From Candidatus Magasanikiibacteriota bacterium (GTDB lineage: Bacteria > Patescibacteriota > Patescibacteriia > Magasanikbacterales > UBA922): a stretch of DNA of 64,000 bases. The translations under genes were made by a program, and so were the position numbers. Location of the stretch: contig DMXO01000005.1 of the NCBI GenBank assembly GCA_003482855.1, positions 227,719 through 291,718 of the forward strand, read 5' to 3'. Shown here one piece after another: positions 1 through 64,000 of this stretch. Each line of letters starts with the position of its first letter. The first letter of the stretch is position 1. The notes under the pieces were generated by a model. That model was not told where the DNA came from, did not search any database, and was given only the letters and a program-made list of their open reading frames with translations.

Positions 1-24
1 TTACTTTTTCATTTACTTTTTCTC

Positions 25-1479
25 TTGTTTCAAGTAAAATATAGCCATATGTCGAGTTCTGTAGCCAAAAATACAGCGTTTATGACTGTCGCTTCTATAT
101 TGCAAAAGGTGATTTCTTTTGGATATTTTGCAATTATCGCGCGAAACATCGGTGCTGAAGATACGGGAAAATATTTTTTTGCGTTGTCTTTTACGACTAT
201 ATTTGTTGTCTTTGTTGACTTGGGACTTACCAATGTATTGGTGCGTGAGGGGGCTAAAATAAAAGAAAAAATTCAAGATTATTTTTCTACTATCTTGTTT
301 GCAAAATTTCTTTTGGGCATCATCACATACATAGTTGCTATCATAGTCATTAATGTCATGGGTTATTCATCTGAGACACGGTATCTCGTATATATTTCCG
401 GTATTACCATGCTCCTTGATTCGTTTCATCTATCTATGTATGGTACATTGCGCGCCTTGGGTAATCTGAAGTATGAGGCTATAGGTATTGTGGGGAGTCA
501 ACTCGTGACATGTATACTTGGGTCATTGTTTTTGTGGATGAAATTACCTCTTGTATATCTCATGGTTGCCTTCTTTGCTTCGAGCGCATTGAATGTGCTT
601 TTTGCGTATATTATTGTGCATCATGTCTATCATATTCGCGTCCGCTTACAGTATGACAAAGCTGTTTTGAAATACATTGTTCCTATTGTTATTCCCTTTG
701 CACTTGCAGGTATTTTTGGCAGAGTCTACTCGTACATAGATTCTATTTTGTTGTCAAAATTGGCAGGGGACACTGTCGTAGGGTGGTACAGTATTCCTTA
801 CAAAATTACCTATGCCTTTCAATTCATACCCATGGCGCTTGTCGCAGCATTGTATCCACGTTTTAGTGAATATTTTATACATGACAAAGAAAAATTACAT
901 TACGTGTTTCATCAAGGTATAAAATATTTGTTACTAGTGTCATTGCCGCTTGCGGTAGGTATATCTCTTTTATCACGAGATCTTGTATTATTTTTGTTTA
1001 CCCATGAATATATCAATTCTATTGTACCCCTAGAGATTTTGATGATCGGCATGGTATTTGGATATCTCAATTTTCATATAGGTGCTTTGCTCAACGCTTG
1101 TAACAAACAAGTCACTCAAACTGTGCTTGTCGGGATCGTCATGGTAGTAAATATAGTACTCAATATTGTCCTTATACCTCGTTATGGAGCCACAGGAGCT
1201 GCTTTTGCAGCCGTTTTGGGTAATGTAGGGCTTATGAGTATGAGTTTGTTTATTGTTCCAAAAATCATCGCATTTAATTTCAATTTTTTATTATCAACAA
1301 TCGTACGTCTTGGATTCTCTGTGACAATCATGGGTGCTATAGTGTGGTATACTAATATGTACATAGGCCTTATACCTGCTATCTTGGCAGGCGTTGTGTC
1401 ATATATGGGTATGCTATTTATTGTACGGGCAGTGAAAAGTACTCAAATCAAAGAAATGTTATACCTTATTAGAAAGTAA
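25..1479 (+). CDS. polysaccharide/oligosaccharide flippase family membrane protein (Wzx/MurJ-like)
   Basis: 484-aa ORF, about 12-14 hydrophobic helices, N-terminal pattern typical of Wzx-type flippases. Alternative ATG at 49 (MSSSVAK). Followed by a GT4 glycosyltransferase. Confidence 0.6.
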   Translation: MFQVKYSHMSSSVAKNTAFMTVASILQKVISFGYFAIIARNIGAEDTGKYFFALSFTTIFVVFVDLGLTNVLVREGAKIKEKIQDYFSTILFAKFLLGIITYIVAIIVINVMGYSSETRYLVYISGITMLLDSFHLSMYGTLRALGNLKYEAIGIVGSQLVTCILGSLFLWMKLPLVYLMVAFFASSALNVLFAYIIVHHVYHIRVRLQYDKAVLKYIVPIVIPFALAGIFGRVYSYIDSILLSKLAGDTVVGWYSIPYKITYAFQFIPMALVAALYPRFSEYFIHDKEKLHYVFHQGIKYLLLVSLPLAVGISLLSRDLVLFLFTHEYINSIVPLEILMIGMVFGYLNFHIGALLNACNKQVTQTVLVGIVMVVNIVLNIVLIPRYGATGAAFAAVLGNVGLMSMSLFIVPKIIAFNFNFLLSTIVRLGFSVTIMGAIVWYTNMYIGLIPAILAGVVSYMGMLFIVRAVKSTQIKEMLYLIRK

Positions 1480-1484
1480 TACAT

Positions 1485-2642
1485 ATGAAAAAAATTCTTA
1501 TCACCACACTTGAATATCCGCCCCAAATAGGTGGTATTGCGACGTATGTGCATCAAATGGCTCAAGCTCTTGATACAGAAAAAGTAGTGGTTCTTGCTCC
1601 AAAAATGAAAGGGGATAAGGAGTGGGATGAACAAGTGAAATACAAAGTGATTCGCAAAAATCAATTATTTCCCAAATTTATTTGGCCTCGCTGGATAAAA
1701 GTTATTTTTCAAATACGCAAAATTGTAAAGCAAGAGGGGATTGAAATAATTCTGATTAATCATGTATTACCTATTGGCTATGCCGGATGGTTTATCAAAA
1801 AAATGTTCAAAGTTCCTTATATTATTGTTTCTCATGGTACTGACATACTCATGGGCACACGCAATGCATGGAAGACGAACATGATGAAAAAAGTTGTCAC
1901 TCTAGCTGAACAGATTATTTTCAATAGTGAGTCGTTGAGACGACATTTTCTTCGTGTACTTCCTGAATTTGAGAACAAATCAACGGTTTCATATCCATGT
2001 CCGGACAAAGATTTACTCATACCCCCACTGTCAGAAAAAGTAGATAGTTTGCGTCGTATGCTCGCGCTTGAGGGCAAAAAAGTAATGCTCACCGTGTCGC
2101 GTATGGATGAAGGCAAGGGATTCCCTCATTTGGTACGTGCTTTGCCTGCCATATTGAAGAGTGAGCCCCATGCTGTGTGGGTGATTATAGGAGATGGCCC
2201 CAAACGAAAGGAAATTTTGGATGATATACAAAAACATAGTTTACAAAATGTTGTCCGCTATATCGGAGAAGTACCCCATCAAGATCTAAAAACGTATTAT
2301 TACTTGGCAGACTTGTTTGTTTTATTTACCCATCCTGATGAAGGTAGAGAAGAAGGTCTTGGATTAGTATTTTTGGAAGCAGCGGCAGCTGGGTTGCCTG
2401 TTGTGGCAGGCAAGAGTGGCGGCGTAGAGGAGGCAGTAGTGCACACGCAGACAGGTGTTATTATAGATATAAGGCAACAAGCTATGGCTATGAGTGATTC
2501 TATAGTCGCATTGTTGCACAATGGAGATTATGCCTCTCAACTAGGGCAACAGGCACGAGCGCGTATCGAGTCTGACTTTAGGTGGGATCATCAATTGCAA
2601 AAGCTAGAGCCGTGGATTGGTAATATCAATTTTCAACAATAA
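1485..2642 (+). CDS. glycosyltransferase family 4 (GT-B fold)
   Basis: 385 aa. C-terminal EGFGLVFLEAAAAGLPVVA motif (EX7E-type GT1/GT4 signature). 5 nt after the flippase stop. Confidence 0.75.
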   Translation: MKKILITTLEYPPQIGGIATYVHQMAQALDTEKVVVLAPKMKGDKEWDEQVKYKVIRKNQLFPKFIWPRWIKVIFQIRKIVKQEGIEIILINHVLPIGYAGWFIKKMFKVPYIIVSHGTDILMGTRNAWKTNMMKKVVTLAEQIIFNSESLRRHFLRVLPEFENKSTVSYPCPDKDLLIPPLSEKVDSLRRMLALEGKKVMLTVSRMDEGKGFPHLVRALPAILKSEPHAVWVIIGDGPKRKEILDDIQKHSLQNVVRYIGEVPHQDLKTYYYLADLFVLFTHPDEGREEGLGLVFLEAAAAGLPVVAGKSGGVEEAVVHTQTGVIIDIRQQAMAMSDSIVALLHNGDYASQLGQQARARIESDFRWDHQLQKLEPWIGNINFQQ

Positions 2643-3265
2643 TGTATATGAAAGATATCCAACTTAAAGAGCACGAGCGAATCGTAGATGAAGTACGACA
2701 ATATGGACTGACTACTATATGGTCATGGATAGGAGGTATATTGTTGTTATTTTTGGCTGCTTTTTTTATGTTTTGGCTATTTCAACATGCGTGGTGGGGC
2801 CAGAGTTTATTTGGGTTGTTAGTTTTTTTTGGTTTTTTTGTTATGCTACGTACATATATGCTGTGGAAGAAAAATGTCTTTTTTATCACGACCCATCGGC
2901 TCATAGATATAGAACAACAGGGTTTTTTTCATCGGGTTGTATCTGAAATTCCGTATGACCAGATAGAGGATGTATCAGGGAAGGTGAGTGGAATATGCGG
3001 AACTATATTTCGATATGGGGATGTGCATATACAGACAGGGAATGGCAAAATAAAAATTATTGTTCCATACATAAAACGTCCTCTCCAGCTCCAACAACAG
3101 ATCAATGAAATGCGTGAACGCTATATATCAAAATACTCACATGATTTTAGTGGGGATGTCGCAGAAGTGGTTATTGATAAATTATACGAACTCGAATTAT
3201 CAGATTTGAGGCGTGTTCAGAAAGTATTAGACAAGAGAATTGAAAAATTGAATATTGAGAAGTAG
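2642..3265 (+). CDS. membrane protein with bacterial PH-like domain (YdbT/bPH_2-like), hypothetical
   Basis: 207 aa. Two TM helices near the N-terminus followed by a soluble domain, coiled-coil tail. Start overlaps the GT4 stop. Confidence 0.4.
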   Translation: MYMKDIQLKEHERIVDEVRQYGLTTIWSWIGGILLLFLAAFFMFWLFQHAWWGQSLFGLLVFFGFFVMLRTYMLWKKNVFFITTHRLIDIEQQGFFHRVVSEIPYDQIEDVSGKVSGICGTIFRYGDVHIQTGNGKIKIIVPYIKRPLQLQQQINEMRERYISKYSHDFSGDVAEVVIDKLYELELSDLRRVQKVLDKRIEKLNIEK

Positions 3266-3282
3266 TTAAATATAAGCACTGT

Positions 3283-3349
3283 CACGGCGCTTGAAATTCC
3301 GTCGCTCGCCCTAGATGCAAGTAAACTTGCGCCTGTGGGCTCGCTAGGA
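3283..3349. repeat. short copy of a dispersed GC-rich element family (related to 10934-11105 and 12791-12940)
   Basis: Shares tccgtcgctcgcc..ctag..tgcaagtaaa..gggctcgct with element A (10997-11060). An exact 10-mer tgcaagtaaa is shared. Lies in the 3' UTR between gene 2642-3265 and the bidirectional terminator. Confidence 0.4.
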
Positions 3350-3354
3350 ATTAT

Positions 3355-3698
3355 AAAAAATCCACCCCGTATATTCAGGGTGGTTTTTATATTGGAGTGG
3401 CATCGTTTGGAAGACGGCGGAGTACGATGCTCACTCCGTTTCCGGGTTTGTGTTTGCCGAATCACGCGATCTCCTCGCTGAGGTGGTAGACGTGAATTTG
3501 GCGATGATCGTGCGTTCCCCCGAGGATACCGGTCCACTCGAGGGTGTGCCTGTCCATGAATTCCCTGACCGAGATGGGGTCGTTTGACCTGATCTCGGTT
3601 GAGATTTCGTGGCACGCACCACAACCGCAACACCTTACCCGGAACCTGAGGTGGTAGACAAACCACCCTTTCATGAAACCCTCCGAAGATATTTGCCA
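3355..3698 (-). ncRNA. structured standalone ncRNA (~344 nt), class unresolved; weak RNase P RNA-like features
   Basis: No ORF on the sense strand. GC ~55% against ~35% background. Upstream TTGACA(3732-3727)-15nt-TATAGT(3711-3706) on the - strand, with intrinsic terminator CCACCC..GGGUGG+U6 at 3355-3388. Long-range helix UUCCGGGU/ACCCGGAA (RNA positions 55-62/252-259) and a second helix 80-85/184-189. Local hairpins GGUGGU-UUGUCU-ACCACC and CCGAGAU..AUCUCGG. 3' pseudoknot (loop GCAUCGU pairs ACGAUGC). 14-nt direct repeat GUCUACCACCUCAG x2. The motif ACAAACCCGG resembles RNase P CR-V, but the J3/4 GGAAAG motif is absent. Confidence 0.55.
3362..3388. terminator. bidirectional intrinsic terminator
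   Basis: ccaccc-cgtatattca-gggtgg hairpin flanked by an A6 run (3355-3360) and a T5 run (3384-3388). Ends both the + gene 2642-3265 and the - strand ncRNA. Confidence 0.7.
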
Positions 3699-3705
3699 TA
3701 TCAAT

Positions 3706-3732
3706 ACTATAGACAAATAGAAGATATGTCAA
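3706..3732 (-). promoter_or_regulatory. sigma70-like promoter for the - strand ncRNA
   Basis: Minus strand reads TTGACA-tatcttctatttgtc-TATAGT. Predicted TSS near 3698. Confidence 0.5.
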
Positions 3733-3759
3733 ATATTATTTTTGTGATATACTAATGTC

Positions 3760-4185
3760 ATGAAGCACGACCAACAATCATCCGTGAGGCGATTTTTTGC
3801 ATCGCGCACTTTTTTAATTATTGCACTTGCTGTCATGACAGTATTTGCTTTTGGATTTGCACGCGCTTATTACCAGGATTACAAAGTCAAAAGAGAAATA
3901 CGACAGCTTGAAGACGAACTTTCAAGACTTGAAAAAAGAAAGCTAGAGTCAGTAGAAATTTTGAAGTATGTGACGAGCAATACCTATGTAGAGGATGCTG
4001 CCCGCACAGAGCTCAATATGCAAGCTCCTGGGGAGCATGTAATTTTTCTTCAAGATACACAGGATAACAGCGCTATACAAGATAGTGTGGGAGAGGTTGC
4101 CATAGAAGATGGACAAAATATGCCAAATCCGGTAAAATGGTTCTATTATTTTATTCACAAACAGCCCCTCGAAGAGGAGCATTAA
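3760..4185 (+). CDS. septum formation initiator family protein (FtsB/DivIC-like)
   Basis: 141 aa. N-terminal TM helix, then a coiled coil (REIRQLEDELSRLEKRKLE) and a conserved beta region (YVEDAARTELNMQAPGEHVI). Confidence 0.6.
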   Translation: MKHDQQSSVRRFFASRTFLIIALAVMTVFAFGFARAYYQDYKVKREIRQLEDELSRLEKRKLESVEILKYVTSNTYVEDAARTELNMQAPGEHVIFLQDTQDNSAIQDSVGEVAIEDGQNMPNPVKWFYYFIHKQPLEEEH

Positions 4186-4198
4186 ACATTTTATTTTT

Positions 4199-5278
4199 AT
4201 GGAAAACGAAAATAAACCTATAGAAGAGGTGCAAGACCAGGGTGAAAAGAAGACCCCATCTTCACGCAACGCAGGTACTATGTTGTTGCTTGGACTGGTT
4301 GTTGCATTAATCGTTGGTGTTGGTGCTCTTTATTTTGTCGGAGTACGCGGTGTGAAGAGTCAATCCCAGACACCTGTTGTTATGAAGATTGCACAAGTCT
4401 TTCATTTGCCCATAGCAAAAGTAAATGGAGAAAGTGTTCTCTATACTGATTTCATAGATAATGTGCAAGCTATGCAACATTTTTATGATACTGATACAGA
4501 AAGTCTGCCTCGTCCTACAGATGAAGAGATGTCAGACTATGTATTGAGTCGTCTGATTATAAATAAATTGGTAGCAGATTCTGCAAAGGAGATGGATGTG
4601 ACATTGAGCCAGGAAGAAGTAGACAAAGTAGTCGATGAACAGATTTTACCTAATTTTGAAAATAGGGAGAAAGCAGAAGAAGAAATAAAAAATAGGTATG
4701 GTTGGTCGTTTGATACATTTGTCAATACTATTGTGCGCCCTACTGAGCTTGAGAAGAAATTATCTGAAACCTATGCTGCTGCTCATGAGCCTGATGATGA
4801 GACAACAAAGGCACAAGCGCAGAGTGTACTTGAACAAATCAAGAATGGCGGAGATTTTGAAGCGCTTGCGAAACAATATGGTTCTGACGGTACCAAAGAC
4901 CAAGGTGGAGATTTGGGTTGGTTTGGCAAGGGAGTCATGATTCCTGAATTTGAGGAGGTCGCTTTTGCTCTCGAAAAAGGTGAATTGAATTCAGAATTAG
5001 TAAAAACTGAATTTGGGTATCATATTATACGAGTGGACGACAAACGCATGACAGCAAATGAAGAGACAGGCGTTGAAGAGGAAGAAGTGAAGGCTCGTCA
5101 TATTTTGTTTCCGGTTGGTACAACAGGAGCAGACTTATTTCGCGATTATATGAATGGACAATTGAGCAAATCAAATATACAAGTCGCTGAAGGTATACAC
5201 AATCCGTTTGAAGAATTTTTTGCGCAACAACAAGCCCTAGAGTCTGGAGATACCCAAGAACAGAATCAGGACAAATAA
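4199..5278 (+). CDS. peptidyl-prolyl cis-trans isomerase, PpiC/parvulin type (PrsA/SurA-like foldase), membrane anchored
   Basis: 359 aa. N-terminal TM anchor. Parvulin signature GDLGWFGKGVMIPEFEEVAF...GYHIIRV. Confidence 0.75.
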   Translation: MENENKPIEEVQDQGEKKTPSSRNAGTMLLLGLVVALIVGVGALYFVGVRGVKSQSQTPVVMKIAQVFHLPIAKVNGESVLYTDFIDNVQAMQHFYDTDTESLPRPTDEEMSDYVLSRLIINKLVADSAKEMDVTLSQEEVDKVVDEQILPNFENREKAEEEIKNRYGWSFDTFVNTIVRPTELEKKLSETYAAAHEPDDETTKAQAQSVLEQIKNGGDFEALAKQYGSDGTKDQGGDLGWFGKGVMIPEFEEVAFALEKGELNSELVKTEFGYHIIRVDDKRMTANEETGVEEEEVKARHILFPVGTTGADLFRDYMNGQLSKSNIQVAEGIHNPFEEFFAQQQALESGDTQEQNQDK

Positions 5279-5323
5279 TTATAAGTAATAAAATTTCCTT
5301 AGTGCATACTGAGGAAATTTTAT

Positions 5324-5394
5324 GCGGGTATAGTATAATGGTAATATGTATCCTTCCCAAGGATAAGCCACGGGTTCGATTCCCGTTACCCGCT
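5324..5394 (+). tRNA. tRNA-Gly (anticodon CCC)
   Basis: Manual cloverleaf. Acceptor GCGGGTA/TACCCGC, D-stem GTAT/ATAT, anticodon stem TATCC/GGATA with loop TTCCCAA, T-arm ACGGG-TTCGATT-CCCGT, discriminator T. CCA not encoded. Confidence 0.8.
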
Positions 5395-5396
5395 CT

Positions 5397-5729
5397 ATGC
5401 TCAAAGACTCTCAATTTGTAAAAATAAAAGTTACTGTACCTTATGAAGCTTTTGAACGCGTACGCCATGCGCTGGGGGAAGCTGGGGCTGGGAGATTAGG
5501 GAATTATGACCATTGTTCATACTCATACCCTGTAAAAGGAAAATTTAGGCCTTTGGAGGGTGCTCACCCTGCCATTGGGGATGTTGGCAAACACGAAGAA
5601 GTAGATGAGATATGCATTGAATGTATTTGCCACAAAGATAAACTTCAGGGCGCTATTGAGGCATTACGAAGAACTCATCCGTATGAAGAGCCGGCGATTG
5701 ACATTCTTCCTCGTTATGAGATAGAATAG
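5397..5729 (+). CDS. cutA: divalent-cation tolerance protein CutA (PII-like fold)
   Basis: 110 aa. C-terminal HPYEEPAIDILP matches the CutA1 signature HPY(E/Q)xPE. Starts 3 nt after tRNA-Gly. Confidence 0.55.
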   Translation: MLKDSQFVKIKVTVPYEAFERVRHALGEAGAGRLGNYDHCSYSYPVKGKFRPLEGAHPAIGDVGKHEEVDEICIECICHKDKLQGAIEALRRTHPYEEPAIDILPRYEIE

Positions 5730-5750
5730 TGGCCAACGCGGCCATTTTAT
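5730..5750 (+). terminator. intrinsic terminator
   Basis: TGGCC-aacgc-GGCCA followed by TTTT. Confidence 0.55.
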
Positions 5751-5765
5751 GTTAATTTATTGTGT

Positions 5766-5836
5766 GCCCCTTTAGTTCAGTGGCAGAACGGTGGTATCGT
5801 AAACCACATACATCAGTTCGATTCTGGTAGGGGGCT
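5766..5836 (+). tRNA. tRNA-Thr (anticodon CGT)
   Basis: Acceptor GCCCCTT/AGGGGGC, D-arm GTTC-AGTGGCA-GAAC, anticodon stem GTGGT/ACCAC with loop ATCGTAA, T-arm ATCAG-TTCGATT-CTGGT, discriminator T. CCA not encoded. Confidence 0.8.
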
Positions 5837-5961
5837 CTGATGCGATGCATTTTCCGACATAAAGTCGGGATAAACTCCACGCGTAGATCATATATGGGTT
5901 TCCACCAAAGGCGGATCCACCTTGGATGGACGGATCCTCGCAGATGGCTCGAATTTATTGA

Positions 5962-5985
5962 CAGGATATTGTATCCTGTTTTTTC
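5962..5985 (+). terminator. intrinsic terminator downstream of tRNA-Thr
   Basis: CAGGATA-ttg-TATCCTG followed by T6. Confidence 0.6.
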
Positions 5986-6009
5986 ATTTTATGATATACT
6001 GTTGATATT

Positions 6010-6690
6010 ATGATTGTCCTCAAAAATGTTTCAAAACAATATACGCGTGATAGCGTAGGGTTGAAAGAAGTCAACCTTCACATCGAAGCAGGTGAGTTTG
6101 TCTCTGTTGTTGGCCAAAGTGGCACTGGCAAGACAACAATGGTGAAGTTACTTATTGCAGAAGAGCACCCGACATCGGGTGTTGTTGAGGTTGGTGGATG
6201 GAATATTTCCAGTATCAAATCTCACGATATTCCATTGCTCCGTCGCCAGATAGGAGTTATTTTTCAGGATTTTAAATTATTGGCCAAGAAAACAGTAGAA
6301 GAAAATGTATCGTTTGCTTTGGAAGTAGCTGGTGAATCAAGAGCACGTATTAGACAAGTTGTGCCGCGTGTGTTGGATATTGTGGGCTTATCTCACAAAA
6401 ATGAAAGATATCCACATCAACTTTCTGGTGGAGAACAACAACGTGTTGCTATTGCTCGCTCTCTTGTCCATAGACCAAAAATTTTGGTAGCAGACGAGCC
6501 TACCGGGAATCTTGATTCTATCAATACTCAAGAGATTATAGAAATACTTAAAAAAATAAATGAATTTGGCACTACTATATTATTGGTTACACACAATAGG
6601 GAAGTAGTAAATCATCTCAAACGTCGTGTAGTGACGCTTCACGATGGGCGTGTCGTCTCTGACGAACATAAAGGAAAATACAGAATATGA
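6010..6690 (+). CDS. ftsE: cell division ATP-binding protein FtsE
   Basis: 226 aa. Walker [13 protein letters not shown] signature [16 protein letters not shown], Walker [13 protein letters not shown]. Followed by ftsX with an ATGA overlap. Confidence 0.9.
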
Positions 6691-7598
6691 TTTCTTCGTT
6701 GTTTCGTATTGTAAAATTTTCTCTCCAAGATATTGTGCGCAATATGAGTTTGTCGTTTATGACATTACTTATTTTGATTCTCATGTTGTTGTCCATCAAT
6801 ACGCTCATCGTCGTTCGCGTATTGACACAGGAATCTATACAGACAGTGAAAGAGCAGATTGATGTAAGTATTTATTTTCATCCAGAGTCGAGCGATGAAG
6901 AAATTAAAGAAGTGCGAGATTATATACATTCCTTTCCAGAAGTTACACAAGAGACATTTTTGACTAAAGAGCAAGTCCTTGAGAGCTTCAAGACGCATTA
7001 TGCTGACAATGAAGAAATCATTGCGTCTCTGAGTGAGTTGGATGAGAATCCTCTTGGTCCTACACTGGTCGTGAAAACGCGTGAGCCGAGAGACTATGAG
7101 AAGATTATAGACGCATTGAGCGTGCCTGAATATGAAAATATTATAGAAGCAAAGACATTTGGAGACACTCAGACAGCTATTGAAAGAATTCATGCTATTA
7201 CTACTCAGGTGGAGCGTTTTACTTATTTTTTGACGGGCTTATTCGCGATTATTGCATTTGTTATTATTTTCAATACTATACGCGTCGCTATATATACTCA
7301 ACGTGCAGAGATAGGTATCAAGCGTCTCGTTGGCGCTACCAATTGGTTTATTCGAGGTCCTTACTTTATTGAGTCATTGTTGTTTACGATCATAAGTGTC
7401 GCCTTGACGTATGGTTTGGTACATGTCGCTTTGTCATTTATTGATCCCTATATAGGCGTTATCTTTGGAGACCCTTCATTACTGACCAATTATTTCTATG
7501 GTCATATCATGACTATTTTGGGTATAGAATTTGGTGCAGTATTTTTACTTACTATTATTTCCAGTGGACTGGCTATGAGGAGATATTTGAGGACGTAA
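6687..7598 (+). CDS. ftsX: cell division permease-like protein FtsX
   Basis: 303 aa. N-terminal TM, then a large extracellular domain and 3 C-terminal TM helices. Translationally coupled to ftsE. Confidence 0.85.
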   Translation: MISSLFRIVKFSLQDIVRNMSLSFMTLLILILMLLSINTLIVVRVLTQESIQTVKEQIDVSIYFHPESSDEEIKEVRDYIHSFPEVTQETFLTKEQVLESFKTHYADNEEIIASLSELDENPLGPTLVVKTREPRDYEKIIDALSVPEYENIIEAKTFGDTQTAIERIHAITTQVERFTYFLTGLFAIIAFVIIFNTIRVAIYTQRAEIGIKRLVGATNWFIRGPYFIESLLFTIISVALTYGLVHVALSFIDPYIGVIFGDPSLLTNYFYGHIMTILGIEFGAVFLLTIISSGLAMRRYLRT

Positions 7599-7624
7599 TT
7601 CATTATGATGATAATAGTATCAAT

Positions 7625-7646
7625 AACCTCCCTTGCGGAGGTTTTA
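7625..7646 (+). terminator. intrinsic terminator after ftsX
   Basis: CCTCC-cttgc-GGAGG followed by TTTT. Confidence 0.65.
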
Positions 7647-7660
7647 TATACAGATAAATA

Positions 7661-7689
7661 TTGACAAAAAAACATAATTTTTGTATTAT
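7661..7689 (+). promoter_or_regulatory. near-consensus sigma70 promoter for tRNA-Gln
   Basis: TTGACA(7661-7666)-17nt-TATTAT(7684-7689), 13 nt upstream of the tRNA 5' end. Confidence 0.6.
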
Positions 7690-7702
7690 ATTATCGCTAT
7701 AT

Positions 7703-7773
7703 TCGGGGATCGTCTAATGGTAGGACATCAGGTTTTGGTCCTGAGTATCGGGGTTCAAATCCCTGTCCCCGAG
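7703..7773 (+). tRNA. tRNA-Gln (anticodon TTG)
   Basis: U1:A72 with G73 discriminator (GlnRS identity set). Acceptor TCGGGGA/TCCCCGA, U8, D-arm GTCT-AATGGTA-GGAC, anticodon stem TCAGG/CCTGA with loop TTTTGGT, T-arm CGGGG-TTCAAAT-CCCTG. CCA not encoded. Confidence 0.75.
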
Positions 7774-7795
7774 CCCAGTACCGTACGGTACTGGG
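7774..7795. repeat. perfect 22-nt palindrome immediately 3' of tRNA-Gln
   Basis: CCCAGTACCGTACGGTACTGGG is its own reverse complement. No T-tract follows. Confidence 0.6.
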
Positions 7796-7911
7796 CGAGC
7801 CACCAACTAGTGGTTTGCCTGGTATCTATGGAAATAAAAACATGGTATACTTTTACCATGTTTTTAAATTTTAAATTGTGCCTCAAATTAAAGAATGAAA
7901 AGTAATTTTTT

Positions 7912-8952
7912 ATGTCAAATATATTAATTGAAATAATTTTAATAGTCGTCCTAATCATTTTAAATGGTTATTTTTCGTTATCGGAAATAGCACTGTTAAG
8001 TGTCAAAAAAAGCCGTCTTAGACACCTCTCAAAACAAGGAAACATAAAAGCTCAAAATGCTTTATTTTTGACGCGCAAATCTTCAGAAATGCTTTCTGCT
8101 ATACAAATAGGGATTACAACAATTGGTATTTTGGCAGGTGCGTTTGGTGGGGCGACAGTTGCCGAGCATTTAGAAGTATATTTAATGCAATTTTCTTTTG
8201 TTTCCGCGTACAGTGGCGCGGTCAGCGTAACTATTGTTGTCATTATAATTACATACTTGTCATTGGTAATTGGTGAATTAGTGCCAAAACAGATGGCATT
8301 GTCGAATCCAGAAAAAAGGTCTTTGAAAGTTGCCGGCACCATAAAAATAGTAATGAAAATTTTTCGTCCTTTAGTAAAATTGCTTAGCTTGTCAACTGAC
8401 GGATTACTCAAATTATTTCGTATTGCTCCTACTTCTGAGCAGGTAGTTACTGAAGAAGAAATAAAACTTCTCATAGCCGAAGGCGCGGAAAGTGGTGTAT
8501 TTGAACGGTCAGAACAAAAAATGGTTGAAAGTATATTCCATTTAGGAAATCGTCCCATAAAACATTTCATGACACCAGGCAATGATGTGGTATGGCTAGA
8601 CATACATGATCCGATTGATGTGGTGAGAAAGAAAATTACAGGCAGTGATAGATCTGTTTTTCCTGTCTGTGATGGAAATATAGACAATAATATTGGGGCG
8701 ATTGAAACCAAAGATGTATTAAGTCATTTGTTTGACAATGGTTTGGAAAACATTGATTTAAAATCTTTGGTACAGCCAGTTATGCGTATTCACGCGGATG
8801 TGCCATCGCTTGTCGCTATAGAACGTCTTAAAAGGTCATCAATCAGTATTGTTCTTATTACTGACAACACAACAGGTAAAGTTGCAGGTATTATTAGTTT
8901 TCACGATATACTCGAAGCTATTGTGGGTGAGTTTAAAGGCGGACAAGAATAA
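7912..8952 (+). CDS. HlyC/CorC family transporter (DUF21 - CBS pair - CorC_HlyC)
   Basis: 346 aa. N-terminal 4-TM DUF21 region, then a CBS-pair region and a C-terminal transporter-associated domain. Confidence 0.8.
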   Translation: MSNILIEIILIVVLIILNGYFSLSEIALLSVKKSRLRHLSKQGNIKAQNALFLTRKSSEMLSAIQIGITTIGILAGAFGGATVAEHLEVYLMQFSFVSAYSGAVSVTIVVIIITYLSLVIGELVPKQMALSNPEKRSLKVAGTIKIVMKIFRPLVKLLSLSTDGLLKLFRIAPTSEQVVTEEEIKLLIAEGAESGVFERSEQKMVESIFHLGNRPIKHFMTPGNDVVWLDIHDPIDVVRKKITGSDRSVFPVCDGNIDNNIGAIETKDVLSHLFDNGLENIDLKSLVQPVMRIHADVPSLVAIERLKRSSISIVLITDNTTGKVAGIISFHDILEAIVGEFKGGQE

Positions 8953-9099
8953 AAAATTTATCTTGTGAGGTTTATCTAACCTTCACCAAAGCTATGGCGG
9001 ACAAGTTGCAATCATAAAGTGTTATTATAAACTAGCCTCTATCTAGCATACAAAATTATTATAATATAGTTTGTGCTAGTCTAGAGCAATAATAAATTT

Positions 9100-9140
9100 T
9101 CAAATAAAAAATACCGCCATTGGGTGGTATTTGTTTTGTG
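9100..9140. terminator. bidirectional intrinsic terminator
   Basis: ATACCGCC-attg-GGTGGTAT flanked by A-run and T-runs. Ends hlyC-family (+) and the RelQ-like gene (-). On the - strand it is preceded by ATCCACAA, resembling the GTTCACAA+terminator modules at 11112, 12176 and 12755. Confidence 0.6.
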
Positions 9141-9165
9141 GATTTTGAGCGAATTACCGTTACTT

Positions 9166-9801
9166 TTATTTTTTTAGTCGTCTTACATACTTCACAATTT
9201 TTTCTAATTCGTTTGAAGCATTTTTTATATAGTTGTCCATTACTTTTTGCATCCTTTGTTTCAGTAGAGAATATTTTTTTTCATTTAGACTGTGTAAGTT
9301 CAAATCGTTTTTGTATAATATATCATGTTCTACTTCTGCCCATGCATGGTTGAGTATCAAGGCAAGCTGTATTTCGCATTCCAAATCTTTAAATTTTTTA
9401 TATTCGCTCAATCTAATTCTTTCATTCCCAAAATTGACAATAATATGAGTGGAACGGTACCCCGTCTTTTTTTCCGTTTCTTGTACAATAATTTTTTTGT
9501 CAAATTCATTTTTTAAACTATAAATGAATCGTTTACGTTCACTATCTGTATAAAATACCACTCGAATTCCAGCAATATCTTTGATGTCTGACAACCGTTT
9601 ATATATTTTGCCTCTCTGTCTTTTAGATTCAATTTTTTCTTTCAAACTATCGATCTCCTTAACCCGACTATTGAGATGATATTTATAATTGCCGGAATGA
9701 AGAATATTTTCAAGTAAAACATGGACAACATTACAGTATTCTGCATATAGGTTTCTTTTGATTCTATATTCAGCTAATATTTTTTTTAGATTTTTGTCCA
9801 T
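9166..9801 (-). CDS. RelA/SpoT-domain small alarmone synthetase (RelQ/RelP-like (p)ppGpp synthetase)
   Basis: 211 aa. Synthetase-domain motifs SRVKEIDSLKEK, DIAGIRVVFY (catalytic Asp), GYRSTHIIV, ECEIQLALILNHAWAEVEHDILYK. Collinear with Bacillus RelQ (YjbM). Confidence 0.75.
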   Translation of the reverse strand: MDKNLKKILAEYRIKRNLYAEYCNVVHVLLENILHSGNYKYHLNSRVKEIDSLKEKIESKRQRGKIYKRLSDIKDIAGIRVVFYTDSERKRFIYSLKNEFDKKIIVQETEKKTGYRSTHIIVNFGNERIRLSEYKKFKDLECEIQLALILNHAWAEVEHDILYKNDLNLHSLNEKKYSLLKQRMQKVMDNYIKNASNELEKIVKYVRRLKK

Positions 9802-9870
9802 AGTATGGTATGGTGAATTACAGTAGACGAGTTCTTACAACTTAGACTTGTTGACAATTGTTGTTTCTAA

Positions 9871-10020
9871 TTACAACATTTTTTGACCCCTGATTATCCT
9901 TACAAGTACTATAATAATAGCTATTATAAGTAAGATGTGAATGAAGCCACCAAGCGTGTAGGATGTGACGAGTCCAAGTAGCCATAAAATTATTAGAATG
10001 ATGGCAATAGTCCATAACAT
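9871..10020 (-). CDS. lmo0937-family small membrane protein (49 aa), unannotated in ORF track
   Basis: MLWTIAIILIILWLLGLVTSYTLGGFIHILLIIAIIIVLVRIIRGQKML. Matches the widespread MLWTI..LWLLG..YTLGG..IH.LL family. Confidence 0.6.
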   Translation of the reverse strand: MLWTIAIILIILWLLGLVTSYTLGGFIHILLIIAIIIVLVRIIRGQKML

Positions 10021-10160
10021 ATGATTTGGGTTAAAAATAAATTTTACTCGAATTATTTTTCTATACTCGGTTTAATTGATAAGGTGTGTCACCTCCATCC
10101 TAAGAGATGACACATCTATCAGTTCATAAACTAAGATATAAAAGATATCCTACCTAATTT

Positions 10161-10292
10161 TTAGGATTTATCAGCTTTTTCATCAGCCTTTTTGTCAGCA
10201 GCTGCATCTTTTTTTGCCATTTCTGCTCCTATCCCTAGGTTTTCTTTGACCTCATCTTTTTTTGTTTTGTCTGTGGTTTTGTCGTCTGTCAT
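10161..10292 (-). CDS. small K/D-rich hydrophilic protein (43 aa), possible CsbD/stress-protein-like
   Basis: MTDDKTTDKTKKDEVKENLGIGAEMAKKDAAADKKADEKADKS. Below the ORF-track cutoff, no clear SD. Confidence 0.3.
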   Translation of the reverse strand: MTDDKTTDKTKKDEVKENLGIGAEMAKKDAAADKKADEKADKS

Positions 10293-10474
10293 ATGATTTT
10301 TGTTATATATGAATAAAATTATTTTTTGTGAGGTTTATATTCACGTGTTGAATATACCTCGTATATCCTCAACAAGAGGTGGAGTAGGTGGTTTTGTTGC
10401 CATAGATAAGTGGTTAGTTGCACATCCTCATGGTTTTATGTGTGTCAAGTCTGTGCATTTTTTAAAGGGATTAT

Positions 10475-10825
10475 TTATTTTTTTGGTTGGAGAGCTTCTT
10501 GAATTGTTTTCACAACAGCCTGAACAAATGGATTACCATATTCAAGTTTGGGAAAAACTTTTTTTCCCCCGCGTTCTTTTTGCAACAATTTTGCGTGTTC
10601 CAAAATTTTTATGTGTTGTGATGCTAAGGGGAGTGATATGTCCAAAATTTGTGCGATATTGCTCACAGATATCTTGGGTTGTTGGGCAAGAATGCGAAAA
10701 ATTCGATAACGGTTGATGTCACTAAGTACCTTAAATGCTGCGGCCATACTCTTGTCAGTTTCACTAAATATCTTACGATTTTTTTGGATTTCTTTTTCAC
10801 TGATCATATATAAATTATTAAACAA
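10475..10825 (-). CDS. ArsR/SmtB family transcriptional regulator
   Basis: 116 aa. Winged HTH RYRIFRILAQQPKISVSNIAQILDISLPLASQHIKILEHAKLL. AT-rich imperfect palindrome ATTAAAcaattaTTTAAT in its own upstream region (10830-10850), a possible operator. Confidence 0.8.
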   Translation of the reverse strand: MFNNLYMISEKEIQKNRKIFSETDKSMAAAFKVLSDINRYRIFRILAQQPKISVSNIAQILDISLPLASQHIKILEHAKLLQKERGGKKVFPKLEYGNPFVQAVVKTIQEALQPKK

Positions 10826-10933
10826 TTATTTAATACTTTAATAATTGAAGTATATAATCTAATGTATGACTTGTCAATGATAAAATAGAACACCACGGTG
10901 TATAAGAGGTGTGTAACTTTTTGTTTATTTTAT

Positions 10934-11105
10934 GTGATTCGGCTCGCCTGCAAACGCTATGCGTTAGCATTGTGGGCAGGTTGGAAATCTCACGTCGTCG
11001 CCTCGCTCCTCCTGGTGGGGGAACCTTCGGGTTTCCTAGCCTTTCTTCTGCAAGTAAAACCTTACGGTTTCACCATTCCCTCGTTCGCTCCCCAGTTACG
11101 GCCAC
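10934..11105. repeat. GC-rich ~170-bp element A (homolog of element B at 12791-12940)
   Basis: Starts with gtgattcggctcgcc, a degenerate copy of the tRNA-Lys 3' end gtgatccggctgggg. Shares ~70% identity blocks with B (aatctcac, ggaaaccttcgg[g/a]tttccta, gttcg[c/a]tccccagt[t/c]acgg). Contains a GGAACC-UUCG-GGUUUCC hairpin. Confidence 0.55.
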
Positions 11106-11111
11106 AAAAAT

Positions 11112-11140
11112 AAAAAACTCACCATAAAGGTGAATTTTTT
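11112..11140 (-). terminator. intrinsic terminator for - strand gene 11232-12047
   Basis: TCACC-ataaa-GGTGA flanked by A/T runs. On the - strand it is preceded by GGTTCACAA. Confidence 0.55.
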
Positions 11141-11231
11141 ATTTGTGAACCTTATCGGGACAGCTGGCAAACTTTTGTAGTAACTTTGATGACAGAGTTG
11201 CAAGGGGTTGAGTACGATTAAATGTTAATCC

Positions 11232-12047
11232 TTATGGAAAAACAAATTTTAAACTCAAACATTTAAAAAATGGTAATGTTGATATTAGCAAAATTAATAT
11301 TACAAGCGAAACCAAAAAATATAATATAGTTTCTTTTAATGTTTGAATTGTTTTTTCTTTAGGCGCATTCAATAATCTCGGCACAGCTATCAAAAAAAAC
11401 GGTAATACAAAGACCTGTACGACATAAAATGTACACCAAATAGAAGGACTGGCAGTACAAACATCCAGAGAAAATTTAAAATACCCCCACAATACATAAA
11501 TTACACTCAGAATAAACGAAGTATCAAGGGTGGCAAGTAAGTAGGTTATTATTGTCTTTTTTGAAATATCACCTTCAAGTAATTTACGACCTTTTAATGC
11601 ACAGACATGAAAATATATAAATAACAACATCCAAGCTGAAGCCCACACAAAAGCAGAATTATGCTTGAGGTAAAAATTAAATTGTTCAAATGACATTTCA
11701 ATAAAGAATGCGTGCATTGCTACGCCACCAATGATCCACAAGGCGATTTTACTCCTAAGACTTCTATTTAAAATTACTTCTAGCGACCGCAGAAAAAAAT
11801 ACATCGATGAAATTGAAAGTATTAGTCCAATCTTGTAAACAATTTGATTTTGGGTTAATAAAGATAAAAATTCAAATATCTGATGGCCGCCAATAAGTGT
11901 AAAGGCTATAATTACATTTTTTAAAAAAGGTAGTAGCCACTTTTTTTGTATTGTCTGATATTTCATCAAAAACCATATATAATAAAATAAACTAAAGGCT
12001 AAAATTGTAGCACCAGTGGTTAATTGTACTTCTTTGCTATAGCACAT
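11232..12047 (-). CDS. hypothetical polytopic membrane protein
   Basis: 271 aa, about 8 hydrophobic helices. No recognisable catalytic motif. Confidence 0.5.
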   Translation of the reverse strand: MCYSKEVQLTTGATILAFSLFYYIWFLMKYQTIQKKWLLPFLKNVIIAFTLIGGHQIFEFLSLLTQNQIVYKIGLILSISSMYFFLRSLEVILNRSLRSKIALWIIGGVAMHAFFIEMSFEQFNFYLKHNSAFVWASAWMLLFIYFHVCALKGRKLLEGDISKKTIITYLLATLDTSFILSVIYVLWGYFKFSLDVCTASPSIWCTFYVVQVFVLPFFLIAVPRLLNAPKEKTIQTLKETILYFLVSLVILILLISTLPFFKCLSLKFVFP

Positions 12048-12175
12048 ATTATTTTTTAAAAAAGTCTATTAATTATTATACTCTTTTTGTTAACCATTTT
12101 ACAGTTCGAACGCCACCCGATTCTAACAACTTCTAACCATACACCGTCTGGTTCTGGCAAACTCAGATTTTGTCT

Positions 12176-12201
12176 TCGTATAGACAAGAAAACATCCTAT
12201 G
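12176..12201 (-). terminator. intrinsic terminator for - strand gene 12311-12580
   Basis: - strand CATCCTACGCCATAGGATG followed by UUUUCUU, preceded by GTTCACAA. A second hairpin GTCTTcgtataGACAAG follows. Confidence 0.55.
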
Positions 12202-12310
12202 GCGTAGGATGTCTCTAGTTGTGAACAAGGTCGGGACAGGTGGCAAACTTTTGTGGTGGAATTATTACTACAATTGCGAATTACAGATATTTTTGAAACT
12301 TTATTAATAA

Positions 12311-12580
12311 TTAAAGCTTAATTCCAAATTTAGATAAAATAAATATATAGATAGTATAAGCAATAAACATTACAAAAGATGATAGAATCATGGCCCAGCC
12401 AAATTTCATTCCTGTTTTAAGTAAAAATGGTAATATTATAAAAAATAAAAGTGATGGTAAAACCGCCCAAAATATACTCGTGGATAGACCAATTATCTTT
12501 TGGATGTCTTTTGTATCATGATACAGCCAAATAAGAGCCAAAATAGACACCAATGGCAAGGAAGCTATAACTGCTGCCAC
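12311..12580 (-). CDS. hypothetical small membrane protein (3 TM)
   Basis: 89 aa, hydrophobic throughout. Sits inside the repeat/terminator array. Confidence 0.4.
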   Translation of the reverse strand: MAAVIASLPLVSILALIWLYHDTKDIQKIIGLSTSIFWAVLPSLLFFIILPFLLKTGMKFGWAMILSSFVMFIAYTIYIFILSKFGIKL

Positions 12581-12754
12581 CGTGGTAAAACGTTTACTAA
12601 GTTCAGAGACACTAAAAATAATTAAGGCTGAAAGGATTATTTTTTATAATATATTGCATAGATAAAAGTTTAGTTTGGATAGTAAAATTATACGTTATTT
12701 GTACTAAATTAGCAAAATTTCGTTGGCAAACTCCATTTCAGCTTTTAATAGACA

Positions 12755-12790
12755 TAAAAAAACATCCTTTTGACGAGGATGTTTCTTTTT
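12755..12790 (-). terminator. intrinsic terminator (CATCCT-N7-AGGATG with U7 on the - strand) at the distal end of element B
   Basis: On the - strand it is preceded by CCGGATCACAAAAAG, a degenerate tRNA-Lys 3' end. Confidence 0.55.
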
Positions 12791-12940
12791 GTGATCCGGC
12801 TGGGGAATCTCACTGCTCGTCCTCATTTCATTCGGACTGCGCTTTAGGAAACCTTCGGATTTCCTAATATTCTTCCTCGGCATGTAGGGGGATATCTCCC
12901 CCTACCACCCCCTTGTTCGATCCCCAGTCACGGACTACGC
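12791..12940. repeat. GC-rich element B, bounded by an exact 16-nt duplication of the tRNA-Lys 3' end (12791-12806 = 12977-12992)
   Basis: gtgatccggctgggga occurs at 12791 and again inside tRNA-Lys (acceptor 3' strand, T-stem 3' strand and the first C of CCA). The interior is homologous to element A. Contains a perfect hairpin GUAGGGGGA-UAUC-UCCCCCUAC and an AGGAAAUC-CGAA-GGUUUCCU hairpin in - orientation. Confidence 0.6.
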
Positions 12941-12944
12941 AAAC

Positions 12945-12972
12945 TAAAAAACACCCGTCGGGTGTTTTTTAG
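12945..12972. terminator. bidirectional intrinsic terminator immediately downstream of tRNA-Lys
   Basis: A6-CACCC-gtcg-GGGTG-T6. Confidence 0.65.
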
Positions 12973-12977
12973 TTTGG

Positions 12978-13050
12978 TGATCCGGCTGGGGATCGAACCC
13001 AGGACCATCAGCTTAAAAGGCTGTTGCTCTACCAGCTGAGCTACCGGACC
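12978..13050 (-). tRNA. tRNA-Lys (anticodon TTT), CCA encoded (to 12975)
   Basis: - strand GGTCCGG TA GCTC AGCTGGTA GAGC A ACAGC CTTTTAA GCTGA TGGTC CTGGG TTCGATC CCCAG CCGGATC A CCA. G2:U71 wobble and A27:A43 mismatch. Confidence 0.8.
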
Positions 13051-13130
13051 GCATAAACGACCTTCGGTCGTCACGCGGCAAGCCTGCCGCAATTTTTAAT
13101 TTTCAATTTCAAATTTCGAATGATTTTTGA

Positions 13131-13158
13131 TTGAAAATTATGGTGTATATGATATACT
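13131..13158 (+). promoter_or_regulatory. candidate sigma70 promoter for the P-type ATPase (TTGAAA-16-TATACT)
   Basis: 28 nt upstream of the ATG at 13186. A divergent TTGACT-17-TATCAT on the - strand (13149-13177) may drive tRNA-Lys through a leader with two GC hairpins (13068-13100). Confidence 0.35.
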
Positions 13159-13185
13159 AATCCCATAAAAAAGTCAAGAATTAGC

Positions 13186-15870
13186 TTGTTTATGGAAAAT
13201 TACCACTTACAGAGTATAGCACAAGTTTTGAAAGATTTACAGGTTTCAGATAGGGGTTTATCCACCAAAGAGGCCGAAAAGAGGCTTGAGACTTATGGAC
13301 TGAATAAACTTCCTGCCTCATCTGAAAAAACAACACATCTCAAAATTTTTTTGCAACAATGGAAAAGTCCATTGATTTTAATTTTGGCAGTTGCAGGAAT
13401 TATTAGTGGAAGTTTGGGCGAGATTGTGGATATGATAGTTATTTTCATTACCGTAGGAGTCAATGTATCTATAGGTTTCATACAGGAATTCAAAGCAGAC
13501 CAAGCTCTTAAGAAACTTAACAAATTAGTATCATACAAAGCCGTGGTACTCCGAGAAGGAAGAGAAACTGTGATAGATAGTGTTCATATTGTTCCTGGAG
13601 ATATTATGATTATTGATGCAGGTACCAAGATTCAGGCAGACGGAAGAATTTTTGAATGTAGTGATTTACAGATAAATGAATCAGTATTGACGGGTGAATC
13701 TGAGTCTATAGAAAAACATACAAAAAAATTGATTGGTGATCTTGTCATAAGTGACAGAAAAAATATGGTATACAAGGGGACATCGGTCATAAATGGACGC
13801 GCGCATGTAGTTATTACTGCAACCGGTGCACATACTGAGATAGGTGCCATTGCTTCTCTAGTAGACAAAACTAGACAAGAAAAAACTCCATTGCAACGAC
13901 AACTTGGCAAGATGGGTAGGGTGATAGGTATTATTGTGCTCTGTTTGTCTCTTGGGATTTTTTTGCTTGGTGTTTTGGTCAAATCTGAACATCATTCTCT
14001 CTTGGAAATGTTCAAAATATCAGTAGCTCTTGCTGTCGCCGCTATACCTGAAGGTTTGGTGATTTCCATGACTGCTATTTTGGCTATAGGTATGCAACAT
14101 ATTCTCAAAAGGAAAGCCCTTGTGCGTAAATTGCTTGCTGCCGAGACGCTTGGATCAGTGAGTGTTATTTGTACTGACAAGACAGGCACCTTGACTGAAG
14201 GAAATATGAAAGTTACCCATGCTGTAACTGCAAATGATGAGATAAGTGGACAAGAGCTTGATGTTGTACATATGGATGACGAGGGTGAACATAGAGATAT
14301 TTTGTTTGCACTTCGTATCGGAGTGATGTGTAATGATAGTATTTTGGAGAATCCTCATGAAGTCGAAGGTAAATGGAATTTTGTTGGAGATACGACAGAT
14401 ACTGCGCTTGTATACGCAGGTATGAAAGCAGGACTTCAGAAGCATGATCTTGATAACGTATTGCGTAGGATAGCAGAGATACCTTTTGATAGTGTAAATA
14501 AATTTATGGCTACATTGCATCATGTTGATCACGAATCTCTCGTATATATCAAAGGTGCACCAGAGGTGTTGTATGATAAGTGTATGTATTATGAAGAAAA
14601 TGGAGAAACAAAAAAGATGAATAAACATATGCAAGAATGGTTTTCCAAGCAAGAAGATATTTTAACAGGTAAGGGCTTGCGTGTGCTCGCTCTTGCGTAC
14701 AAGAGGTATGATACACATATAGACAAGCTCTCAGTAGAGGATATTGATGATATTATTTTGGTTGGACTTATTGCATTGTCAGATCCATTACGTGAAAGTG
14801 TAAAAGAAACTATAGAAAAAGCGCGTGGAGCCGGTATTCGTATTATCATGATCACGGGGGATCATATGCGCACAGCACGATCGATTGGTCTACAGTTGGG
14901 GATTCCATCAGAAGACGACAATATCTTCAATGGACGTCAACTCGAAGACATTGGTGATGAAGATTTACAACGTGTTGTAGAACATATTTCTATTTTTGCA
15001 CGTGTGGATCCCAAGCATAAAATTCGCATTGTGCAAGCATTACAAGCACGAGGAGAAGTCGTTGCCATGACAGGAGATGGTATCAATGATGCACCTGCCC
15101 TCAAGGGATCTGATATTGGTGTGGCAGTCGGGTCAGGGACTGATGTAGCAAAAGAAATTTCCGATATTATCCTCCTAGATGATAATTTTGAAACCATAGT
15201 TTCTGCAGTAGAAGAAGGTCGTGGAATCTATCAAAATATAAAGAAGGTAATATTGTATCTCATGTCAAATAGTTTGATTGAAGTAATTTTGATAGCAGGT
15301 AGCCTGATCGCTGGTCTGCCCCTCGCATTATTGCCCGCACAAATTTTGTGGATCAATTTGGTTCAAGAAGGTGCTGTGGCTTTTTCTCTGGGATTTGATA
15401 AAGGGGACAAAGAAAATATGAAAGATATGCCTCGTAAAAAAGACGAATCAATTATTGATAGCAAGATGAAATTTATTATTGTCCTCGTGAGTGTGATTCC
15501 CAATGTTATACTGTTTAGTATATTTTTGTTTTTTCTCAAAACGACACAAGATATTTCACTTGCAAGAACATTAATGTTTGTAGGAGTTGGCATAGGGTCA
15601 TTATTTTATATTTTTTCTATTCGAAGTTTGCGCAAGATGATTTGGCAGATAAATCCATTTGGTAATAAATTTTTGATATATGCCCTTCTCGTAAGTTGGT
15701 TTATTTTATTTTCTTCGATTTATTTTGAACCTTTACAAAAATTATTGCGTACCGTTCCTTTGACGTTTAACCACTGGATGTTGATGATAGGGTTTGGTTT
15801 ATTAAATGTGATACTTATTGAATTAGTTAAAGGAATAATTTTAATTAAAAAACATAATTACGTAACATAA
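13186..15870 (+). CDS. cation-transporting P-type ATPase (P2/P3-type, Ca2+/Mg2+-like)
   Basis: 894 aa. DKTGTLT phosphorylation motif, TGES actuator motif, TGDGINDAPAL hinge, 10 TM helices. Confidence 0.9.
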   Translation: MFMENYHLQSIAQVLKDLQVSDRGLSTKEAEKRLETYGLNKLPASSEKTTHLKIFLQQWKSPLILILAVAGIISGSLGEIVDMIVIFITVGVNVSIGFIQEFKADQALKKLNKLVSYKAVVLREGRETVIDSVHIVPGDIMIIDAGTKIQADGRIFECSDLQINESVLTGESESIEKHTKKLIGDLVISDRKNMVYKGTSVINGRAHVVITATGAHTEIGAIASLVDKTRQEKTPLQRQLGKMGRVIGIIVLCLSLGIFLLGVLVKSEHHSLLEMFKISVALAVAAIPEGLVISMTAILAIGMQHILKRKALVRKLLAAETLGSVSVICTDKTGTLTEGNMKVTHAVTANDEISGQELDVVHMDDEGEHRDILFALRIGVMCNDSILENPHEVEGKWNFVGDTTDTALVYAGMKAGLQKHDLDNVLRRIAEIPFDSVNKFMATLHHVDHESLVYIKGAPEVLYDKCMYYEENGETKKMNKHMQEWFSKQEDILTGKGLRVLALAYKRYDTHIDKLSVEDIDDIILVGLIALSDPLRESVKETIEKARGAGIRIIMITGDHMRTARSIGLQLGIPSEDDNIFNGRQLEDIGDEDLQRVVEHISIFARVDPKHKIRIVQALQARGEVVAMTGDGINDAPALKGSDIGVAVGSGTDVAKEISDIILLDDNFETIVSAVEEGRGIYQNIKKVILYLMSNSLIEVILIAGSLIAGLPLALLPAQILWINLVQEGAVAFSLGFDKGDKENMKDMPRKKDESIIDSKMKFIIVLVSVIPNVILFSIFLFFLKTTQDISLARTLMFVGVGIGSLFYIFSIRSLRKMIWQINPFGNKFLIYALLVSWFILFSSIYFEPLQKLLRTVPLTFNHWMLMIGFGLLNVILIELVKGIILIKKHNYVT

Positions 15871-15875
15871 TATAT

Positions 15876-16451
15876 ATGACTTTGCAGACGAATTATCTGA
15901 AAAAAGTAGGCAACGATTTGCTTGATTTTGCCACCAAGCGCCGTGATATAATCAAACAGACAGGAGATGCACTTCATTTTTCTAAACGCGCTATATTTGC
16001 CATGCACAGAGATGACATGAAAGAAGCAGGAATCAAGCTGAAAGAAGCAGAAAAAATATTTAAAGATTTGAACAAGAAATATGCTAGAGATGCTCGTGTC
16101 CAAGAAGAGGGTTCATACAAAGCAGGACTTGAAGAGTATGTGGAAGCAGTATTGTTGCATCAATTTCTGAATACGGGGAAAATAGGAGAAATAAAAGGGC
16201 TGCCTATCTCAGGAGAAAGTTATGTCGCAGGACTCTGTGACGTGCCTGGAGAGTTGTATCGTTATGCTATCAAATCTGCGACCAGTAGAAATGTAGAAAT
16301 GGTGAAGAGGTGTAATGAAATGGCACAACAAATTACTGGCGAACTCATTGAATTCAATCTGACGAGCTATTTGCGTAATAAATTTGATCAAGCCAAGAGT
16401 GCGGTACAGAAAATTGAGCAGGTGGTGTATGAATTATCTTTAACAAAATAA
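15876..16451 (+). CDS. hypothetical all-alpha protein (possibly translin-like)
   Basis: 191 aa, helical, motif VPGELYRYAI. Assignment tentative. Confidence 0.35.
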   Translation: MTLQTNYLKKVGNDLLDFATKRRDIIKQTGDALHFSKRAIFAMHRDDMKEAGIKLKEAEKIFKDLNKKYARDARVQEEGSYKAGLEEYVEAVLLHQFLNTGKIGEIKGLPISGESYVAGLCDVPGELYRYAIKSATSRNVEMVKRCNEMAQQITGELIEFNLTSYLRNKFDQAKSAVQKIEQVVYELSLTK

Positions 16452-16452
16452 T

Positions 16453-16815
16453 ATGGGATTCTTCAAAAAACTTTTTTTTGGTAATACCACAACCATCGAA
16501 ACACCCCAGCCGACTCCTACAGAGAACGTTCTGTATAAATCAGGGAAGATTAAAGTTAATGATTTTTTTAAGATTGAAGGAAGAGGCTTTGTGTTGACTG
16601 GAGATATAGTAGAAGGTGGTTTGGTGGTTGGTTTTACCGAACTGAGTGGTGTAGTTATACAAGGAATTGAGGCATTTAATAAGACACTGAAAACAGCAAT
16701 TCAAGGGCAGCAAGTGGGAATATTGACAAATATAAAAGATAAGGATGCAGTCAAAAGTTTTTTAGAAAAATACCCGGATAAAATTGTTGAGTTTTTTGCT
16801 CCAGAACAGAAATAA
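16453..16815 (+). CDS. small protein with EF-Tu domain-2-like beta-barrel
   Basis: 120 aa. KIEGRGFVLTGDIVEGGLVVG...QQVGILT resembles the EF-Tu/EF-G domain II barrel (GRGTVVTGRVERG...GDNVGVLL). Confidence 0.4.
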   Translation: MGFFKKLFFGNTTTIETPQPTPTENVLYKSGKIKVNDFFKIEGRGFVLTGDIVEGGLVVGFTELSGVVIQGIEAFNKTLKTAIQGQQVGILTNIKDKDAVKSFLEKYPDKIVEFFAPEQK

Positions 16816-16821
16816 AGAAAT

Positions 16822-18102
16822 ATGAACAGATTTAAATCAGTTTTGAAGAACATAATTCCCAAAAAATTTCTTAACCTGCGTCATTTATTTTGGGCGTGGT
16901 GGGGAGCAGTGAAATATAAACACCCTTCAGAAGATTTGCTCGTCATTGGTATTACCGGGACTACAGGGAAGTCCAGTGTCATACATTTTTTGAGACAAGT
17001 TCTTGAGTACGCGGGATATAAGGTCGGTTCACTTTCGACCGTAGATTTTTATATTGGGGGTGAACAAAAACTTAATGATCAAAAAATGACGATGCTTGGT
17101 AAAATGCAGATACAAAAATATCTGCGTGAGATGTGTGATAAGAAATGTGATGTCGCTATAGTCGAGACGACTTCTGAAGGCCGTCTCCAGTATCGACATA
17201 AGTTTATCAATTATGACATGATGATACTCACCAATTTGTATCCTGAACATATTGAATCACATGGGAGTTTTGAAAAATATAAGCAAGCCAAGTTGGATCT
17301 TTTTAAATATGTATCGAAATGTAAGACAAAAGAGCATGGCAAAATTGCTATCGTGAATGGTGAGAATGAATATGCACAAGAATTTTTGCAGTTTAATTTT
17401 GATCAAAAAATAGCTTATACATTTTCGGATAAACATATAGAAGTAGACAAAGAAGGGATACATTTTGAAACACACGGATATCATTTCCATGCGCCTCTCT
17501 ATGGCAAACACAATGCAGAAAATATGGTAACAGTGGTATCTATTGCGCGTGCTATGGATATGGATTGGCAGACATTGCAACATGCTGTAGCACAAGTTCA
17601 TTCGGCTCCGGGTAGAATTGAATTTATACCAGAGACAGAATCGAGAGGTTTCAGAGTAATAGTAGACTACGCATTTGAACCTGTGGCATTACGAAAATTA
17701 TATGATGTGGTAGATATGCTTGGAGTAGAAGGGAAGATTATACATGTCTGTGGTTCTACTGGCGGTGGAAGAGATAAGGCGCGAAGAATACCTATTGGTG
17801 AGTTAGTTGGTACCAAATCAGATATTTTTATAGTGACTGATGAAGATCCCTATGATGAAGATCCTCTCGAAATTATAAAGTCAGTCTCTCAGGGAGCTCA
17901 AAATGTAGGGAAAAAAGTGGAACAGGATTTATTTGAGATTTTGGATAGAAAGGAAGCAATTCAAAAATCAATTAATATGGCTCAATCAGGAGATTTAGTT
18001 TTGATCACAGGGAAGGGGAGCGAACAGAAGATGTGTATTGCAGGAGGCAAGATGATTTCTTGGGATGATAGAGAAATAGTAAGAGAAAGTTTGAAAATTT
18101 AA
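16822..18102 (+). CDS. Mur ligase family protein (MurT/FolC/MurE-like; lacks an N-terminal UDP-binding domain)
   Basis: 426 aa. P-loop GITGTTGKSS at residue ~43, central-domain motifs DVAIVETTSEGRL and TNLYPEHIESHG. Confidence 0.7.
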   Translation: MNRFKSVLKNIIPKKFLNLRHLFWAWWGAVKYKHPSEDLLVIGITGTTGKSSVIHFLRQVLEYAGYKVGSLSTVDFYIGGEQKLNDQKMTMLGKMQIQKYLREMCDKKCDVAIVETTSEGRLQYRHKFINYDMMILTNLYPEHIESHGSFEKYKQAKLDLFKYVSKCKTKEHGKIAIVNGENEYAQEFLQFNFDQKIAYTFSDKHIEVDKEGIHFETHGYHFHAPLYGKHNAENMVTVVSIARAMDMDWQTLQHAVAQVHSAPGRIEFIPETESRGFRVIVDYAFEPVALRKLYDVVDMLGVEGKIIHVCGSTGGGRDKARRIPIGELVGTKSDIFIVTDEDPYDEDPLEIIKSVSQGAQNVGKKVEQDLFEILDRKEAIQKSINMAQSGDLVLITGKGSEQKMCIAGGKMISWDDREIVRESLKI

Positions 18103-18109
18103 AATAGTT

Positions 18110-18874
18110 ATGAAATTAGTTAGCATCATAATCCCCGTATATAATCGTACTGACAAATTTCGCAGTGCGTTATCTTCGGTTATTGCGCAAACGCATGAAA
18201 ACATAGAAATCATTGTAGTAGATGATGGTTCATTACCTCATGCTGTGGAATATACCATGCGAGATATGCTTAAATTTCAGAAATACGATGCGCAAAAAGA
18301 AGATAATCAAAATATTTTAGACCGAATAGAACATATCCAATATATTCGTCAAGAAAATAAAGGTGCTCCTTCAGCCCGTAATAAAGGTCTTGAGTTAGTA
18401 AAAGGCGAGTATGTTATTTTTTGGGATGCTGACGTAGTTGCGCAGCCAGATATGCTACAAAAAATGCTTGAAGTTTTTGAGAAGAATAATGAGGCGAGTT
18501 TTGTATATTGCAATTTTACGCTCATGCCGTTATCAAAAAAAATGAAAGGACAAAAATTTAATGTTGAGGAATTACAAAAAAATAATTATATACATACCAC
18601 AAGTCTTATACGTAGAAAAGATGTAATTAAATGGGACGAATCGTTAAAGCGTTTTCAGGATTGGGATTTATGGCTTAGTATGATAGAAAAAGGTAAAAAA
18701 GGTATATGGATTGATGAATATCTTTTTCATGTTATAGGTGGAGGAACTATGAGCAGTTGGCTGCCAAGTTTCACATACAAAAAACCATGGTCGTATTTAC
18801 CATGGATAAAATCACGCGTGAAAAAATATCTTGAAGCAAGAGAGGTTATTTTGAAAAAACACAAGATATTGTGA
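18110..18874 (+). CDS. glycosyltransferase family 2
   Basis: 254 aa. IIPVYNR...VVDDGS...DADV (DxD) GT-A motifs. Confidence 0.75.
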   Translation: MKLVSIIIPVYNRTDKFRSALSSVIAQTHENIEIIVVDDGSLPHAVEYTMRDMLKFQKYDAQKEDNQNILDRIEHIQYIRQENKGAPSARNKGLELVKGEYVIFWDADVVAQPDMLQKMLEVFEKNNEASFVYCNFTLMPLSKKMKGQKFNVEELQKNNYIHTTSLIRRKDVIKWDESLKRFQDWDLWLSMIEKGKKGIWIDEYLFHVIGGGTMSSWLPSFTYKKPWSYLPWIKSRVKKYLEAREVILKKHKIL

Positions 18875-18921
18875 TACTAGGATATTTTGGTATGGGATAA
18901 TATCTTGATATTCTAATATCT

Positions 18922-20412
18922 TTATTGTGTTTTTAACTTGTTGAATATTCTATAGAGTGTTGTTACCACTTCGTCAAATATAGTTATTGGTTTGCCAACA
19001 AACGCCATGACGAATGCAAGATAAAATATTCCAAGTACATGATATAACGCAGGAGCTGTGATATTGGTGATAAGGAGAGCAATGATACCCCCGAGAAGGC
19101 CAATATAAAAGTCATGATAATCCGAAATAGATCGGATTTTTTTTATGAGTTCATGTATGAGCACAATAACTACCAACAGAAGCGCAAGAGAACCAAACAG
19201 GCCAAGTTCTGCGAGCATTTCGAGGTAGCCCCAATCAAAATGTCGTGTAGTAATTTGAGCATAGGTATATGGATTGATGTATGTGAGCGTAGCTCCCAAA
19301 CCACTACCAATTATAGGATGTGCTTTGATCATCGCAAAGATAGGCGAGAGAAGCACTGTTCGGGTATTGGTGCTGATTTCAGTTTCAGGCAATACCATGC
19401 TTCCTATACGCACACCCGCGATTTCTAAGCCAAGACTTTTGCCCATACTTGATGCTATATTTATCGACATAAATATGAGTATCATCATTGCAATACTCCA
19501 CAGTGATACAATGAACCAACGTCGTAGCAGGTGTTTGTATTTGAGAAATAATAATCCTACGATGAATCCAAGGAGGTATGCGCGTGAAAAATTGAGTGCG
19601 AGGACAATTGTTCCAGAAAAAAACAAAAATCTCCACATGCGATTGTGCTTTTCATTACGCATGAGCAATGCACAAATGATGAGAAGAAGTGGCGGAATGA
19701 GCAAGTGTTCAGGCAATACAATGCGATAAAAGAAATCAGTTACATAGGTTATCTTGCCCATAGCGATATCACGAAACCATGTATAGAAGACCCCGTGAAT
19801 TTCCGCTTGTTTGGTGACAAAAAGTACAAAAGTGAAAAGAGAAAATAGAGCTGAACCTATGAGAAATACAATGATAAGTCGGATAAAATAATGTAGTGTT
19901 TTTTCATCTCTAAATAAATGGAAGGCTGGCAAAAGTAATACAAAAAATACGAAAGGGATAAGATCCTGTATAACACTTGCTGTTGAATGGCCATTGAAAA
20001 TACCTACACCAGACGCAATAATGAGCATTACAGTAAGGGGTAAGAGAACATAATATAGTCTATGGGATATATATATTTTGAATGTATCTGAAGTGGGGTT
20101 ACTGAGCGAATATCCAAGCCACAGAAATGAAAATACAATGAGCAAAACAGTGCGAATAGAGAGTCCAAAAAATTCAAACAAGTGTCCAGATCCACCAAGT
20201 GACAATTCTCCGAGTATGATCATCCATGCATGATTTGGATTTTTAAAAAAAGTAAGCCCCAATACGAAGACAAGGACAAATACTATAATTGCTTGGAGAA
20301 TGGCGTGAGGGGCAATATAGAATGATAGGAGTCTAACGCCCCCAAAAATAAGCAGAAGTAGTAGTGTTTGCCAATTTTTGAAAATTGAATGCATGGACAA
20401 TCGTTCCTCCAT
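18922..20412 (-). CDS. O-antigen ligase/Wzy-like polytopic membrane protein
   Basis: 496 aa, >10 TM helices, periplasmic loop with Wzy_C-like features. Confidence 0.5.
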   Translation of the reverse strand: MEERLSMHSIFKNWQTLLLLLIFGGVRLLSFYIAPHAILQAIIVFVLVFVLGLTFFKNPNHAWMIILGELSLGGSGHLFEFFGLSIRTVLLIVFSFLWLGYSLSNPTSDTFKIYISHRLYYVLLPLTVMLIIASGVGIFNGHSTASVIQDLIPFVFFVLLLPAFHLFRDEKTLHYFIRLIIVFLIGSALFSLFTFVLFVTKQAEIHGVFYTWFRDIAMGKITYVTDFFYRIVLPEHLLIPPLLLIICALLMRNEKHNRMWRFLFFSGTIVLALNFSRAYLLGFIVGLLFLKYKHLLRRWFIVSLWSIAMMILIFMSINIASSMGKSLGLEIAGVRIGSMVLPETEISTNTRTVLLSPIFAMIKAHPIIGSGLGATLTYINPYTYAQITTRHFDWGYLEMLAELGLFGSLALLLVVIVLIHELIKKIRSISDYHDFYIGLLGGIIALLITNITAPALYHVLGIFYLAFVMAFVGKPITIFDEVVTTLYRIFNKLKTQ

Positions 20413-20416
20413 AGTT

Positions 20417-21337
20417 TCAACGTAAATTATAGCCAGAAATATTTTTGTATCCGTTCAAGAATGTTTTGATATCCATTTTCGGTTTTCCTTCGAGTTGTAA
20501 TTCAAACACTTGGATTGAAGAATCTTTGGTACCAATGCGGAGTATATCATGTTCTACAATGACTTTGCTAGGAATAATCTGTTTTTGTGTAGGCTTGATA
20601 TCAAGTAATTTCAAACGTTTGTCTCCCCATAATGTCCAAACACCCGGCCATGGCGTGAATGCGCGGAATTGATTATAGATTTCTTGTGATGTTTTATTCC
20701 AATCAATATGTCCATCATCGCGTGAAAGTTGTTTGCATGTGGTAGCTTTTGAATCATCTTGGGGTACTGGGTTCAGTTTGCCTTCAATATACTGTGGAAC
20801 AGCTTCCTCAAGCCCTTGTAAGCCTAGTACAGCGAGCTTTTTATCCAAGTCAGTATAAGTGTCATCTGGATCAATAGTAAGCAGTTTTTGAAGCAAAATA
20901 GGGCCAGTGTCTAGACCAATATCCATTTTCATAATCGTAACGCCTGTCTCATGTTCGCCATTCAAAAGCGCAGATTGGATAGGGGAGGCACCACGATATT
21001 TAGGTAATAGAGACGTATGGACGTTGATAGTACCATGTTGAGGCGCATTTAAAATGTGGGGTGGAATGAGGAGACCATATTGGGCGACGATAAATAGGTC
21101 GTAGGTTTTAGGTTTTAGGTTATAGGTTTTTAAAGATGACGGTTGGCCAATAGAGAGATTATTTTTTTCTGCAAGTAATTTAACAGGAGATGCTTGGAGT
21201 TCTTGTTTGCGACCTACTGGGCGGTCGGGTTGGGTGATGACAATCTCAATATCAAATAAAGGACTGTCGATGAGTCCTTGCAAAATAGTTGTGGCGAAGT
21301 CGTGGGTGCCGAAGAAAATAATTTTCATAATTTTCAA
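20417..21337 (-). CDS. fmt: methionyl-tRNA formyltransferase
   Basis: 306 aa. HTSLLPKYRGASPIQ motif, N- and C-terminal Fmt domains. Contains a 4x AGGTTTT tandem heptamer (21103-21130) encoding KTYNLKPKTYDLF. Confidence 0.9.
   Translation of the reverse strand: MKIMKIIFFGTHDFATTILQGLIDSPLFDIEIVITQPDRPVGRKQELQASPVKLLAEKNNLSIGQPSSLKTYNLKPKTYDLFIVAQYGLLIPPHILNAPQHGTINVHTSLLPKYRGASPIQSALLNGEHETGVTIMKMDIGLDTGPILLQKLLTIDPDDTYTDLDKKLAVLGLQGLEEAVPQYIEGKLNPVPQDDSKATTCKQLSRDDGHIDWNKTSQEIYNQFRAFTPWPGVWTLWGDKRLKLLDIKPTQKQIIPSKVIVEHDILRIGTKDSSIQVFELQLEGKPKMDIKTFLNGYKNISGYNLR
21103..21130. repeat. tandem heptanucleotide repeat (AGGTTTT)x4 inside fmt coding sequence
   Basis: Units aggtttt, aggtttt, aggttat, aggtttt. 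The reading frame is maintained. Confidence 0.7.
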
Positions 21338-21365
21338 ACAATTTTGAAAATTCGTAAATTAGTAA

Positions 21366-21848
21366 TTAATCAATCGTATAAATACCTTTTGCTTTATCAA
21401 TAAACAAAATTCCATCTAAATGATCAACCTCATGTTGTATAACACGAGCAAAGAAATCATGTGCTTCAAACTTTATTTCCTTTCCTGATTTGTCGAGCGC
21501 ATTGACCACAATATCTTTGTAACGACTGACGCGTCCAAATGTTTTTGGCACAGATAGACATCCTTCTACATCAATTAATTTTTTTCTGCTCAATTTTGTC
21601 CATATCGGATTAACAAGTACAAGGTCATCAACTTTTTCTGGTGTAGCTTCTTTACCAATGATACAGAGTCTAATATTTTTTCCGACTTGTGGTGCAGCAA
21701 GGCCTATACCGTCACTTGTATACATTATAGGAATCATTTCTTTCGTAAGTTCTTGGATTTCTTTGGATAACAAAATATCTGGGTCAAGTTCTTTTGATCG
21801 CGTGCGGAGAATTTTATTTGGGAGTGTAACTATTGATAACATATACAA
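21366..21848 (-). CDS. def: peptide deformylase
   Basis: 160 aa. GIGLAAPQVG, EGCLSVP and HEVDHLDG motifs. Confidence 0.9.
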   Translation of the reverse strand: MYMLSIVTLPNKILRTRSKELDPDILLSKEIQELTKEMIPIMYTSDGIGLAAPQVGKNIRLCIIGKEATPEKVDDLVLVNPIWTKLSRKKLIDVEGCLSVPKTFGRVSRYKDIVVNALDKSGKEIKFEAHDFFARVIQHEVDHLDGILFIDKAKGIYTID

Positions 21849-21881
21849 TAATATAAACGATCAACGAGCAACTGACAACAA

Positions 21882-22199
21882 TCAAGTAAGTTGTTTGCTG
21901 TTTGTTGATGGTTGTTCGTCGCTCCCAGGCTCGGGCCTAGAGTCCCTTGCTCGCTGACTGCTTTTCCATACAAATAGCTTTCCTGGGTTAGATGGATTTG
22001 ATTCCTGTATTTCCCCAAAAATTTGACGTGCGCGCTGTACACCAATTCGTTTGATAACACCAAGATACATTCCAAATTTTTTGCGTTCACCAAAAGCACT
22101 TGATATGACATCAGCCCAATAATGTGCTTCAGAATGAATATGTTTGTTTCGTGGCTTGTCTAGGGTTTTATCACCCAAGATTTTTGATATACCATCCAT
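21882..22199 (-). CDS. hypothetical protein (C-terminal third overlaps a GC-rich repeat-like segment)
   Basis: 105 aa. The N-terminal 65 aa are plausible. The C-terminal low-complexity tail is encoded by the GC-rich segment 21905-21962, which resembles the dispersed element family. Confidence 0.3.
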   Translation of the reverse strand: MDGISKILGDKTLDKPRNKHIHSEAHYWADVISSAFGERKKFGMYLGVIKRIGVQRARQIFGEIQESNPSNPGKLFVWKSSQRARDSRPEPGSDEQPSTNSKQLT

Positions 22200-22224
22200 A
22201 GTTATATACTAAAGAATGGCTTAT

Positions 22225-23019
22225 TTAAGCAAAATCAAAGACTCCTGTCAAGTATCCTACCCCAAAAGGAGCTTCATATGCATAATTTTTGAACGTATAG
22301 TCTATATTTTGAAGAGCGCCAAGTAAAATAAGCAGTGACCTATAGCCACATTCAGCTGCCTCATTTACAAATTTTTGATCCATTTGCATAATGCCAGTGG
22401 TATTATGTGCTTCGAGTAGCTGTATAATTTTATCATCAAATTCTTTGCCTACTTTGCTAAATCCTGCTGGCGCGTCAGTAGTCAGTCCATGAGATAGATC
22501 TCCAGAGGCAATGAGAGCAACACGTTTGTCTGAATCCATAAACGCATTTTTGAGAAGATATCCAAATGCGAGGTGCGATTTTGCATCGAGACCGCTATAG
22601 CCAATCGGCAAAATTTTTACATCTGGCATGTGTGTGGCAAGAAAATGAAGTGGCACTCCAACGCCATGGTCTATATGGTCATCGCTTATGAGCCGGACAG
22701 GTATACGTTCTTCCATTGCTATATGTCCAATGTGTGCAGACATGTCAGGAGCTCCCTTCCATTCATTGCGTGTGGTGTGATCTCCAAACTCTTCGAATGA
22801 CGAAATAAAGCGTGTGTGTGCATTGAGCGTAAATGCATCGTCGTACAGTTGTCCGTGAGGAGAGATGATAGCTATGACATGAGGTTTGCTCAAATAGAGT
22901 TCCTCTTCAACTTTTGCAAAAGCTTGTTGTGTTTTTTTTAGTTTTTCTATTTCTTCTTTGCCGATTGATGGGAGAAGTATAGGTGGGTGCGGTGTGGTAG
23001 CCGCAAATACGAGAGGCAT
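22225..23019 (-). CDS. MEMO1/AmmeMemoRadiSam-system protein B family (class III extradiol dioxygenase-like fold)
   Basis: 264 aa. HPPIL..SPHG and SGDLSHG motifs. Confidence 0.7.
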   Translation of the reverse strand: MPLVFAATTPHPPILLPSIGKEEIEKLKKTQQAFAKVEEELYLSKPHVIAIISPHGQLYDDAFTLNAHTRFISSFEEFGDHTTRNEWKGAPDMSAHIGHIAMEERIPVRLISDDHIDHGVGVPLHFLATHMPDVKILPIGYSGLDAKSHLAFGYLLKNAFMDSDKRVALIASGDLSHGLTTDAPAGFSKVGKEFDDKIIQLLEAHNTTGIMQMDQKFVNEAAECGYRSLLILLGALQNIDYTFKNYAYEAPFGVGYLTGVFDFA

Positions 23020-23048
23020 AGAATTATATTATAGTATTATATATATGA

Positions 23049-25328
23049 TTAAAGTGTTTGCATTGCCCAATTAGATAACATCTCAAATTCGTTGAATCGT
23101 GTATTTTTGCCAAAATCAGGGTTACCCATGGCAATGATGACGAATTCTTTTCCATCGTTGTTTCTTTTCACGCGCATGGCGAGGCATGTGCCTGCTTCAT
23201 AGAGGAAACCGGTTTTGCTTGCAATAACTGTGTAAGGGAGCCCTGTCTTTGCCATGAGATAATTGCTATTGGTATCAGCATGGTCTGGTTTGCCATCTAG
23301 ATCTGTCAACTCTGTATAAGTGTATGATGTAGCACCTAGGTAGGTATGCATGGTCGTATCATTAGATGCTTTTGAAAATATAGTCAGATAATCACGAGCT
23401 GTGGTAACATTTTTTACATCAAGACCTGAAGTATCTGCAAAGGTCGTATGAGATAGTCCCCAATTTTTTGCTTGATTATTCATCCGTGCAATGAATGCAT
23501 CCTCTTGATTTGAATTAGTATTTACGAGCATGCGTGAAGGAGTATTGAGAGACGAAACAAGCATCGCATACATGAGATCCTGATTGAGCACGCGTTCTCC
23601 TGCAGCGATACGATATGTATGATATGAGGCTTTGTGTTGATTTGGATCGTATGTGGTAGATTGATTGAGGTTGATACCATCAAGCAAAAGTTGGTAGCCA
23701 GTCATGACTTTGGTAAGGGAAGCCATGGGACGTTCGAAGTCTATATTTTTGCCTGCCAGTATCTCTTGGGTACTATAATCAGCCACGAGATAAGTCTCCA
23801 TATTTGTCTCGAATTGAGGTCCGACATAGCTGAGTTCAGTTACGGAGGTTTTTACCATATAGTCTACAGGGTTGGTTGAATTTGTTTCTTTTGGGTCAGT
23901 TTCTTCTGAAGCTGTATTATTGGCAGTACTGTCTGTAGATATAAGCGTGGTATCATCTGATGTATTTGAGGTCTCTGGTTTTATAGACATAGGAGTTCCT
24001 GTATCGTGTGCCATGCCTGCAAATTGGTTGAGCCAGACAACATTACTCCAATTGTAACCGAGTCCTTCAAATATTTCTTCTGAGGCAATATGTCTCTTCT
24101 TTCCTTTTTCTACCACATAGATTTTGTTGTGTTCCTTTACTCCAAAGAGCGTACCATCTTTGAGGAGTATTGGATCGCCGAGAGATAGGGTATCGAAGTC
24201 TTCAAAATGAGCTTTTTCTATAGTGAGATTAGGGAAATTTATTTTTGCAATAATTTCATCATATATTGGATAATACATGTTTCCTTGTATATAAAATAAT
24301 TCTTTTGTTTCGGAGATGCGTACAACACGACCAAGTGGATTGCTTTGCTCTGCCGTAATGGTTGAACCAAAAGTATATGAATTGAGATCAGACGCGGTAA
24401 CATCTATTACTTCGTCAGGATTGTAGCCAAGTTGTCTCACTACATCATAACTTGCAAATGGACGTTTGTAATCATAATCAAGTAAATAATATGATCCTTG
24501 TTCTTTTACAATCGCGTAGTTTGGCAGTGAGATAGTGCCTATATTTTCATATCGAGCTAGTTCAGATGCGGGTATAGTGACAATCATGTTTGGATTGTAT
24601 CGGGTCAAGAGAGATGTCATATTTTCAAATTTTCTCTTTTTTCCACCTTGGATAAGGTATACTGAAGGATCATTGGTAGTTTTGGCCAGTGTACCATCCG
24701 GATATATTTGGTCAAACCATCGTTGCCATAAATTCCAAAAGTTTTCATTCCCATGTAAATGTGGCGTGTATGAATAGAGAAAACCTGTTGCGTTGCTTGT
24801 GGGTGTCACTTGTGTGTCGTCAATAGTGTAGGTGACATTGGCCCGTTTGATCCAATTCTCGGCATACATATGTTCGTAATACCAACGCATGATTCCTGCA
24901 GCACGATCAACTTGAATACCAAAACCCTTGTATTTTTGTATATCTGGGTCTGACATACTACATGAATCACATACTCCGTAGCCAGTTGCCCAATCAAGTT
25001 GTTTGTCTGTAGGATCTGGAGCAGTGACAAGACTTTGCTCTTTCTGAAGTTTTACCAGTAGATATTTGGGATTTATTTTACTTTCCTGAGCTGCCCGGTA
25101 AATGATATCTGATGCTTTTCGTGTAGTACCTTCCCAATCCAAAGCATGGTAATTTGATATATAGCCTCCTTTTTCTTCGAGAAATGCTTGTATATCTGAT
25201 CGGGTCATGGATTGGTAATTTTGCATTTCTTCGTCAGAAATAATAAAGTTTGGGTCAAAATCGGCTGCCAACAATACTTGTGGTGATAATAACAAAATTA
25301 ATACTAAAATAGTGAAAAAATTCTTCAT
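23049..25328 (-). CDS. serine-type D-Ala-D-Ala carboxypeptidase (peptidase S11, PBP5-like) with ~450-aa N-terminal extension
   Basis: 759 aa. Signal peptide. C-terminal S11 domain with SLTK (SxxK), SLN (SxN) and KTGF (KTG) motifs. N-terminal region unassigned. Confidence 0.75.
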   Translation of the reverse strand: MKNFFTILVLILLLSPQVLLAADFDPNFIISDEEMQNYQSMTRSDIQAFLEEKGGYISNYHALDWEGTTRKASDIIYRAAQESKINPKYLLVKLQKEQSLVTAPDPTDKQLDWATGYGVCDSCSMSDPDIQKYKGFGIQVDRAAGIMRWYYEHMYAENWIKRANVTYTIDDTQVTPTSNATGFLYSYTPHLHGNENFWNLWQRWFDQIYPDGTLAKTTNDPSVYLIQGGKKRKFENMTSLLTRYNPNMIVTIPASELARYENIGTISLPNYAIVKEQGSYYLLDYDYKRPFASYDVVRQLGYNPDEVIDVTASDLNSYTFGSTITAEQSNPLGRVVRISETKELFYIQGNMYYPIYDEIIAKINFPNLTIEKAHFEDFDTLSLGDPILLKDGTLFGVKEHNKIYVVEKGKKRHIASEEIFEGLGYNWSNVVWLNQFAGMAHDTGTPMSIKPETSNTSDDTTLISTDSTANNTASEETDPKETNSTNPVDYMVKTSVTELSYVGPQFETNMETYLVADYSTQEILAGKNIDFERPMASLTKVMTGYQLLLDGINLNQSTTYDPNQHKASYHTYRIAAGERVLNQDLMYAMLVSSLNTPSRMLVNTNSNQEDAFIARMNNQAKNWGLSHTTFADTSGLDVKNVTTARDYLTIFSKASNDTTMHTYLGATSYTYTELTDLDGKPDHADTNSNYLMAKTGLPYTVIASKTGFLYEAGTCLAMRVKRNNDGKEFVIIAMGNPDFGKNTRFNEFEMLSNWAMQTL

Positions 25329-25454
25329 AAAAGTATGTTAATTATACATGGATAAGTATATCATACATTGGCTTTTTGTATAAGGATGTATTTGTTTTTT
25401 TCTTTTTTTATTGGTCTGTTGCTTTTTTGGCTTATTTTGGTATAATTTTATCGT

Positions 25455-26126
25455 ATGAATTATGGCAAACTTTATATTGTTGCAACACCCATTGGTAATT
25501 TGGGTGATATTACATTACGCGCTTTGGAAACACTCAAAACTGTGGATATTATTTTGTGTGAAGATACGCGTGTTACGAGTAAATTATTAGCTCATTTTGA
25601 GATTAGCAAATCGCTTGTTAGTTATCATCATCATAGCGATGAAAAGAAAGTTAGTGAAATTAGAGAATTGCTTGAACAAGGGAAAAATATTGCATTGGTG
25701 ACAGATGCGGGTACGCCGGGAATTAGTGATCCGGGAAATCAATTGGTGAAGTTCATAGCCAATAGTTCACAGCCAATAGAAATTATACCTATTCCGGGAG
25801 TAAGTGCAGTAGTTACGGCTCTTAGTATTTCTGGCTTTCCGACAGACAAATTTTTGTTTCTTGGTTTTCCTCCGCATAAAAAAGGACGAAAGACTTTTTT
25901 TGAAAGTATTACTAATGCAGAACATACAGTTGTGTTTTATGAGTCAAGTCATAGAATCAAAAAATGTCTTAGCGAATTAGCAAAAGTTTTGAAACTAGAG
26001 ATGAAGGTATGCATATGTAGAGAATTGACCAAAAAATTTGAAACAGTATATCGTGGTACTGTTGGTGGTATTGGAGACATGCGGGTTTTGGAAAAAGGAG
26101 AATTTGTCATTTTGGTTTCTAATTGA
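25455..26126 (+). CDS. rsmI: 16S rRNA (cytidine1402-2'-O)-methyltransferase RsmI
   Basis: 223 aa. LYIVATPIGNLGDITLRALETL...ILCEDTR tetrapyrrole-methylase fold signature. Confidence 0.85.
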   Translation: MNYGKLYIVATPIGNLGDITLRALETLKTVDIILCEDTRVTSKLLAHFEISKSLVSYHHHSDEKKVSEIRELLEQGKNIALVTDAGTPGISDPGNQLVKFIANSSQPIEIIPIPGVSAVVTALSISGFPTDKFLFLGFPPHKKGRKTFFESITNAEHTVVFYESSHRIKKCLSELAKVLKLEMKVCICRELTKKFETVYRGTVGGIGDMRVLEKGEFVILVSN

Positions 26127-27658
26127 ATTATATGAAAAAAACTTTTTATATCTCAACAGCAATTCCTTATGTTAATGCAAAGCCTCATATAGGTCATGCT
26201 TTGGAGTATGTACAAACAGATGCACTTGCACGTTATCAGCGACTCCTGGGGAAAGATGTTTTCTTTTTGTCAGGCACGGATGAAAATTCTCTCAAAAATG
26301 TGCAAGCTGCCGAAAAAGCTGGTGTGAGTACAAAAAATTTTGTTGATGAACATTATACATTTTTTTATAATTTTAAAGATGCACTCGACATATCATTTGA
26401 TGACTTCATTCGAACTACGGAACAAAGGCATTTTGATGGTGCACAAAAATTGTGGTCTTTATTCAAAAAAGAAGATGTAGAGAAGCGGGCATACAAGGGA
26501 CTGTATTGTGTAGGTTGTGAAGCATTTTACAAAGAAGATGAACTTGTGGATGGCAAATGCCCTGATCACAAGACAGTGCCAGAAGTTGTTGAAGAGGAAA
26601 ATTGGTTTTTTAAACTTTCTCATTATCAAGATGAACTTAAAAAACTTATAGAAAAAGATATCATAAAGATTACACCTGAATTTCGTAAGAATGAATGGCT
26701 TGCTTTTGTTGATCGGGGACTTGAGGATTTTAGCATTTCACGCTCACAAGAGCGTGCACATGGGTGGGGAGTACCAGTACCCAAGGATGAAGGGCAGATT
26801 ATGTATGTGTGGGTAGATGCGCTCTCAAATTATATTACTGCGCTTAATTTCGCAGACGATGGTGAATTGTACAAAAAATATTGGCAAACATGTGAAGATA
26901 GAGTGCATGTCATTGGCAAAGGCATTGGCAAGTTTCATGTTTTGTATTGGCCAGCGATGTTATTGTCAGCAGGTATTCCATTACCGACAGAAGTATTTAT
27001 CCACGGCTATGTGACAGCAGAAGGGGAGAAGATAAGCAAAAGTCTGGGCAATGTGGTAGATCCCTATGAAGTAGTAGAGAAATATGGTACTGACGCTGTA
27101 CGTTATTATTTGCTCGGGGCTATTTCATCTACACAAGATGGTGATTTTTCTGTAGAACGTTTTGAAGAATTTTATACGGCGCATCTCGTGAATGGGGTGG
27201 GGAATTTGACGAGCAGAATTTTGACCATGTTAGAAAAATATAATGAAAGTATAATATCTGTTGTAAACAAAGAGACTTCAGACTTCAGACTTCAGACTTC
27301 AGACTTCTGGAAAAAGATTGAAGAAACACTACAATATTATAATTTTGAAGAATCAATTCATTCAATAAATAATTTTGTTGCGCAACTAGATGGTATTATT
27401 TCTGAACAAAAACCCTGGGAAAAAGCAAAAAATGGTGAAGACATTTCCGGATTGCTGTATCAGCTTGCAGAAGGTTTACGTCATATTGGTTTAGCCCTCT
27501 TGCCAATTATTCCTCAATCCGCAGAAAAGATTTTGAATCAACTTGGTATACAAGTGAGTGATTTGGAAAATTTAGAAATTGAAAGAGAGTGGGGGAGACT
27601 TGAACCTGAAACAAAAGTGAAGAAGGGAGAATTACTTTTTCAAAGATTGAATAAGTAA
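26123..27658 (+). CDS. metG: methionine--tRNA ligase
   Basis: 511 aa. HIGH motif (PHIGH), KMSKS motif (KISKS), anticodon-binding domain. Contains a 5x AGACTTC heptamer array (27273-27307) encoding ETSDFRLQTSDFW. Confidence 0.9.
   Translation: MNYMKKTFYISTAIPYVNAKPHIGHALEYVQTDALARYQRLLGKDVFFLSGTDENSLKNVQAAEKAGVSTKNFVDEHYTFFYNFKDALDISFDDFIRTTEQRHFDGAQKLWSLFKKEDVEKRAYKGLYCVGCEAFYKEDELVDGKCPDHKTVPEVVEEENWFFKLSHYQDELKKLIEKDIIKITPEFRKNEWLAFVDRGLEDFSISRSQERAHGWGVPVPKDEGQIMYVWVDALSNYITALNFADDGELYKKYWQTCEDRVHVIGKGIGKFHVLYWPAMLLSAGIPLPTEVFIHGYVTAEGEKISKSLGNVVDPYEVVEKYGTDAVRYYLLGAISSTQDGDFSVERFEEFYTAHLVNGVGNLTSRILTMLEKYNESIISVVNKETSDFRLQTSDFWKKIEETLQYYNFEESIHSINNFVAQLDGIISEQKPWEKAKNGEDISGLLYQLAEGLRHIGLALLPIIPQSAEKILNQLGIQVSDLENLEIEREWGRLEPETKVKKGELLFQRLNK
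27273..27307. repeat. tandem heptanucleotide repeat (AGACTTC)x5 inside metG
   Basis: Five perfect units, in frame. Confidence 0.75.
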
Positions 27659-27720
27659 TTAGATATTGAGGAATTCAAAATTGTTTAAAAATTTAAAATT
27701 CGAAATTTAAAATTAATCCT

Positions 27721-28257
27721 ATGTCTCTCTTTGATATAGTTCTCCTCATCATAATCGGGGGATTCACCATGTTTGGATTTTGGTTTGGTTTTTTTCATAC
27801 ACTGGGATCTTTATTTGGTACGGTATTTGGTGCTTTTTTTGCGAGTCGTTTCTATGAACCGATGTCCCATTGGCTTGTGGGCATTACTGGCTGGAATGAA
27901 AATACATCACGTGTAGTCATGTTTATTATTGCTTTTTTTGTTATCAATAGACTTATCGGATTTGCGTTTTGGATTGTAGATAAATTTTTTAGCATTATTA
28001 CTCATTTGCCTTTTATCAAAGGGATTAATAGACTTCTCGGTTTTATTCTTGGTCTGCTTGAAGGAATGATAACTATAGGACTTGTAGTTTTTTTCGTTGA
28101 GCGAGTTCCATTGTCAGAAGGAATTATGGAATCTTTGTCTCACTCAGTTGTAGCTCCTATCGCAAGTGACATAGCTTCTATTTTGTGGCCACTTTTACCA
28201 AGCGCATTACAGATGCTTCAATCTACTATAGACTATGTAGGTAACACCGTATTATAA
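27721..28257 (+). CDS. CvpA family membrane protein
   Basis: 178 aa, 4 TM helices, N-terminal MSLFDIVLLIIIGGF pattern typical of CvpA. Confidence 0.65.
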   Translation: MSLFDIVLLIIIGGFTMFGFWFGFFHTLGSLFGTVFGAFFASRFYEPMSHWLVGITGWNENTSRVVMFIIAFFVINRLIGFAFWIVDKFFSIITHLPFIKGINRLLGFILGLLEGMITIGLVVFFVERVPLSEGIMESLSHSVVAPIASDIASILWPLLPSALQMLQSTIDYVGNTVL

Positions 28258-28268
28258 GAAAGAATTTT

Positions 28269-30095
28269 ATGTCGTATATAAAAAATATTTTATTGGTTGT
28301 ATCTCTTGTATTGGTGTCTGGTTGTACGACTGGTGGAGATATATCTGGCACATCGTTGGCCTCTCTTGAAGGTAGTCGAGAAAATACGCCATATCAATAT
28401 AGCGCGCCATGGGACAAAGTATTGTATGAAGGATTTTATACACGCATGCAAGGACCTAACAACCCCAATAGTACAGGTGAAATAAAAGGTGGCGTCGTTC
28501 CTCATCATCTTTTAGCAGGCCATATGGCGGCTGCTTTTTTTGATAATTTAGCTCCACAAAATCCATCTACCATTATCATAATTGGTCCGAATCACTTTGG
28601 GCGCGGAGTTGCTGATGTTATTTCTACTCTTCGTGATTGGAAAACACCTTTTGGAGATGTAGAGACAGACACATCGCTTGTTGAAAAACTTGTTAGCAAT
28701 AATATAGTAGTTGTTGATGAGGAAACTATAAAGGAAGAACATTCTTTATATTCCACAATTCCTTTCATAAGACATTCTCTTCCGAATGCAAAAGTTGTTC
28801 CACTTGCATTGCGAAATGATATAGCTACAGAAAAAATGGATGAACTCATAGCTATATTGGCACAGGAGATGCCAAAAGATGCGGTGATTATTTCTTCGAT
28901 TGATTTTTCTCATTACCAGACGCTTCCTGTTGCCAATTTCCATGATGAACTAAGCATGGGGGTTATAAAATCTTTTGATTATGATCGTTTGGAAGATCTT
29001 GAAATTGACTCAGTTCCTAGTCTTTATGTACTTATGAAACTTATGGAGCATTTCAAAGCTCAACATATTTCATATGAAGAACATTCCAACTCAGCTATAG
29101 TTGCTGATACCCCAGATGAGAAATTGACAACAAGCTATTATATACCATATTTTACGTACGGTGATCCAACTAATAAGCGTGTAGCAAGTATTTTGCATTT
29201 TGGTGACATGATGCTTGATCGTAATGTAAAGAAACGCATAGATATGTATGGTACTGATCATGTACTAGGACAATTGGCTGGCGAGGAACTTAGATTTTTC
29301 AAAGGTATGGATGTGATTGGTGCAAATTTAGAAGGTCCTTTTGCAGATTCACGTCGTGACACGACAAAAGAAATAGCATTTCGATTTGATCCGGCTCTTA
29401 TTCCTATGTTGCAGAAATATAATCTTTCATTATTTACTATTGCCAATAACCATACACTTGATATGGGTTGGCAAGGGTTTGAAGAATCAAAGAAAAATTT
29501 ATCCGATGCAGGAATTGAGTATTATGGGCATGAATTGAGAGTGACACAAGAAGACTCAGTATTGTATAAAGAGATTGGTGGACTTAAGTTTGGTTTTATT
29601 GGCGTGGATGATACTATTTTGAAACTTGATGTAAGTATTATAAAGCAATTGATTGAAGAATCTGAAAAAAATAATGATTATACTATTGTCAATATACATT
29701 GGGGAGCTGAATATGGAGTGCTTAATTCAAATGCAAGGCAACAATATCTTGCACATGAGATGATCGATGCTGGCGCAGATGTTATTATTGGCAATCATCC
29801 ACACGTCGTGCAAGAGATAGAGATGTATCACGATAGACCGATATTTTATTCTCTTGGTAATTTTATATTTGATCAATATTTTTCTATCCCTACACAGCAG
29901 ACAATAGGTGTTGGACTTGTATTCCAAGATACAGATAGCCTCAATATACATATATTTCCTATAGAAGCAGAAGATAGTCGCAATCAGCTTATGGACCACG
30001 AAGCGTCTCGGGCTTTTCTCAAACAACTGGTTGCATCAAGTCGTCTAGGCGACTATACTATGGATAATAATACATTACATATATCTTTTAATTAA
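28269..30095 (+). CDS. lipoprotein: MEMO-like (extradiol-dioxygenase-class-III-like) N-domain fused to CapA/PgsA-type metallophosphatase domain
   Basis: 608 aa. Lipobox LVSGC. N-domain VPHHLLAGHM..IIGPNHFG..SIDFSHY. C-domain GANLEGPF..ANNHTLD..NIHWGAEY..GNHPHVVQ..SLGNFIFD (CapA signature). Confidence 0.6.
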   Translation: MSYIKNILLVVSLVLVSGCTTGGDISGTSLASLEGSRENTPYQYSAPWDKVLYEGFYTRMQGPNNPNSTGEIKGGVVPHHLLAGHMAAAFFDNLAPQNPSTIIIIGPNHFGRGVADVISTLRDWKTPFGDVETDTSLVEKLVSNNIVVVDEETIKEEHSLYSTIPFIRHSLPNAKVVPLALRNDIATEKMDELIAILAQEMPKDAVIISSIDFSHYQTLPVANFHDELSMGVIKSFDYDRLEDLEIDSVPSLYVLMKLMEHFKAQHISYEEHSNSAIVADTPDEKLTTSYYIPYFTYGDPTNKRVASILHFGDMMLDRNVKKRIDMYGTDHVLGQLAGEELRFFKGMDVIGANLEGPFADSRRDTTKEIAFRFDPALIPMLQKYNLSLFTIANNHTLDMGWQGFEESKKNLSDAGIEYYGHELRVTQEDSVLYKEIGGLKFGFIGVDDTILKLDVSIIKQLIEESEKNNDYTIVNIHWGAEYGVLNSNARQQYLAHEMIDAGADVIIGNHPHVVQEIEMYHDRPIFYSLGNFIFDQYFSIPTQQTIGVGLVFQDTDSLNIHIFPIEAEDSRNQLMDHEASRAFLKQLVASSRLGDYTMDNNTLHISFN

Positions 30096-30100
30096 ATTAT

Positions 30101-32101
30101 ATGGAAGAAGAAAAACAATCTATACCGGAAGTGCCGCAGCCAAATGGTTCCGTATTTTCAAAAACACAAGTAGTACTATATGGAGCAGTAGCTCTTGTGG
30201 GGATAGCTGCCATCGCGTCTTTTGTCACATTTTTTTTGTTTAGGAATCAACAAGGTGCGCGTGAGGTCGGTGAGTTGCCTCGCGGACAAGATGTGGAACG
30301 TGATATATATGACGCATTAGAAAATATACCGACAAAGACTCCAGATCCAAATGAAGTCCTATACCTCCATACCAATTCTTTTTTTGCCGCATATACTGAG
30401 ACCTTGAATGGAAGAAGAAATTTTACTCCATCGCTTGAAGACAATAAAATTAAAATTACATGGTATAAAGGTGCGCACGCTATTGGCCCAGAAATGCAAG
30501 CTATCTTGGATGAAAAGACAAAGGATATAGAAAAGAGCGATGATGGATACGGACATTTTTATATGTATACCGCAGGTGTCGTCTCATCCCCAGATAGACT
30601 TGCGGGGAAGAATGTATATCTCATTTCCGAAGGTTCTGGTGGCATGGGTATATATTTTAGTGCGGATTTTGCTTTATTTGACGAAGTTTTACATGAATTT
30701 ATTTATTTAGAAAAATCAGGATCGTCTGTCTGTGATCAGTCACTACTGTGCAAGAGTTTTGTTGTACAAGATTTTTCTGAGCTCACTCCTCCCGATGTCT
30801 TGGATATACCGAATGAAGATTCTCTACTTGCACATACGAATGTGTATATAAAAAGAGAAGATGAAGAATCCGCGGCTCCTGTCTTTGATAGTCTTGGTGC
30901 TGCAAATAATCATGGGGGTATTGTGGATGTACAGACTGGTGAATTGGTTAGTATACCTGCGGCATCTGCTGTAGTATTTACTGATCCTATATATGGGCCA
31001 GTATATAGAAAAGGCAAACAGTTTGCTATTGTTCTTCCTGATGGCGCAATGCATTTGTATGATCTTGTTCCTGACTTTTTTGCTGTGGAAGAAATAAAAG
31101 CACAGAAAGAGATGTACGATGTACAATCAAAATTAAGTGTACAATGGATTCCAAAGTATAACACAACAGATGCGTATGTACCTTCAGGAGATATTGTACA
31201 TTTTTGTGGGAGGAGTATTGGTGGATTTCCCAATATTGTGACACAAAAAGATTGGTTCAAAAATCAAGAATTAATAAAAATAGGTGAGACTAATCATGGA
31301 GATGGTGTCTACACTATGAAGAACCCGGAAAATAATACATATTACAAAGATGTATTTGATATAGGATATCAAGGTTCAAAAGTGCTTGCGTCAAATAACA
31401 CTTGGGATGAAGAAAAACAAATTGCATTTGACGCAAAATCTGAGACTGAGAGGTACGCTGATTTTCTTTCGGATAATCCTATCATCTTTTGGCAAGATCA
31501 CTGGGGAGATTGGCGAGCTTATCGTAAAGCGAAATATCAGACACTTGCCGAATGTGCAAAACCGGTAATTTATTTATATCCAGAGAATGAAATGGATGTC
31601 CGTGTGCAAGTAAATCCAGAAGGTGGATTCAAGTATACTGATCCTGCGTATGGTGATGAAGGGTGGTTTGTCCGAGCAACTCCAAAAGGAGAAATAAAAA
31701 ATCTTGCTGACGGGATATCGTATGAATATCTCTTTTGGGAAGGATATGAGTACAATTATGAGATACCATGTTATGGATTTGTAATGAGTAGAGAAGATGT
31801 ACCAACAAAGATGTATATGCTTCTTTCACAACTTGGGTTGAATGAACGTGAGTCAGCAGACTTCATGGATTTTTGGCAAGAAAAATTGGTTGCTAAACCT
31901 TATGTGTACGTGACATTTGTGTCGCAACAGGTTTTTGATGATATCGCACCACTCACTGTAGAACCACAGCCTGACTCTATTATACGTGTATTTATGGATT
32001 ATCAGCCATTGGATTATCCTATGTATGTTTCAGAACCTATTATAAAAACGCCTGAACGTATAGGATTTACCGTTGTTGAGTGGGGTGGACGGTTGAGGTA
32101 A
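30101..32101 (+). CDS. hypothetical membrane-anchored extracytoplasmic protein
   Basis: 666 aa. Single N-terminal TM helix (residues ~24-46). No recognisable motifs. Confidence 0.5.
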   Translation: MEEEKQSIPEVPQPNGSVFSKTQVVLYGAVALVGIAAIASFVTFFLFRNQQGAREVGELPRGQDVERDIYDALENIPTKTPDPNEVLYLHTNSFFAAYTETLNGRRNFTPSLEDNKIKITWYKGAHAIGPEMQAILDEKTKDIEKSDDGYGHFYMYTAGVVSSPDRLAGKNVYLISEGSGGMGIYFSADFALFDEVLHEFIYLEKSGSSVCDQSLLCKSFVVQDFSELTPPDVLDIPNEDSLLAHTNVYIKREDEESAAPVFDSLGAANNHGGIVDVQTGELVSIPAASAVVFTDPIYGPVYRKGKQFAIVLPDGAMHLYDLVPDFFAVEEIKAQKEMYDVQSKLSVQWIPKYNTTDAYVPSGDIVHFCGRSIGGFPNIVTQKDWFKNQELIKIGETNHGDGVYTMKNPENNTYYKDVFDIGYQGSKVLASNNTWDEEKQIAFDAKSETERYADFLSDNPIIFWQDHWGDWRAYRKAKYQTLAECAKPVIYLYPENEMDVRVQVNPEGGFKYTDPAYGDEGWFVRATPKGEIKNLADGISYEYLFWEGYEYNYEIPCYGFVMSREDVPTKMYMLLSQLGLNERESADFMDFWQEKLVAKPYVYVTFVSQQVFDDIAPLTVEPQPDSIIRVFMDYQPLDYPMYVSEPIIKTPERIGFTVVEWGGRLR

Positions 32102-32104
32102 ATT

Positions 32105-32962
32105 ATGATTATTGATTCACATTGTCATCTACATTTCGATAGTTTCAAGAGCGATCGCGATCAAGTGATCGCTTCTTGTATTGAACATGGTGTAATCATA
32201 AATACCGTGGGTACTCATAGTGGTACAAGTAAACGCGCAGTCGAGTTGGCAGAAAAAAATGAAAATATGTATGCGACGATAGGACTTCATCCCACACATG
32301 TTTTTCCTATGGAAGTACATGGAGATGAATATGATTTCATTTCAAAAGCAGAGACATTTGACGAAGCATATTATGATACGCTTGCTCAATCAGAAAAAGT
32401 TATTGCAGTAGGGGAATGCGGTATAGATTTGTTTCATCTACCTGAAAATAAAAGTACAGAAGAAGTTTTAGAGAAACAAAAAGAAGTATTTTTGAAACAA
32501 GTAGATTTTGCAAACAAATATAATTTACCTCTTGTTATACATGTACGAGACGCGCATGAACAGCTTATACAAATTCTGAAGTCTGAAGTCCGAAGTCCGA
32601 AGTCCGCCGTGGTCCACTGTTACACATCAAACTGGGGAAATGCTGGAAAATATTTAGATATGGGTTTTTATCTAGGATTTACTGGGGTCATTACATTTCC
32701 ACCAAAAAAAACTGACCCTAAATCTCAAGAAGATCTAATAGAAGTTGTAAAAAAATGTCCTTTGAACAGAATGCTTATCGAAACTGACGCGCCTTATCTA
32801 GCACCTCAGGCATATCGTGGGCAACGTTGTGAACCCTGGATGGTAGAAGATGTAATAAAAAAAATAGCTGAGATTAGAGGAAAAACACTAGACGAAATAA
32901 AAAATATACTATATCAAAATACGTTAAACTTATTCACAAGAATGAAATTAAAAGATAGTTGA
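32105..32962 (+). CDS. tatD: TatD family metal-dependent hydrolase (DNase)
   Basis: 285 aa. IDSHCHL, GECGIDL, HVRDAH and ETDAPYL motifs. Contains a (GAAGTCY)x4-5 heptamer array at 32576-32610, the reverse complement of the metG heptamer. Confidence 0.85.
   Translation: MIIDSHCHLHFDSFKSDRDQVIASCIEHGVIINTVGTHSGTSKRAVELAEKNENMYATIGLHPTHVFPMEVHGDEYDFISKAETFDEAYYDTLAQSEKVIAVGECGIDLFHLPENKSTEEVLEKQKEVFLKQVDFANKYNLPLVIHVRDAHEQLIQILKSEVRSPKSAVVHCYTSNWGNAGKYLDMGFYLGFTGVITFPPKKTDPKSQEDLIEVVKKCPLNRMLIETDAPYLAPQAYRGQRCEPWMVEDVIKKIAEIRGKTLDEIKNILYQNTLNLFTRMKLKDS
32576..32610. repeat. tandem heptanucleotide repeat (CTGAAGT/CCGAAGT)x5 inside tatD; reverse complement of the metG repeat unit
   Basis: Units ctgaagt, ctgaagt, ccgaagt, ccgaagt, ccgccgt. 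RC is GACTTCA/GACTTCG, a circular permutation of AGACTTC. Confidence 0.7.
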
Positions 32963-33294
32963 CGTATCTAGCAAAAAAGTGTAAACTATCTGCGTTTCAT
33001 TTAAAGTCAAGATTTTCCCATATGGCTCTTTTTCCTTTAGATCCAAAAGATAGGAAATATACCCTCATGGGGCTACGTATCGTAGGTGATTTTGGCGCTA
33101 CCATTGCTGTCCCTGTCGTACTTTTTGTGCTTACTGGGCAGTGGTTGGAGGGGAAATATGGCCACGCGCCGTGGTTCACAGTAGGTGGATTTATCCTTGC
33201 GGCGTTGCTTTCGGGAAAGATGATCTATAAGAAAGCAAAGGCTTACGGGAAGGAATATCAAGAATTAGATAAAAAGGATGGGAATAAAAAATAG
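32959..33294 (+). CDS. AtpZ/AtpI family ATP synthase-associated membrane protein
   Basis: 2 TM helices, MGLRIVGDFGATIAVPVVLFVLTGQWL pattern. Immediately precedes atpB. The true start may be an internal Met (MALFPL). Confidence 0.5.
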   Translation: MTYLAKKCKLSAFHLKSRFSHMALFPLDPKDRKYTLMGLRIVGDFGATIAVPVVLFVLTGQWLEGKYGHAPWFTVGGFILAALLSGKMIYKKAKAYGKEYQELDKKDGNKK

Positions 33295-33389
33295 TTTTTT
33301 GGTCTTATGGTTTTTCGATCTTGCATAGTTTAGGGTCAAAACATCAAAAGATCAGTTTGGAAAAAGAATTTTAGAAGAAAAAAAGTATT

Positions 33390-34178
33390 ATGTCAGCTGA
33401 AATCCATATACCTACCTTAGCTCCAGAAGTCGTATTTCATATTGGTAATATCAATGTGACCAATACGATGGTCAACGTTTGGATTGCTATACTTATTTTT
33501 TTGGTACTTGGAATTTTTGTGAAACGAGCAGCGAAACTTAGACCAGGGAAATTGCAAAATACATGTGAGTTTTTTCTAGAAGGTGTGCTTGGCTACTTTG
33601 ACCAAGTGACAGGAGATCGAAAAAAGACTATCCGTTTTTTGCCGGTAGTCGGGTCGATCTTCTTTTTTATTTTATTATCCAATTGGCTAGGCCTTTTGCC
33701 GGGTACTGGAAGCATTTTGGTTGGCCATACCATGCTTTTGCGTCCAGCAAATACTGATTTAAACCTCACACTTTCTATGGCCATTATCTCTGTCTTGGCA
33801 TCCCATGCATACGCCTTCGCAGCCATTGGATTTTTTAGTCACGTAGGTAAATTTGTTCAATTTGGGAATCTTCTGAAAAGCATTAAAAAAGGGCCAATTG
33901 CAATTTTTACTGCCATTATCGAGTTTGCTGTTGGATTGATTGAGATTGTTTCAGAGATAGCAAAAATAGTTTCTCTCTCCCTTCGTTTATTTGGTAATAT
34001 TTTTGCAGGAGAAGTTTTGATTTCAGTTATTTCAGCATTGGTTGCAGTGCTTGTCCCAACCCCATTCATGTTGCTTGAGCTGCTCGTTGGTCTTATACAA
34101 GCAACCGTATTTGCAATGCTGACGATTGTATATTTGACGGTTGCAAGCAGCGAGCCACATGGGGCGGAGGAACATTAG
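33390..34178 (+). CDS. atpB: F0F1 ATP synthase subunit a
   Basis: 262 aa. LSLRLFGNIFAGEVL motif with the essential Arg. Confidence 0.9.
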   Translation: MSAEIHIPTLAPEVVFHIGNINVTNTMVNVWIAILIFLVLGIFVKRAAKLRPGKLQNTCEFFLEGVLGYFDQVTGDRKKTIRFLPVVGSIFFFILLSNWLGLLPGTGSILVGHTMLLRPANTDLNLTLSMAIISVLASHAYAFAAIGFFSHVGKFVQFGNLLKSIKKGPIAIFTAIIEFAVGLIEIVSEIAKIVSLSLRLFGNIFAGEVLISVISALVAVLVPTPFMLLELLVGLIQATVFAMLTIVYLTVASSEPHGAEEH

Positions 34179-34318
34179 ACGACAAAATACAATATACACA
34201 TAGCAAAATACAATTTGTATTTTATTCCATGTATGTTGTATGTTAATTATTAATCGATACTATTCCTCGAGGTTAAACACTTTTCCCAAAGATCCCTCGC
34301 ACGGCACTGGTATCATAA

Positions 34319-34558
<240 letters not shown>

Positions 34559-34563
34559 ATACC

Positions 34564-34617
34564 AGATATTGGAATATTCAGATATTAGGATGTTTGATAT
34601 CCTAATATCCAATATCT
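34564..34617 (+). promoter_or_regulatory. long nested AT-rich hairpin between atpE and atpF
   Basis: AGATATTG...GATATTAGGAT-gtttg-ATCCTAATATC...CAATATCT. 8-bp outer and 11-bp inner stems. Confidence 0.45.
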
Positions 34618-34631
34618 TAATATCAAAATAT

Positions 34632-35207
34632 ATGACACAAGAAGTACACACAACCGAAAATATTGTGGAAACACAGGCAGAAGTCACTCATGGTACAACT
34701 GTAGCTGACGAAGGTCTTGCCGCCTCACTTGGTTTGAATGGTCAGTTGTTTGCATGGCAATTACTTAATTTTGCTGTTGTTGCTGCAATCGTGTGGTTTC
34801 TTATTCTCAAACCTCTGACAAGCAAACTCGAAGAACGCAAAAAACTTATAGATGATAGCCTCGATAAAGCGAAAGAAATTGAGACAAATTTTGAAACAAG
34901 TGAGAAAAAATATCAAGAAAAATTGGATGAGGCAAAAGCCGAGGCTAACAAAGTAATTGAGCAAGCTCATGCAGAAGGAAAACAACTCGGGGATAGTATG
35001 AAAACTCAAGCAAAAGTGGAAGTAGAGAAACTTGTTGAACAAGCAAAAAAACATATCGCAGCAGAAAAGGATACCATGTTTGAAGATATCAAAAAGGAAG
35101 CTGCGAGTATGATAGTACTTGCACTTGAAAAAGTTTTAGGAGAAAAAATGGATAGTGAAAAAGATAAAAAAATTATTGAAGAATCCCTGAGGAATCTCAA
35201 GAAATAA
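34632..35207 (+). CDS. atpF: F0F1 ATP synthase subunit b
   Basis: Start reassigned to ATG 34632 (MTQEVH), in frame with track ORF 34569. One TM helix (LLNFAVVAAIVWFLIL) and a long charged helix. Confidence 0.8.
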   Translation: MTQEVHTTENIVETQAEVTHGTTVADEGLAASLGLNGQLFAWQLLNFAVVAAIVWFLILKPLTSKLEERKKLIDDSLDKAKEIETNFETSEKKYQEKLDEAKAEANKVIEQAHAEGKQLGDSMKTQAKVEVEKLVEQAKKHIAAEKDTMFEDIKKEAASMIVLALEKVLGEKMDSEKDKKIIEESLRNLKK

Positions 35208-35228
35208 TATAGTGTTTGAATATCTCGT

Positions 35229-35618
35229 ATGGCAAAGACATCAAATAAACAATACGCACACGCATTATATGAAATCAGTATTGGATTGAAAGGAAGCGAT
35301 TTAGATTCTTCACTGCGGGCATTTGTGGAATTATTGGTGCGTAATCATAAACTTAAGCAGGCACATAATATTATTGACGAGTTTATTTCGTATACCAAAA
35401 AACAAGAAGGGGTAGTTGAATTGGAGATTACTTCGGCCAGGCAACTCGATGAGAAAACCATTGAAATTATTAAAAAAGCATTTGGTGAAAAAGTTGAAGC
35501 TATACAGAATGTCGATGAAGATTTGATTGGCGGAGTGAGAGTGAAGATGGGAGACAAGATTTTGGATGGAAGTTTAAAAAGTCAATTACGTGCTTTACAC
35601 GAGTTGCTCTCTAGGTAA
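35229..35618 (+). CDS. atpH: F0F1 ATP synthase subunit delta (shortened, 129 aa)
   Basis: N-terminal YAHALYEIS and C-terminal IGGVRVKMGDKILDGSLKSQLRAL match the ends of E. coli delta. About 50 aa of the N-domain are missing. Confidence 0.65.
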   Translation: MAKTSNKQYAHALYEISIGLKGSDLDSSLRAFVELLVRNHKLKQAHNIIDEFISYTKKQEGVVELEITSARQLDEKTIEIIKKAFGEKVEAIQNVDEDLIGGVRVKMGDKILDGSLKSQLRALHELLSR

Positions 35619-35633
35619 ATAATGTAGTTATAT

Positions 35634-36149
35634 ATGCATGATGTTCAATCTAGTTTGACTGAGGAACAAAGAAAATTACTCGAAGCAACCTCTTTTAATT
35701 ATTTGAATAAGATTGGAACGATTAGAAATACTTTGGCTACCTTAGCACTTCAGATGCGTGAGGAAGGCAACCTAGACAATGTGGTAGTTGGATGGTTTAG
35801 AGAGGGAATTAGTGTCTTGAAAAGTCGGATTGATGGAAATATATCTTTAATATCGCGGTCACCTCTCGTGGCACAGCCAGACGTTGCTGTAATCCTTGAT
35901 ATTCATGAACTAATCAAAGAACAAGTCGATAAATTGGATGCCGCATTGGATGATGACATAATAGAAATAGTTAAAAATTTTGAAACAGGATCAGAAAAAG
36001 ATTTAAAAAGTATATTTGATGAGTTAGTTATCCAAGGGAGAAGAATGAAGGGGGTAGAATTATTTGAAATATATTATCGAGAAACAGAATTTGGTATGCA
36101 TGGAAATGAAGGTAACCAACGATTAACTAATGGTAATTATCACGCTTAA
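35634..36149 (+). CDS. hypothetical protein inserted in the atp operon between atpH and atpA
   Basis: 171 aa, acidic, no recognisable motif. Tight spacing (15 nt after atpH, 21 nt before atpA) indicates co-transcription. Confidence 0.5.
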   Translation: MHDVQSSLTEEQRKLLEATSFNYLNKIGTIRNTLATLALQMREEGNLDNVVVGWFREGISVLKSRIDGNISLISRSPLVAQPDVAVILDIHELIKEQVDKLDAALDDDIIEIVKNFETGSEKDLKSIFDELVIQGRRMKGVELFEIYYRETEFGMHGNEGNQRLTNGNYHA

Positions 36150-36170
36150 AAATAAATATTATAATAATAT

Positions 36171-37661
36171 ATGTCTACAAATCAAATCGTTGAAGAACTC
36201 AAAAAACACATTAGTGCATTTGAAAAAAATATTGAGGTTGAAGAAGTCGGGGCTGTCATTGAAGTTGGAGATGGCATTGCTCGCATGAGTGGTCTAACCA
36301 AATGTCAGGCGCAAGAAATGTTGGAATTCCCTGGCGGTATTCTTGGCGTCGCCTTGAATTTGGAAGAAGAGACAGTTGGTGCCATGATTTTGGGTGAATA
36401 CAAAGGTATTAAAGAAGGAGATATAGTCAAGCGTACCGGACGTATTTTATCCGTTCCAGTAGGTGAACAAATGGTTGGTCGCGTAGTGAATGCATTGGGA
36501 CAAGAAATTGATGGCAAGGGCGAAATAAAAACAAAACAATTTTACCCCGTAGAAAAAATTGCTCCGGGAGTTATGACACGTGAAGGAGTGCATGAGCCAG
36601 TACAGACAGGTATCAAAGCGATTGATGCTATGATTCCTATTGGACGTGGACAACGCGAGCTTATTATTGGTGATCGACAGACAGGCAAGACAGCTATTGC
36701 TATAGATGCAATTATCAATCAAAAAGGACAAAACATGAAGTGTATTTATGTCGCAGTCGGACAAAAAGAAAGTAAAGTTGCTCGTATTGTTGCGAAACTT
36801 CAAGAAACCGGCGCAATGGAATATACAACGGTAGTGGTTGCAGGCGCGAGTGATCCTGCCTCTATGTCATTTATTGCACCATATGCGGGGGTTGCTATGG
36901 CAGAATACTTTGCTGACAAAGGTGAGGATGTCTTGATTATTTATGATGACTTGACCAAACAGGCATGGGCATATCGTGAAATTTCTTTGCTCTTGCGTCG
37001 TCCACCTGGTCGTGAAGCTTATCCAGGTGATGTATTTTACCTCCATTCACGTCTTCTCGAGCGTGCGTGCAAACTTAATAAGGAAAATGGGGGAGGATCA
37101 ATTACAGCATTACCAATTATTGAAACACAAGCAGGGGATGTGACCGCATATATTCCTACCAATGTTATCTCTATTACTGATGGCCAAATTTTTCTAGAAA
37201 CCGATCTATTTTACAAAGGTGTCCGTCCAGCTTTAAACATCGGTTTGTCTGTCTCACGTGTAGGTGGAGCTGCGCAAATAAAACCTATGAAAAAAGTGGC
37301 AGGTAAGGTGAAACTTGCTATGGCGCAATTCCGTGAACTTGAAGCTTTTGCACAGTTTGCAAGTGACTTGGATGCTGATACAAAAAAACAAATTGATTTG
37401 GGATATAGAATTACTGAACTCATGAAACAACCCCAATATTCTCCTATGGCTGTGGAAGAACAAGTTGCTGTTATTTTCGCGGCGAACAATGGCGTCTTTG
37501 ATAGTGTAGAAGTGAAAGCTGTTTCGGAGCATGAGAAAAAGCTTGTTGAATTTATGAACAAAACGAGACGTGCATTACTGGACAAAATTAAAGCAGGGGA
37601 ATGGGATGAAAAGATTGAGGGTGAATTGAGGGATGCGTGCGTAGAATTTAAGAAAAACTAA
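36171..37661 (+). CDS. atpA: F0F1 ATP synthase subunit alpha
   Basis: 496 aa. Walker A GDRQTGKT. Confidence 0.95.
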
Positions 37662-37681
37662 TTCAAAAGACAATACGAAGT

Positions 37682-40040
<2,359 letters not shown>

Positions 40041-40048
40041 TATATCGT

Positions 40049-40477
40049 ATGGTTACAAATTTATTAAAACTCAAAATTGCCACACCTGAAAAAGTTGTCT
40101 ATGAGAATGATATTTTTCAAGTTTCTATCCCAACTACCACGGGTGAAATAACAGTACTTCCACATCATATCCCGCTCGTGTCCGTTCTTGTCGCTGGTGA
40201 ACTCAAGATTAAAGATTCACATGGTGACCATGTTATTGCTATTGCAGGAGGTTTTTTGGAAATTCGTGGTAATAATGAAATTATTTTGCTTGCAGACAAC
40301 GCAGAACGAGCTGAAGACATTGACATTGATCGTGCAGAACAAGCGCGACAGAGAGCACAAAAAGAAATGGAAGAAGCAAAAAACAGACAAGATATTGACT
40401 TTGCAAAACTACAAGCAGTGATAGATAGAGAAATGAACCGGGTGAGAGTAGGGAAAAAATATAAAAGCGTAAAATGA
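40049..40477 (+). CDS. atpC: F0F1 ATP synthase subunit epsilon
   Basis: 142 aa. Beta-sandwich N-domain and C-terminal helical hairpin. Confidence 0.85.
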   Translation: MVTNLLKLKIATPEKVVYENDIFQVSIPTTTGEITVLPHHIPLVSVLVAGELKIKDSHGDHVIAIAGGFLEIRGNNEIILLADNAERAEDIDIDRAEQARQRAQKEMEEAKNRQDIDFAKLQAVIDREMNRVRVGKKYKSVK

Positions 40478-40502
40478 TTTTTTATTAGAATATAGTCAAA
40501 TT

Positions 40503-40724
40503 ATGAAACATGAATTTGGTATAAAGAGTTTTTTTGTAGAGGTTTCTTTGACTATGTTCCTATTGCTGACTAACGTTTTCATGGGATTTTTCACTCATGA
40601 GAATTTAGCACAGCAAGATTCATTGATATACAGAATTGAAAATACCTTGACTATACAGAATATTCTTATAGCATTTGTTGCAGGCGTTATTGCTTATATT
40701 GTCATACAATCTATACGCAAGTGA
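40503..40724 (+). CDS. hypothetical small membrane protein
   Basis: 73 aa, two hydrophobic segments. Confidence 0.35.
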   Translation: MKHEFGIKSFFVEVSLTMFLLLTNVFMGFFTHENLAQQDSLIYRIENTLTIQNILIAFVAGVIAYIVIQSIRK

Positions 40725-40746
40725 TATTATTTATTAACAAAAATAC

Positions 40747-40775
40747 TTGATATTTTTATTACATACGCGTATACT
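40747..40775 (+). promoter_or_regulatory. sigma70-like promoter TTGATA-17-TATACT
   Basis: 37 nt upstream of the ATG at 40812. Confidence 0.45.
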
Positions 40776-40811
40776 ATAGCGTATTAATTTTTTTATATTA
40801 TCCAGTATAAT

Positions 40812-42218
40812 ATGAGTGAAGTAATAAATGAAAAAAAACAATGGAGACATATCTTGCAGGAAGCAATAACTTTTTCTTGGCTGGCATGGAGTGCATTATT
40901 TGCTTTTATCGCAGTAGAGTTGTCTGATGGCAATAAACTGATAGCTGGTGGATTGATTCTTGCTGCTGCGGTGCTTGCCATGAATGGTCTTGCACGCACA
41001 GATTTTTGGCTTACAGCACACGGCCCTGTATGGTGGAGAGAACATAAGTATCTACGTGTTTTTCATCACATTACCAATGAAGGTGAGTTAGCAGGTATAT
41101 TTATTGGTGTGATTGCCCTCGTATTGTTATATGCAAGTGGGCAGGCAGAACATATTCATTTTCCTTATAGAGAAGCTTTCACGTTACTTGGTATTATGTC
41201 TACTGCAAATCTTGCGGTCAGACATATGATACCTGTCATGGGATTACTTGAGAAGATTGGTGGATCACGACTGGTAATTATTGGGGGTTCGCTTCTTGCA
41301 TCACTTACTGGAGAGCCTGCAGCAAGTGTATTTTTGGCTGAGTATCTCAAAAAACGTGTATCTGGAGAAAATAAATCTAAATTAGCAACTGGTCTTGCTG
41401 CAACAATTGGCTCTGGTGGGGGATTAATGCCGTTTGCTGCGCCTCCAATCCTTATCGTTTGGGGCGTCCTATCAAGTAAATTTGGTTGGGGCATTCCACA
41501 ACTTATTGGTTTTGCAGGCATTGGTTGTGTAGCTCATGTTATATTTTCTACATTGCGCTTTTATAAATTGATTGAAAAAGAAAATCATCCACCACAAAAA
41601 TTTGAATCAAAAGGAATTTTTTATCTGTCTTTACTTGCCATCATTGTATTGTGGCATATTTTTTATCCAGGAATGTTGTTATGGATAGTTGATGCAATTA
41701 TAGGTGTCATCTCTTGGATTACCGCATACAAAAAGTATAAAAATTGCGGTGAAGAAGATAGAGAAGAGGCCTTCACGGCAAAATGGCAGCCGGTTATTCT
41801 TGCGATATTGCTTGTAGCTTTGGAGATCATTGGACATGTGGCTGATCCACTTATTGAATTTATCGCTCATCAAATACCAACAGCATGGCCTCCACTCGTA
41901 ATTGCTATAGCCTTATTTTTTATGACAGCATGGGTGTCTCATGTTGCGGATAATGCACTTGCTAGTCGCGTATTTATCATGATACCTGTTGCCCTCATAC
42001 CTGTGCTTGGTCCAGAGGTTGCCGCTATGGTGGCGGCGAGTGTAGTTATGGGTGCATTATTTGGTGGTTTCATTATGATTCCTGCAAATTTACCAAATTT
42101 TTATCTTGCTCGTGCTTTTAAAGTTTCACCAGGTGCATGGATACGAGTTTCATGGAAATTATATATCACGGTATTGGCCTATATAGGATGGATTGTTGTA
42201 AAGTTTTTTATAGTCTAG
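40812..42218 (+). CDS. hypothetical polytopic membrane (transporter-like) protein
   Basis: 468 aa, about 12 TM helices, Gly-rich re-entrant-like segment GSGGGLMPFAAPPIL. Confidence 0.45.
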   Translation: MSEVINEKKQWRHILQEAITFSWLAWSALFAFIAVELSDGNKLIAGGLILAAAVLAMNGLARTDFWLTAHGPVWWREHKYLRVFHHITNEGELAGIFIGVIALVLLYASGQAEHIHFPYREAFTLLGIMSTANLAVRHMIPVMGLLEKIGGSRLVIIGGSLLASLTGEPAASVFLAEYLKKRVSGENKSKLATGLAATIGSGGGLMPFAAPPILIVWGVLSSKFGWGIPQLIGFAGIGCVAHVIFSTLRFYKLIEKENHPPQKFESKGIFYLSLLAIIVLWHIFYPGMLLWIVDAIIGVISWITAYKKYKNCGEEDREEAFTAKWQPVILAILLVALEIIGHVADPLIEFIAHQIPTAWPPLVIAIALFFMTAWVSHVADNALASRVFIMIPVALIPVLGPEVAAMVAASVVMGALFGGFIMIPANLPNFYLARAFKVSPGAWIRVSWKLYITVLAYIGWIVVKFFIV

Positions 42219-42288
42219 TTATATTGTTTTACTCATCAAAATCTAGTATAATAAAGCCGTCTGTACCAAGTCGGTTTTATTATTTCAT

Positions 42289-42915
42289 ATGCATACACGT
42301 TATATTGTTCGTTCCATTGCTCATTACCGAATGAATGTCGTAGTAAAAATTCTCATTATATCTGATTTTATCGGTTTTTTAGCAATCGAGCTATGTACGC
42401 CAATCTTTGCGTTGTTTGTGGTAGATGCCATTCCTAATACAGATATTACGGTAGTTGGTATATCAGCTTCCCTGTTTTTGCTTTCAAAATCAATCTTTGA
42501 AGTTCCTATTGGTATGTTTATTGATAAGACACGTTCAGAAAAAGACGATTTATTTTTTGCATGTCTTGGAGTGCTATTGATTGGGATTGGTTATCTATGC
42601 TATATATTTATTCATTCAATCTCACAACTATATATACTTCAGATATTTTTAGGCTTTGCAAGTGCCATCTCATACCCTGGATGGTGCACCATTTTTACAC
42701 ATCATTTGGATAAAGGGAAGGAAGGATTTGAATGGAGTATGTATGACGTGTTAACAGGTCTTGGTATGGCTGCAGCGGCTGCTCTTGGTGGTTTAATTGC
42801 AAGTGTATTTGGCTTTTCATTTTTATTTATAATCATTTTTATATTGTCTGTGTTGAGTGCGTTATTGTTACTTACCATATCAAAACAAATTTTTTTATAT
42901 AAAAATAAACAATAA
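42289..42915 (+). CDS. MFS-type half transporter (6 TM) or truncated MFS
   Basis: 208 aa resembling the C-terminal 6-TM half of an MFS permease. Confidence 0.4.
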   Translation: MHTRYIVRSIAHYRMNVVVKILIISDFIGFLAIELCTPIFALFVVDAIPNTDITVVGISASLFLLSKSIFEVPIGMFIDKTRSEKDDLFFACLGVLLIGIGYLCYIFIHSISQLYILQIFLGFASAISYPGWCTIFTHHLDKGKEGFEWSMYDVLTGLGMAAAAALGGLIASVFGFSFLFIIIFILSVLSALLLLTISKQIFLYKNKQ

Positions 42916-42951
42916 AACGATACATACCGCATTTGAATTTTAGTTTTTCGT

Positions 42952-43374
42952 ATGCCTCTCTCATGTTCGTCAGCCCTTATCTGTTGTATGGATTTCCGCC
43001 TAACCTCTGCTTTGCATGCATGGATGGAAAAAGAGGGGATTATGGATGACTGTGATGTTATCTCCGTTGCTGGAATTAGCAAAGCTATAGCTGAAGACAA
43101 AGAATCTAATGATGCTAAGTTTATATTGAAACAGATAGAACTATCATCAAAATTACATGACATTAAAACACTATATTTAATCCATCACACAGACTGTGGT
43201 GCATATGGCGGTCATAACGCATTTCAAAGTATTGATACCGAGAAACAAACATATATACATGATATGGAAAAGGTCAAGAAAGTTATTCATGAGAGCTTTT
43301 CTGGGCTAAAAATTAGATGTATTCTTGCTGAAATGCATTCACCAGAAAATATACAGTTTGTATCACTTAATTAG
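42952..43374 (+). CDS. beta-carbonic-anhydrase-like small protein (CxDxR...HxxC motifs)
   Basis: 140 aa. CMDFR at residue 12 and HHTDCGA at ~78, with beta-CA-like spacing. Confidence 0.35.
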   Translation: MPLSCSSALICCMDFRLTSALHAWMEKEGIMDDCDVISVAGISKAIAEDKESNDAKFILKQIELSSKLHDIKTLYLIHHTDCGAYGGHNAFQSIDTEKQTYIHDMEKVKKVIHESFSGLKIRCILAEMHSPENIQFVSLN

Positions 43375-43401
43375 TTTTAATTATTTAAATCACCAATCTC
43401 T

Positions 43402-43866
43402 ATGGGGCCAGAAATTATTAGTTATATCGCTCTAGGATTTATTATTGTCATAGGTTTTTTTATCGTACGCGCTGCTTTCAAATTACATGAAAAAAATTAT
43501 CCATTGGAAGATGGAGAAAAAAAATTGTACGAAGAGTCGGATGTAAGATTCGAAACACATCTCAACGGAGAAACAACTATACGTAAAGTTCGCGTACGTA
43601 TCACTGATAGGCGTCTATTTATCTTTTCTCATGGCGAATATTTATACGCTGTGATATATGTTGATGGTCGAGCTGCAGACAAGACAAGAGATCATCTAAA
43701 AGGGGTGGAACATATTCCACGCACTTCCTTCAAAGTGGAGCATCATGAGAAGCGTAATGTCGATGTTTTGGTCGTCGAACATGCAAATATTATTGGTTTA
43801 CCTATGCGCTATACTTTTTTTATGGCAGGGGTTCAAGATGCTGCTAAAGCTCTGGGTATAGTGTAA
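43402..43866 (+). CDS. hypothetical membrane-anchored protein
   Basis: 154 aa, N-terminal TM. Confidence 0.4.
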   Translation: MGPEIISYIALGFIIVIGFFIVRAAFKLHEKNYPLEDGEKKLYEESDVRFETHLNGETTIRKVRVRITDRRLFIFSHGEYLYAVIYVDGRAADKTRDHLKGVEHIPRTSFKVEHHEKRNVDVLVVEHANIIGLPMRYTFFMAGVQDAAKALGIV

Positions 43867-43898
43867 CATTTCTTTATATTATGCGTCTTCTATATGAG

Positions 43899-43930
43899 AA
43901 GCCCGCTCACTGCGGGTTTAGGTGTTTTTT
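43899..43930 (+). terminator. intrinsic terminator
   Basis: CCCGC-tcact-GCGGG followed by a T-rich run. Confidence 0.5.
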
Positions 43931-45679
43931 ATGAAATATAATACAAAATTGACATTCAAAATATTTTGGCAACATGCAAGCCGTTATAAATTGGCTATGT
44001 TTGTACTGAGTACAACCATTATTATGGCTGGCAGTCTTGCTATTATTGAGCCTCTTTTTTACAAGAAATTTTTTGATGTACTTGTTGCTGGAGGATCTCG
44101 TGAAGTGCTTGTTTCGTTGTTGGGGACTATTTTGACTTTATATCTTATTGAGTGGGCATTGTGGCGAATTGCTGGTTTTATAAATAGTTATTTTCAGACA
44201 CGCGTAATGGGTGATTTATCTATTACTTGTTTTAACTATTTACACAAACATTCTTTTAGTTTTTTCAATAATAATTTTGTTGGCTCACTGGTTAAACGAG
44301 TAAACCGTTTTTACCACGCCTTTGAAGGTGTTGCTGATGCCTGTACATGGGATTTATTGCCAATTATTGTTGATGTCATTCTAGTTATTATTGTATTGTC
44401 TACGCGCAGTCCTTTTTTGGGTGTGGGATTGGGTATATGGGTTACAATTTTTTGCCTTGTCAATTATGCATTTAGCAGATACAAACTTAAGTATGATGTA
44501 GAGCGTAGTGAAATGGATAGCAAAGTTACGGGGATATTGGCAGATACGATTACCAATCATTCAAATGTTAAGTTATTTGTTGGATACGATAGAGAGAAAA
44601 AATATTTTGAGAGAATGACACGTATACTCAACAAGATGAGGAAATTTACATGGGATATATCGAGTGTTTTTGAAGCTTTTCAAATGCTACTCATGATATG
44701 TTTGGAAATAGGTATATTTTATTTTGCTATTTCTCTATGGGAAAAAGGTGTTTTGACAGTTGGTGATTTTGTGCTCATCCAAGCTTATTTGTTACGTGTG
44801 TTTATGAAATTGTGGGACGTAGGCCGCATCATTAGACGTTTTTATGAACATCTGGCCGACGCAGAAGAAATGACTGAAATACTTGATCAACCCCATGATA
44901 TTTTAGATGTAAAAAATGCAAAAAGGCTTGTAGTCTCAAATGGACAAATTGAGTACAGAAATGTAAATTTTTATTACCACAAGACTAGAAAAATTATTGA
45001 CCATTTCAACTTGACTATACATCCGCAAGAAAAGATAGCTTTTGTTGGACCATCAGGAGCTGGTAAATCTACTATTGTTAAATTATTGCTACGGCAACAC
45101 GATATCACTGATGGTACAATAGAAATAGATAACCAACGAATTTCTCATATTACTCAAGAAAGTCTCTGGGAAAATATCAGTCTTGTACCTCAAGATCCTA
45201 TACTTTTCCATAGGACGCTTATGGAAAATATTCGTTATGGCAGACCAGACGCGACGGATGGAGAAGTGAAAGATGCTGCAAAAAAAGCGCATTGTCATGA
45301 ATTTATTAATGAATTTCCAGAAAAATATGATACATATGTCGGTGAGCGTGGTGTTAAGTTGTCTGGTGGAGAACGCCAAAGAGTCGCTATCGCCCGTGCA
45401 ATCTTGCGCAATGCCCCAATTCTTGTGTTAGATGAAGCAACGAGTAGTCTTGATTCTGGGTCAGAAAAAATGATCCAGGATGGTCTTGATGTACTTATGA
45501 AAGGAAAGACAGTCATCGTAGTCGCGCATAGATTGTCTACCATCATGCGTATGGATCGTATTGTGGTCATAGATCATGGCAAAGTAATGGAAGAGGGAAC
45601 ACATGTAGAACTTCTGAAAAAGAAGAAAGGCCTTTATAGCAAGCTGTGGAAATTGCAGGCTGGTGGTTTTATAGAGTAA
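43931..45679 (+). CDS. ABC transporter permease/ATPase (MsbA-like exporter)
   Basis: 6-TM domain and NBD. Walker A GPSGAGKST, LSGGERQRVAIARA. Start reassigned from the GTG at 43922 to ATG 43931. Confidence 0.85.
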   Translation: MKYNTKLTFKIFWQHASRYKLAMFVLSTTIIMAGSLAIIEPLFYKKFFDVLVAGGSREVLVSLLGTILTLYLIEWALWRIAGFINSYFQTRVMGDLSITCFNYLHKHSFSFFNNNFVGSLVKRVNRFYHAFEGVADACTWDLLPIIVDVILVIIVLSTRSPFLGVGLGIWVTIFCLVNYAFSRYKLKYDVERSEMDSKVTGILADTITNHSNVKLFVGYDREKKYFERMTRILNKMRKFTWDISSVFEAFQMLLMICLEIGIFYFAISLWEKGVLTVGDFVLIQAYLLRVFMKLWDVGRIIRRFYEHLADAEEMTEILDQPHDILDVKNAKRLVVSNGQIEYRNVNFYYHKTRKIIDHFNLTIHPQEKIAFVGPSGAGKSTIVKLLLRQHDITDGTIEIDNQRISHITQESLWENISLVPQDPILFHRTLMENIRYGRPDATDGEVKDAAKKAHCHEFINEFPEKYDTYVGERGVKLSGGERQRVAIARAILRNAPILVLDEATSSLDSGSEKMIQDGLDVLMKGKTVIVVAHRLSTIMRMDRIVVIDHGKVMEEGTHVELLKKKKGLYSKLWKLQAGGFIE

Positions 45680-45721
45680 GTGATATACTTATCTCATATC
45701 ATACATCTAACATAAACTTAT

Positions 45722-45865
45722 ATGGAATGTGAAAAATGTGGGGTAGAACTTACTGATGAAAATCACTGTTGTAGCGGTGGCACATGTTGCAAAGAGTGTT
45801 CACCAAATTGTAAAAGTGACGACTGTGGTCCTGAATGCCAGGAGTGTGGTTGTGGAGAAGAATAA
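45722..45865 (+). CDS. small cysteine-rich peptide (47 aa, 13 Cys), unannotated in ORF track
   Basis: MECEKCGVELTDENHCCSGGTCCKECSPNCKSDDCGPECQECGCGEE. Own intrinsic terminator at 45869-45900. Metallothionein-like, zinc-ribbon-like or a modified-peptide precursor. Confidence 0.5.
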   Translation: MECEKCGVELTDENHCCSGGTCCKECSPNCKSDDCGPECQECGCGEE

Positions 45866-45868
45866 TTT

Positions 45869-45900
45869 TATCACCCCATTTTTGGGGTGATTTTATTTTA
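45869..45900 (+). terminator. intrinsic terminator after the Cys-rich peptide gene
   Basis: TCACCCC-attttt-GGGGTGA followed by TTTTATTTT. Confidence 0.7.
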
Positions 45901-45914
45901 AATATTTAGTATAT

Positions 45915-46640
45915 ATGCGTTCATATTATTCAGTATTATTTTTTGGAGCTGTTCTTTTGTTTATGGGACAAAGTTGTACAGAAACATCTCAACCAACACA
46001 GACACCGGAAATAAATCCTAATGACCAAACATTAAACGTCGTATCTTCATTCGAAGAATGTATAAAAGCTGGTTACCCGGTAATGGAGAGTTCTCCGCGT
46101 CAATGCAAAACCCCCGAGGGGAAAAATTTTATTGAGGATATTATCCTAACACCTGTTGGACAAGAGGTTGTAAATACTGCACCCGAAGATACAATAGAAA
46201 CACCATCTGTAAAGAAGCCAGTAGCTCCTGTGGTAAAGCCAACTACTGTAGTTTTACCAGACGCCATATATTATGACGAAGAAGGTTTTCCATTAAATCC
46301 AGTGGAAATGCAAGAATTTACCAATTCAGCTGGCGTTCTTTTTTACTATGTTGAAGGTGAGTGGTTGCCGGAAGAATATGTATATCCTTATCGTGATGGT
46401 GATATTGATACTATTCCTTCACCCGATTATAATGATTCTGATATTCAAGAAGATTATACTGCAGACAGCCCATCACGTAGGTTACCCGATGTTCCCATTA
46501 TAATAGAAGAAGATGTTTATGTAGACCCAAATGCATGTTCATTTGAAGGGGATAGTTATACGTCTGGAGAAAATACATACTACTGCGTTGATGGTATTTG
46601 GACACACGAGGATTATGTTTATCCATATCAAAATTTATAA
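45915..46640 (+). CDS. hypothetical secreted protein with internal repeat G(E/I)W..E(E/D)YVYPY
   Basis: 241 aa, signal peptide, acidic. Two copies of the ...W..EEYVYPY... motif. Confidence 0.5.
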   Translation: MRSYYSVLFFGAVLLFMGQSCTETSQPTQTPEINPNDQTLNVVSSFEECIKAGYPVMESSPRQCKTPEGKNFIEDIILTPVGQEVVNTAPEDTIETPSVKKPVAPVVKPTTVVLPDAIYYDEEGFPLNPVEMQEFTNSAGVLFYYVEGEWLPEEYVYPYRDGDIDTIPSPDYNDSDIQEDYTADSPSRRLPDVPIIIEEDVYVDPNACSFEGDSYTSGENTYYCVDGIWTHEDYVYPYQNL

Positions 46641-46663
46641 AAATTAGTCTTTAATTTATATAT

Positions 46664-47614
46664 ATGCGTCTACGATACATGTATGTGTGGGGTATCTCTC
46701 TTTTGGGAGGATTATTAATGCTTGGTGCCGCATGCAGCCCAACAGCACCTGTTGAGGAACAAAATGCCAAACCTGAAACAGGCGGTGGCCAAGCTTGTAG
46801 CTACTATGTAAACGGAGTACAACAAAACTGGCGTTGTGAAAACGATCAGTGGTGTGGAACACAGTCTGGTGATTGTAGAGATGTACCATTTTGTAATGCA
46901 AATACTGATTGTACTACAAATCAAGTTTGTGTAAATGGGTATTGTGGACCTTCACAACAAACTAATCAGCAGGGCTCACCTTGCAGTTCAAATGAGCAGT
47001 GTATTTCAGGTAAATTATGTTCAAATGGTGTCTGCGTTCCTGCAGAACAAGTACTTCCATCTGATCCAAACACTGGCGAATTGCTTTGTAACTCAGATGC
47101 ACAGTGTTGGAATGGAAAAGTGTGTGTGGATAGCCATTGTGTAGTACCCACAACTCCCACAAGTGGGATAGGGTCTTCTTGTACTTCAGATGGTCAGTGT
47201 GGTACAGGAGTTGCTTGTTTTCAAGGGCGTTGTACCTCAGTTCCATCAAGTTGTAATTATCATCCTGAGTGTTTGAGCGATAATTTTGTGTGTTCAAATC
47301 ATACCTGCGTATGGCCTGGTCAAAGTGGACATACATGTAGTAACACAGATGGAGATAGATGGCATTGTCTGAATGCCCAGGCATGTGGAGGAGCATTAAA
47401 TGAATGTTTAACGCCAGGCTCGCCAACTCCCATTACTGAAATAAACTGTGCAAATGATAGCGACTGTGGAACGGGGAATAAATGTAATGGTTTCACTTGT
47501 TATACGCCACTTTACAATCCTTCTTCATGTACAACAGATGCACAGTGTGTAGAAAAGATGTCATTTTGCCAAAATAATGTATGTATCTTTGCCCCGGGAG
47601 GTAATGCGGATTGA
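46664..47614 (+). CDS. cysteine-rich lipoprotein with ~8 tandem 4-Cys modules (C-x4-[QED]C-x4-5-C-x3-C)
   Basis: 316 aa. Signal peptide with lipobox-like LMLGAAC. About 50 Cys. Module repeated, e.g. SPCSSNEQCISGKLCSNGVCVP, LLCNSDAQCWNGKVCVDSHCVVP, SSCTSDGQCGTGVACFQGRCTSV. Confidence 0.6.
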   Translation: MRLRYMYVWGISLLGGLLMLGAACSPTAPVEEQNAKPETGGGQACSYYVNGVQQNWRCENDQWCGTQSGDCRDVPFCNANTDCTTNQVCVNGYCGPSQQTNQQGSPCSSNEQCISGKLCSNGVCVPAEQVLPSDPNTGELLCNSDAQCWNGKVCVDSHCVVPTTPTSGIGSSCTSDGQCGTGVACFQGRCTSVPSSCNYHPECLSDNFVCSNHTCVWPGQSGHTCSNTDGDRWHCLNAQACGGALNECLTPGSPTPITEINCANDSDCGTGNKCNGFTCYTPLYNPSSCTTDAQCVEKMSFCQNNVCIFAPGGNAD

Positions 47615-47651
47615 TACATATAGTATTTACAAATATAATTCGAATAACAAC

Positions 47652-47682
47652 AAAAAAGGGCTGTACTACTGCCCTTTTTTTG
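47652..47682 (+). terminator. intrinsic terminator
   Basis: AGGGC-tgtactact-GCCCT followed by T7. Confidence 0.65.
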
Positions 47683-47881
47683 TTTAACATTGACAAGATA
47701 ATTTATATAATGCATACTATATTTGTATTAATTAATAACAGTATACATATGATCTGTCCTAGAAATTTAGGAGGCGGTGGCTGTGGTTGTTAATCAGTCT
47801 TGTACCGTGCGACAAAACCTCACAAAAAATTATGTGAGGTTTTGTTTGCCTATAGTTTTCAAAATTGATACAATTAAATTA

Positions 47882-48427
47882 ATGGATTCAATTATGCACC
47901 CATATATACCTATAGTACTTGGAACTGCTCGAAAAGGGCGGCAATCTGAGCATGTGGCACAATATATATACAACACACTCAAAAACAATAAAGAGGCTAT
48001 TTTTGAGCTTGTGGATGTGCGTAATTACCTTGTCGAATCTCGAACTATACCTCCGTGGGAAAACAGTAACATAGCCAAACCATGGCGAGACATTGTAGCA
48101 AAATCTTCAGCTTTTATTTTTGTTGTGCCTGAATATAATAGAGGTTATCCAGGAGAATTCAAGATGTTGCTCGATCAGGAGTTTAAAGGATATAACAAGA
48201 AACCTGCACTGATAGTAAGCGTTTCATCCGGTGGCTTCGGTGGTGTACGAATGGCTGAACATTTAATTCCCACATTACGATATATGGGGTTTCATCTTTT
48301 ATCTCAAGATATACAAGTACCAAAGGTAGAAGAGTTTGTGAAAATGAGTATGGAAGAAAAAGATCAAACACTGAAAGAGAAGATAGAGAAAATGGTAGAT
48401 GCCCTTATAGAAAAAAAGAATGACTAA
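47882..48427 (+). CDS. NADPH-dependent FMN reductase family flavoprotein
   Basis: Start reassigned to ATG 47882 (MDSIMHPYIPIVLGTARKGRQSEH). Flavodoxin-like; AFIFVVPEYNRGYPGEFK motif. Confidence 0.7.
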   Translation: MDSIMHPYIPIVLGTARKGRQSEHVAQYIYNTLKNNKEAIFELVDVRNYLVESRTIPPWENSNIAKPWRDIVAKSSAFIFVVPEYNRGYPGEFKMLLDQEFKGYNKKPALIVSVSSGGFGGVRMAEHLIPTLRYMGFHLLSQDIQVPKVEEFVKMSMEEKDQTLKEKIEKMVDALIEKKND

Positions 48428-51400
48428 CTATAATCTCAACGTATCCCAGAAGCAGGCTATCGAATATACCGACGGCCCGCTTTTGATTATTGCTGGGGCT
48501 GGTACAGGCAAGACAACAGTTATTACTCAAAAAATAGCTTATTTAATAGAACAAAAGTTTGCCACGCCTGAGCAAATTTTGGCATTAACGTTTACTGACA
48601 AGGCGGCTGGAGAAATGCAAGGACGTGTAGATGAAATGATGGATATAGGTTATGTAGATTTACAGATTTCTACATTTCATGCATTTTGTCAAAGGCTCCT
48701 TGAGGAATACGGTTTGGAAATTGGATTACCAAATAAATTCAAATTACTAACGCTGACAGATGCATGGCTTCTTATGCGAGAGCATGTTTACGATTTTAAT
48801 TTGGATTATTATAGACCACTCGGCAATCCAAATAAACACATCCATACTCTCCTTGACCATTTTTCAAAATGTAAAGACGAGCTTGTTTCTCCAAAAAGTT
48901 ATATAGAATACGCAGAAGGTTTGGCAATGGATAGTGATAGCGCGCAAATTTTGGAAAAAAATAAAACAGTCGAACTCGCGCATGCGTATCATCAGTATAA
49001 CCAGCTATTACTCGATAAAGAATCTCTTGATTTTGGGGATATTATCTTTTACTGTGTGAAACTCTTACAAGAACGCCCAAATATATTGAAACTCTTACAA
49101 GAACGTTTTAAATATATTCTCATAGATGAATTTCAGGATGTCAATTGGGCACAATATCAACTTATAAGATTATTAGCCAATAAAAATTCACAATTGACAG
49201 TGGTGGGGGATGATGATCAGAGTATTTATGCATTTCGTGGAAGTAATGTGTCTATTATCATGCGATTTAAGGAAGATTATCCAGATGCAAAAGAGATTGT
49301 ATTGACGGAAAATTATCGTTCAAAGCAAGAAATTCTTGATTTTGCATATGCATCCATTCAAAATAATAATCCAGACCGTCTAGAGCAAAAATTGGGTGTA
49401 AATAAGAAACTTCTGAGTGGAGTTCAAGTAGAAAAAATAAAGAGTCAAAAAAATGTCGAGCATCTACATTTTCAGACACTTGATGATGAAGTGGTTGGTG
49501 TAATCAAAAAAATTAGTGAAATCAAAGAACAATCCAGGTTAGTATCTTGGGATGACTTTGCAATCTTAGTTCGGGCAAATAGCCATGTAGAGCCATTTGC
49601 CAATGCGCTCGAATCTCATAATATCCCATATGAATATCTTGCTTCGTCAGGGCTATATCGCCAGCCGATTGTGCTTGATGCTATCGGCTTTCTTAATAGT
49701 ATTGAACATATTCATGACGATAGAGCCATATACCGGCTCTTACGCATGCCATTCTTACAAATGAAAGAGGATGACTTACAAAAATTGACTGCCATGGCGA
49801 AGAAAAAAAGTATAGCATATTATGAGGCACTGAAGCGGTCAAGAGAATTTTATCTTTCGATGGAAGGTACAAATGTGTGTGAAAAACTTATCAGTCTCTT
49901 TCATGAGGGGATGAGACATTCACGATTCGAAAAACCAACAAGCGTACTGTATCAATTTTTGGAAAATAGTGGGTATCTTTCATATCTCACTCATGAAGAA
50001 GGACGGGGAAATAAAGAAATTATTAGACAAATCCATCATCTTAAACAGCTTTTTGATCTTATACGAAATTATGAAGAAGTAATGCCTGGTGCCCATGTAG
50101 CAGGATTTGTAGAGCACTATAACTATATTATAGAATCCGGCGACGGTGGTAAGATGTACCAGCCGACAGATACTCCTAATTCAGTAAATATCTTGACAGT
50201 TCATGCGGCAAAGGGTCTGGAATTTAAATATGTGTTTGTTGTTAATTTGGTAGAAGAAAGATTTCCAAGTAGAAATAGAGGTGGCGATATAGAATTACCT
50301 GATGAATTAGTAAAAGAATTATCAAATGGGGGTCACAATTTCCATTATCAAGAAGAACGCAGACTATTTTATGTGGCAATTACACGTGCAAAAGAAAAAT
50401 TATTTTTGACAAGTGCCGATGATTATGGCGGCTCACGAAAAAAGAAGATCTCACGATTTTTAGACGAGGTTGGATTTGAAACTAACAAACAACGAACAAC
50501 GAACAACGAACAACGGAGCGGACTTCTTAACAAAAAAATATCCTACATTTCTGCCTTGCCGGCAGGCAGACAATATCCAATATCTTCCAAGACAAGGAAT
50601 CAAAGTAACGAATTACCAAAAATTATTCAAGATACCTTCTCCTACTCTCAGATCAATTCGTATGAACGTTGTCCCTATCAGTATAAATTAGCGCATGTAC
50701 TTAAAATTCCAATGAAAGGTAGTGCAAGCTTTAGTTTTGGCAACACGATACACAATACATTGCAAACATTTTATGAACGTATCCAAGAGCTTAATAGAGC
50801 AAAACAGAGCAGTCTGTTTGGTTTGCCTGTAGAAGCACCGCGTATTAAAGGTGATGGAATACAGGTACCAACATTGGAAGAGTTGCTCGATGATTACGAG
50901 AAGGCGTGGATTCCCGATTGGTACAAAAGCAAACAACAGCGAGAGAGTTATTACCAAAAAGGTAAAGAAATTTTGAAAGTATTTTATGCCTCAGAGCAAA
51001 ACTCCTGGTCAATACCAGTAAGCCTTGAAGGTTGGTTCAAAATAAAAGTAGGGGAGTACCTTGTCAATGGACGTATTGATCGTATAGACAAACAATTAGA
51101 CGGCAGTTTAGAAATTATTGACTACAAAACAGGGTCAGCGAAGGAAACTCTCACAAGTGAAGATAAACAGCAACTTATCATATATCAGATTGCTGCCCAA
51201 TCATTATCAGAGTATAACCACATAGGACCTGTAGGTAAACTTACATTTTATTATGTCAATGACAACATAAAAACTTCATTTTTGGGAGAAAACAAGGATA
51301 TAGAAAAATTAAAAGGAAAATTAATTAATGTTATTACTCAAATTCAAGGGGGCGACTTCGCTGCTACGCCAGGTAAACATGTGTGCGCGTACTGTGATTT

Positions 51401-51431
51401 CAAAGAAATTTGTGAATTTAGGCAATTATAA
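48420..51431 (+). CDS. UvrD/PcrA-family helicase fused to a C-terminal PD-(D/E)xK nuclease with Cys cluster (AddA/RecB-like)
   Basis: 1003 aa. Helicase motif I AGAGTGKTTV. C-terminal DGSLEIIDYKTG and CAYCDFKEIC. Contains an (AACGAAC)x3-5 heptamer array at 50484-50518. Confidence 0.8.
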   Translation: MTNYNLNVSQKQAIEYTDGPLLIIAGAGTGKTTVITQKIAYLIEQKFATPEQILALTFTDKAAGEMQGRVDEMMDIGYVDLQISTFHAFCQRLLEEYGLEIGLPNKFKLLTLTDAWLLMREHVYDFNLDYYRPLGNPNKHIHTLLDHFSKCKDELVSPKSYIEYAEGLAMDSDSAQILEKNKTVELAHAYHQYNQLLLDKESLDFGDIIFYCVKLLQERPNILKLLQERFKYILIDEFQDVNWAQYQLIRLLANKNSQLTVVGDDDQSIYAFRGSNVSIIMRFKEDYPDAKEIVLTENYRSKQEILDFAYASIQNNNPDRLEQKLGVNKKLLSGVQVEKIKSQKNVEHLHFQTLDDEVVGVIKKISEIKEQSRLVSWDDFAILVRANSHVEPFANALESHNIPYEYLASSGLYRQPIVLDAIGFLNSIEHIHDDRAIYRLLRMPFLQMKEDDLQKLTAMAKKKSIAYYEALKRSREFYLSMEGTNVCEKLISLFHEGMRHSRFEKPTSVLYQFLENSGYLSYLTHEEGRGNKEIIRQIHHLKQLFDLIRNYEEVMPGAHVAGFVEHYNYIIESGDGGKMYQPTDTPNSVNILTVHAAKGLEFKYVFVVNLVEERFPSRNRGGDIELPDELVKELSNGGHNFHYQEERRLFYVAITRAKEKLFLTSADDYGGSRKKKISRFLDEVGFETNKQRTTNNEQRSGLLNKKISYISALPAGRQYPISSKTRNQSNELPKIIQDTFSYSQINSYERCPYQYKLAHVLKIPMKGSASFSFGNTIHNTLQTFYERIQELNRAKQSSLFGLPVEAPRIKGDGIQVPTLEELLDDYEKAWIPDWYKSKQQRESYYQKGKEILKVFYASEQNSWSIPVSLEGWFKIKVGEYLVNGRIDRIDKQLDGSLEIIDYKTGSAKETLTSEDKQQLIIYQIAAQSLSEYNHIGPVGKLTFYYVNDNIKTSFLGENKDIEKLKGKLINVITQIQGGDFAATPGKHVCAYCDFKEICEFRQL
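50484..50518. repeat. tandem heptanucleotide repeat (AACGAAC)x3 perfect plus 2 degenerate, inside the helicase gene
   Basis: Units aacaaac, aacgaac x3, aacggag. Encodes TNKQRTTNNEQRSG, in frame. Confidence 0.7.
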
Positions 51432-51435
51432 ATAT

Positions 51436-51957
51436 ATGATTATATTATTCTGGGCTGCAACTATTATATTTACTATTGTGTATGCAGGTATTTTATTTTA
51501 TCTTTTGTATGCGCTGTATGCCATGATTAGTGGGGCGCCATTTGTACCTACGAGCCATGAAAAGGTGAAAAAAATGATTGATATGGTAGACCTCAAAGAA
51601 CATGAACGTTTCATAGATCTTGGTTCTGGAGATGGCAGGCTTGTTTTAGCTGCGACACAACATTGTAAGCATGCGACAGGCGTAGAGATTAGTCCATTAC
51701 TATACTGGACTAGTCGGACACAACAATTGAGAAAGCATATAAAAAATGCAACATTTATACGAGATACACTATGGAATATTGACCTGGCATCGTATGATGT
51801 TGTATCAATTTATTTTATTCCACACTGGATGAAAAAACTTGAAAAAAAAATAAAACAGGAAATGAAGCCCGGGAGTCGTATCATCTCCCATGCCTTTACA
51901 TTTCCTGGGTGGCGTTATCAGAAAAAAGATGATACTATATATATGTACTATGTATAA
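51436..51957 (+). CDS. class I SAM-dependent methyltransferase, membrane anchored
   Basis: Start reassigned to ATG 51436. N-terminal TM, motif I FIDLGSGDGRLVLAA. Confidence 0.6.
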   Translation: MIILFWAATIIFTIVYAGILFYLLYALYAMISGAPFVPTSHEKVKKMIDMVDLKEHERFIDLGSGDGRLVLAATQHCKHATGVEISPLLYWTSRTQQLRKHIKNATFIRDTLWNIDLASYDVVSIYFIPHWMKKLEKKIKQEMKPGSRIISHAFTFPGWRYQKKDDTIYMYYV

Positions 51958-51965
51958 TACATACT

Positions 51966-52265
51966 ATGCCTTTTTCACCACTGGGAAATACACTTCATAA
52001 CAACAAAAGCAAAAAAAGTGAGGACAAAAATCATCACGTAGACGATCTTATTATTCATGCTGCCACACAGACATTCGAAGAGATGTATGGAAAAGAAATA
52101 TCCCAGGCTGCTAAGCCTTTATTTCTCAAGAATAGAACGCTTACTGTGAGTTGTTCAAATTCGGAGATAGCACAAAAAATACGCGAAAATCAGACAGAAA
52201 TCGTAGAGAAAATTAACCATGTACTCGGTAAAAATGAGGTAGATAGAATACGATATTTAGCCTAA
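51966..52265 (+). CDS. DUF721/DciA-like small protein (tentative)
   Basis: 99 aa. C-terminal LTVSCSNSEIAQKIRENQTEIVEKIN resembles DUF721. Confidence 0.35.
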   Translation: MPFSPLGNTLHNNKSKKSEDKNHHVDDLIIHAATQTFEEMYGKEISQAAKPLFLKNRTLTVSCSNSEIAQKIRENQTEIVEKINHVLGKNEVDRIRYLA

Positions 52266-52302
52266 ATACTACCCTTGCAAAGAGGATACAAACATAGTAC
52301 AA

Positions 52303-52755
52303 TTGGTAATAGCTGTCGGGAGCTATTTTTGCTTTTTTATGACTTTACGACAATATATTTTTACTATGGTTTTTGCCACAGTCTTGTGCTGGATTTCTTG
52401 GGTTTTTGTCATATCAAATGTGGATCCATTCCAGACTACAATGCTGGGTTTTGTTTTTTTCTATGCAAGTCTTTATCTTGCACTGCTTGGTACTATTTCA
52501 CTTGTTATATTTTTTTGTTACAAATTATTTGCTTCACGGGATTTACCATTGTTCCGTTATGTGCAGATTAGTTCTCGACAGTCATTATTTATCTCGACTT
52601 TTTTGGTCATCTGTCTGTATTTACAGGGTCAGCAGTATCTGAATATATGGAATGCGTTATTATTAATGGCTATTTTTATATTATTTATTTCTTTTAGCCT
52701 TTCAGTCAAACACGGATCCAAACAAACCCATGCACCTACCGAAGGTCATAACTAA
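52303..52755 (+). CDS. hypothetical membrane protein (4 TM)
   Basis: 150 aa, hydrophobic. Confidence 0.4.
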   Translation: MVIAVGSYFCFFMTLRQYIFTMVFATVLCWISWVFVISNVDPFQTTMLGFVFFYASLYLALLGTISLVIFFCYKLFASRDLPLFRYVQISSRQSLFISTFLVICLYLQGQQYLNIWNALLLMAIFILFISFSLSVKHGSKQTHAPTEGHN

Positions 52756-52767
52756 TTGTTTTAATTA

Positions 52768-54006
52768 ATGTATATGCGCCAATCACATTTATTTACCAAA
52801 ACACGAAAAGACATACCATCTGATGAAATTTCCAAAAATGCAGAACTTTTGATACGCGGTGGTTTTATCCATAAAGAAATGGCAGGCGTATATGCATATT
52901 TACCACTCGGCTTGCGCGTCCTCAACAAAATTAATGACATCATTAGAGACGAGATCAATGTCATTGGCGGGCAAGAGCTTTTTTTGACCACTTTACAAAA
53001 TAAAGATACATGGGAAAAAACAGGACGATGGGATGACAACGTAGTTGATAATTGGTTCAAGACACAGCTTAAAAGTGGCACTGAGATGGGTCTCGGGTTT
53101 ACTCATGAAGAAGCGTTGGCATCACTCATGAAAAATCATATTAATTCATACAAAGACTTACCTCGTTTTGTGTATCAAATTCAGACAAAGTTTAGAAATG
53201 AGGCTCGAGCAAAGAGCGGTATTTTGCGATGTCGAGAATTTTTGATGAAAGATTTATATTCTTTTACGCGCGATGAAAAGGATCTAGATGAATTTTATGA
53301 AAAAGCAAAGCAGGCTTACGTTAACATTTTTAAACGTGTCGGAATAGGTGACGAGACGTTTATAACATTTGCGAGTGGTGGGACATTTTCTAAGTATAGT
53401 CATGAATTTCAAACAGTATGTGATTCTGGTGAAGATATCATATTTTTATCACGAGAGAAAAATATAGCAGTAAACAAAGAAGTCTATACTGATGAAGTAC
53501 TCGCCGATTTAGGATTAAAAAAGAATGAACTTGAAGAAGCAAAAGCTATTGAGGTTGGGAATATTTTCAAACAAAAAACAAAATTTAGTGAACCGCTTGG
53601 TCTCACATACGCAGATGAAGATGGAAATGTTAAGCCAGTAATTATGGGTGCGTATGGTATTGGACCTGGTAGAGTACTCGGTACCATTGTAGAAGTCTAT
53701 CACGATGAAAAGGGGATTATATGGCCAGAGTCAGTCGCGCCATTCCATGTACACTTGATTTCACTTTGCAAAGGCGAAGAAATGAAAAAGGCTGATGAAT
53801 TATATGATATGCTTGTCAAAAAAGGAGTGGATGTATTATACGATGATCGAGAAGGAGTGAATGCTGGATCAAAATTCGCTGATAGTGATTTAATAGGCAT
53901 TCCGAAGCGTATTATAGTAAGTCAAAAAACCTTAGAAAAAAATTCTGTTGAAATTAAACACAGAAATGAAGAAAAAAGTGAATTAATTGGTATAGATCAA
54001 TTGTAA
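52768..54006 (+). CDS. proS: proline--tRNA ligase (short form lacking INS editing domain)
   Basis: 412 aa. YQIQTKFRNEARAKSGILRCREFLMKDLYSF matches class II motif 2 of bacterial ProRS. Confidence 0.85.
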   Translation: MYMRQSHLFTKTRKDIPSDEISKNAELLIRGGFIHKEMAGVYAYLPLGLRVLNKINDIIRDEINVIGGQELFLTTLQNKDTWEKTGRWDDNVVDNWFKTQLKSGTEMGLGFTHEEALASLMKNHINSYKDLPRFVYQIQTKFRNEARAKSGILRCREFLMKDLYSFTRDEKDLDEFYEKAKQAYVNIFKRVGIGDETFITFASGGTFSKYSHEFQTVCDSGEDIIFLSREKNIAVNKEVYTDEVLADLGLKKNELEEAKAIEVGNIFKQKTKFSEPLGLTYADEDGNVKPVIMGAYGIGPGRVLGTIVEVYHDEKGIIWPESVAPFHVHLISLCKGEEMKKADELYDMLVKKGVDVLYDDREGVNAGSKFADSDLIGIPKRIIVSQKTLEKNSVEIKHRNEEKSELIGIDQL

Positions 54007-54015
54007 AAGTATTAT

Positions 54016-55062
54016 ATGTTTGAAGCATTATTCAAAAAATTTGGCAAAGATATTGCGATCGATTTGGGTACTGCAAATACACTCGTGTATACCCCCGACA
54101 AAGGAATCGTGATAGAAGAACCATCTGTAGTTGCAGTGAATATAAAGACCGAACAAATACTTGCTGTAGGCCATGAAGCAAAACAAATGCTGGGGAAAAC
54201 CCCACCCCACATTCAAGTTACGCGTCCTTTAACTGAGGGCATCATATCAGATTATGAAGTGACTGAAAAAATGCTCAAGTATTTTATTGATAAAGTACAT
54301 CAGGATGGATTTTCTATAGCATCACGGCCGCGAGTCGTGATAGCAGTGCCTCTTGATGTGACTGAAGTCGAGATAAAGGCAGTGGAAGACGCGACACTTT
54401 CTGCAGGAGCGCGGGAAGTACATATTATTCAAGAACCTATGGCTGCAGCGATTGGTGCGCGCTTGCCAATTCAAGAGGCAGTAGGCAATATGATAGTGGA
54501 TGTGGGGGCAGGAAAGACGGAAATAGCTGTCATTTCTCTCAGTGGTGTCGTCACGTGGAAGTCTACACCCATTGCAGGAGACGAACTCAATCGAAATATT
54601 ATGCAATATGCACGCGAAGTATTTAATATTTTTGTAGGTGAAGCTCATGCCGAACAAATAAAAATAAAAGTAGGCTCTGCCATAGCCAACCATGCACATA
54701 TTGAGTTTCCTATGAAAGGAAGAGATGTCATCACTGGTTTACCAAAAGAGATTACTATCTCAAGTGAACATATTTATGAAGCTATTGAGCGTAGTATAAA
54801 AACGATTGTTGAATACGTGAAAATGACACTTGAAGTTACACCACCAGAACTTACTGCTGATATTCATGAAAGAGGACTCCTGCTTACTGGCGGTGGAGCT
54901 CTTCTCAAGGGTTTGGACTCTGTCATTTCTCATGCGGCTGAGATACCCGTGCGTATTGTCGATGATCCGCTTACTTCTGTTGTGCGTGGAGCAGGTATAC
55001 TTCTCGAAGATCAAGAACTTCTCAAACAAGTGACATTGCCATCTGCTCGAAGCAAATCATAA
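54016..55062 (+). CDS. mreB: rod shape-determining protein MreB
   Basis: 348 aa, actin fold. DLGTANTLVY, GGGALLKGLD. Confidence 0.9.
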   Translation: MFEALFKKFGKDIAIDLGTANTLVYTPDKGIVIEEPSVVAVNIKTEQILAVGHEAKQMLGKTPPHIQVTRPLTEGIISDYEVTEKMLKYFIDKVHQDGFSIASRPRVVIAVPLDVTEVEIKAVEDATLSAGAREVHIIQEPMAAAIGARLPIQEAVGNMIVDVGAGKTEIAVISLSGVVTWKSTPIAGDELNRNIMQYAREVFNIFVGEAHAEQIKIKVGSAIANHAHIEFPMKGRDVITGLPKEITISSEHIYEAIERSIKTIVEYVKMTLEVTPPELTADIHERGLLLTGGGALLKGLDSVISHAAEIPVRIVDDPLTSVVRGAGILLEDQELLKQVTLPSARSKS

Positions 55063-55086
55063 ATGGTTGGTAATTAATTATCATGT

Positions 55087-55902
55087 ATGGTACAGAAAAG
55101 AAAGACTTTTTTTGCGATTCTTATTATTATAGGTTTTGTCATAGGCCTACACATACTTCGTGTACTAACTCCTATAGAAAATATTTTTTCTTCAATTTTA
55201 CAATGGACTTCAAGACCATTTAATTCATTTGCCGCTTATTTACATACACGCAAAGAAGTAAATACTGATATTGATCAGATGATTCAAGAAATTTTATCAC
55301 TTAAGCAATCGTTTAAACAAAATGAAGTGGATGCTGTTGCATTGCGTCTTCTCAAAGAAGAAAATGAGGAATTACGCAAACAATTAACTTTTTTTTCATC
55401 ACACAATTTTGAACATATCGGAGCTGATGTAATAGGTCGCACGGTAGACCCACTCGGGACTACTATTATTATAAATAGGGGCATACAAGATGGCATTTCA
55501 AAAGATAATCCAGTTGTTGTAGGGAATGGAATTTTGATAGGTAGTATTTTGAAAGTAGATAAACATAGTTCTATAGTACGGTTGATAAATGATAATAATA
55601 GCAAAATAGGAGCAACCATTATGAACAACGAAAAGAGTATCGGTTTGATTGAAGGAGGTTATGGACTTGGCGTACGCATGAATTTTATCCCACAAAATGA
55701 GATCATTTCTCCAGGGGATACTGTTATTACCTCAGGTCTTACGACAGGAGTGCCTCGAGGTCTTATCATTGGCAAGGTGGAAGTGGTCGAAAAGCATCCT
55801 TACGAACCTTTCCAACAGGCAGTAATAAATTCAACAGCAGATCTTGCTCATATCACTGCAGTAAGTGTCATCACGCAAGTTTTTATAGAGTCTGAAGGAT
55901 AA
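55087..55902 (+). CDS. mreC: rod shape-determining protein MreC
   Basis: 271 aa. N-terminal TM, coiled coil, two beta domains. Confidence 0.8.
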   Translation: MVQKRKTFFAILIIIGFVIGLHILRVLTPIENIFSSILQWTSRPFNSFAAYLHTRKEVNTDIDQMIQEILSLKQSFKQNEVDAVALRLLKEENEELRKQLTFFSSHNFEHIGADVIGRTVDPLGTTIIINRGIQDGISKDNPVVVGNGILIGSILKVDKHSSIVRLINDNNSKIGATIMNNEKSIGLIEGGYGLGVRMNFIPQNEIISPGDTVITSGLTTGVPRGLIIGKVEVVEKHPYEPFQQAVINSTADLAHITAVSVITQVFIESEG

Positions 55903-55906
55903 TTTT

Positions 55907-56413
55907 ATGAAAAAAATAATTGATGTACTACTGTCTATTTTTCTATCTTTTTTATTAGTAATCTTGCATATAGCTTTTTTGAATATACTTCCTTCCCCAT
56001 TAAACGCACTGAATACTATTTTTAGTATAATAGTATTACTTATTATTGTGACAAATTCAGGAAAGGTTGTATGGATATCCTTCTTTGTCTATTTTCTTTT
56101 GGATATATATAGTTCGACGCCATTCGGTACGAATCTCTTTGCAGGCACCTTAACTACTCTTGTTATATACTGGTTCCATAAGGATATTTTTACCAACCAG
56201 TCATTGTTATCAACTTTCGTAATAACTGCGGCTGGTCTCGTAGTATTCCGTCTTATGTATACATGTATAAATTTATTTTATAAAGATTTTTTATGGTCTG
56301 ATCTATTTATTGCATATGGCTGGGAAATTGTCTGCACGGTTATTGTTGCTCTCATATTGCATACACTATTTTTCATAATTTCAAAAAAGATGAGGCCGTC
56401 TTTCATTAAATAA
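55907..56413 (+). CDS. mreD: rod shape-determining protein MreD-like membrane protein
   Basis: 168 aa, 5 TM, positioned between mreC and PBP2. Confidence 0.55.
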   Translation: MKKIIDVLLSIFLSFLLVILHIAFLNILPSPLNALNTIFSIIVLLIIVTNSGKVVWISFFVYFLLDIYSSTPFGTNLFAGTLTTLVIYWFHKDIFTNQSLLSTFVITAAGLVVFRLMYTCINLFYKDFLWSDLFIAYGWEIVCTVIVALILHTLFFIISKKMRPSFIK

Positions 56414-56415
56414 AT

Positions 56416-58431
56416 ATGAACAATGAAGTAGATCCTTTTTTGATTATCTCAAAAAAAAACTCTAATAGATTGGATGGCAAGTTTAGATTGTCTTGGACAG
56501 AGGATTGTTTTGATGTACATGGTACTTCACAAAAAACAGATGTGTTGGATTCCGGCACATCTCATATCGGTAGCAGTTTCACTACAAAAAAAGTTTTTTT
56601 TATTCTTATTGTTATAGCTTTGAGCATCTCTGTTGTAGTTGGTAGATTGATGTATCTACAAATTTTGCAAGGAGATACTTTTAGAAATCTCGCTGAAGGT
56701 AACCGACAGAGGATAATTCCTATACCTTCTGAGCGAGGGCTTGTGTTTGATAGAAATGATGTGCAAATAACACAAAATATACCAAATTTTTCGCTTGCTG
56801 TTATTCCACAAGATCTACCCAAAAAAAATGAAGAACTTGTGAAAGTAATTGTTGAACTTGCTGATATTGTAAATAAAAATGTTGAGGAAATTGCTGAAAT
56901 CATACATAAGTATAGTAATTATCAGCGCGATTCCATTATTATACAAGAGGATATACCATATGAAATGGCACTTAAAATTCAAATAGCAACAGCTGATTTG
57001 CCTGGGATCTATGTACAAAGGGGAAGTAAACGTCTCTATACACCCCAAGGGATTGTAACCTCTACAATACCTGTAGTAGAAGAATCACTTACAGTACACA
57101 ACGATAACTCTTTGTCGCATATTTTGGGATATGTTGGAAAATTATCCCCAGAGGAAGTCAAGGAGAATTATAATAAAGGATATCTGCCGTCTGATTCTAT
57201 AGGAAAAACAGGGGTAGAAAAAACATATGAACAATATTTACGCGGTATATATGGTAGAAGGACAATAGAAGTAAATTCTCGAGGAAAAGAACAATCTGTA
57301 TTGGCAGAAGAATCACCTAACTCAGGTTCACATATCAAATTAAACATTGACATCAATATACAAGCAAAACTTGAGGAAATCCTACAAAATACACTTGATA
57401 AAATACAAAAAAAACGCGCTTCTGCTGTTGCCATGAATCCACAAAATGGTGAAATTCTAGCACTTGTAAGTTTACCCGGATTTGATAACAATGATTTTTC
57501 TGGAGGAATAGATGCTGGTGCCTACACAAGATATATAGAAGATGAAAATAAGCCTCTTTTTAACAGAGCTATAGCAGGTGCATACCCATCTGGTTCAGTG
57601 ATCAAACCATCCATAGCATCTGCTGCTTTGGAAGAAAAAATAATAACCCCATACACTACCGTGAACAGTGTCGGGGGTATCAACGTGGGTCAATGGTTTT
57701 TTCCTGATTGGAAAGCGGGGGGGCATGGCACCACAGATGTACGCAAATCAATCGCATGGTCGGTAAATACATTCTATTACACCATAGGTGGGGGATATGG
57801 AAATATACCAGGTTTGGGAGTGACAAAAATGACGGAGTATTTCAAAAAATACGGTTTGGGAAGTGAGTTGGGTATTGATATACCCGGTGAAGCCGAGGGA
57901 TTTGTACCATCTCCAGAATGGAAAGAAAAAGTAAAAAAAGAACCTTGGTATATTGGTGATACATACAACTTATCAATCGGACAAGGTGACCTGCTCGTCA
58001 CTCCATTACAAATAACGGCCATAACTTCCGCTATTTCAAATGGAGGAATTTTATACGAGCCACATGTCGTGCACAGCATTATAGACCCAATCACAAAAGA
58101 AGAAACCATAGCAGACTCAAAGATACTTAATGAAAATTTTATTCATAAAGAAAACTTAGAAACGATAAAACTTGGTATGAAGGATTGTGTTGAAGAAGGA
58201 TCTTGCTGGGATTTGAACAGATTGCCATTTCGATCCGGTGGAAAAACAGGCACTGCACAGTGGAGTAGCACCAAAGACACCCATGCGTGGTTTACTGCCT
58301 TTGCACCTTTTGAAAAACCGGAGATTGCTATTACTATCATGGTAGAAGAGGGCGGGGAAGGTGGTTGGGTTTCAGAGCCTGCAGGTGCTAACTTCTTGCA
58401 ATGGTGGGCAACATACAGATACAAGAATTAA
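56416..58431 (+). CDS. mrdA: penicillin-binding protein 2 (class B transpeptidase)
   Basis: 671 aa. N-terminal TM, dimerisation domain, transpeptidase SVIKP (SxxK), SVN, KTGTAQ. Confidence 0.85.
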   Translation: MNNEVDPFLIISKKNSNRLDGKFRLSWTEDCFDVHGTSQKTDVLDSGTSHIGSSFTTKKVFFILIVIALSISVVVGRLMYLQILQGDTFRNLAEGNRQRIIPIPSERGLVFDRNDVQITQNIPNFSLAVIPQDLPKKNEELVKVIVELADIVNKNVEEIAEIIHKYSNYQRDSIIIQEDIPYEMALKIQIATADLPGIYVQRGSKRLYTPQGIVTSTIPVVEESLTVHNDNSLSHILGYVGKLSPEEVKENYNKGYLPSDSIGKTGVEKTYEQYLRGIYGRRTIEVNSRGKEQSVLAEESPNSGSHIKLNIDINIQAKLEEILQNTLDKIQKKRASAVAMNPQNGEILALVSLPGFDNNDFSGGIDAGAYTRYIEDENKPLFNRAIAGAYPSGSVIKPSIASAALEEKIITPYTTVNSVGGINVGQWFFPDWKAGGHGTTDVRKSIAWSVNTFYYTIGGGYGNIPGLGVTKMTEYFKKYGLGSELGIDIPGEAEGFVPSPEWKEKVKKEPWYIGDTYNLSIGQGDLLVTPLQITAITSAISNGGILYEPHVVHSIIDPITKEETIADSKILNENFIHKENLETIKLGMKDCVEEGSCWDLNRLPFRSGGKTGTAQWSSTKDTHAWFTAFAPFEKPEIAITIMVEEGGEGGWVSEPAGANFLQWWATYRYKN

Positions 58432-58528
58432 GTAAATGTGGATAAATATTTGACGTTACATACGAGCATGTTATACTACGTACTAACCGCTTTGGAGCGG
58501 TACTTATTTTTTTATAGTTTGTCATATT

Positions 58529-58993
58529 ATGATGATGGAAGATACACAATACATGAGTCAAGATAAATTGGACCAGCTCAAAGCAGAGTACAGTGATCTT
58601 AAATTAGAAAAAATATCTGCTATAGCCAAACGTATTGATGAAGCAAGACAGCTGGGTGATTTGTCTGAAAATGCTGAGTATCATGCCGCCCGAGACGAAA
58701 TGGCATGGGCGCAAAGCAGAGTAAAAGAGCTAGAACATATTATTGATAGCGCTGAAATTGTTGCAAATACAGGGAGCAAAATAATACAAATAGGATCTTC
58801 CATCCGCGTAAAGGCTAACAAGGTAGAAAAGGAATATACTATTGTAGGAGCCCAGGAAGCCAATCCACTAGCTGGAAAAATATCAAATGAATCACCCATC
58901 GGTAGTGCTTTTTTGGGCAAAAGTAAGGGAGATAAAGTACAAGTGCGACTACCGGCAGGGGTTCAGGAATACAAAATTTTGGATGTAAAATAA
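58529..58993 (+). CDS. greA: transcription elongation factor GreA
   Basis: 154 aa. Coiled-coil N-domain with GDLSENAEYHAARDE, FKBP-like C-domain. Confidence 0.85.
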   Translation: MMMEDTQYMSQDKLDQLKAEYSDLKLEKISAIAKRIDEARQLGDLSENAEYHAARDEMAWAQSRVKELEHIIDSAEIVANTGSKIIQIGSSIRVKANKVEKEYTIVGAQEANPLAGKISNESPIGSAFLGKSKGDKVQVRLPAGVQEYKILDVK

Positions 58994-59011
58994 GCTTATT
59001 TCTATATACTA

Positions 59012-59042
59012 CAACCCCCGTAAGGGGGTATTTGTATTTTTA
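59012..59042 (+). terminator. intrinsic terminator after greA
   Basis: ACCCCC-gtaa-GGGGGT followed by TTTGTATTTTT. Confidence 0.65.
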
Positions 59043-59095
59043 TCATGAATTTGATACAATAACCTCATATTTAAGCCAATTTATAGACTTACTTT

Positions 59096-61171
59096 ATGAC
59101 TAATACAACAGAAGTCAATATAAATGATGAACGAAAAATTAGACTAAAAAAAATAGAAGACCTAAAGACAATGGGGATCAATCCTTATCCAGCTCATTGC
59201 GATACACACGAAACTATCAAGCACGCGCTAAATCTACCACAAGGATCTGCTGTCAAAACAGTAGGGCGCCTCATGACAAAACGTGAAATGGGCAAATTAA
59301 CTTTCTGCCATTTACAAGATGAGACAGATAAAATTCAAATTGCTTTTAAACAGGATGAATTGGGGTCAGACAATTATAAATTATTCACTAAAAAAATTGA
59401 TACGGGCGATATTATCTTTGTGGATGGCGAACGATTTGTCACTCATAAAGGAGAGGAATCTATACTTGTCAAAAAATGGATGATTCTTTCAAAGGCATTA
59501 CTGCCATTGCCAGATAAATTTCATGGTTTGCAAAAAGAAGAATTGCGTCTGCGAAAAAGATATCTTGATTTACTTTTGAGTCCAGAAATTAGAGACATAT
59601 TTTACAAAAAAGCGAAATTTTGGGACGTCACAAGAAGCTTTATGAAAGCAAAAGGATTTTTTGAAGTTGAAACCCCTTACCTTGAGACGACGACTGGAGG
59701 GGCAGAAGCGACTCCATTTGCAACACATCACAATGACTTCGACTTAGATGTCTATCTTCGTATTTCAGTAGGAGAACTTTGGCAAAAACGTTTGATGGCA
59801 GCTGGATTTGAAAAGACTTTTGAAATAGGAAGAGTTTTCCGTAATGAAGGATCTAGCCCTGACCACTTACAGGAATTTACTAACATGGAATTTTATTGGG
59901 CGTATGCCAATTATAATGACGGCATGAAATTAGCTCAAGAATTATACCAACAGATTGCCACAGAGGTATTTGGGACTACAAAATTTAAAACGAAAGAATA
60001 CGAATATAATTTAGCAGGAGAATGGCCTCGCATTGATTATACCGACGAAATTAAAAAGCAAACAGGAATTGATACCACACATGCAGATGAAGAGGAAATG
60101 AAAGAAAAGCTTCAAAAATTACATGTATCCTACGAGGGAGATAACAGAGAACGTCTCACAGACACATTATGGAAATACTGCAGACGCAATATTGCCGGTC
60201 CAGCTTTTCTGATTAACCATCCAAAACTTATCTCGCCACTTGCAAAAGCGCGCCCAGAAAATCTGCTAACTACTGAACGTTTTCAAATTATCATTGCGGG
60301 TAGTGAAGTAGGTAATGGATATTCAGAACTTAACGATCCTATAGATCAGCGTGCACGCTTTGAGTTGCAGCAAAAACTTATTGAAAAAGGGGATAGTGAA
60401 GCTATGATGCCTGATTGGGAATTTGTAGAAATGCTTGAGCATGGCATGCCACCAACATGCGGATTTGGTTTTGGCGAACGCTTATTTTCTTTCATGATAA
60501 ATAAACCTATACGTGAATCTGTTTTGTTTCCTCTTATGAAGCCAGAACAAAGTAATCCATCAATCCAAGCAAAGAAACAATATGGAAATCAGCATCTTCC
60601 GATTACACGTGATGAAGCGTTGTCATTTGTGAAAGAATATACCAAAAAAGAAGCAAATCTCAACCACTACCTCGAATCAGAGGCAGTCATGAGACATCTT
60701 GCTAGACGCCTCAGTGAAAATGAATCATATTGGGGTATGCTCGGACTTTTGCACGATATCGATTGGGAAATTACAGAGCATGATCCTACAGATCATCTTA
60801 CTGAAGCTCCAAATATTCTCAAAGCAAAAGGATTTAGTGAAGATTTTATACAAATTATTTTGTCGCATGGATATGGATTTGATTGTGCAGGATTGAAAGA
60901 CAAAAAAAGAACTGAAAAAATAGAGCATGCGCTTGCCTGCAGTGAAACTGTTACTGGTCTTATCTATGCCATTGCACTTATGCGTCCTGACAAAATAAAA
61001 AATTTAGAAATTTCCTCGGTAAAAAAGAAAATGAAAGACAAAAAATTTGCAGCAAATGTTGATAGGGATGTAATAAAAGAATGTGAGAAACTAGGTCTCA
61101 CCATTGATGAATTTTTACAAATTGCTATTAATGCCATGCGCGAAATATCTCATAATATTGGATTGATATAA
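59096..61171 (+). CDS. lysS: lysine--tRNA ligase (class II) fused to a C-terminal HD-domain phosphohydrolase (YqeK-like)
   Basis: 691 aa. Residues 1-~490 are a complete LysRS ending ...GFGFGERLFSFMINKPIRESVLFP. Residues ~500-691 carry an HD motif (GLLHDIDW) plus downstream His/Asp residues. Confidence 0.8.
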   Translation: MTNTTEVNINDERKIRLKKIEDLKTMGINPYPAHCDTHETIKHALNLPQGSAVKTVGRLMTKREMGKLTFCHLQDETDKIQIAFKQDELGSDNYKLFTKKIDTGDIIFVDGERFVTHKGEESILVKKWMILSKALLPLPDKFHGLQKEELRLRKRYLDLLLSPEIRDIFYKKAKFWDVTRSFMKAKGFFEVETPYLETTTGGAEATPFATHHNDFDLDVYLRISVGELWQKRLMAAGFEKTFEIGRVFRNEGSSPDHLQEFTNMEFYWAYANYNDGMKLAQELYQQIATEVFGTTKFKTKEYEYNLAGEWPRIDYTDEIKKQTGIDTTHADEEEMKEKLQKLHVSYEGDNRERLTDTLWKYCRRNIAGPAFLINHPKLISPLAKARPENLLTTERFQIIIAGSEVGNGYSELNDPIDQRARFELQQKLIEKGDSEAMMPDWEFVEMLEHGMPPTCGFGFGERLFSFMINKPIRESVLFPLMKPEQSNPSIQAKKQYGNQHLPITRDEALSFVKEYTKKEANLNHYLESEAVMRHLARRLSENESYWGMLGLLHDIDWEITEHDPTDHLTEAPNILKAKGFSEDFIQIILSHGYGFDCAGLKDKKRTEKIEHALACSETVTGLIYAIALMRPDKIKNLEISSVKKKMKDKKFAANVDRDVIKECEKLGLTIDEFLQIAINAMREISHNIGLI

Positions 61172-61182
61172 CGAGATCTCAT

Positions 61183-61602
61183 ATGAAAAAAGTTTTGATT
61201 TTCGGCACATTTGATATAGTACATGCCGGCCATATTCATATGTTTAAGGAAGCAAGGGAATATGGTGACTGTCTTGTCGTCTCCGTGGCCAAAGACGTAA
61301 ATGCTGAAAAAATAAAAGGTAAAGCTCCGTTTTATAATGAGCATGAACGGGTTGATTTTTTGAAAAATATAAAAATTATTGATGAAGTGCTCATGGGTGA
61401 TGCGAATGATCCATACAAAAATATTAACACGGTCAAGCCTGATGTTATAGCCCTTGGCTACGATCAGAAAGTTTATGTTGATCATTTGGAAGATGCGATT
61501 ACCAACATGGGTTTAGAAATTCAAATAGTGCGTTTGGCTCCCTATTATGAAAAAAGATTCAAAAGTAAAAAATTAAAAAAATATATTGAACGTATAGTTT
61601 AG
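61183..61602 (+). CDS. cytidylyltransferase-like nucleotidyltransferase (HxGH motif; RibL/TagD-like)
   Basis: 139 aa. GTFDIVHAGHIHMF. Confidence 0.6.
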   Translation: MKKVLIFGTFDIVHAGHIHMFKEAREYGDCLVVSVAKDVNAEKIKGKAPFYNEHERVDFLKNIKIIDEVLMGDANDPYKNINTVKPDVIALGYDQKVYVDHLEDAITNMGLEIQIVRLAPYYEKRFKSKKLKKYIERIV

Positions 61603-61609
61603 ATCTACT

Positions 61610-62653
61610 ATGGAACAGCAAAAAATTTTGATTGCCACGACAAATAGAGGAAAATTTCATGAGATGAAAACATTCTTAGATGATCTTCCATTTGAATTTA
61701 TTTCACTTGATGATTTAAAGCACAAACCAAAAGAACCAGAAGAAAATGAAGGAACGATAGAAGGTAATGCTGCACTCAAGGCAAAATATTATGCAGAAAA
61801 GACAGGCTATATAGCACTTGCAGATGACGGGGGTCTTTTTATTGACATTCTAAATGGATGGCCTGGCGTTATAAGTGCTCGAGTTGGAGAAACTGATGAA
61901 GAAAGACGTTCTCATGTGCTTGAAAAAGTAAAAAATTTACCTGATGAACAATGTTCAGCTTCATTTCGGTTGGCTCTTGCGCTGTATGACCCACACAACA
62001 AAAGTCAGTTTCTTTGTCTAGGCGAGCGCGTAGGTAAAATTTTAAAAGAGGGAAGAAAAGGTCCAAGTGCCTGGGGTTATAATGAAATTTTTTATCTTGA
62101 AGATTTAAAAAAAACATATGGTGAGCTGACTCCGGAAGAAAAAAATGCAACAAGCCATCGCGGTAAAGCTTTGCAAAAGACAAAATATTTTTTACAAAAT
62201 AATTATGGAGCAAAACATATTGTTGTCGCTTTGCCCATTGTTATAAATAAAGGACAAATGCTCATCACTCTACGCAATGATCCACACAGACCTGAAGTAC
62301 ACAAAAAATGGGAATTCCCCGGTGGAATAATAGATTTTGGTGAAACAGGGGAAAGTACCTCAATAAAAGAAGTAAAGGAAGAAGCTGGATATGAAGTAGA
62401 CGTCATAAAGCAACTTTCCAAAATCAGCATAAAAGATCATCAATTTCCGCATTTTAGATATCAGGTATATCTCATTCCTTATGTCTGTAAACTTATTGGA
62501 GGAGATGGAAGGTTTAGCAAGACAGAAGTATTGGATGCCAAGTGGATTGATCTTGAGACACATCGTGACTATGATTTCTTGGATGGGGATAACGATTTTT
62601 TGGATGAAATTATGCCGGAATTAAAAGAAATAATCAAAATTCATAATCTATAA
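61610..62653 (+). CDS. RdgB/Ham1-type non-canonical NTP pyrophosphatase fused to a NUDIX hydrolase
   Basis: 347 aa. N-domain ILIATTNRGKFHEM..ADDGGLFI (ITPase). C-domain Nudix box GGIIDFGETGESTSIKEVKEEAGYEV. Confidence 0.75.
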   Translation: MEQQKILIATTNRGKFHEMKTFLDDLPFEFISLDDLKHKPKEPEENEGTIEGNAALKAKYYAEKTGYIALADDGGLFIDILNGWPGVISARVGETDEERRSHVLEKVKNLPDEQCSASFRLALALYDPHNKSQFLCLGERVGKILKEGRKGPSAWGYNEIFYLEDLKKTYGELTPEEKNATSHRGKALQKTKYFLQNNYGAKHIVVALPIVINKGQMLITLRNDPHRPEVHKKWEFPGGIIDFGETGESTSIKEVKEEAGYEVDVIKQLSKISIKDHQFPHFRYQVYLIPYVCKLIGGDGRFSKTEVLDAKWIDLETHRDYDFLDGDNDFLDEIMPELKEIIKIHNL

Positions 62654-62661
62654 ATACATGT

Positions 62662-63909
62662 ATGCTTGATATAAAATTTATCCGTGAAAATACAGACGCA
62701 ATAAAACAAAATTGCAGAAATAGAAATGTAAAAGTCGATGTAGACTTCTTGCTTGAGTTAGATGAAAGACGTCGCAACTTTCAACAACAGATAGATGCTC
62801 TACGTGCTGAACGAAACCATGTGAGCAAAGGAAAACCAAGTGAAGACGAGATCGGACATATGCGTGAAGTGGGAGAAAAAATAAAACAATTTGAAGAACA
62901 GCTAGAAAAAACTCAAATTGAATATAACGAATTACTATTACGTGTACCCAATCTTACACATCCAGATAGTCCCATTGGTGGGGAAGAAAATTTTAAAATA
63001 ATAGAAGAACGCGGAAAAAAGTCGACATTCAATTTTACCCCCAAAGATCATGAAGAAATAATGACTGATCTTGATCTCATAGATTTTGAACGCGGTGCAA
63101 AAGTGACGGGCAGTAAATTTTACTTTGTCAAAAATGATATGGTTCGTCTCAATCAAGCACTTCTGAACTATGGCATGGATATCGTAACGAGACGTGGTTT
63201 TACACTCATAGAAACACCGGATCTCGCCAAACATGAAATTCTTACGGGGGCAGGTTTTAATCCCCGAGGAGAAGAAAAACAAATTTATAATATTGAAAAT
63301 GAAAATATGAGCCTTGTTGGTACGGCCGAAATCACTATGCTTGGATATCATGCAAATGAAGTTCTCGATTTAAATGAAGGACCAAAAAAATATGTCGCGC
63401 TCTCACACTGTTTTCGTACTGAAGCAGGAAGTTACGGACGCACAAGTAAGGGATTATATCGCGTGCATCAATTCACGAAATTAGAGATGTTTATATTTTG
63501 CAAGCCAGAAGAAAGTGAAAAGATGCATGAAGAATTATTGAATATTGAAAAAGAAATTTGTGATGGATTGGGATTCAACTATCGTGTAATCGATATTGCT
63601 AGTGGCGATCTAGGAGGGCCAGCATACCGTAAGTATGATCTGGAAGCGTACATGGTTATGCAAGATGGCTTTGGTGAGATCACCAGTACCAGCAATTGTA
63701 CAGATTATCAGTCACGCCGACTTAATATAAAATACAAAACTGACGAAGGACAGAGTGAGTACGTGCATACGCTCAATGGTACAGCGATTGTACTGAGCCG
63801 TTTTCCAATCGCGATCATCGAACAATTCCAACAAGCAGATGGCACCATACAAATACCTGCTGTTTTACAAAAATTCATGGGGAAAAAATTAATCAAATTA
63901 CATGCATAA
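62662..63909 (+). CDS. serS: serine--tRNA ligase
   Basis: 415 aa. N-terminal coiled-coil arm, class II core with FRTEAG and GSG..R motifs. Confidence 0.9.
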   Translation: MLDIKFIRENTDAIKQNCRNRNVKVDVDFLLELDERRRNFQQQIDALRAERNHVSKGKPSEDEIGHMREVGEKIKQFEEQLEKTQIEYNELLLRVPNLTHPDSPIGGEENFKIIEERGKKSTFNFTPKDHEEIMTDLDLIDFERGAKVTGSKFYFVKNDMVRLNQALLNYGMDIVTRRGFTLIETPDLAKHEILTGAGFNPRGEEKQIYNIENENMSLVGTAEITMLGYHANEVLDLNEGPKKYVALSHCFRTEAGSYGRTSKGLYRVHQFTKLEMFIFCKPEESEKMHEELLNIEKEICDGLGFNYRVIDIASGDLGGPAYRKYDLEAYMVMQDGFGEITSTSNCTDYQSRRLNIKYKTDEGQSEYVHTLNGTAIVLSRFPIAIIEQFQQADGTIQIPAVLQKFMGKKLIKLHA

Positions 63910-64000
63910 ACCATTACTTATCATACTGCCTGGTTGGGGTGGCAATAGACTCACATGGAATGAATTTATTTGCAAAGCCGAAAAAAAATTTGATGTAGAA
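63903..64000 (+). CDS. alpha/beta-hydrolase-like protein (5' partial, runs off window)
   Basis: MHKPLLIILPGWGGNRLTWNEFICKAEKKFDV. Overlaps the serS stop by 7 nt. Confidence 0.3.

Follow-up and report, generated by a model that had tools for sequence, protein, structure and literature searches.

The window, the whole stretch of 64,000 nucleotides analysed here, carries a 47-codon gene for a very small, Cys-rich and strongly acidic protein. That the gene is real is virtually certain. On sequence comparison, its product belongs to a small protein family that is restricted to Magasanikbacteria-like bacteria of the CPR and falls in no described family. The family is best interpreted as new and lineage-restricted, though of a familiar general type, the small Cys-rich, putatively metal-binding proteins. 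Our main reading of the product, with a probability of about 0.55, is a cytoplasmic protein built on putative metal–thiolate bonds, in which a zinc-ribbon-like N-terminal module is followed by a metallothionein-like tail. The genomes of CPR bacteria are tiny, and a large part of the small genes conserved in them lacks both annotation and characterisation. A 47-codon gene that is conserved and autonomously transcribed in such a genome is thus probably of importance to the cell. Should the product prove to be a metal-thiolate protein, the bacterial metallothionein-like families would gain an independent one, and there would be a first handle on metal or thiol homeostasis in Magasanikbacteria, which are ultra-small groundwater bacteria.

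The 47-codon gene and its expression signals

The open reading frame starts with ATG and its translation is exactly MECEKCGVELTDENHCCSGGTCCKECSPNCKSDDCGPECQECGCGEE, as the preliminary description had it. The Cys count given there, 13 (28%), was one too high; the chain has 12 Cys residues (25.5%), at positions 3, 6, 16, 17, 22, 23, 26, 30, 35, 39, 42 and 44. The N-terminal CxxC and the CC and CxC pairs that had been pointed out are present, and the CxxC, the CC and the terminal CxC are conserved in the relatives. Given the base composition, the probability of at least 12 Cys codons in 47 is about 2.6 × 10−8, or about 1.6 × 10−5 after correction for the 643 stop-free stretches of at least 40 codons in the six frames, among which this one has the highest Cys fraction. 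The Cys density is not due to chance. Coordinates are collected in Table 1, where loci with an L number, L026 aside, are syntenic pieces of related genomes, flanked by the ATP-synthase operon on one side and by an AddA-like helicase gene on the other.

Table 1. Positions of the gene, its signals, its neighbours and related features
Feature	Sequence	Coordinates	Strand	Remarks
Pro_CA_2 ('putative carbonic anhydrase') gene	window	42952–43374		
ABC half-transporter, 585 aa	window	43922–45679		ABC_membrane + ABC_tran; upstream of the 47-aa gene
Extended −10-like element TGaTATACT, inferred promoter	window	45681–45689	+	Read from sequence; 33 nt before ATG
AT-rich 5′ leader without Shine–Dalgarno motif	window	45690–45721	+	Read from sequence
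CDS of the 47-aa, 12-Cys acidic micro-protein	window	45722–45865	+	ATG start; stop codon included
Intrinsic terminator	window	45870–45901	+	Hairpin 45870–45891; T-rich tail 45892–45901
Cys-rich repeat ORF, 316 aa	window	46664–47614		
Segment aligning twice in L001	window	46769–47125		Within the 316-aa ORF
STnc320 (Rfam) match	window	47635–47685		Almost certainly chance
Family member	L011	1432–1560		No gene call on record
Family member	L014	4829–4972		
Family member	L017	902–1030		Omitted from recorded gene calls
Pro_CA_2 gene	L019	4114–4533		
CsrA-like ORF	L019	5240–5593	−	
Pro_CA_2 gene	L025	4535–4954		
Second small Cys-rich ORF, 54 aa	L025	5142–5306		Directly 3′ of the peptide gene
Second small Cys-rich ORF, 50 aa	L028	5198–5350		Directly 3′ of the peptide gene
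Rejected pattern match	L026	407–514		In a 530-aa protein

Gene calls for the identical protein exist on at least 15 contigs, which come from JGI, ENA and Logan assemblies. The protein is missing from the NCBI protein sources, where the neighbour DCS29_04380 (MAG TPA, Candidatus Magasanikbacteria) is present. The gap in small-ORF annotation, which also takes in the family members of L011 and L017, looks systematic, and methods of annotating small ORFs could usefully be tested on this family. Ten same-species contigs show zero differences in the ORF and its 100-nt flanks and are, being identical in DNA, uninformative on variation.

The promoter-like AT tract of the preliminary description held in a modified form. 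A generic sigma-70 scan upstream of the ATG found no −35/−10 pair; the element that is present is an extended −10-like one, located directly after the stop codon of the ABC exporter gene and missed by the scan because it has no −35 match. A −10-like hexamer (TATACT, TATAAT or TAAAAT) occupies positions −34 to −38 relative to the ATG in seven of nine distinct homologous loci and is kept regardless of which gene is upstream. Transcription is predicted to begin about 7 nt past 45689 and to end near 45900. The terminator, earlier placed at 45869–45900, was recovered within one base as a hairpin and T-run. The hairpin starts 5 bases 3′ of the stop codon, contains 9 bp with 5 G–C pairs (−15.4 kcal/mol, z = −3.5) and is followed by TTTATTTT. 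A similar hairpin with a T-run is located 3′ of the orthologues in L014, L019, L022, L024, L027 and L030. Overall, an own terminator is usual across the loci, with a second small ORF following directly instead in L025 and L028. The presence of an own −10-like element and terminator amid changing neighbours argues for a stand-alone function.

The missing Shine–Dalgarno motif is normal for this genome, since such motifs are nearly absent window-wide (GGAG, GAGG or AGGA within 20 nt upstream in 3 of the 40 ORFs of at least 200 aa). Start regions in the window are plainly AT-rich. An Rfam scan of 44000–48000 returned nothing relevant. The match to STnc320, a Salmonella sRNA, falls between genes, past the Cys-rich lipoprotein gene, and scores 24 bits against a gathering threshold of 50 (E = 0.22).

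Relatives, conserved residues and selection

Diverged relatives were reached by synteny with the downstream 241-aa protein and then by alignment-derived patterns and a profile. The patterns were scanned against collections of genomes and metagenomes, and the profile was searched as well. The relatives amount to about 20 distinct sequences of 39–47 aa, every one of them in Candidatus Magasanikbacteria-like (CPR) contigs; the member in L014 is MQCEKCSVELNDENRCCDGGTCCKSCVPNCDSEECGPECKDSGCCGE and that in L011 is MKCIKCDSSLSEENKCCDEGTCCNSCCNCADGYSDPECGCNE. Those with names are annotated as 'hypothetical protein' of Candidatus Magasanikiibacteriota or Parcubacteria. A word-indexed search with the single peptide found the identical protein only, and viral contigs held no relatives. 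Among 1.8 billion representatives, a full HMMER scan recovered no match, not even the query itself, probably because the query is short and compositionally biased. One pattern match, in L026, was rejected as a low-complexity chance hit; it is a CCDGGTCC...CC stretch in a 530-aa protein of high GC (0.64). A preprint (doi 10.1101/2020.06.25.172213, Fig. 3A) aligns the C-terminus of Drosophila MtnF with a protein from Ca. Magasanikbacteria and reports similarity by PSI-BLAST; its text gives no accession for that protein.

In the 14-member alignment, C3, C6, C17, C23, C26, C30, C42 and C44 are invariant and two more Cys positions are nearly so, C16 among them. The preliminary description would have been undone by Cys positions that were not preserved in homologous loci; 8–10 of them are kept across the roughly 20 diverged relatives. 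Conservation extends to residues other than Cys, with K5 and K24 invariant and N14, G20 and T21 nearly invariant. G19 is substituted in several members, so the GG pair is not invariant. About half of the family has C26-C27-x-C29 in place of C-x3-C. Beyond C30, the tail differs between members in how long it is and how many Cys residues it has (10–13 Cys in the whole chain), and the C-x-C end is always kept.

Selection was analysed on a 24-codon core in eight orthologues. Values of pS are 0.42–0.95 (near saturation) and those of pN, for most pairs, 0.10–0.25; dN/dS is about 0.1–0.3 where it is computable. The mean pairwise difference by codon position is 0.20/0.19/0.48, the third position changing 2.4 times as much as the first and second. 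Only this reading frame is stop-free in all eight orthologues. The conservation, the synonymous saturation and the single open frame together identify a protein-coding gene under purifying selection.

The second small Cys-rich ORF found in L025 and L028 contains 8 Cys residues, arranged as CxxC-x9-CPxC-x2-C-x2-CC-x-C-Y, and then a long acidic tail. Aligned to the family with hhalign, it gives a probability of 65% (E = 6e-5 over 26 columns), and its sequence suggests that it is probably a diverged tandem paralogue. The window lacks it, and Pfam, NCBIfam and PDB sequence searches with it were empty.

Composition, predicted fold and putative metal binding

Across 17 members, Cys makes up 21–30% of the residues and the net charge is −3 to −9. 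The 17 chains have one aromatic residue in total (a Tyr), 1–4 aliphatic residues each, and 0–2 His residues at positions that are not conserved. None of them has a signal peptide or a hydrophobic N-terminus. With no hydrophobic core, and with a location in the reducing cytoplasm indicated by the absence of a signal peptide, metal-thiolate folding would be the only plausible structure. The N-terminal 30 residues contain two CxxC knuckles (C3/C6 and C23/C26), invariant in the 14 aligned members, and the two CC pairs face each other across the GGT turn. The AF2 model of the window protein has a mean pLDDT of 74.5 (about 80 over residues 1–30), with β-bridges at residues 2, 9, 15 and 23; that of a 39-aa member has a mean pLDDT of 64.6, with hairpins at 2–9 and 14–24. 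Confidence is only moderate for both. A Foldseek comparison with the PDB gave nothing significant (best E about 6–10), the non-significant matches being Zn–Cys modules (PacI, a FYVE domain, a RING domain and ZFAND5), which are taken as a lead only.

A search against metallothionein and RiPP-precursor families, which had been suggested as a check, matched no family. Pfam gave nothing at E ≤ 1 for the window protein and nothing at E ≤ 10 for any of the 14 members, including the metallothionein, rubredoxin, desulforedoxin, YHS/TRASH and ferredoxin models. NCBIfam, with its RiPP precursor models, gave no match at E ≤ 10, and PDB sequences gave none.

In the proposed arrangement, an independently transcribed micro-gene would give a strongly acidic cytoplasmic product of 39–47 aa. 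Its N-terminal module (C3-x2-C6 ... C16C17 ... C22C23-x2-C26 ... C30) would form a zinc-ribbon-like pair of β-hairpin knuckles and nucleate the fold, with the length-variable C-terminal tail and its C-x-C end supplying further thiolates to a multi-metal cluster. By analogy with M3Cys9 and M4Cys11 clusters and with the Zn4Cys9His2 cluster of SmtA, the 10–13 Cys residues would hold about 3–4 divalent ions (Zn or Cd) or more Cu(I). The protein may then act as a metal buffer, store or detoxifier in the fashion of a metallothionein. Few or no aromatic residues are part of the classical definition of a metallothionein. The family has the size of the operational metallothionein class (39–47 aa), the high Cys content in the form of CC, CxC and CxxC, the few aromatics and the lack of a hydrophobic core; the composition of the 17 members thus agrees with the operational description of a metallothionein as a small Cys-rich metal-sequestering protein (PMC7387436). 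The variable Cys residues of the tail and the tandem 8-Cys paralogue are typical of metallothionein-like families. Both the metallothionein-like and the zinc-ribbon candidates of the preliminary description fit the invariant CxxC, the Cys content, the acidity and the variable Cys tail, and they probably describe two halves of one protein.

Several points count against a metal buffer: no family model or solved structure matches significantly, the AF2 models are of moderate confidence, no metal-responsive regulator or heavy-metal transporter is a constant neighbour, and His is not conserved. K5, N14, G20, T21 and K24 also equal the Cys residues in conservation, which would fit a zinc finger with a specific protein partner too. 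A structural micro-protein of this type, with one or two Zn(Cys)4 sites and a fold that binds and regulates a protein or nucleic acid and buffers no metal, is possible though on balance unlikely. The 8 invariant Cys residues are exactly the number for two tetrathiolate sites, the tandem paralogue also has exactly 8 with a canonical CxxC...CPxC pair, and regulators of similar size are documented (PMC2253796, PMC6483171). On the other hand, the negative charge makes nucleic-acid binding unlikely, no constant neighbour gene suggests a partner, and the extra Cys residues of the tail, up to 13 in total, would be superfluous in a structural finger. The haloarchaeal Brz/CPxCG proteins and Com of phage Mu resemble the new family in that they have fewer than 70 aa, CxxC knuckles and stand-alone genes that are often unannotated (PMC2253796, PMC10117724, PMC6483171). 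They differ in having 4 (occasionally 8) Cys residues and usually basic or neutral binding surfaces, whereas the new family has 10–13, CC pairs included, and is strongly acidic.

An iron or redox role was weighed on the same residues. The ligand pattern of desulforedoxin is a CxxC followed by an adjacent CC, and the arrangement found here recalls it. A small, acidic, Cys-rich protein whose 8 invariant Cys residues could ligate two clusters might serve as an electron or Fe–S carrier in an anaerobic fermenter, with either Fe(Cys)4 sites of the rubredoxin or desulforedoxin type or Fe–S centres, and an FMN reductase gene is close to the peptide gene in several loci. We regard this as improbable, as none of the 14 members matches rubredoxin, desulforedoxin or Fer4 in Pfam at E ≤ 10, the CxxCxxCxxxCP motif is missing and the chains lack the aromatic residues of a typical rubredoxin core.

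The TRASH motif is reportedly C-X2-C-X19-22-C-X3-C. The window protein (C3-x2-C6-x19-C26-x3-C30) fits this spacing, as does roughly half of the family; the CCxC subgroup is off spacing, the 14 members have no Pfam YHS/TRASH match and there are many extra Cys residues. PMC4178888, citing Ettema et al. 2003, links the TRASH/YHS domain to metal sensing and trafficking.

Returning to the metal-thiolate reading, only SmtA/BmtA and MymT are bacterial metallothionein families with an investigated function (PMC7387436). SmtA is described in the same source, which cites Blindauer 2001, as a zinc-finger-like fold inside the multi-metal thiolate cluster Zn4Cys9His2. The SmtA/BmtA proteins (SmtA of Synechococcus and the PflQ2 metallothionein of Pseudomonas; PF02069) are, like the product proposed here, small, cytoplasmic and Cys-rich, and the gene proposed here would be small and stand-alone. 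The new family differs in that it is CPR-restricted, has no PF02069 match, has 10–13 Cys residues as compared to 9, lacks conserved His ligands (of the Cys9His2 type) and aromatics, and has no SmtB-type regulator near the gene. MymT, which binds Cu(I) in Mycobacterium tuberculosis, is likewise lineage-restricted, very small and Cys-rich and escaped annotation; its sequence and Cys pattern are unrelated to those of the new family, and it is copper-induced. MymT shows that bacterial metallothionein-like proteins arise independently of SmtA (PMC7387436).

Neighbouring genes

An ABC exporter upstream of the gene had been described, and it is there. Its best match among solved half-transporters is NaAtm1 ('ATM1-type heavy metal exporter', 4mrn), with 318.5 bits and a small margin over ABCB6 (309 bits) and Sav1866 (305.8 bits), and it is below every NCBIfam cut-off, that of MsbA included. 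Judged by its sequence, the exporter is a generic ABCB-type half-transporter, and the similarity to NaAtm1 may be taken as a weak lead towards a metal role. The exporter gene is directly upstream of the peptide gene in the window, L014 and L027, 0.9–1.4 kb downstream of it in L030 and L025, and not within reach in L011, L019 and L028; only some 5 of the 8 genomes show the adjacency. A Cys-rich peptide gene beside an ABCB-type half-transporter with NaAtm1 as best match is reminiscent of the Atm1/HMT1 export of thiol peptides (glutathione and phytochelatin). The two differ in that the NaAtm1 match is barely above generic exporters, the adjacency is partial and the peptide is ribosomally made. 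A more specific version of our reading, in which a CPR-specific metallothionein with a CC-ligand zinc-ribbon nucleus and an Atm1-like exporter form a metal detoxification pair where they are adjacent, is improbable. If true, the pair would be analogous to phytochelatin/HMT1 or glutathione/Atm1 and would give organisms that are presumed unable to make glutathione a thiol buffer encoded by a gene.

The exporter also bears on the suggestion that the peptide is the precursor of a modified or secreted product, either a RiPP or a leaderless bacteriocin-like peptide, which would leave the cell through the transporter where the two genes are close. The peptide is similar in length to the SCIFF/ranthipeptide precursors (six Cys in forty-five residues) and, like them, Cys-rich. 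What defines a SCIFF precursor is a neighbouring radical SAM maturase together with a Cys-rich core at the C-terminus; here no maturase or family match was found, and the conserved part is the N-terminus. Eight distinct contexts with Pfam annotation contain no radical SAM, YcaO or lanthipeptide enzyme, and no ORF of at least 120 aa in the 64-kb window has a CxxxCxxC motif. A C39 peptidase domain is missing from the exporter, whose gene is absent near the peptide gene in L011, L019 and L028; NCBIfam precursor models do not match, and the peptide is acidic and non-amphipathic, with no invariant GG and no signal peptide. We consider a peptide precursor very unlikely.

Downstream of the gene, two secreted Cys-rich or repeat proteins had been noted. 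Both ORFs, of 241 and 316 aa, have lipoprotein-like N-termini, and Cys-rich repeats (DUF7107/Dickkopf_N-like) are found in the second. In the window, L014 and L011, the gene for the 241-aa protein comes after the peptide gene; in L017 it comes before it, and the other loci lack it. With a short Cys-dense ORF, a terminator 5 nt on and then genes for Cys-rich secreted proteins (window, L014 and L011), the ORF could be a Cys-sensing leader peptide, in which stalling at the 12 Cys codons modulates the terminator and so controls the lipoprotein genes. This is extremely improbable: purifying selection acts on the amino acid sequence beyond the Cys codons, the MFE and centroid folds contain no antiterminator pairing that competes with the terminator stem, and the downstream genes vary (AddA or CsrA in L019, the paralogue in L025 and L028, others in L027 and L030).

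The Pro_CA_2 gene adjoins the peptide gene in L019 and L025 and is two genes off in the window. Pro_CA_2 is a family of presumed zinc enzymes, and the association is confounded by shared gene order. The eight contexts contain no metal-responsive regulator or P1B ATPase near the peptide gene, and no heavy-metal transporter is consistently adjacent to it. A firm coupling to the ABC exporter, the 241-aa lipoprotein or the Pro_CA_2 gene was rejected, as each is missing from some loci and close relatives share gene order in any case. The link to the exporter and the downstream Cys-rich lipoprotein that the preliminary description had implied is not constant, with both absent or displaced in several genomes.

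The Cys-rich repeat lipoprotein has 316 aa in the window and 468–473 aa in otherwise 99%-identical strains (L001 and L002). The part of its gene that aligns twice in L001 indicates an indel of about 475 nt, which is either variation in repeat copy number or an assembly collapse.

L019 (CAZRUM010000007.1, GC 0.37) is titled 'uncultured Gammaproteobacteria bacterium'. It is syntenic with the window, with identities of 73% for atpC, 56% for Pro_CA_2 and 65% for the AddA-like helicase, and in view of this synteny with a Magasanikbacteria window the label of the MAG is probably wrong. In the same locus, the CsrA-like ORF (MLILTRRVGQRIRIGDDIII...) converges on the terminator region just downstream of the peptide gene.

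Follow-up and report, generated by a model that had tools for sequence, protein, structure and literature searches.

Which kind of protein consists almost entirely of small four-cysteine modules strung behind a lipoprotein signal, and what would it do for the cell that carries it? The question is raised by a gene in the stretch of DNA analysed here (64,000 nucleotides, hereafter the window), whose source cell is a member of Candidatus Magasanikbacteria (Patescibacteria/CPR), i.e. a tiny groundwater bacterium. A preliminary description, made from the letters alone, had regarded the product as a secreted or lipid-anchored array of one repeated module and as part of a cysteine-rich secreted cluster. 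Below we ask whether the gene is real and complete, what its modules resemble and which role is compatible with its layout and neighbourhood.

Results

The gene and its lipoprotein signal

The reading frame occupies exactly positions 46664-47614 of the plus strand and its product has 316 aa, as given in the preliminary description; the features of the locus are collected in Table 1. The protein contains 37 cysteines (11.7%), the other proteins of the window 0-2%. The dN/dS ratio against the homologue in genome L002 (77% identical) is about 0.09 and all of the cysteines are kept across proteins that are just 32-77% identical, which argues for a real gene that is evidently under purifying selection. 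The same dN/dS value rules out a chance or non-coding frame. Minus-strand reading frames overlap the gene (e.g. 46962-47426); these are by-products of the coding frame. A prophage or mobile-element origin was also considered and is ruled out by the uniform GC content and the conserved chromosomal synteny, i.e. both composition and synteny match the native chromosome.

The N-terminus has the usual build of a bacterial lipoprotein: it is charged (two Arg precede the hydrophobic region), and the lipobox (LGAAC), with its cysteine within the first ~35 residues, lies in a segment, LGGLLMLGAAC (aa14-24), that fits the PROSITE-type pattern. This pattern was found in 15 out of 15 family members tested, all of which share the form [LVI]-G-A-[AS]-C. 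On these grounds the protein is predicted to be a membrane-anchored lipoprotein and a putative substrate of signal peptidase II, so the earlier suggestion of a lipid anchor holds. Neither Lgt nor LspA was matched among the scanned ORFs of the 64-kb window, and no Dsb/MdbA or VKOR genes were found within it, so lipidation and oxidative folding are assumed for the source genome. MdbA-like oxidoreductases are enriched in CPR genomes, where they often adjoin VKOR (PMC6744442).

Table 1. Features of the lipoprotein locus (positions in the window)
Feature	Position	Strand	Residues and cysteine spacing	Remarks
ABC exporter	43922..45679	+	585 aa	ABC_membrane + ABC_tran (Pfam); directly upstream of the cluster
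Acidic Cys peptide	45722..45865	+	47 aa, 13 Cys (CC, CxxC, CxC)	upstream of both lipoprotein genes
Terminator-like hairpin + T-run	45870..45891	+		between peptide and acidic lipoprotein genes; consensus scan
Acidic lipoprotein	45915..46640	+	241 aa	lipobox FMGQSC; separated from the target gene by 23 bp
Target gene	46664..47614	+	316 aa	lipoprotein, nine 4-Cys modules; identical to NCBI HAT03979.1
Signal peptide + lipobox Cys24	46664..46735	+	aa1-23 + Cys24	LMLGAA|C; PROSITE-type lipobox pattern
Identical stretch	46781..46961	+	181 bp	shared by the two copies of the tandem duplication (471 bp) in sister assemblies
Module 1, tryptophan type	46796..46876	+	aa45-71, Cx12Cx5Cx6C	CSYYVNGVQQNWRCENDQWCGTQSGDC; no Pfam match
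Module 2, DPY-like	46892..46945	+	aa77-94, Cx5Cx5Cx4C	
Module 3, DPY-like	46982..47035	+	aa107-124	followed by linker VPAEQVLPSDPNTGELL
Module 4, DPY-like	47087..47140	+	aa142-159	
Conserved head	47168..47413	+	aa169-250 (82 aa), 12 Cys	modules 5+6+7
Module 5, DPY-like	47180..47233	+	aa173-190	CTSDGQCGTGVACFQGRC
Module 6, DPY-like	47252..47308	+	aa197-215	6-residue middle gap; CNYHPECLSDNFVCSNHTC
Module 7, tryptophan type	47336..47407	+	aa225-248, Cx9Cx5Cx6C	CSNTDGDRWHCLNAQACGGALNEC
Module 8, DPY-like	47447..47500	+	aa262-279	
Module 9, DPY-like	47528..47584	+	aa289-307	6-residue middle gap
Terminator-like hairpin (A-run, GC stem, T-run)	47649..47684	+		35 bp past the target stop codon

Module architecture

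Apart from the lipobox Cys24, the remaining 36 cysteines are accounted for exactly by nine 4-Cys modules. Tandem modules thus make up nearly all of the protein, as had been noticed before, but their number is nine and not about eight. Seven of the nine have the DPY-like spacing Cx5Cx5-6Cx4C (five with exactly Cx5Cx5Cx4C, two with a middle gap of 6 residues), and in all seven the second cysteine is preceded by D, Q or E. The motif proposed earlier, C-x4-[QED]C-x4-5-C-x3-C, was right about this residue, but gave one residue too few for each of the two gaps that follow. Nor is there a single repeated module: two modules contain tryptophan and are spaced differently, and no Pfam family matches their type (Cx9-12Cx5Cx6C). 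The unit of the first of these was found again in relatives, as was the linker that follows module 3. Of 20,000 shuffled versions of the mature sequence none had more than three occurrences of the pattern Cx5Cx5-6Cx4C (mean about 0.1), as against seven in the protein itself, i.e. the 4-Cys repeat is far beyond chance.

A conserved head and a proposed stalk of variable length

The distribution of conservation along the protein is uneven. Modules 5 to 7 form a segment, here called the head, with 22 invariant columns that include G, Q, G, P, H, L, W, P, R and W beside the cysteines. A regular expression for the head recovered it in 13 out of 17 family members; it is absent from four wider relatives (P0011, P0012, P0014 and P0021). 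The modules N-terminal to the head differ in number and in kind among relatives, and the short forms of the family have a consistent order, namely an anchor, a low-complexity linker of about 60 residues, 3-4 stalk modules and the head at the C-terminus. These observations together suggest a stalk-plus-head layout. The head is not always distal, however, since P0005 and the protein of the window have further modules C-terminal to it.

That the number of modules might vary among relatives had been anticipated, and it ranges from 5 to 15, with tandem amplification in P0001 and P0011. The listed complete members nevertheless keep to a cysteine count of 1 + 4n, with the exception of P0004; P0006 has one additional cysteine, which lies in the signal peptide. 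These comparisons show that the module count of the stalk is evolutionarily plastic, changing via tandem duplication and loss, and that the head stays constant across most of the family. The specific family is small: it comprises about 12-16 clusters in a search space of billions of proteins, is present in 4 of 185,579 species-representative genomes, and a repeat database search with the family profile returned just one further close member. All named members belong to Patescibacteria, and their hosts are MAGs from groundwater and other environments. For the weaker relatives, cluster look-ups gave no taxonomy.

The length of the gene

The form seen in the window is probably not the true one. 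In the JGI contig L001 the flanks of the gene are 100% identical over 13 kb, and the gene itself contains 471 extra in-frame bases, so that it encodes 473 aa and 14 modules. The extra bases belong to a tandem duplication in the sister assemblies that is imperfect as a whole but includes a perfect 181-bp part, and the positions of the mismatches to L001 place the deletion or collapse junction of the window inside this part. The long path is read through by four assemblies and the contigs of five others end inside the 181-bp repeat; none supports the short junction. Because assemblies of the same population either carry the long form or break inside the perfect repeat, the 316-aa, 9-module form is probably an in-frame assembly collapse of the tandem duplication by which five modules were lost, and the true gene most likely has 473 aa and 14 modules. 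A practical warning follows, namely that internally repeated surface genes collapse or break in MAG assemblies; here 5 out of 14 modules are gone.

Similarity to known modules

The likeness to small cysteine-rich modules of eukaryotes, suggested at the outset, is borne out by three Pfam families that pass their whole-protein cut-offs (DUF7107, Dickkopf_N and EB) and by the spacing of the DPY module. The strongest match is DUF7107 (PF23416), a domain of unknown function that consists of two consecutive 4-Cys modules: the protein scores 60.2 bits (cut-off 24.6) over five matched stretches, and its module pairs align to the profile in the same manner. Residues 77-125 cover profile positions 2-47 of 48 and modules 3 and 4 positions 1-47 of 48 (29.3 bits), that is, over practically the full length of the domain. 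Relatives score above the cut-off as well (P0008 62.2, P0005 40.1), and nearly all of them have a precomputed DUF7107 match. Membership in DUF7107 can be assigned from these alignments, with the two tryptophan-containing modules falling outside the coverage and the 82-aa head, taken as a unit, scoring below the cut-off (22.9 bits). The family gives no clue to function; our literature search found no mention of DUF7107 and no link between Patescibacteria and Cys-rich lipoproteins.

The DPY module of Drosophila Dumpy (PF21164; PDB 1OIG) has the same Cx5Cx5Cx4C spacing as the modules described here. 1OIG is also the best sequence match among solved structures (E = 0.17), with 11 out of 21 residues identical to module 2 (counted by hand from the alignment); the Pfam scores stay below the DPY cut-off of 27 (whole protein 17.4 bits, fragment 20.9). 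The DPY module is small, has two disulfides and alternates with EGF modules in Dumpy, a giant animal matrix fibre (PMC12723725). Both proteins are extended extracellular chains of such modules, in our case by prediction. Unlike Dumpy, however, the protein is a bacterial lipoprotein of 316-473 aa without EGF modules. A further parallel is CREMP, the avian cysteine-rich eggshell membrane protein, which consists of tandem modules of about 20 residues with two disulfides each, paired C1-C3 and C2-C4 around a beta-hairpin, in an extended arrangement with sparse inter-module contacts (PMC12723725). Long arrays of small 4-Cys modules are common to both (two disulfides per module being predicted here), but CREMP is a eukaryotic fibre-forming protein and its spacing, Cx4Cx5Cx8C, is different.

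The HMM searches that had been proposed as a check placed Dickkopf_N and EB above their cut-offs, but with matches that cover part of those profiles. Dickkopf_N (PF04706) reaches 35.3 bits for the whole protein (cut-off 25) as a sum over five partial stretches, the best of which align to profile positions 27-51, 31-51 or 32-51 of 51, i.e. the last 20-25; the single alignment that spans positions 1-51 gives 17.6 bits (E = 0.0048) and is below the cut-off. The EB module (PF01683) reaches 27.2 bits (cut-off 24.3), with about 40 of its 52 positions matched. The partial matches to both families recur along the protein, whose unit has four cysteines, unlike Dickkopf_N and EB, which have 10 and 8 per unit.

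The search for a bacterial domain of known function gave no match, so that the preliminary description is not contradicted in this respect. NCBIfam returned only sub-threshold matches, to a Myxococcus Cys repeat (TIGR04201, 14.5 bits, cut-off 25) and to the TraA model (6.6 bits, cut-off 750), the repeat region of which is weakly resembled. In TraA of Myxococcus xanthus, as in our protein, tandem Cys-rich repeats that are presumably disulfide-bonded are located on a bacterial surface, and there they have been proposed to form a rigid stalk that presents a receptor or recognition domain (PMC3325183). Unlike TraA, the protein has neither a PA14 domain (no PA14 match) nor a MYXO-CTERM tag, and its anchor is an N-terminal lipid instead of a C-terminal sorting tag. 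CPR cells are thought to lack an outer membrane.

Structure comparison gave no significant neighbour. The AlphaFold2 model of the full-length protein (10 sequences) is poor (pLDDT 56), and Foldseek found nothing significant for it in PDB. The model of the head alone is better (pLDDT 82.8, pTM 0.56) and has a pair of short beta-strands in each module; it too had no significant match in PDB, Dkk4 being first (E = 0.14), the furin-like region of HER2 next and then gigastasin. Over the Foldseek searches against PDB the N-terminal region of Dkk4 (5O57) was best, at non-significant values (E = 0.14-0.47, TM about 0.3). In BFVD the best matches of the head were Cys-rich transmembrane proteins of giant viruses (E = 7e-3 or worse), and a PDB search with the alignment profile yielded only Dkk4 and the VLDL receptor (E = 1-8).

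Cysteines of this protein are never close together. The motifs CxxC, CxC and CC are absent throughout and the smallest gap is 4 residues, i.e. the clusters typical of metallothioneins are missing, unlike in the neighbouring 47-aa peptide. The 1 + 4n cysteine count, the absence of CxxC and CC, the DUF7107 match, the DPY spacing and the match to 1OIG all point to disulfide-type modules, as do the strands in the head model and the enrichment of MdbA-like enzymes in CPR (PMC6744442); the cysteines are hence predicted to be of the disulfide type.

Neighbouring genes

Directly upstream of the target gene lies a gene for an acidic, aromatic-rich lipoprotein (mature pI about 4.05; identical to NCBI DCS29_04380, Candidatus Magasanikbacteria) with an N-terminal FEECIKAGYPVMESSPRQC module and a C-terminal aromatic motif (...TYYCVDGIWTHEDYVYPYQNL), each containing two cysteines. 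Its homologue occupies the same position in L002, L003, L007 and L012. Further upstream are the Cys peptide, which together with the acidic lipoprotein precedes the target gene in four diverged genomes, and an ABC exporter that adjoins the cluster in 3 out of 4 lineages. The short-form clade has neither the peptide nor the exporter nearby. In L003 and L007 the exporter is 62-72% identical, whereas both lipoproteins are only 33-39% identical. This divergence beside a better-kept exporter, as well as the tandem amplification of modules in P0001 and P0011, would be typical behaviour of a surface protein.

Homologues of the peptide (42-47 aa) occur in L002, L003/L004/L012 and L007, and its dN/dS is 0.2-0.45. 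Neither Pfam nor NCBIfam gave a match for it, and neither a signal peptide nor a lipobox was found in it. The three genes (peptide, acidic lipoprotein and target) had been described as a Cys-rich secreted cluster; they are indeed kept together in four genomes, but the term is overstated because the peptide has no export signal and a cysteine pattern of the metal-thiolate type (CC/CxxC). Moreover, a terminator-like hairpin (-15.4 kcal/mol, z = -4.15) separates the gene of the peptide from those of the lipoproteins. A second hairpin downstream of the target gene (-14 kcal/mol, z = -3.46) probably closes a two-gene lipoprotein unit. The 23-bp gap, the hairpins on both sides and the adjacency of the pair in four lineages suggest that the two lipoprotein genes are co-transcribed. 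PADLOC found no match for the three cluster genes.

Discussion

The reading that we put forward is that of a lipid-anchored disulfide stalk that presents a conserved head and has a structural or adhesive role at the surface, its real form being likely the one of 473 aa; we regard the chances of this reading as evenly balanced. The protein would be exported by Sec and lipidated at Cys24, leaving a mature acidic protein on the outer face of the cytoplasmic membrane. Its small modules, with two disulfides each and short linkers rich in Pro, Thr, Ser and Gln, would form a semi-rigid stalk carrying the three-module, 12-Cys head. Tandem duplication and loss change the number of stalk modules and leave the head as it is in most members. 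The gene would be transcribed together with that of the acidic, aromatic-rich lipoprotein. The stalk may set the reach and the head may bind a partner, i.e. the co-encoded lipoprotein, a component of the cell wall or the surface of a host cell. The most likely role would be that of a structural or adhesive element of the surface.

Other explanations were weighed against the same evidence. The protein could be an envelope matrix protein that stiffens the envelope of an ultra-small cell by intermolecular disulfides, formed among its own copies or with the co-encoded lipoprotein, in the way of fibre-forming proteins such as CREMP and Dumpy or of the chlamydial cysteine-rich outer-membrane complex (the OmcA lipoprotein and OmcB). 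It is lipid-anchored, extremely rich in cysteine and encoded together with a second lipoprotein, and two-disulfide modules in tandem typically occur in matrix proteins with a structural role, CREMP and Dumpy among them (PMC12723725). However, the strict 4n cysteine number and the fixed spacing within modules leave no unpaired cysteine for bridges between molecules, and a family with so few genomes is too rare for a general solution to the CPR envelope, so we consider a matrix role unlikely. Tandem protease inhibition, in which canonical-loop modules of the antistasin, WAP or squash type would shield the surface from proteases of the host or the environment, seems improbable. The Pfam similarities that favour it are weak and sub-threshold (Squash E = 0.045, WAP E = 0.04-0.2), and the local Foldseek matches to MCTI-A (squash; TM 0.75 over 24 residues) and gigastasin are, like them, below threshold and explained by a shape common to small disulfide modules in general. 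Furthermore, a conserved reactive-site loop is not evident, and the conserved residues are found in the head and not in an exposed loop repeated in each module.

Anoxic groundwater is the habitat of many CPR bacteria, and extracellular thiols could remain reduced there. Could the 36 thiols thus bind metal or buffer redox outside the cell, in concert with the 47-aa peptide, which resembles metallothionein, and with the ABC exporter upstream? The metal-thiolate patterns of the peptide, the adjacent exporter and the often anoxic habitats of CPR speak for this. Against it are the cysteine gaps of at least 4 residues, which together with the missing CxxC, CxC and CC motifs are typical of disulfide modules, the matches to disulfide-module families, the hairpin that separates the peptide gene and the short-form clade, which does without peptide and exporter; we judge it to be distinctly improbable. 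A true Dickkopf-related or otherwise eukaryote-derived signalling protein, gained through horizontal transfer, is suggested by the whole-protein Dickkopf_N score, by Dkk4 as the best Foldseek match in PDB and by the name of the sister protein P0106, which NCBI calls 'dickkopf-related protein'. Yet the score is a sum of partial matches to the end of the profile, the sole full-length alignment is weak (E = 0.005), the Foldseek matches have E = 0.14-0.47 and TM about 0.3, and a second Dkk domain is absent; moreover, the named hosts are environmental Patescibacteria and the gene has the composition and synteny of the native chromosome. Dickkopf-related identity is thus extremely improbable and effectively refuted. 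As the Dickkopf_N and EB scores are sums of partial matches, the NCBI name overstates the relationship and should not be propagated.

Returning to the anchored stalk and head, a more specific version is that of a lineage-specific device for host recognition or attachment in CPR of the Magasanikbacteria type. The protein would then be a lipid-anchored disulfide rod, adjusted in length as modules are gained and lost (possibly also inside a single population), and its head would dock to the host together with the co-encoded lipoprotein. We regard this version as rather unlikely. If it were true, the DPY/EB/Dkk-type module would have true bacterial homologues, which would bear on the origin of the module.

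Little is known about what most CPR/Patescibacteria cells display to their surroundings and, to our knowledge, the attachment of CPR to hosts is little understood beyond the type IV pili of Saccharibacteria. With this protein, which is fast-evolving, variable in length and, by prediction, stabilised by disulfides, there is a concrete candidate for a molecule that interacts at the cell surface in a lineage that has no cultured member.

Cysteine modules and export signal

The N-terminus of the target protein, MRLRYMYVWGISLLGGLLMLGAAC, contains two Arg and a hydrophobic core; its lipobox matches the PROSITE-type pattern, and the [LVI]-G-A-[AS]-C box is shared by every relative tested. The protein contains 37 Cys (11.7%), as against 0-2% in the other proteins of the window, save two small ones at 4.3%. 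The lipobox Cys is Cys24, and the 36 Cys beyond it form exactly nine 4-Cys groups. Seven of the nine follow the pattern Cx5Cx5-6Cx4C, with D, Q or E before the second Cys in all seven; the other two contain tryptophan (see table). When the mature sequence was shuffled 20,000 times, the main pattern occurred at most 3 times (mean ~0.1), versus 7 times in the target. A comparison with a 77%-identical homologue gave dN 0.15, dS ~1.7 and dN/dS ~0.09, i.e. purifying selection on the gene is strong. Because of the ORF, the Cys groups, the shuffling test and the purifying selection, the preliminary description of a lipoprotein made of tandem 4-Cys modules is essentially right, ORF coordinates included, except that it counted ~8 modules instead of nine and gave two of the gaps one residue short.

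Positions of the features discussed
Feature	Sequence	Position	Strand	Remarks
Target gene	window	46664-47614	+	316 aa
Tryptophan-containing Cys group	target protein	aa45-71		Cx12Cx5Cx6C
Tryptophan-containing Cys group	target protein	aa225-248		Cx9Cx5Cx6C
Cys-rich peptide gene	window	45722-45865	+
Cys-rich peptide gene	L002	1426-1554
Cys-rich peptide gene	L003	5157-5300
Cys-rich peptide gene	L007	4067-4210
Acidic lipoprotein gene	window	45915-46640	+
Terminator-like hairpin	window	45870-45891		before acidic lipoprotein gene; -15.4 kcal/mol, z = -4.2
Terminator-like hairpin	window	47649-47684		after target; -14 kcal/mol, z = -3.5
Adenylate/guanylate cyclase gene	L005 (short-form clade)	4234-5874	-
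Adenylate/guanylate cyclase gene	L006 (short-form clade)	419-2059	-
Adenylate/guanylate cyclase gene	L008 (short-form clade)	3232-4866	-
Memo-like/PGA_cap fusion	window	28269-30095	+	608 aa, predicted lipoprotein (N-terminal LVSGC box)
UvrD-type helicase	window	48420-51431	+	1003 aa, fused to PD-(D/E)XK nuclease domain
DOT1-like methyltransferase	window	51328-51957	+
Membrane-helix protein	window	43402-43866	+	154 aa, N-terminal helix

The family and its conserved head

The family is small and narrow in distribution. Among 5.8 billion proteins, a word-indexed search gave 9 hits, and a profile search added one further close member (P0088). Scanned exhaustively with HMMER, 1.84 billion representatives yielded 8 proteins at E < 1e-30, 14 at E < 1e-10 and 79 in total at E up to 1e-3, the weaker ones being generic Cys-repeat proteins, e.g. 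one from Myxococcota. Every named member comes from a Parcubacteria, Patescibacteria or Magasanikbacteria MAG, and the conserved segment is encoded in only 4 of 185,579 GTDB species-representative genomes.

The members range from 256 to 509 aa and from 5 to 15 modules. The Cys count of complete members is 1 + 4n, with the exception of P0004, while P0006 has one extra Cys in the signal peptide. An 82-aa block (aa169-250 of the target), composed of two DPY-like modules and one tryptophan-containing module, is present in 13 out of 17 members and has 22 invariant columns, the non-Cys ones including G, Q, G, P, H, L, W, P, R and W. We call this block the head; the modules N-terminal to it, i.e. the stalk, differ among members in number and kind. 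The short forms (260-295 aa) consist, in this order, of the lipid anchor, a ~60-residue low-complexity linker, 3-4 stalk modules with PAE(T/Q)VLPxDPxTGxLL linkers and, at the very C-terminus, the head. The relative P0011 contains repeated, near-identical multi-module units, which indicate a recent tandem amplification. AlphaFold2 modelled the full-length target poorly (pLDDT 56); for the head alone it reached pLDDT 82.8 and pTM 0.56 and placed two short, paired beta-strands in every module.

One MAG (GCA_964511375.1, CAZEEW010000002.1; loci L010/L005) is labelled 'uncultured Gammaproteobacteria bacterium', yet it encodes a short-form member in the same gene context as a Patescibacteria MAG (loci L008/L011). 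Since the family is otherwise found only in Patescibacteria and the gene context is shared, the label is probably wrong.

Identity of the modules

The target belongs to Pfam DUF7107 (60.2 bits, cut-off 24.6), and its residues 77-125 align to positions 2-47 of the 48 in the profile. The whole protein also passes the cut-offs of Dickkopf_N (35.3 bits, cut-off 25) and EB (27.2 bits, cut-off 24.3), but these scores are sums of repeated partial-profile matches, for Dickkopf_N to positions 27-51, 31-51 or 32-51 of 51; the sole full-length Dickkopf_N alignment scores 17.6 bits. As the Dickkopf_N score rests on such summed matches, the NCBI name 'dickkopf-related protein' of the sister protein P0106 (MFA6426818.1, the homologue on L002/L009) is a misleading over-annotation. 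Among solved structures, 1OIG, a 24-residue DPY module from Drosophila Dumpy, matches the sequence best (E = 0.17), and module 2 is identical to it at 11 of 21 residues (counted by hand). The DPY consensus has the spacing Cx5Cx5Cx4C and two disulfides (PMC12723725). The DPY Pfam model scores 17-21 bits on the target, under its cut-off of 27. The tryptophan-containing modules matched no Pfam family, and in NCBIfam the target matched only TIGR04201, the Cys-rich repeat of Myxococcus, and the repeat part of TraA, in both cases below threshold.

Length of the gene

Of the database proteins, P0001 is nearest, with 99% identity and a length of 468 aa. It lies on contig L001 (JGI 3300009031, 540 kb), whose flanks agree with the window at 100% identity over ~13 kb; inside the target gene the contig has 471 additional in-frame bases. 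These bases make up one of the two copies of an imperfect tandem duplication (copies 86.6% identical). Both copies contain an identical 181-bp stretch, which is window 46781-46961, and the window matches copy 1 as far as this stretch and copy 2 beyond it. The locus was then traced in other assemblies through its invariant upstream gene. Four contigs (L013, L014, L020, L021), which come from different samples, read from the N-terminus through copy 1 into copy 2, five (L015-L018, L022, among them 62-kb and 177-kb contigs) stop within the first copy of the repeat, and none of these nine has the short junction of the window. Moreover, the exact 316-aa sequence is recorded only once (NCBI HAT03979.1, MAG TPA, Candidatus Magasanikbacteria), the 473-aa form is recorded on two ENA contigs in addition to the 468-aa call on the JGI contig, and P0002, a homologue from a different species, has the duplication too. 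The likeliest true product is therefore a protein of 473 aa with 14 modules, and the 316-aa form probably arose as an error of assembly, although it may be a real deletion variant that arose by recombination between the repeats. Assemblies of this population break recurrently at the 181-bp perfect repeat: contigs from many independent metagenomes end there (loci L015-L018, L020-L022).

Genomic context

The region is ordinary chromosome of uniform GC content. ATP synthase genes (assigned by synteny with L003 and L007), transporters, a putative carbonic anhydrase and an ABC exporter are followed by a 47-aa peptide, the acidic lipoprotein, the target, an FMN reductase and the UvrD/PD-(D/E)XK helicase. 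Peptide, acidic lipoprotein and target occur together in four diverged lineages (window/L001, L002/L009, L003/L004/L012 and L007). Where the exporter is 62-72% identical, both lipoproteins are just 33-39% identical, so they evolve much faster than this neighbour. Only 23 bp separate the acidic lipoprotein gene from the target start, which, together with the terminator-like hairpins at both sides, suggests a two-gene transcription unit without the peptide; co-transcription of the two lipoproteins is probable. Near the genes of the short-form clade there is no peptide, acidic lipoprotein or exporter gene; instead, the gene is divergent from an adjoining adenylate/guanylate cyclase gene (544-546 aa) at three out of three loci, which could reflect simple synteny or a regulatory link.

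The peptide is acidic, 42-47 aa long, and has 11-13 Cys arranged as CC, CxxC and CxC (MxCxKC...ENxCC....CC..C). It is kept in four diverged genomes (dN/dS 0.2-0.45; missed as a gene call in L007), has neither signal peptide nor lipobox, and matched nothing in Pfam, NCBIfam or PDB. It resembles metallothionein-like or metal-cluster peptides. A Magasanikbacteria protein whose motif is similar is mentioned in a preprint on the metallothioneins of insects (10.1101/2020.06.25.172213); it may or may not be the same peptide.

The acidic lipoprotein begins with a small two-Cys module, FEECIKAGYPVMES(S/Y)PRQCKTPEGK, which recurs membrane-proximally in many otherwise unrelated proteins, several with a Gmad2 Ig-like domain (PF10648). 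Its C-terminus has a Tyr/Trp-rich motif, TYYCxDGIWTxEDYVYPYQ, that is duplicated in the related protein P0093. Elsewhere in the window, a Memo-like domain is fused to a PGA_cap (capsule synthesis) domain, and the 666-aa ORF that follows is without a Pfam match. The longest ORF of the methyltransferase overlaps the helicase 3' end by ~100 bp, and the order helicase, methyltransferase, DciA is kept in L001 and L003. The membrane-helix protein has no Pfam match; its homologue in L002 (43% identity) directly precedes the peptide gene there, in place of the exporter.

Possible function

Read directly from the sequence, the target is an exported and fast-evolving protein. It has a lipobox, its Cys are strictly paired in modules of the DPY/DUF7107 type, and it combines a conserved head with a stalk that varies. 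We are rather confident of this anatomy taken alone. Each module would contain two intramodule disulfides; CREMP modules, which are related to DPY, have C1-C3/C2-C4 connectivity and an extended arrangement with sparse contacts (PMC12723725). CPR genomes are enriched in MdbA-like oxidoreductases, often adjoining VKOR (PMC6744442); neither was found within the 64-kb window. The module chain may form a semi-rigid stalk, by analogy with the Cys-rich repeats of TraA, proposed as a stalk (PMC3325183), and with CREMP and DPY arrays, which are extended (PMC12723725), and the head may bind a partner. We give the whole reading, i.e. a structural or adhesive stalk and head at the surface, an even chance, and adhesion as the role is a tentative suggestion that is somewhat less probable.

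A cross-linked envelope matrix is unlikely. A metal or redox protein is improbable, since the CC/CxxC/CxC pattern of the metal-thiolate kind belongs to the neighbouring peptide and the target differs. A tandem protease inhibitor is hardly more probable. Foldseek gave no significant match in PDB, where Dkk4 N-terminal region was best (E = 0.14), before HER2 Cys-rich region and gigastasin, or in BFVD, where giant-virus Cys-rich transmembrane proteins appeared at E = 7e-3 or worse; that the target is a true Dickkopf relative is very improbable indeed.

DUF7107 already covers this class of module, and the database entry of the protein itself reads 'hypothetical'. The specific family of CPR lipoproteins, which have a module containing tryptophan and a 12-Cys head that is conserved, is undescribed; the findings do not show a new principle. 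The target is a clean case of a repeat-rich surface gene that was probably shortened by assembly and mis-named by automated annotation, and it is a candidate surface-interaction protein of an uncultured lineage.

Follow-up and report, generated by a model that had tools for sequence, protein, structure and literature searches.

YqeK proteins, which are reported chiefly in Firmicutes, Thermotoga and Deinococcus-Thermus (PMC10148737), are HD-superfamily proteins of ~190 aa with six ligands (H21, H50, D51, H83, H109 and D127; PMC8177086). YqeK of Firmicutes hydrolyses Ap4A symmetrically, giving two ADP. YqeK proteins carry a conserved Arg at position -3 from the first His and a catalytic Lys at position +3 after the HD doublet (HDxxK) (PMC8177086, PMC11857287). 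The PgpH and HD-GYP enzymes also have a dinuclear-type ligand set, in the form H..HD..H..HH..D, together with cyclic dinucleotide substrates and other accessory domains (PMC8177086). Within an aminoacyl-tRNA synthetase, an HD domain is found in the beta subunit of bacterial (alpha-beta)2 GlyRS (GlyRS-beta), where it functions in binding the tRNA acceptor arm; it is non-catalytic, is rigidly built into the tRNA-binding subunit and, in the E. coli enzyme, has S393-K394 in place of the HD doublet (PMC8464048). Class II LysRS is a major producer of Ap4A, and structures of Ap4A-bound LysRS and LysU exist (PMC10148737). LysX (MprF-LysRS) provides a case of a class II LysRS core carrying an extra enzymatic domain, in that case an N-terminal membrane domain for lipid lysylation.

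Here we analyze a lysS gene from a Candidatus Magasanikiibacteriota bacterium, located in a 64,000-nt stretch of DNA (hereafter the window), that extends into an HD domain. No description of a LysRS-HD fusion was found in the searchable literature, which also returned nothing relevant on COG2316, DUF2000 or Ap4A in Patescibacteria.

Results

LysRS and an HD domain are encoded by a single gene

The lysS-HD gene is one uninterrupted reading frame with an ATG start and no internal stop (Table 1). Its 691-aa product consists of a class II LysRS (residues 1-484), a disordered linker of ~20 aa and an HD-superfamily domain of 187 aa, in that order. The protein is 100% identical to P0001 of Candidatus Magasanikbacteria RIFOXYC2_FULL_39_8, annotated as 'lysine--tRNA ligase' and found on 11 contigs. 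Two NCBIfam lysS models matched residues 9-484 (PRK00484, 513.3 bits for a cut-off of 468; TIGR00499, 453.4 bits for a cut-off of 427.6), the NCBIfam LysX model aligned to the LysRS core only, and none of the active-site residues R249, E251, H257, E404 and R473 varies among 56 fused homologues. The window also holds a tRNA-Lys(UUU) gene, at positions 12975-13050. The LysRS part is best explained, judging from its sequence, as the housekeeping class II lysyl-tRNA synthetase of the organism. AlphaFold2 modeled both parts of the full protein with confidence (mean pLDDT 90.2, pTM 0.71), values below 50 being confined to the inter-domain segment, compared to a pLDDT of 93.4 and a pTM of 0.90 for the HD module alone, which contains helices only. 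The linker has no consensus residue in alignment A2 and varies in length between homologues.

Table 1. Positions in the window of lysS-HD, its protein features and its adjacent elements
Feature	Position	Strand	Basis
greA, conserved upstream neighbor	58529..58993	+	ORF
Terminator-like hairpin after greA	~59015-59041		CCCCC-GTAA-GGGGG plus T run, read from the sequence
Whole lysS-HD gene	59096..61171	+	691 codons plus stop; single ORF
LysRS anticodon-binding OB fold (residues 53-131)	59252..59488	+	PF01336 tRNA_anti-codon, E 1.3e-11; beta strands 52-132 in the model
Class II catalytic core (residues 147-481)	59534..60538	+	PF00152 tRNA-synt_2, E 8.7e-70
Motif 2 FRNE (residues 248-251)	59837-59848	+	Within the class II core
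Flexible linker (residues 485-504, QSNPSIQAKKQYGNQHLPIT)	60548..60607	+	pLDDT <50 at residues 487-497
Predicted HD-superfamily phosphohydrolase module (residues 505-691), all-helical	60608..61168	+	PF01966, TIGR00277, HD-fold matches
H524, first metal-ligand His	60665..60667	+	Invariant
H553-D554-I-D556-W557, HD doublet with the D and W of the family signature	60752..60766	+	H, D and D invariant everywhere
H567, additional His ligand	60794..60796	+	Invariant
S590-H591-G592, with H591 an additional His ligand	60863..60871	+	H invariant
E617, last acidic ligand position	60944..60946	+	Glu in all close relatives
Conserved basic patch S641-VKKKMKDK-649, F651, R657	61016..61066	+	Residue conservation
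139-aa cytidylyl/adenylyltransferase-like gene	61183..61602	+	PF01467, E 1.2e-18; 11 nt past the lysS-HD stop

A first-pass annotation of this DNA had described a complete class II LysRS continuing in frame into an HD domain. The reading frame and the Pfam and NCBIfam matches bear this out, and the stretch GLLHDIDW that it quoted lies at residues 550-557 (positions 60743-60766). It had also raised the possibility of a frameshift at the junction, that is, of a sequencing or assembly error joining lysS to a separate downstream HD gene. In support of such an error, the relative L003 has a stop codon between the LysRS and HD parts, and the two are separate genes in many DPANN genomes. However, besides the identical copies on 11 contigs, LysRS and HD are present in one chain in 72 of the 120 best database matches (48-82% identity in the LysRS core and 39-78% in the HD part), these being independent full-length homologues, and the architecture occurs repeatedly: in CPR bacteria, in DPANN archaea and in cultured Atopobiaceae, the latter including RefSeq isolates. 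The interruption in L003 is one in-frame TAA, and because it falls inside the conserved first HD helix (LPISRE*ALAFIKEH) the fusion is ancestral in L003. P0121 (76% match), considered as a free-standing closest relative, is the same fusion broken by one in-frame TAA and therefore gives no evidence for a free gene in CPR. An artefact was rejected on the count of independent full-length homologues and isolates and has a negligible probability; the LysRS-HD fusion is confirmed as real and recurrent.

Relation of the HD module to YqeK and other HD proteins

Two HD models matched the C-terminal part above cut-off in the domain search that had been proposed for it: Pfam HD PF01966 at residues 522-596 (24.9 bits, or 27.6 bits with the module alone, for a cut-off of 22) and NCBIfam HDIG TIGR00277 (30.1-33.4 bits, cut-off 27.6). 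A plain PDB sequence search with the module alone gave no match. With Foldseek, every meaningful match of the module was an HD protein, although the matches were weak (TM 0.40-0.54). The earlier designation as YqeK-type did not hold. The NCBIfam YqeK model TIGR00488 gave no match at E<=1 with either the whole protein or the HD module, and the best PDB sequence-profile matches, which were YqeK proteins, were non-significant (E 0.15 and 0.24) and spanned 55-60 residues of the N-terminal H..HD part only. By Foldseek, YqeK (TM 0.40-0.48) was no closer than the GlyRS-beta HD domain, PgpH, YpgQ or HD-GYP. PDB YqeK sequences show R-F-N-H and HDYAK, whereas the family of the HD module has D/N/H/L at position -3 from the first His and W/Y/F at position +3 after HD. 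The module has in common with YqeK the superfamily, the length, a six-ligand dinuclear-type set H..HD..H..H..D(E) and the same interval of 29 residues from the first His to HD (PMC8177086). It differs in the ligand spacing past HD, in a K-rich motif of its own in the C-terminal half, and in its partner, which is lysS instead of nadD and to whose aminoacyl-tRNA synthetase product it is fused. Membership of YqeK (COG1713 / TIGR00488) was rejected on these profile and motif comparisons.

True standalone proteins of ~190 aa are 57-65% identical to the HD module over 94-97% of its length and have the same invariant residues; here the module is covalently joined to LysRS. They are labelled 'predicted hydrolase, HD superfamily', the wording used for COG2316, or HDIG. 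Alignment A1 of the family has 42 invariant columns, and a profile search with it retrieved 3,584 family clusters, 1,359 of them at E<=1e-10. Judged by these sequence comparisons, the HD module is a member of a distinct, uncharacterised and highly conserved ~190-aa family, separate from YqeK.

In Foldseek, the highest-ranking match was the E. coli GlyRS-beta HD domain (7eiv, E 0.019, TM 0.45), likewise an HD-fold domain within an aminoacyl-tRNA synthetase, which suggests that the module could bind or process tRNA(Lys), for instance by positioning the acceptor arm as the GlyRS-beta domain does. Weak matches of family members to the C-terminal portion of an archaeal Trm56 model (PRK12703) and also to RNase Y point in the same direction. 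All E-values of the fold matches are weak, however, and a non-catalytic HD domain of the GlyRS-beta type was rejected as a match: in GlyRS-beta the doublet is lost to Ser-Lys (PMC8464048), whereas in the module the doublet and the ligands are intact, the linker is disordered and the domain is found as a free protein too. Its flexible 20-aa tether, together with the free-standing versions, disfavors a fixed role in tRNA positioning. Because all six ligands are invariant, simple binding would not be enough.

Conserved residues of the putative metal site

The residue H524 is conserved in 71 fused and 119 standalone proteins, in 134 of 137 diverse family members and in 120 Atopobiaceae proteins, and the six ligands H524, H553, D554, H567, H591 and E/D617 are kept in each fused copy examined. 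The six-residue motif H..HD..H..H..D, in which an equivalent of H567 is included, is held to be diagnostic of a dinuclear site (PMC8177086). The position of E617 is occupied by Asp in 92 and by Glu in 42 of the 137 diverse representatives and by Asp in all 120 Atopobiaceae, whose HD domain scores under the Pfam threshold; the position of W557 is W/Y/F across the wider family. A catalytic role is plausible because the module retains all metal ligands, and it is apparently an independently folded, catalytically intact metallo-phosphohydrolase with a six-ligand site of the binuclear type.

A non-hydrolytic module, in which a nucleotide or a metal bound at this site would modulate LysRS activity or Ap4A output, is improbable. 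Inactive HD binders are known, namely Bd1817 and GlyRS-beta (PMC8177086, PMC8464048), and the last ligand is Glu and not Asp in the subfamily of the module. However, the six ligands are strictly kept over deep divergence, D/E interchange at the last position fits catalysis, and free-standing homologues have no partner to regulate.

In the C-terminal half, K644, K645 (K/R), K647, F651 and R657 show little or no variation in all groups, and this Lys/Arg-rich patch likely contacts phosphate or nucleic acid. Sequence divergence is lower in the HD module (p-distance 0.37) than in the LysRS core (0.48). Both properties favor an action on tRNA(Lys), the second being expected of a macromolecular interface.

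Association of the HD family with lysS

The LysRS-HD architecture is found in three very distant lineages, CPR bacteria, DPANN archaea and Atopobiaceae (e.g. Parafannyhessea umbonata WP_078687421.1), and all 120 Atopobiaceae LysRS examined bear the HD domain. Among HD-family representatives longer than 300 aa, 14 of 19 are LysRS fusions, with cores 36-48% identical to the LysRS core described here. The neighborhood of the HD-family gene was surveyed in 80 GTDB loci, 73 of which were informative: the gene is fused to lysS in 13, follows the end of lysS by less than 150 nt in 16 and has lysS upstream on the same strand in a further 16. A class II lysS is consequently fused to or upstream of the HD-family gene in 45 of the 73 loci; these linked loci are phylogenetically non-independent, as DPANN synteny is shared. 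The other 28 have no lysS within 4 kb. On trees, LysRS/HD fusion or fission occurred at least four times (at least 4-6 changes), the HD family is linked with five divergent LysRS clusters, and LysRS and HD distances correlate (Mantel r 0.41, p~0.001). Unlike the module described here, the distant standalone proteins of Syntrophobacterales, Marinimicrobia and Dojkabacteria do not adjoin lysS. These observations are best explained by a dedicated genomic partnership of the HD family with class II lysS in CPR, DPANN and Atopobiaceae.

For the DPANN loci, the presence of a shared third gene in the gap that separates lysS from the HD gene was rejected, the ORFs there being unrelated (VapBC-like, small membrane proteins and transposase remnants). 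Recurrent neighbors in DPANN that are acylphosphatase-like, ComEA-like, TrmY-like or Hjc-like look like common DPANN synteny.

It is rather unlikely that the link to lysS is regulatory, through co-expression with translation, and that the module is a general nucleotide-housekeeping or second-messenger hydrolase. Its possible substrates would be pApA/c-di-AMP (as for PgpH), c-di-GMP/pGpG, (p)ppGpp or non-canonical (d)NTPs. PgpH has the top TM score (0.52-0.54; 4s1b/4s1c), one family member (P0271) is a PAS-GGDEF-HD protein, family members are widespread (3,584 clusters), often with no lysS link, and RdgB/Ham1-NUDIX nucleotide-sanitising genes are present in the window neighborhood. On the other hand, at least four independent covalent fusions to one partner in three distant lineages are unexplained by co-expression alone, and 14 of the 19 long architectures involve LysRS. 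The module is only 12% identical to PgpH/HD-GYP proteins (E-values >=0.05) and has a single His in 'SHG' where HD enzymes of the PDE type have HH (PMC8177086).

Discussion

Degradation of Ap4A, a by-product and alarmone, by the HD module is the likeliest and most economical hypothesis, with a tRNA-directed function as a serious rival; we put the probability that the tethered domain hydrolyses dinucleoside polyphosphates made by LysRS at roughly 40%. LysRS makes lysyl-AMP, and attack on this intermediate by ATP or other NTPs would generate Ap4A, Ap3A and Ap4N. Held by a flexible linker of ~20 residues, the HD domain would cleave the phosphoanhydrides of these products beside their source, and aminoacylation could then proceed without build-up of dinucleoside polyphosphates in organisms whose small genomes may not encode ApaH or YqeK. 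The proposed substrate would, as with YqeK, be a product of LysRS. The hypothesis is strengthened by the strong lysS linkage. Arguments for it are the recurrent fusion, the lysS neighborhood, the four or more fusion/fission changes and the correlated distances, as well as the ligand motif and 29-residue spacing in common with YqeK and the (non-significant) YqeK matches at the top of the PDB search. Other partners of the HD family handle nucleotides (GGDEF, HAD and FtsY), which also speaks for Ap4A hydrolysis. Against it stand the missing Arg(-3) and Lys(+3), which contact phosphate in YqeK, a fold no nearer to YqeK than to the GlyRS-beta HD domain or PgpH, the unlinked distant standalone members and the 28 of 73 loci without lysS within 4 kb, and the phylogenetic non-independence of the linked loci. 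In addition, Ap4A is also made by other aminoacyl-tRNA synthetases, yet LysRS alone is linked, and the co-fused DUF2000 and tRNA_bind domains hint at tRNA.

These co-fused domains are the remaining evidence for an action on tRNA(Lys), which we consider doubtful although it deserves attention. Strains of P. umbonata have a LysRS-HD-tRNA_bind protein (PF01588, E 1.7e-24); both LysRS-DUF2000-HD and LysRS-DUF2000 followed by a separate HD gene exist, and in sister Magasanikbacteria DUF2000 occupies the same C-terminal slot of LysRS. The LysRS core likewise serves as a platform in the DUF2000 forms, the fold of DUF2000 (2GAX) being different from HD and classed with the peptidyl-tRNA hydrolase II fold. 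Besides positioning the acceptor arm, the module might act before charging to clear a 2',3'-cyclic phosphate or a 3'-phosphate left on damaged 3' ends or cleaved anticodon loops of the tRNA. However, tRNA_bind is a common add-on that aids aminoacylation on its own, and there is no known reason why tRNA(Lys) alone should need an HD module. Still less likely is a new synthetase-coupled catalytic domain that is no Ap4A hydrolase and has tRNA(Lys) or an intermediate bound to LysRS as its substrate, LysRS-HD having been swapped as a cassette between CPR and DPANN; such a domain might cleave mis-activated aminoacyl-adenylates or repair tRNA(Lys) ends that carry a 2',3'-cyclic phosphate or a 3'-phosphate.

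The association with class II LysRS gives a concrete functional context to an uncharacterised HD family of 3,584 clusters. Thousands of database entries named 'lysine--tRNA ligase' conceal a second, predicted, enzyme. If the HD module hydrolyses Ap4A or other NpnN, it would add a third solution, HD-type or otherwise unrelated, for clearing dinucleoside polyphosphates and would fill a clearance gap in DPANN archaea, CPR bacteria and Atopobiaceae. It would also place the main Ap4A synthase and its hydrolase in one polypeptide for the first time, which bears on the question of Ap4A as a signal or as a damage metabolite. If instead it acts on tRNA or adenylates, it would represent a new type of accessory catalysis in aminoacyl-tRNA synthetases; phosphohydrolytic quality control of adenylates or of tRNA(Lys) ends would be unprecedented among these enzymes. 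Experiments are feasible, as hosts of LysRS-HD are in culture (Olsenella, Parafannyhessea and Tractidigestivibacter).

In the genes flanking lysS-HD, the greA-lysS order is kept in CPR loci and in Parafannyhessea. The nucleotidyltransferase gene downstream comes after lysS in CPR relatives irrespective of the LysRS C-terminus. A synteny resembling nadD-yqeK was rejected, as this neighbor is RfaE-II/TagD-like: its best NCBIfam matches are RfaE domain II and TagD, and NadD models reach E 1e-3 to 4e-3, far under the cut-off. The RdgB/Ham1-NUDIX genes mentioned above belong to the same window neighborhood.

Architecture of lysS-HD and family identity of the HD module

The lysS-HD gene is one single ORF that encodes a complete class II LysRS in residues 1-484 (NCBIfam lysS models exceed curated cut-offs), followed by a C-terminal HD module. 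The GLLHDIDW motif quoted in the first-pass annotation was located in this module. AlphaFold2, given a 37-sequence alignment, predicts a wholly helical domain for the C-terminal 201 residues (pLDDT 93.4, pTM 0.90). In the full-length model (mean pLDDT 90.2), the pTM of 0.71 and a pLDDT below 50 at residues 487-497 fit a pair of well-folded units with a disordered linker between them.

Features of lysS-HD, its neighbours and related loci (L, homologous genomic loci; P, database proteins)
Feature	Location	Detail
lysS-HD	window 59096-61171 (+)	691 codons
OB anticodon-binding domain	residues 53-131	Pfam
tRNA-synt_2 core	residues 147-481	Pfam, E 8.7e-70
HD domain	residues 522-596	Pfam HD, 24.9 bits (cut-off 22)
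HDIG	residues 522-596	TIGR00277, 30-33 bits (cut-off 27.6)
GLLHDIDW motif	residues 550-557
Terminator-like hairpin	window ~59015-59041	CCCCC-GTAA-GGGGG then T run
Cytidylyl/adenylyltransferase-like gene	window 61183-61602 (+)	139 aa
RdgB/Ham1-NUDIX fusion	window 61610-62653 (+)	347 aa; residues 6-192 and 203-321
In-frame TAA in lysS-HD	L003 5995-6003	LPISRE*ALAFIKEH
LysRS-DUF2000	L005 5001-6884 (P0093); P0029, P0034, P0035, P0076
LysRS-DUF2000, free HD gene directly after	L083 ~2054-3982
HD-FtsY-like	L033 3824-5542; L044 3785-5497; L077 3692-5533; P0241
LysRS-HAD_2-HD	P0308	918 aa
PAS-PAS-GGDEF-HD	P0271	656 aa
AMMECR1 (AmmeMemoRadiSam protein A)-HD	P0386	370 aa
Beta-propeller-HD	P0333	555 aa
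Acylphosphatase-like ORF (examples)	L029 1849-2229; L082 2217-2492	~90 aa
DPANN LysRS lineages, set A	L019, L029, L031, L046, L057, L059-L061, L066, L074, L075, L078, L080
DPANN LysRS lineages, set B	L022, L023, L030, L034 and others

Free proteins of ~190-195 aa are 57-65% identical to the module across its whole length and are labelled 'HD family phosphohydrolase', 'HDIG domain-containing metalloprotein' or 'predicted hydrolase (HD superfamily)'. A profile search of 1.84 billion cluster representatives assigned 3,584 clusters to this HD family at E<=1e-3 and 1,359 at E<=1e-10. The YqeK-type label proposed in the first-pass annotation did not hold, as the YqeK model TIGR00488 gave no match at E<=1. 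Two YqeK structures came first when the family profile was compared with the PDB, at E 0.15 and 0.24 and over the H..HD region only. Foldseek found no solved structure at E<=1e-3 for the module; its best matches (TM 0.40-0.54) were all HD proteins, namely GlyRS-beta HD, the unnamed HD hydrolase 2pq7, PgpH, YqeK, YpgQ and HD-GYP. Identification of the module as YqeK was rejected on these results.

Conservation was scored in four sets of sequences: 71 modules from fusions, 119 free-standing proteins, ~137 diverse representatives and 120 from actinobacteria. H524, H553, D554, D556, H567 and H591 are invariant, residue 617 is acidic throughout (E in the subfamily of the lysS-HD module, D in most others), and G621, K644, K645 (K/R), K647, F651 and R657 are further conserved. 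A review of the HD superfamily treats this pattern of six residues, H..HD..H..H..D, as diagnostic for a dinuclear site and names YqeK (H21, H50, D51, H83, H109, D127) as its phosphatase example (PMC8177086). The distance of 29 residues from the first His to HD is identical to that in YqeK. Two phosphate-contacting residues of YqeK are absent throughout the HD family: an Arg at position -3 from the first His and a Lys at position +3 from HD (PMC8177086; PMC11857287). As the ligand pattern is kept and these contacts are missing, the module very probably functions as a dinuclear hydrolase whose substrate pocket differs in construction from that of YqeK; a role as a non-catalytic sensor appears improbable.

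The fusion is genuine and recurs in distant hosts

The LysRS-HD fusion described in the first-pass annotation proved genuine. The same architecture is found in 72 of the 120 best matches, the others being plain LysRS of ~490 aa (43) or LysRS with a C-terminal DUF2000 (5), and a protein identical to the lysS-HD product, P0001 (Candidatus Magasanikbacteria RIFOXYC2_FULL_39_8), is present on 11 contigs; a merging artefact was therefore rejected. Fused and plain enzymes are interleaved, with core identities to the lysS-HD core of 48-82% and 68-80%, respectively. Close relatives keep the neighbourhood (MreB/C, PBP2, GreA, LysRS, the 139-aa nucleotidyltransferase, RdgB-NUDIX and SerRS), and the sole variation of the locus is the LysRS C-terminus: none, HD or DUF2000. 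The only apparently separate HD gene among CPR relatives, at locus L003 (MAG GCA_035092285.1), is the same fusion with one in-frame TAA in the module's first conserved helix. This stop may stem from nonsense mutation or from sequencing error, or may be read through. Because of it, gene callers predict a spurious 'standalone' HD protein (P0121), which was rejected as a free protein, the fusion being otherwise intact.

Among cultured organisms, a divergent fused cluster is represented by the 752-aa RefSeq LysRS of Parafannyhessea umbonata (WP_078687421.1), whose gene lies in an isolate genome with the usual greA-lysS surroundings. All 120 best homologues, including those of Olsenella phocaeensis, O. 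massiliensis, Tractidigestivibacter scatoligenes and T. montrealensis, carry the module, score ~119-131 bits against the family profile and retain every ligand. Pfam HD gives these modules 18-19 bits, under threshold, which explains their annotation as plain LysRS. Some P. umbonata strains (P0463, P0477 and relatives) encode a LysRS-HD-tRNA_bind protein of 928-936 aa, with a Trbp111/EMAPII-like domain (PF01588, E 1.7e-24) after the HD module; other strains have the 752-aa form without it. The architecture is thus already in public databases, including RefSeq isolates, named only 'lysine--tRNA ligase'; no description of the fusion or of this HD family was found among 8 million full texts searched.

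Linkage of the HD family to lysS

In GTDB species representatives, 374 loci encode relatives of the module. The best 80 of these, analysed here, belong to a few CPR bacteria, then mostly to DPANN archaea, with some Asgard and Bathyarchaeia. Thirteen are LysRS-HD fusions (six in archaeal MAGs), 16 have a class II lysS ending <150 nt upstream on the same strand, 16 have lysS upstream in the same orientation, 100-3400 nt away, 28 are without lysS inside 4 kb and 7 have a flank too short for a call. Hence 45/73 informative loci have lysS either fused to the HD gene or upstream of it in the same orientation, although many DPANN loci share wider synteny and these counts are not independent events; adjacency by chance would be expected at well under 1% for a gene present once in a genome of ~1 Mb. 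The gaps contain unrelated inserted genes. Five divergent LysRS clusters show the linkage, and neighbour-joining trees indicate at least 4-6 switches between fused and unfused states. LysRS and HD distances are correlated (Mantel r 0.41, p~0.001), HD being the more conserved (p-distance 0.37 vs 0.48 for the LysRS core). Of the best 150 family representatives, 19 exceed 300 aa in length, and 14 of these are LysRS fusions whose cores are just 36-48% identical to that of lysS-HD. The more distant free proteins of the family, from Syntrophobacterales, Marinimicrobia and Dojkabacteria, are not linked to lysS.

DPANN class II LysRS fall into at least two lineages: one clusters with the CPR enzyme encoded by lysS-HD, to which it is 53-57% identical, and the other is ~40% identical to that enzyme. 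The former suggests that lysS and its HD partner moved together across domains, between CPR and DPANN. An archaeal origin of locus L019 is supported by its RadA/Rad51-type gene.

An acylphosphatase-like ORF is present on the strand of the HD gene in 22 of the best 80 loci, those listed being of DPANN, and lies upstream of it in the examples checked. This recurrence may be mere shared synteny, although aminoacyl-adenylates are acyl-phosphates.

Partners and possible function

Sister Magasanikbacteria have LysRS-DUF2000 (PF09391) at the same locus in place of LysRS-HD, the DUF2000 part matching PDB 2GAX (Atu0240) at E 5e-4. The two additions co-occur besides alternating, as in the LysRS-DUF2000-HD protein P0255 and at L083. 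In several archaeal MAGs, the module is at the N-terminus of an SRP54-type GTPase (FtsY-like; SRP54_N and SRP54), which is a second translation-linked partner of the family.

Fusion and neighbourhood together are classic evidence that the HD family is a functional partner of class II LysRS specifically. The best-known LysRS-specific phosphoanhydride chemistry is the attack of ATP/NTP on lysyl-AMP, yielding Ap4A and relatives (PMC10148737). We propose, with a probability of about 0.4, that the tethered HD hydrolase clears these products at source: lysyl-AMP formed by LysRS would be attacked by ATP/NTP, and the dinuclear enzyme would remove the resulting Ap4A and relatives where they are made. 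The estimate is no higher because the pocket is unlike that of YqeK, because LysRS alone is linked among Ap4A-producing synthetases, and because two observations point elsewhere: the co-fused DUF2000 and tRNA_bind and the GlyRS-beta fold match hint at tRNA, and the very high HD conservation suits a macromolecular partner. Both favour a phosphohydrolase or binding role directed at tRNA(Lys), which we consider less probable but the strongest of the alternatives; the HD domain of GlyRS-beta, which serves tRNA binding, differs in that its HD doublet is Ser-Lys (PMC8464048). A general hydrolase of nucleotides or second messengers, co-regulated with translation, would agree with the PgpH similarity and with the GGDEF-HD, HAD-HD and HD-FtsY variants; it is rather unlikely. 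LysRS-HD belongs to two kinds already described, the synthetases that carry added domains and the HD phosphohydrolases. Its partner specificity is clear, and its putative function can be tested by experiment.

Genes neighbouring lysS-HD in the window

A strong terminator-like hairpin lies between greA and lysS-HD, so that lysS-HD probably opens its own transcription unit. The 139-aa gene, beginning 11 nt past lysS-HD, best matches RfaE domain II and TagD and follows lysS in all CPR relatives examined, regardless of the LysRS C-terminus. Two genes past lysS-HD, an RdgB/Ham1 non-canonical NTP pyrophosphatase and a MutT-like NUDIX domain place two nucleotide-sanitising enzymes in one chain, a position conserved in CPR relatives L003, L005 and L007-L011.
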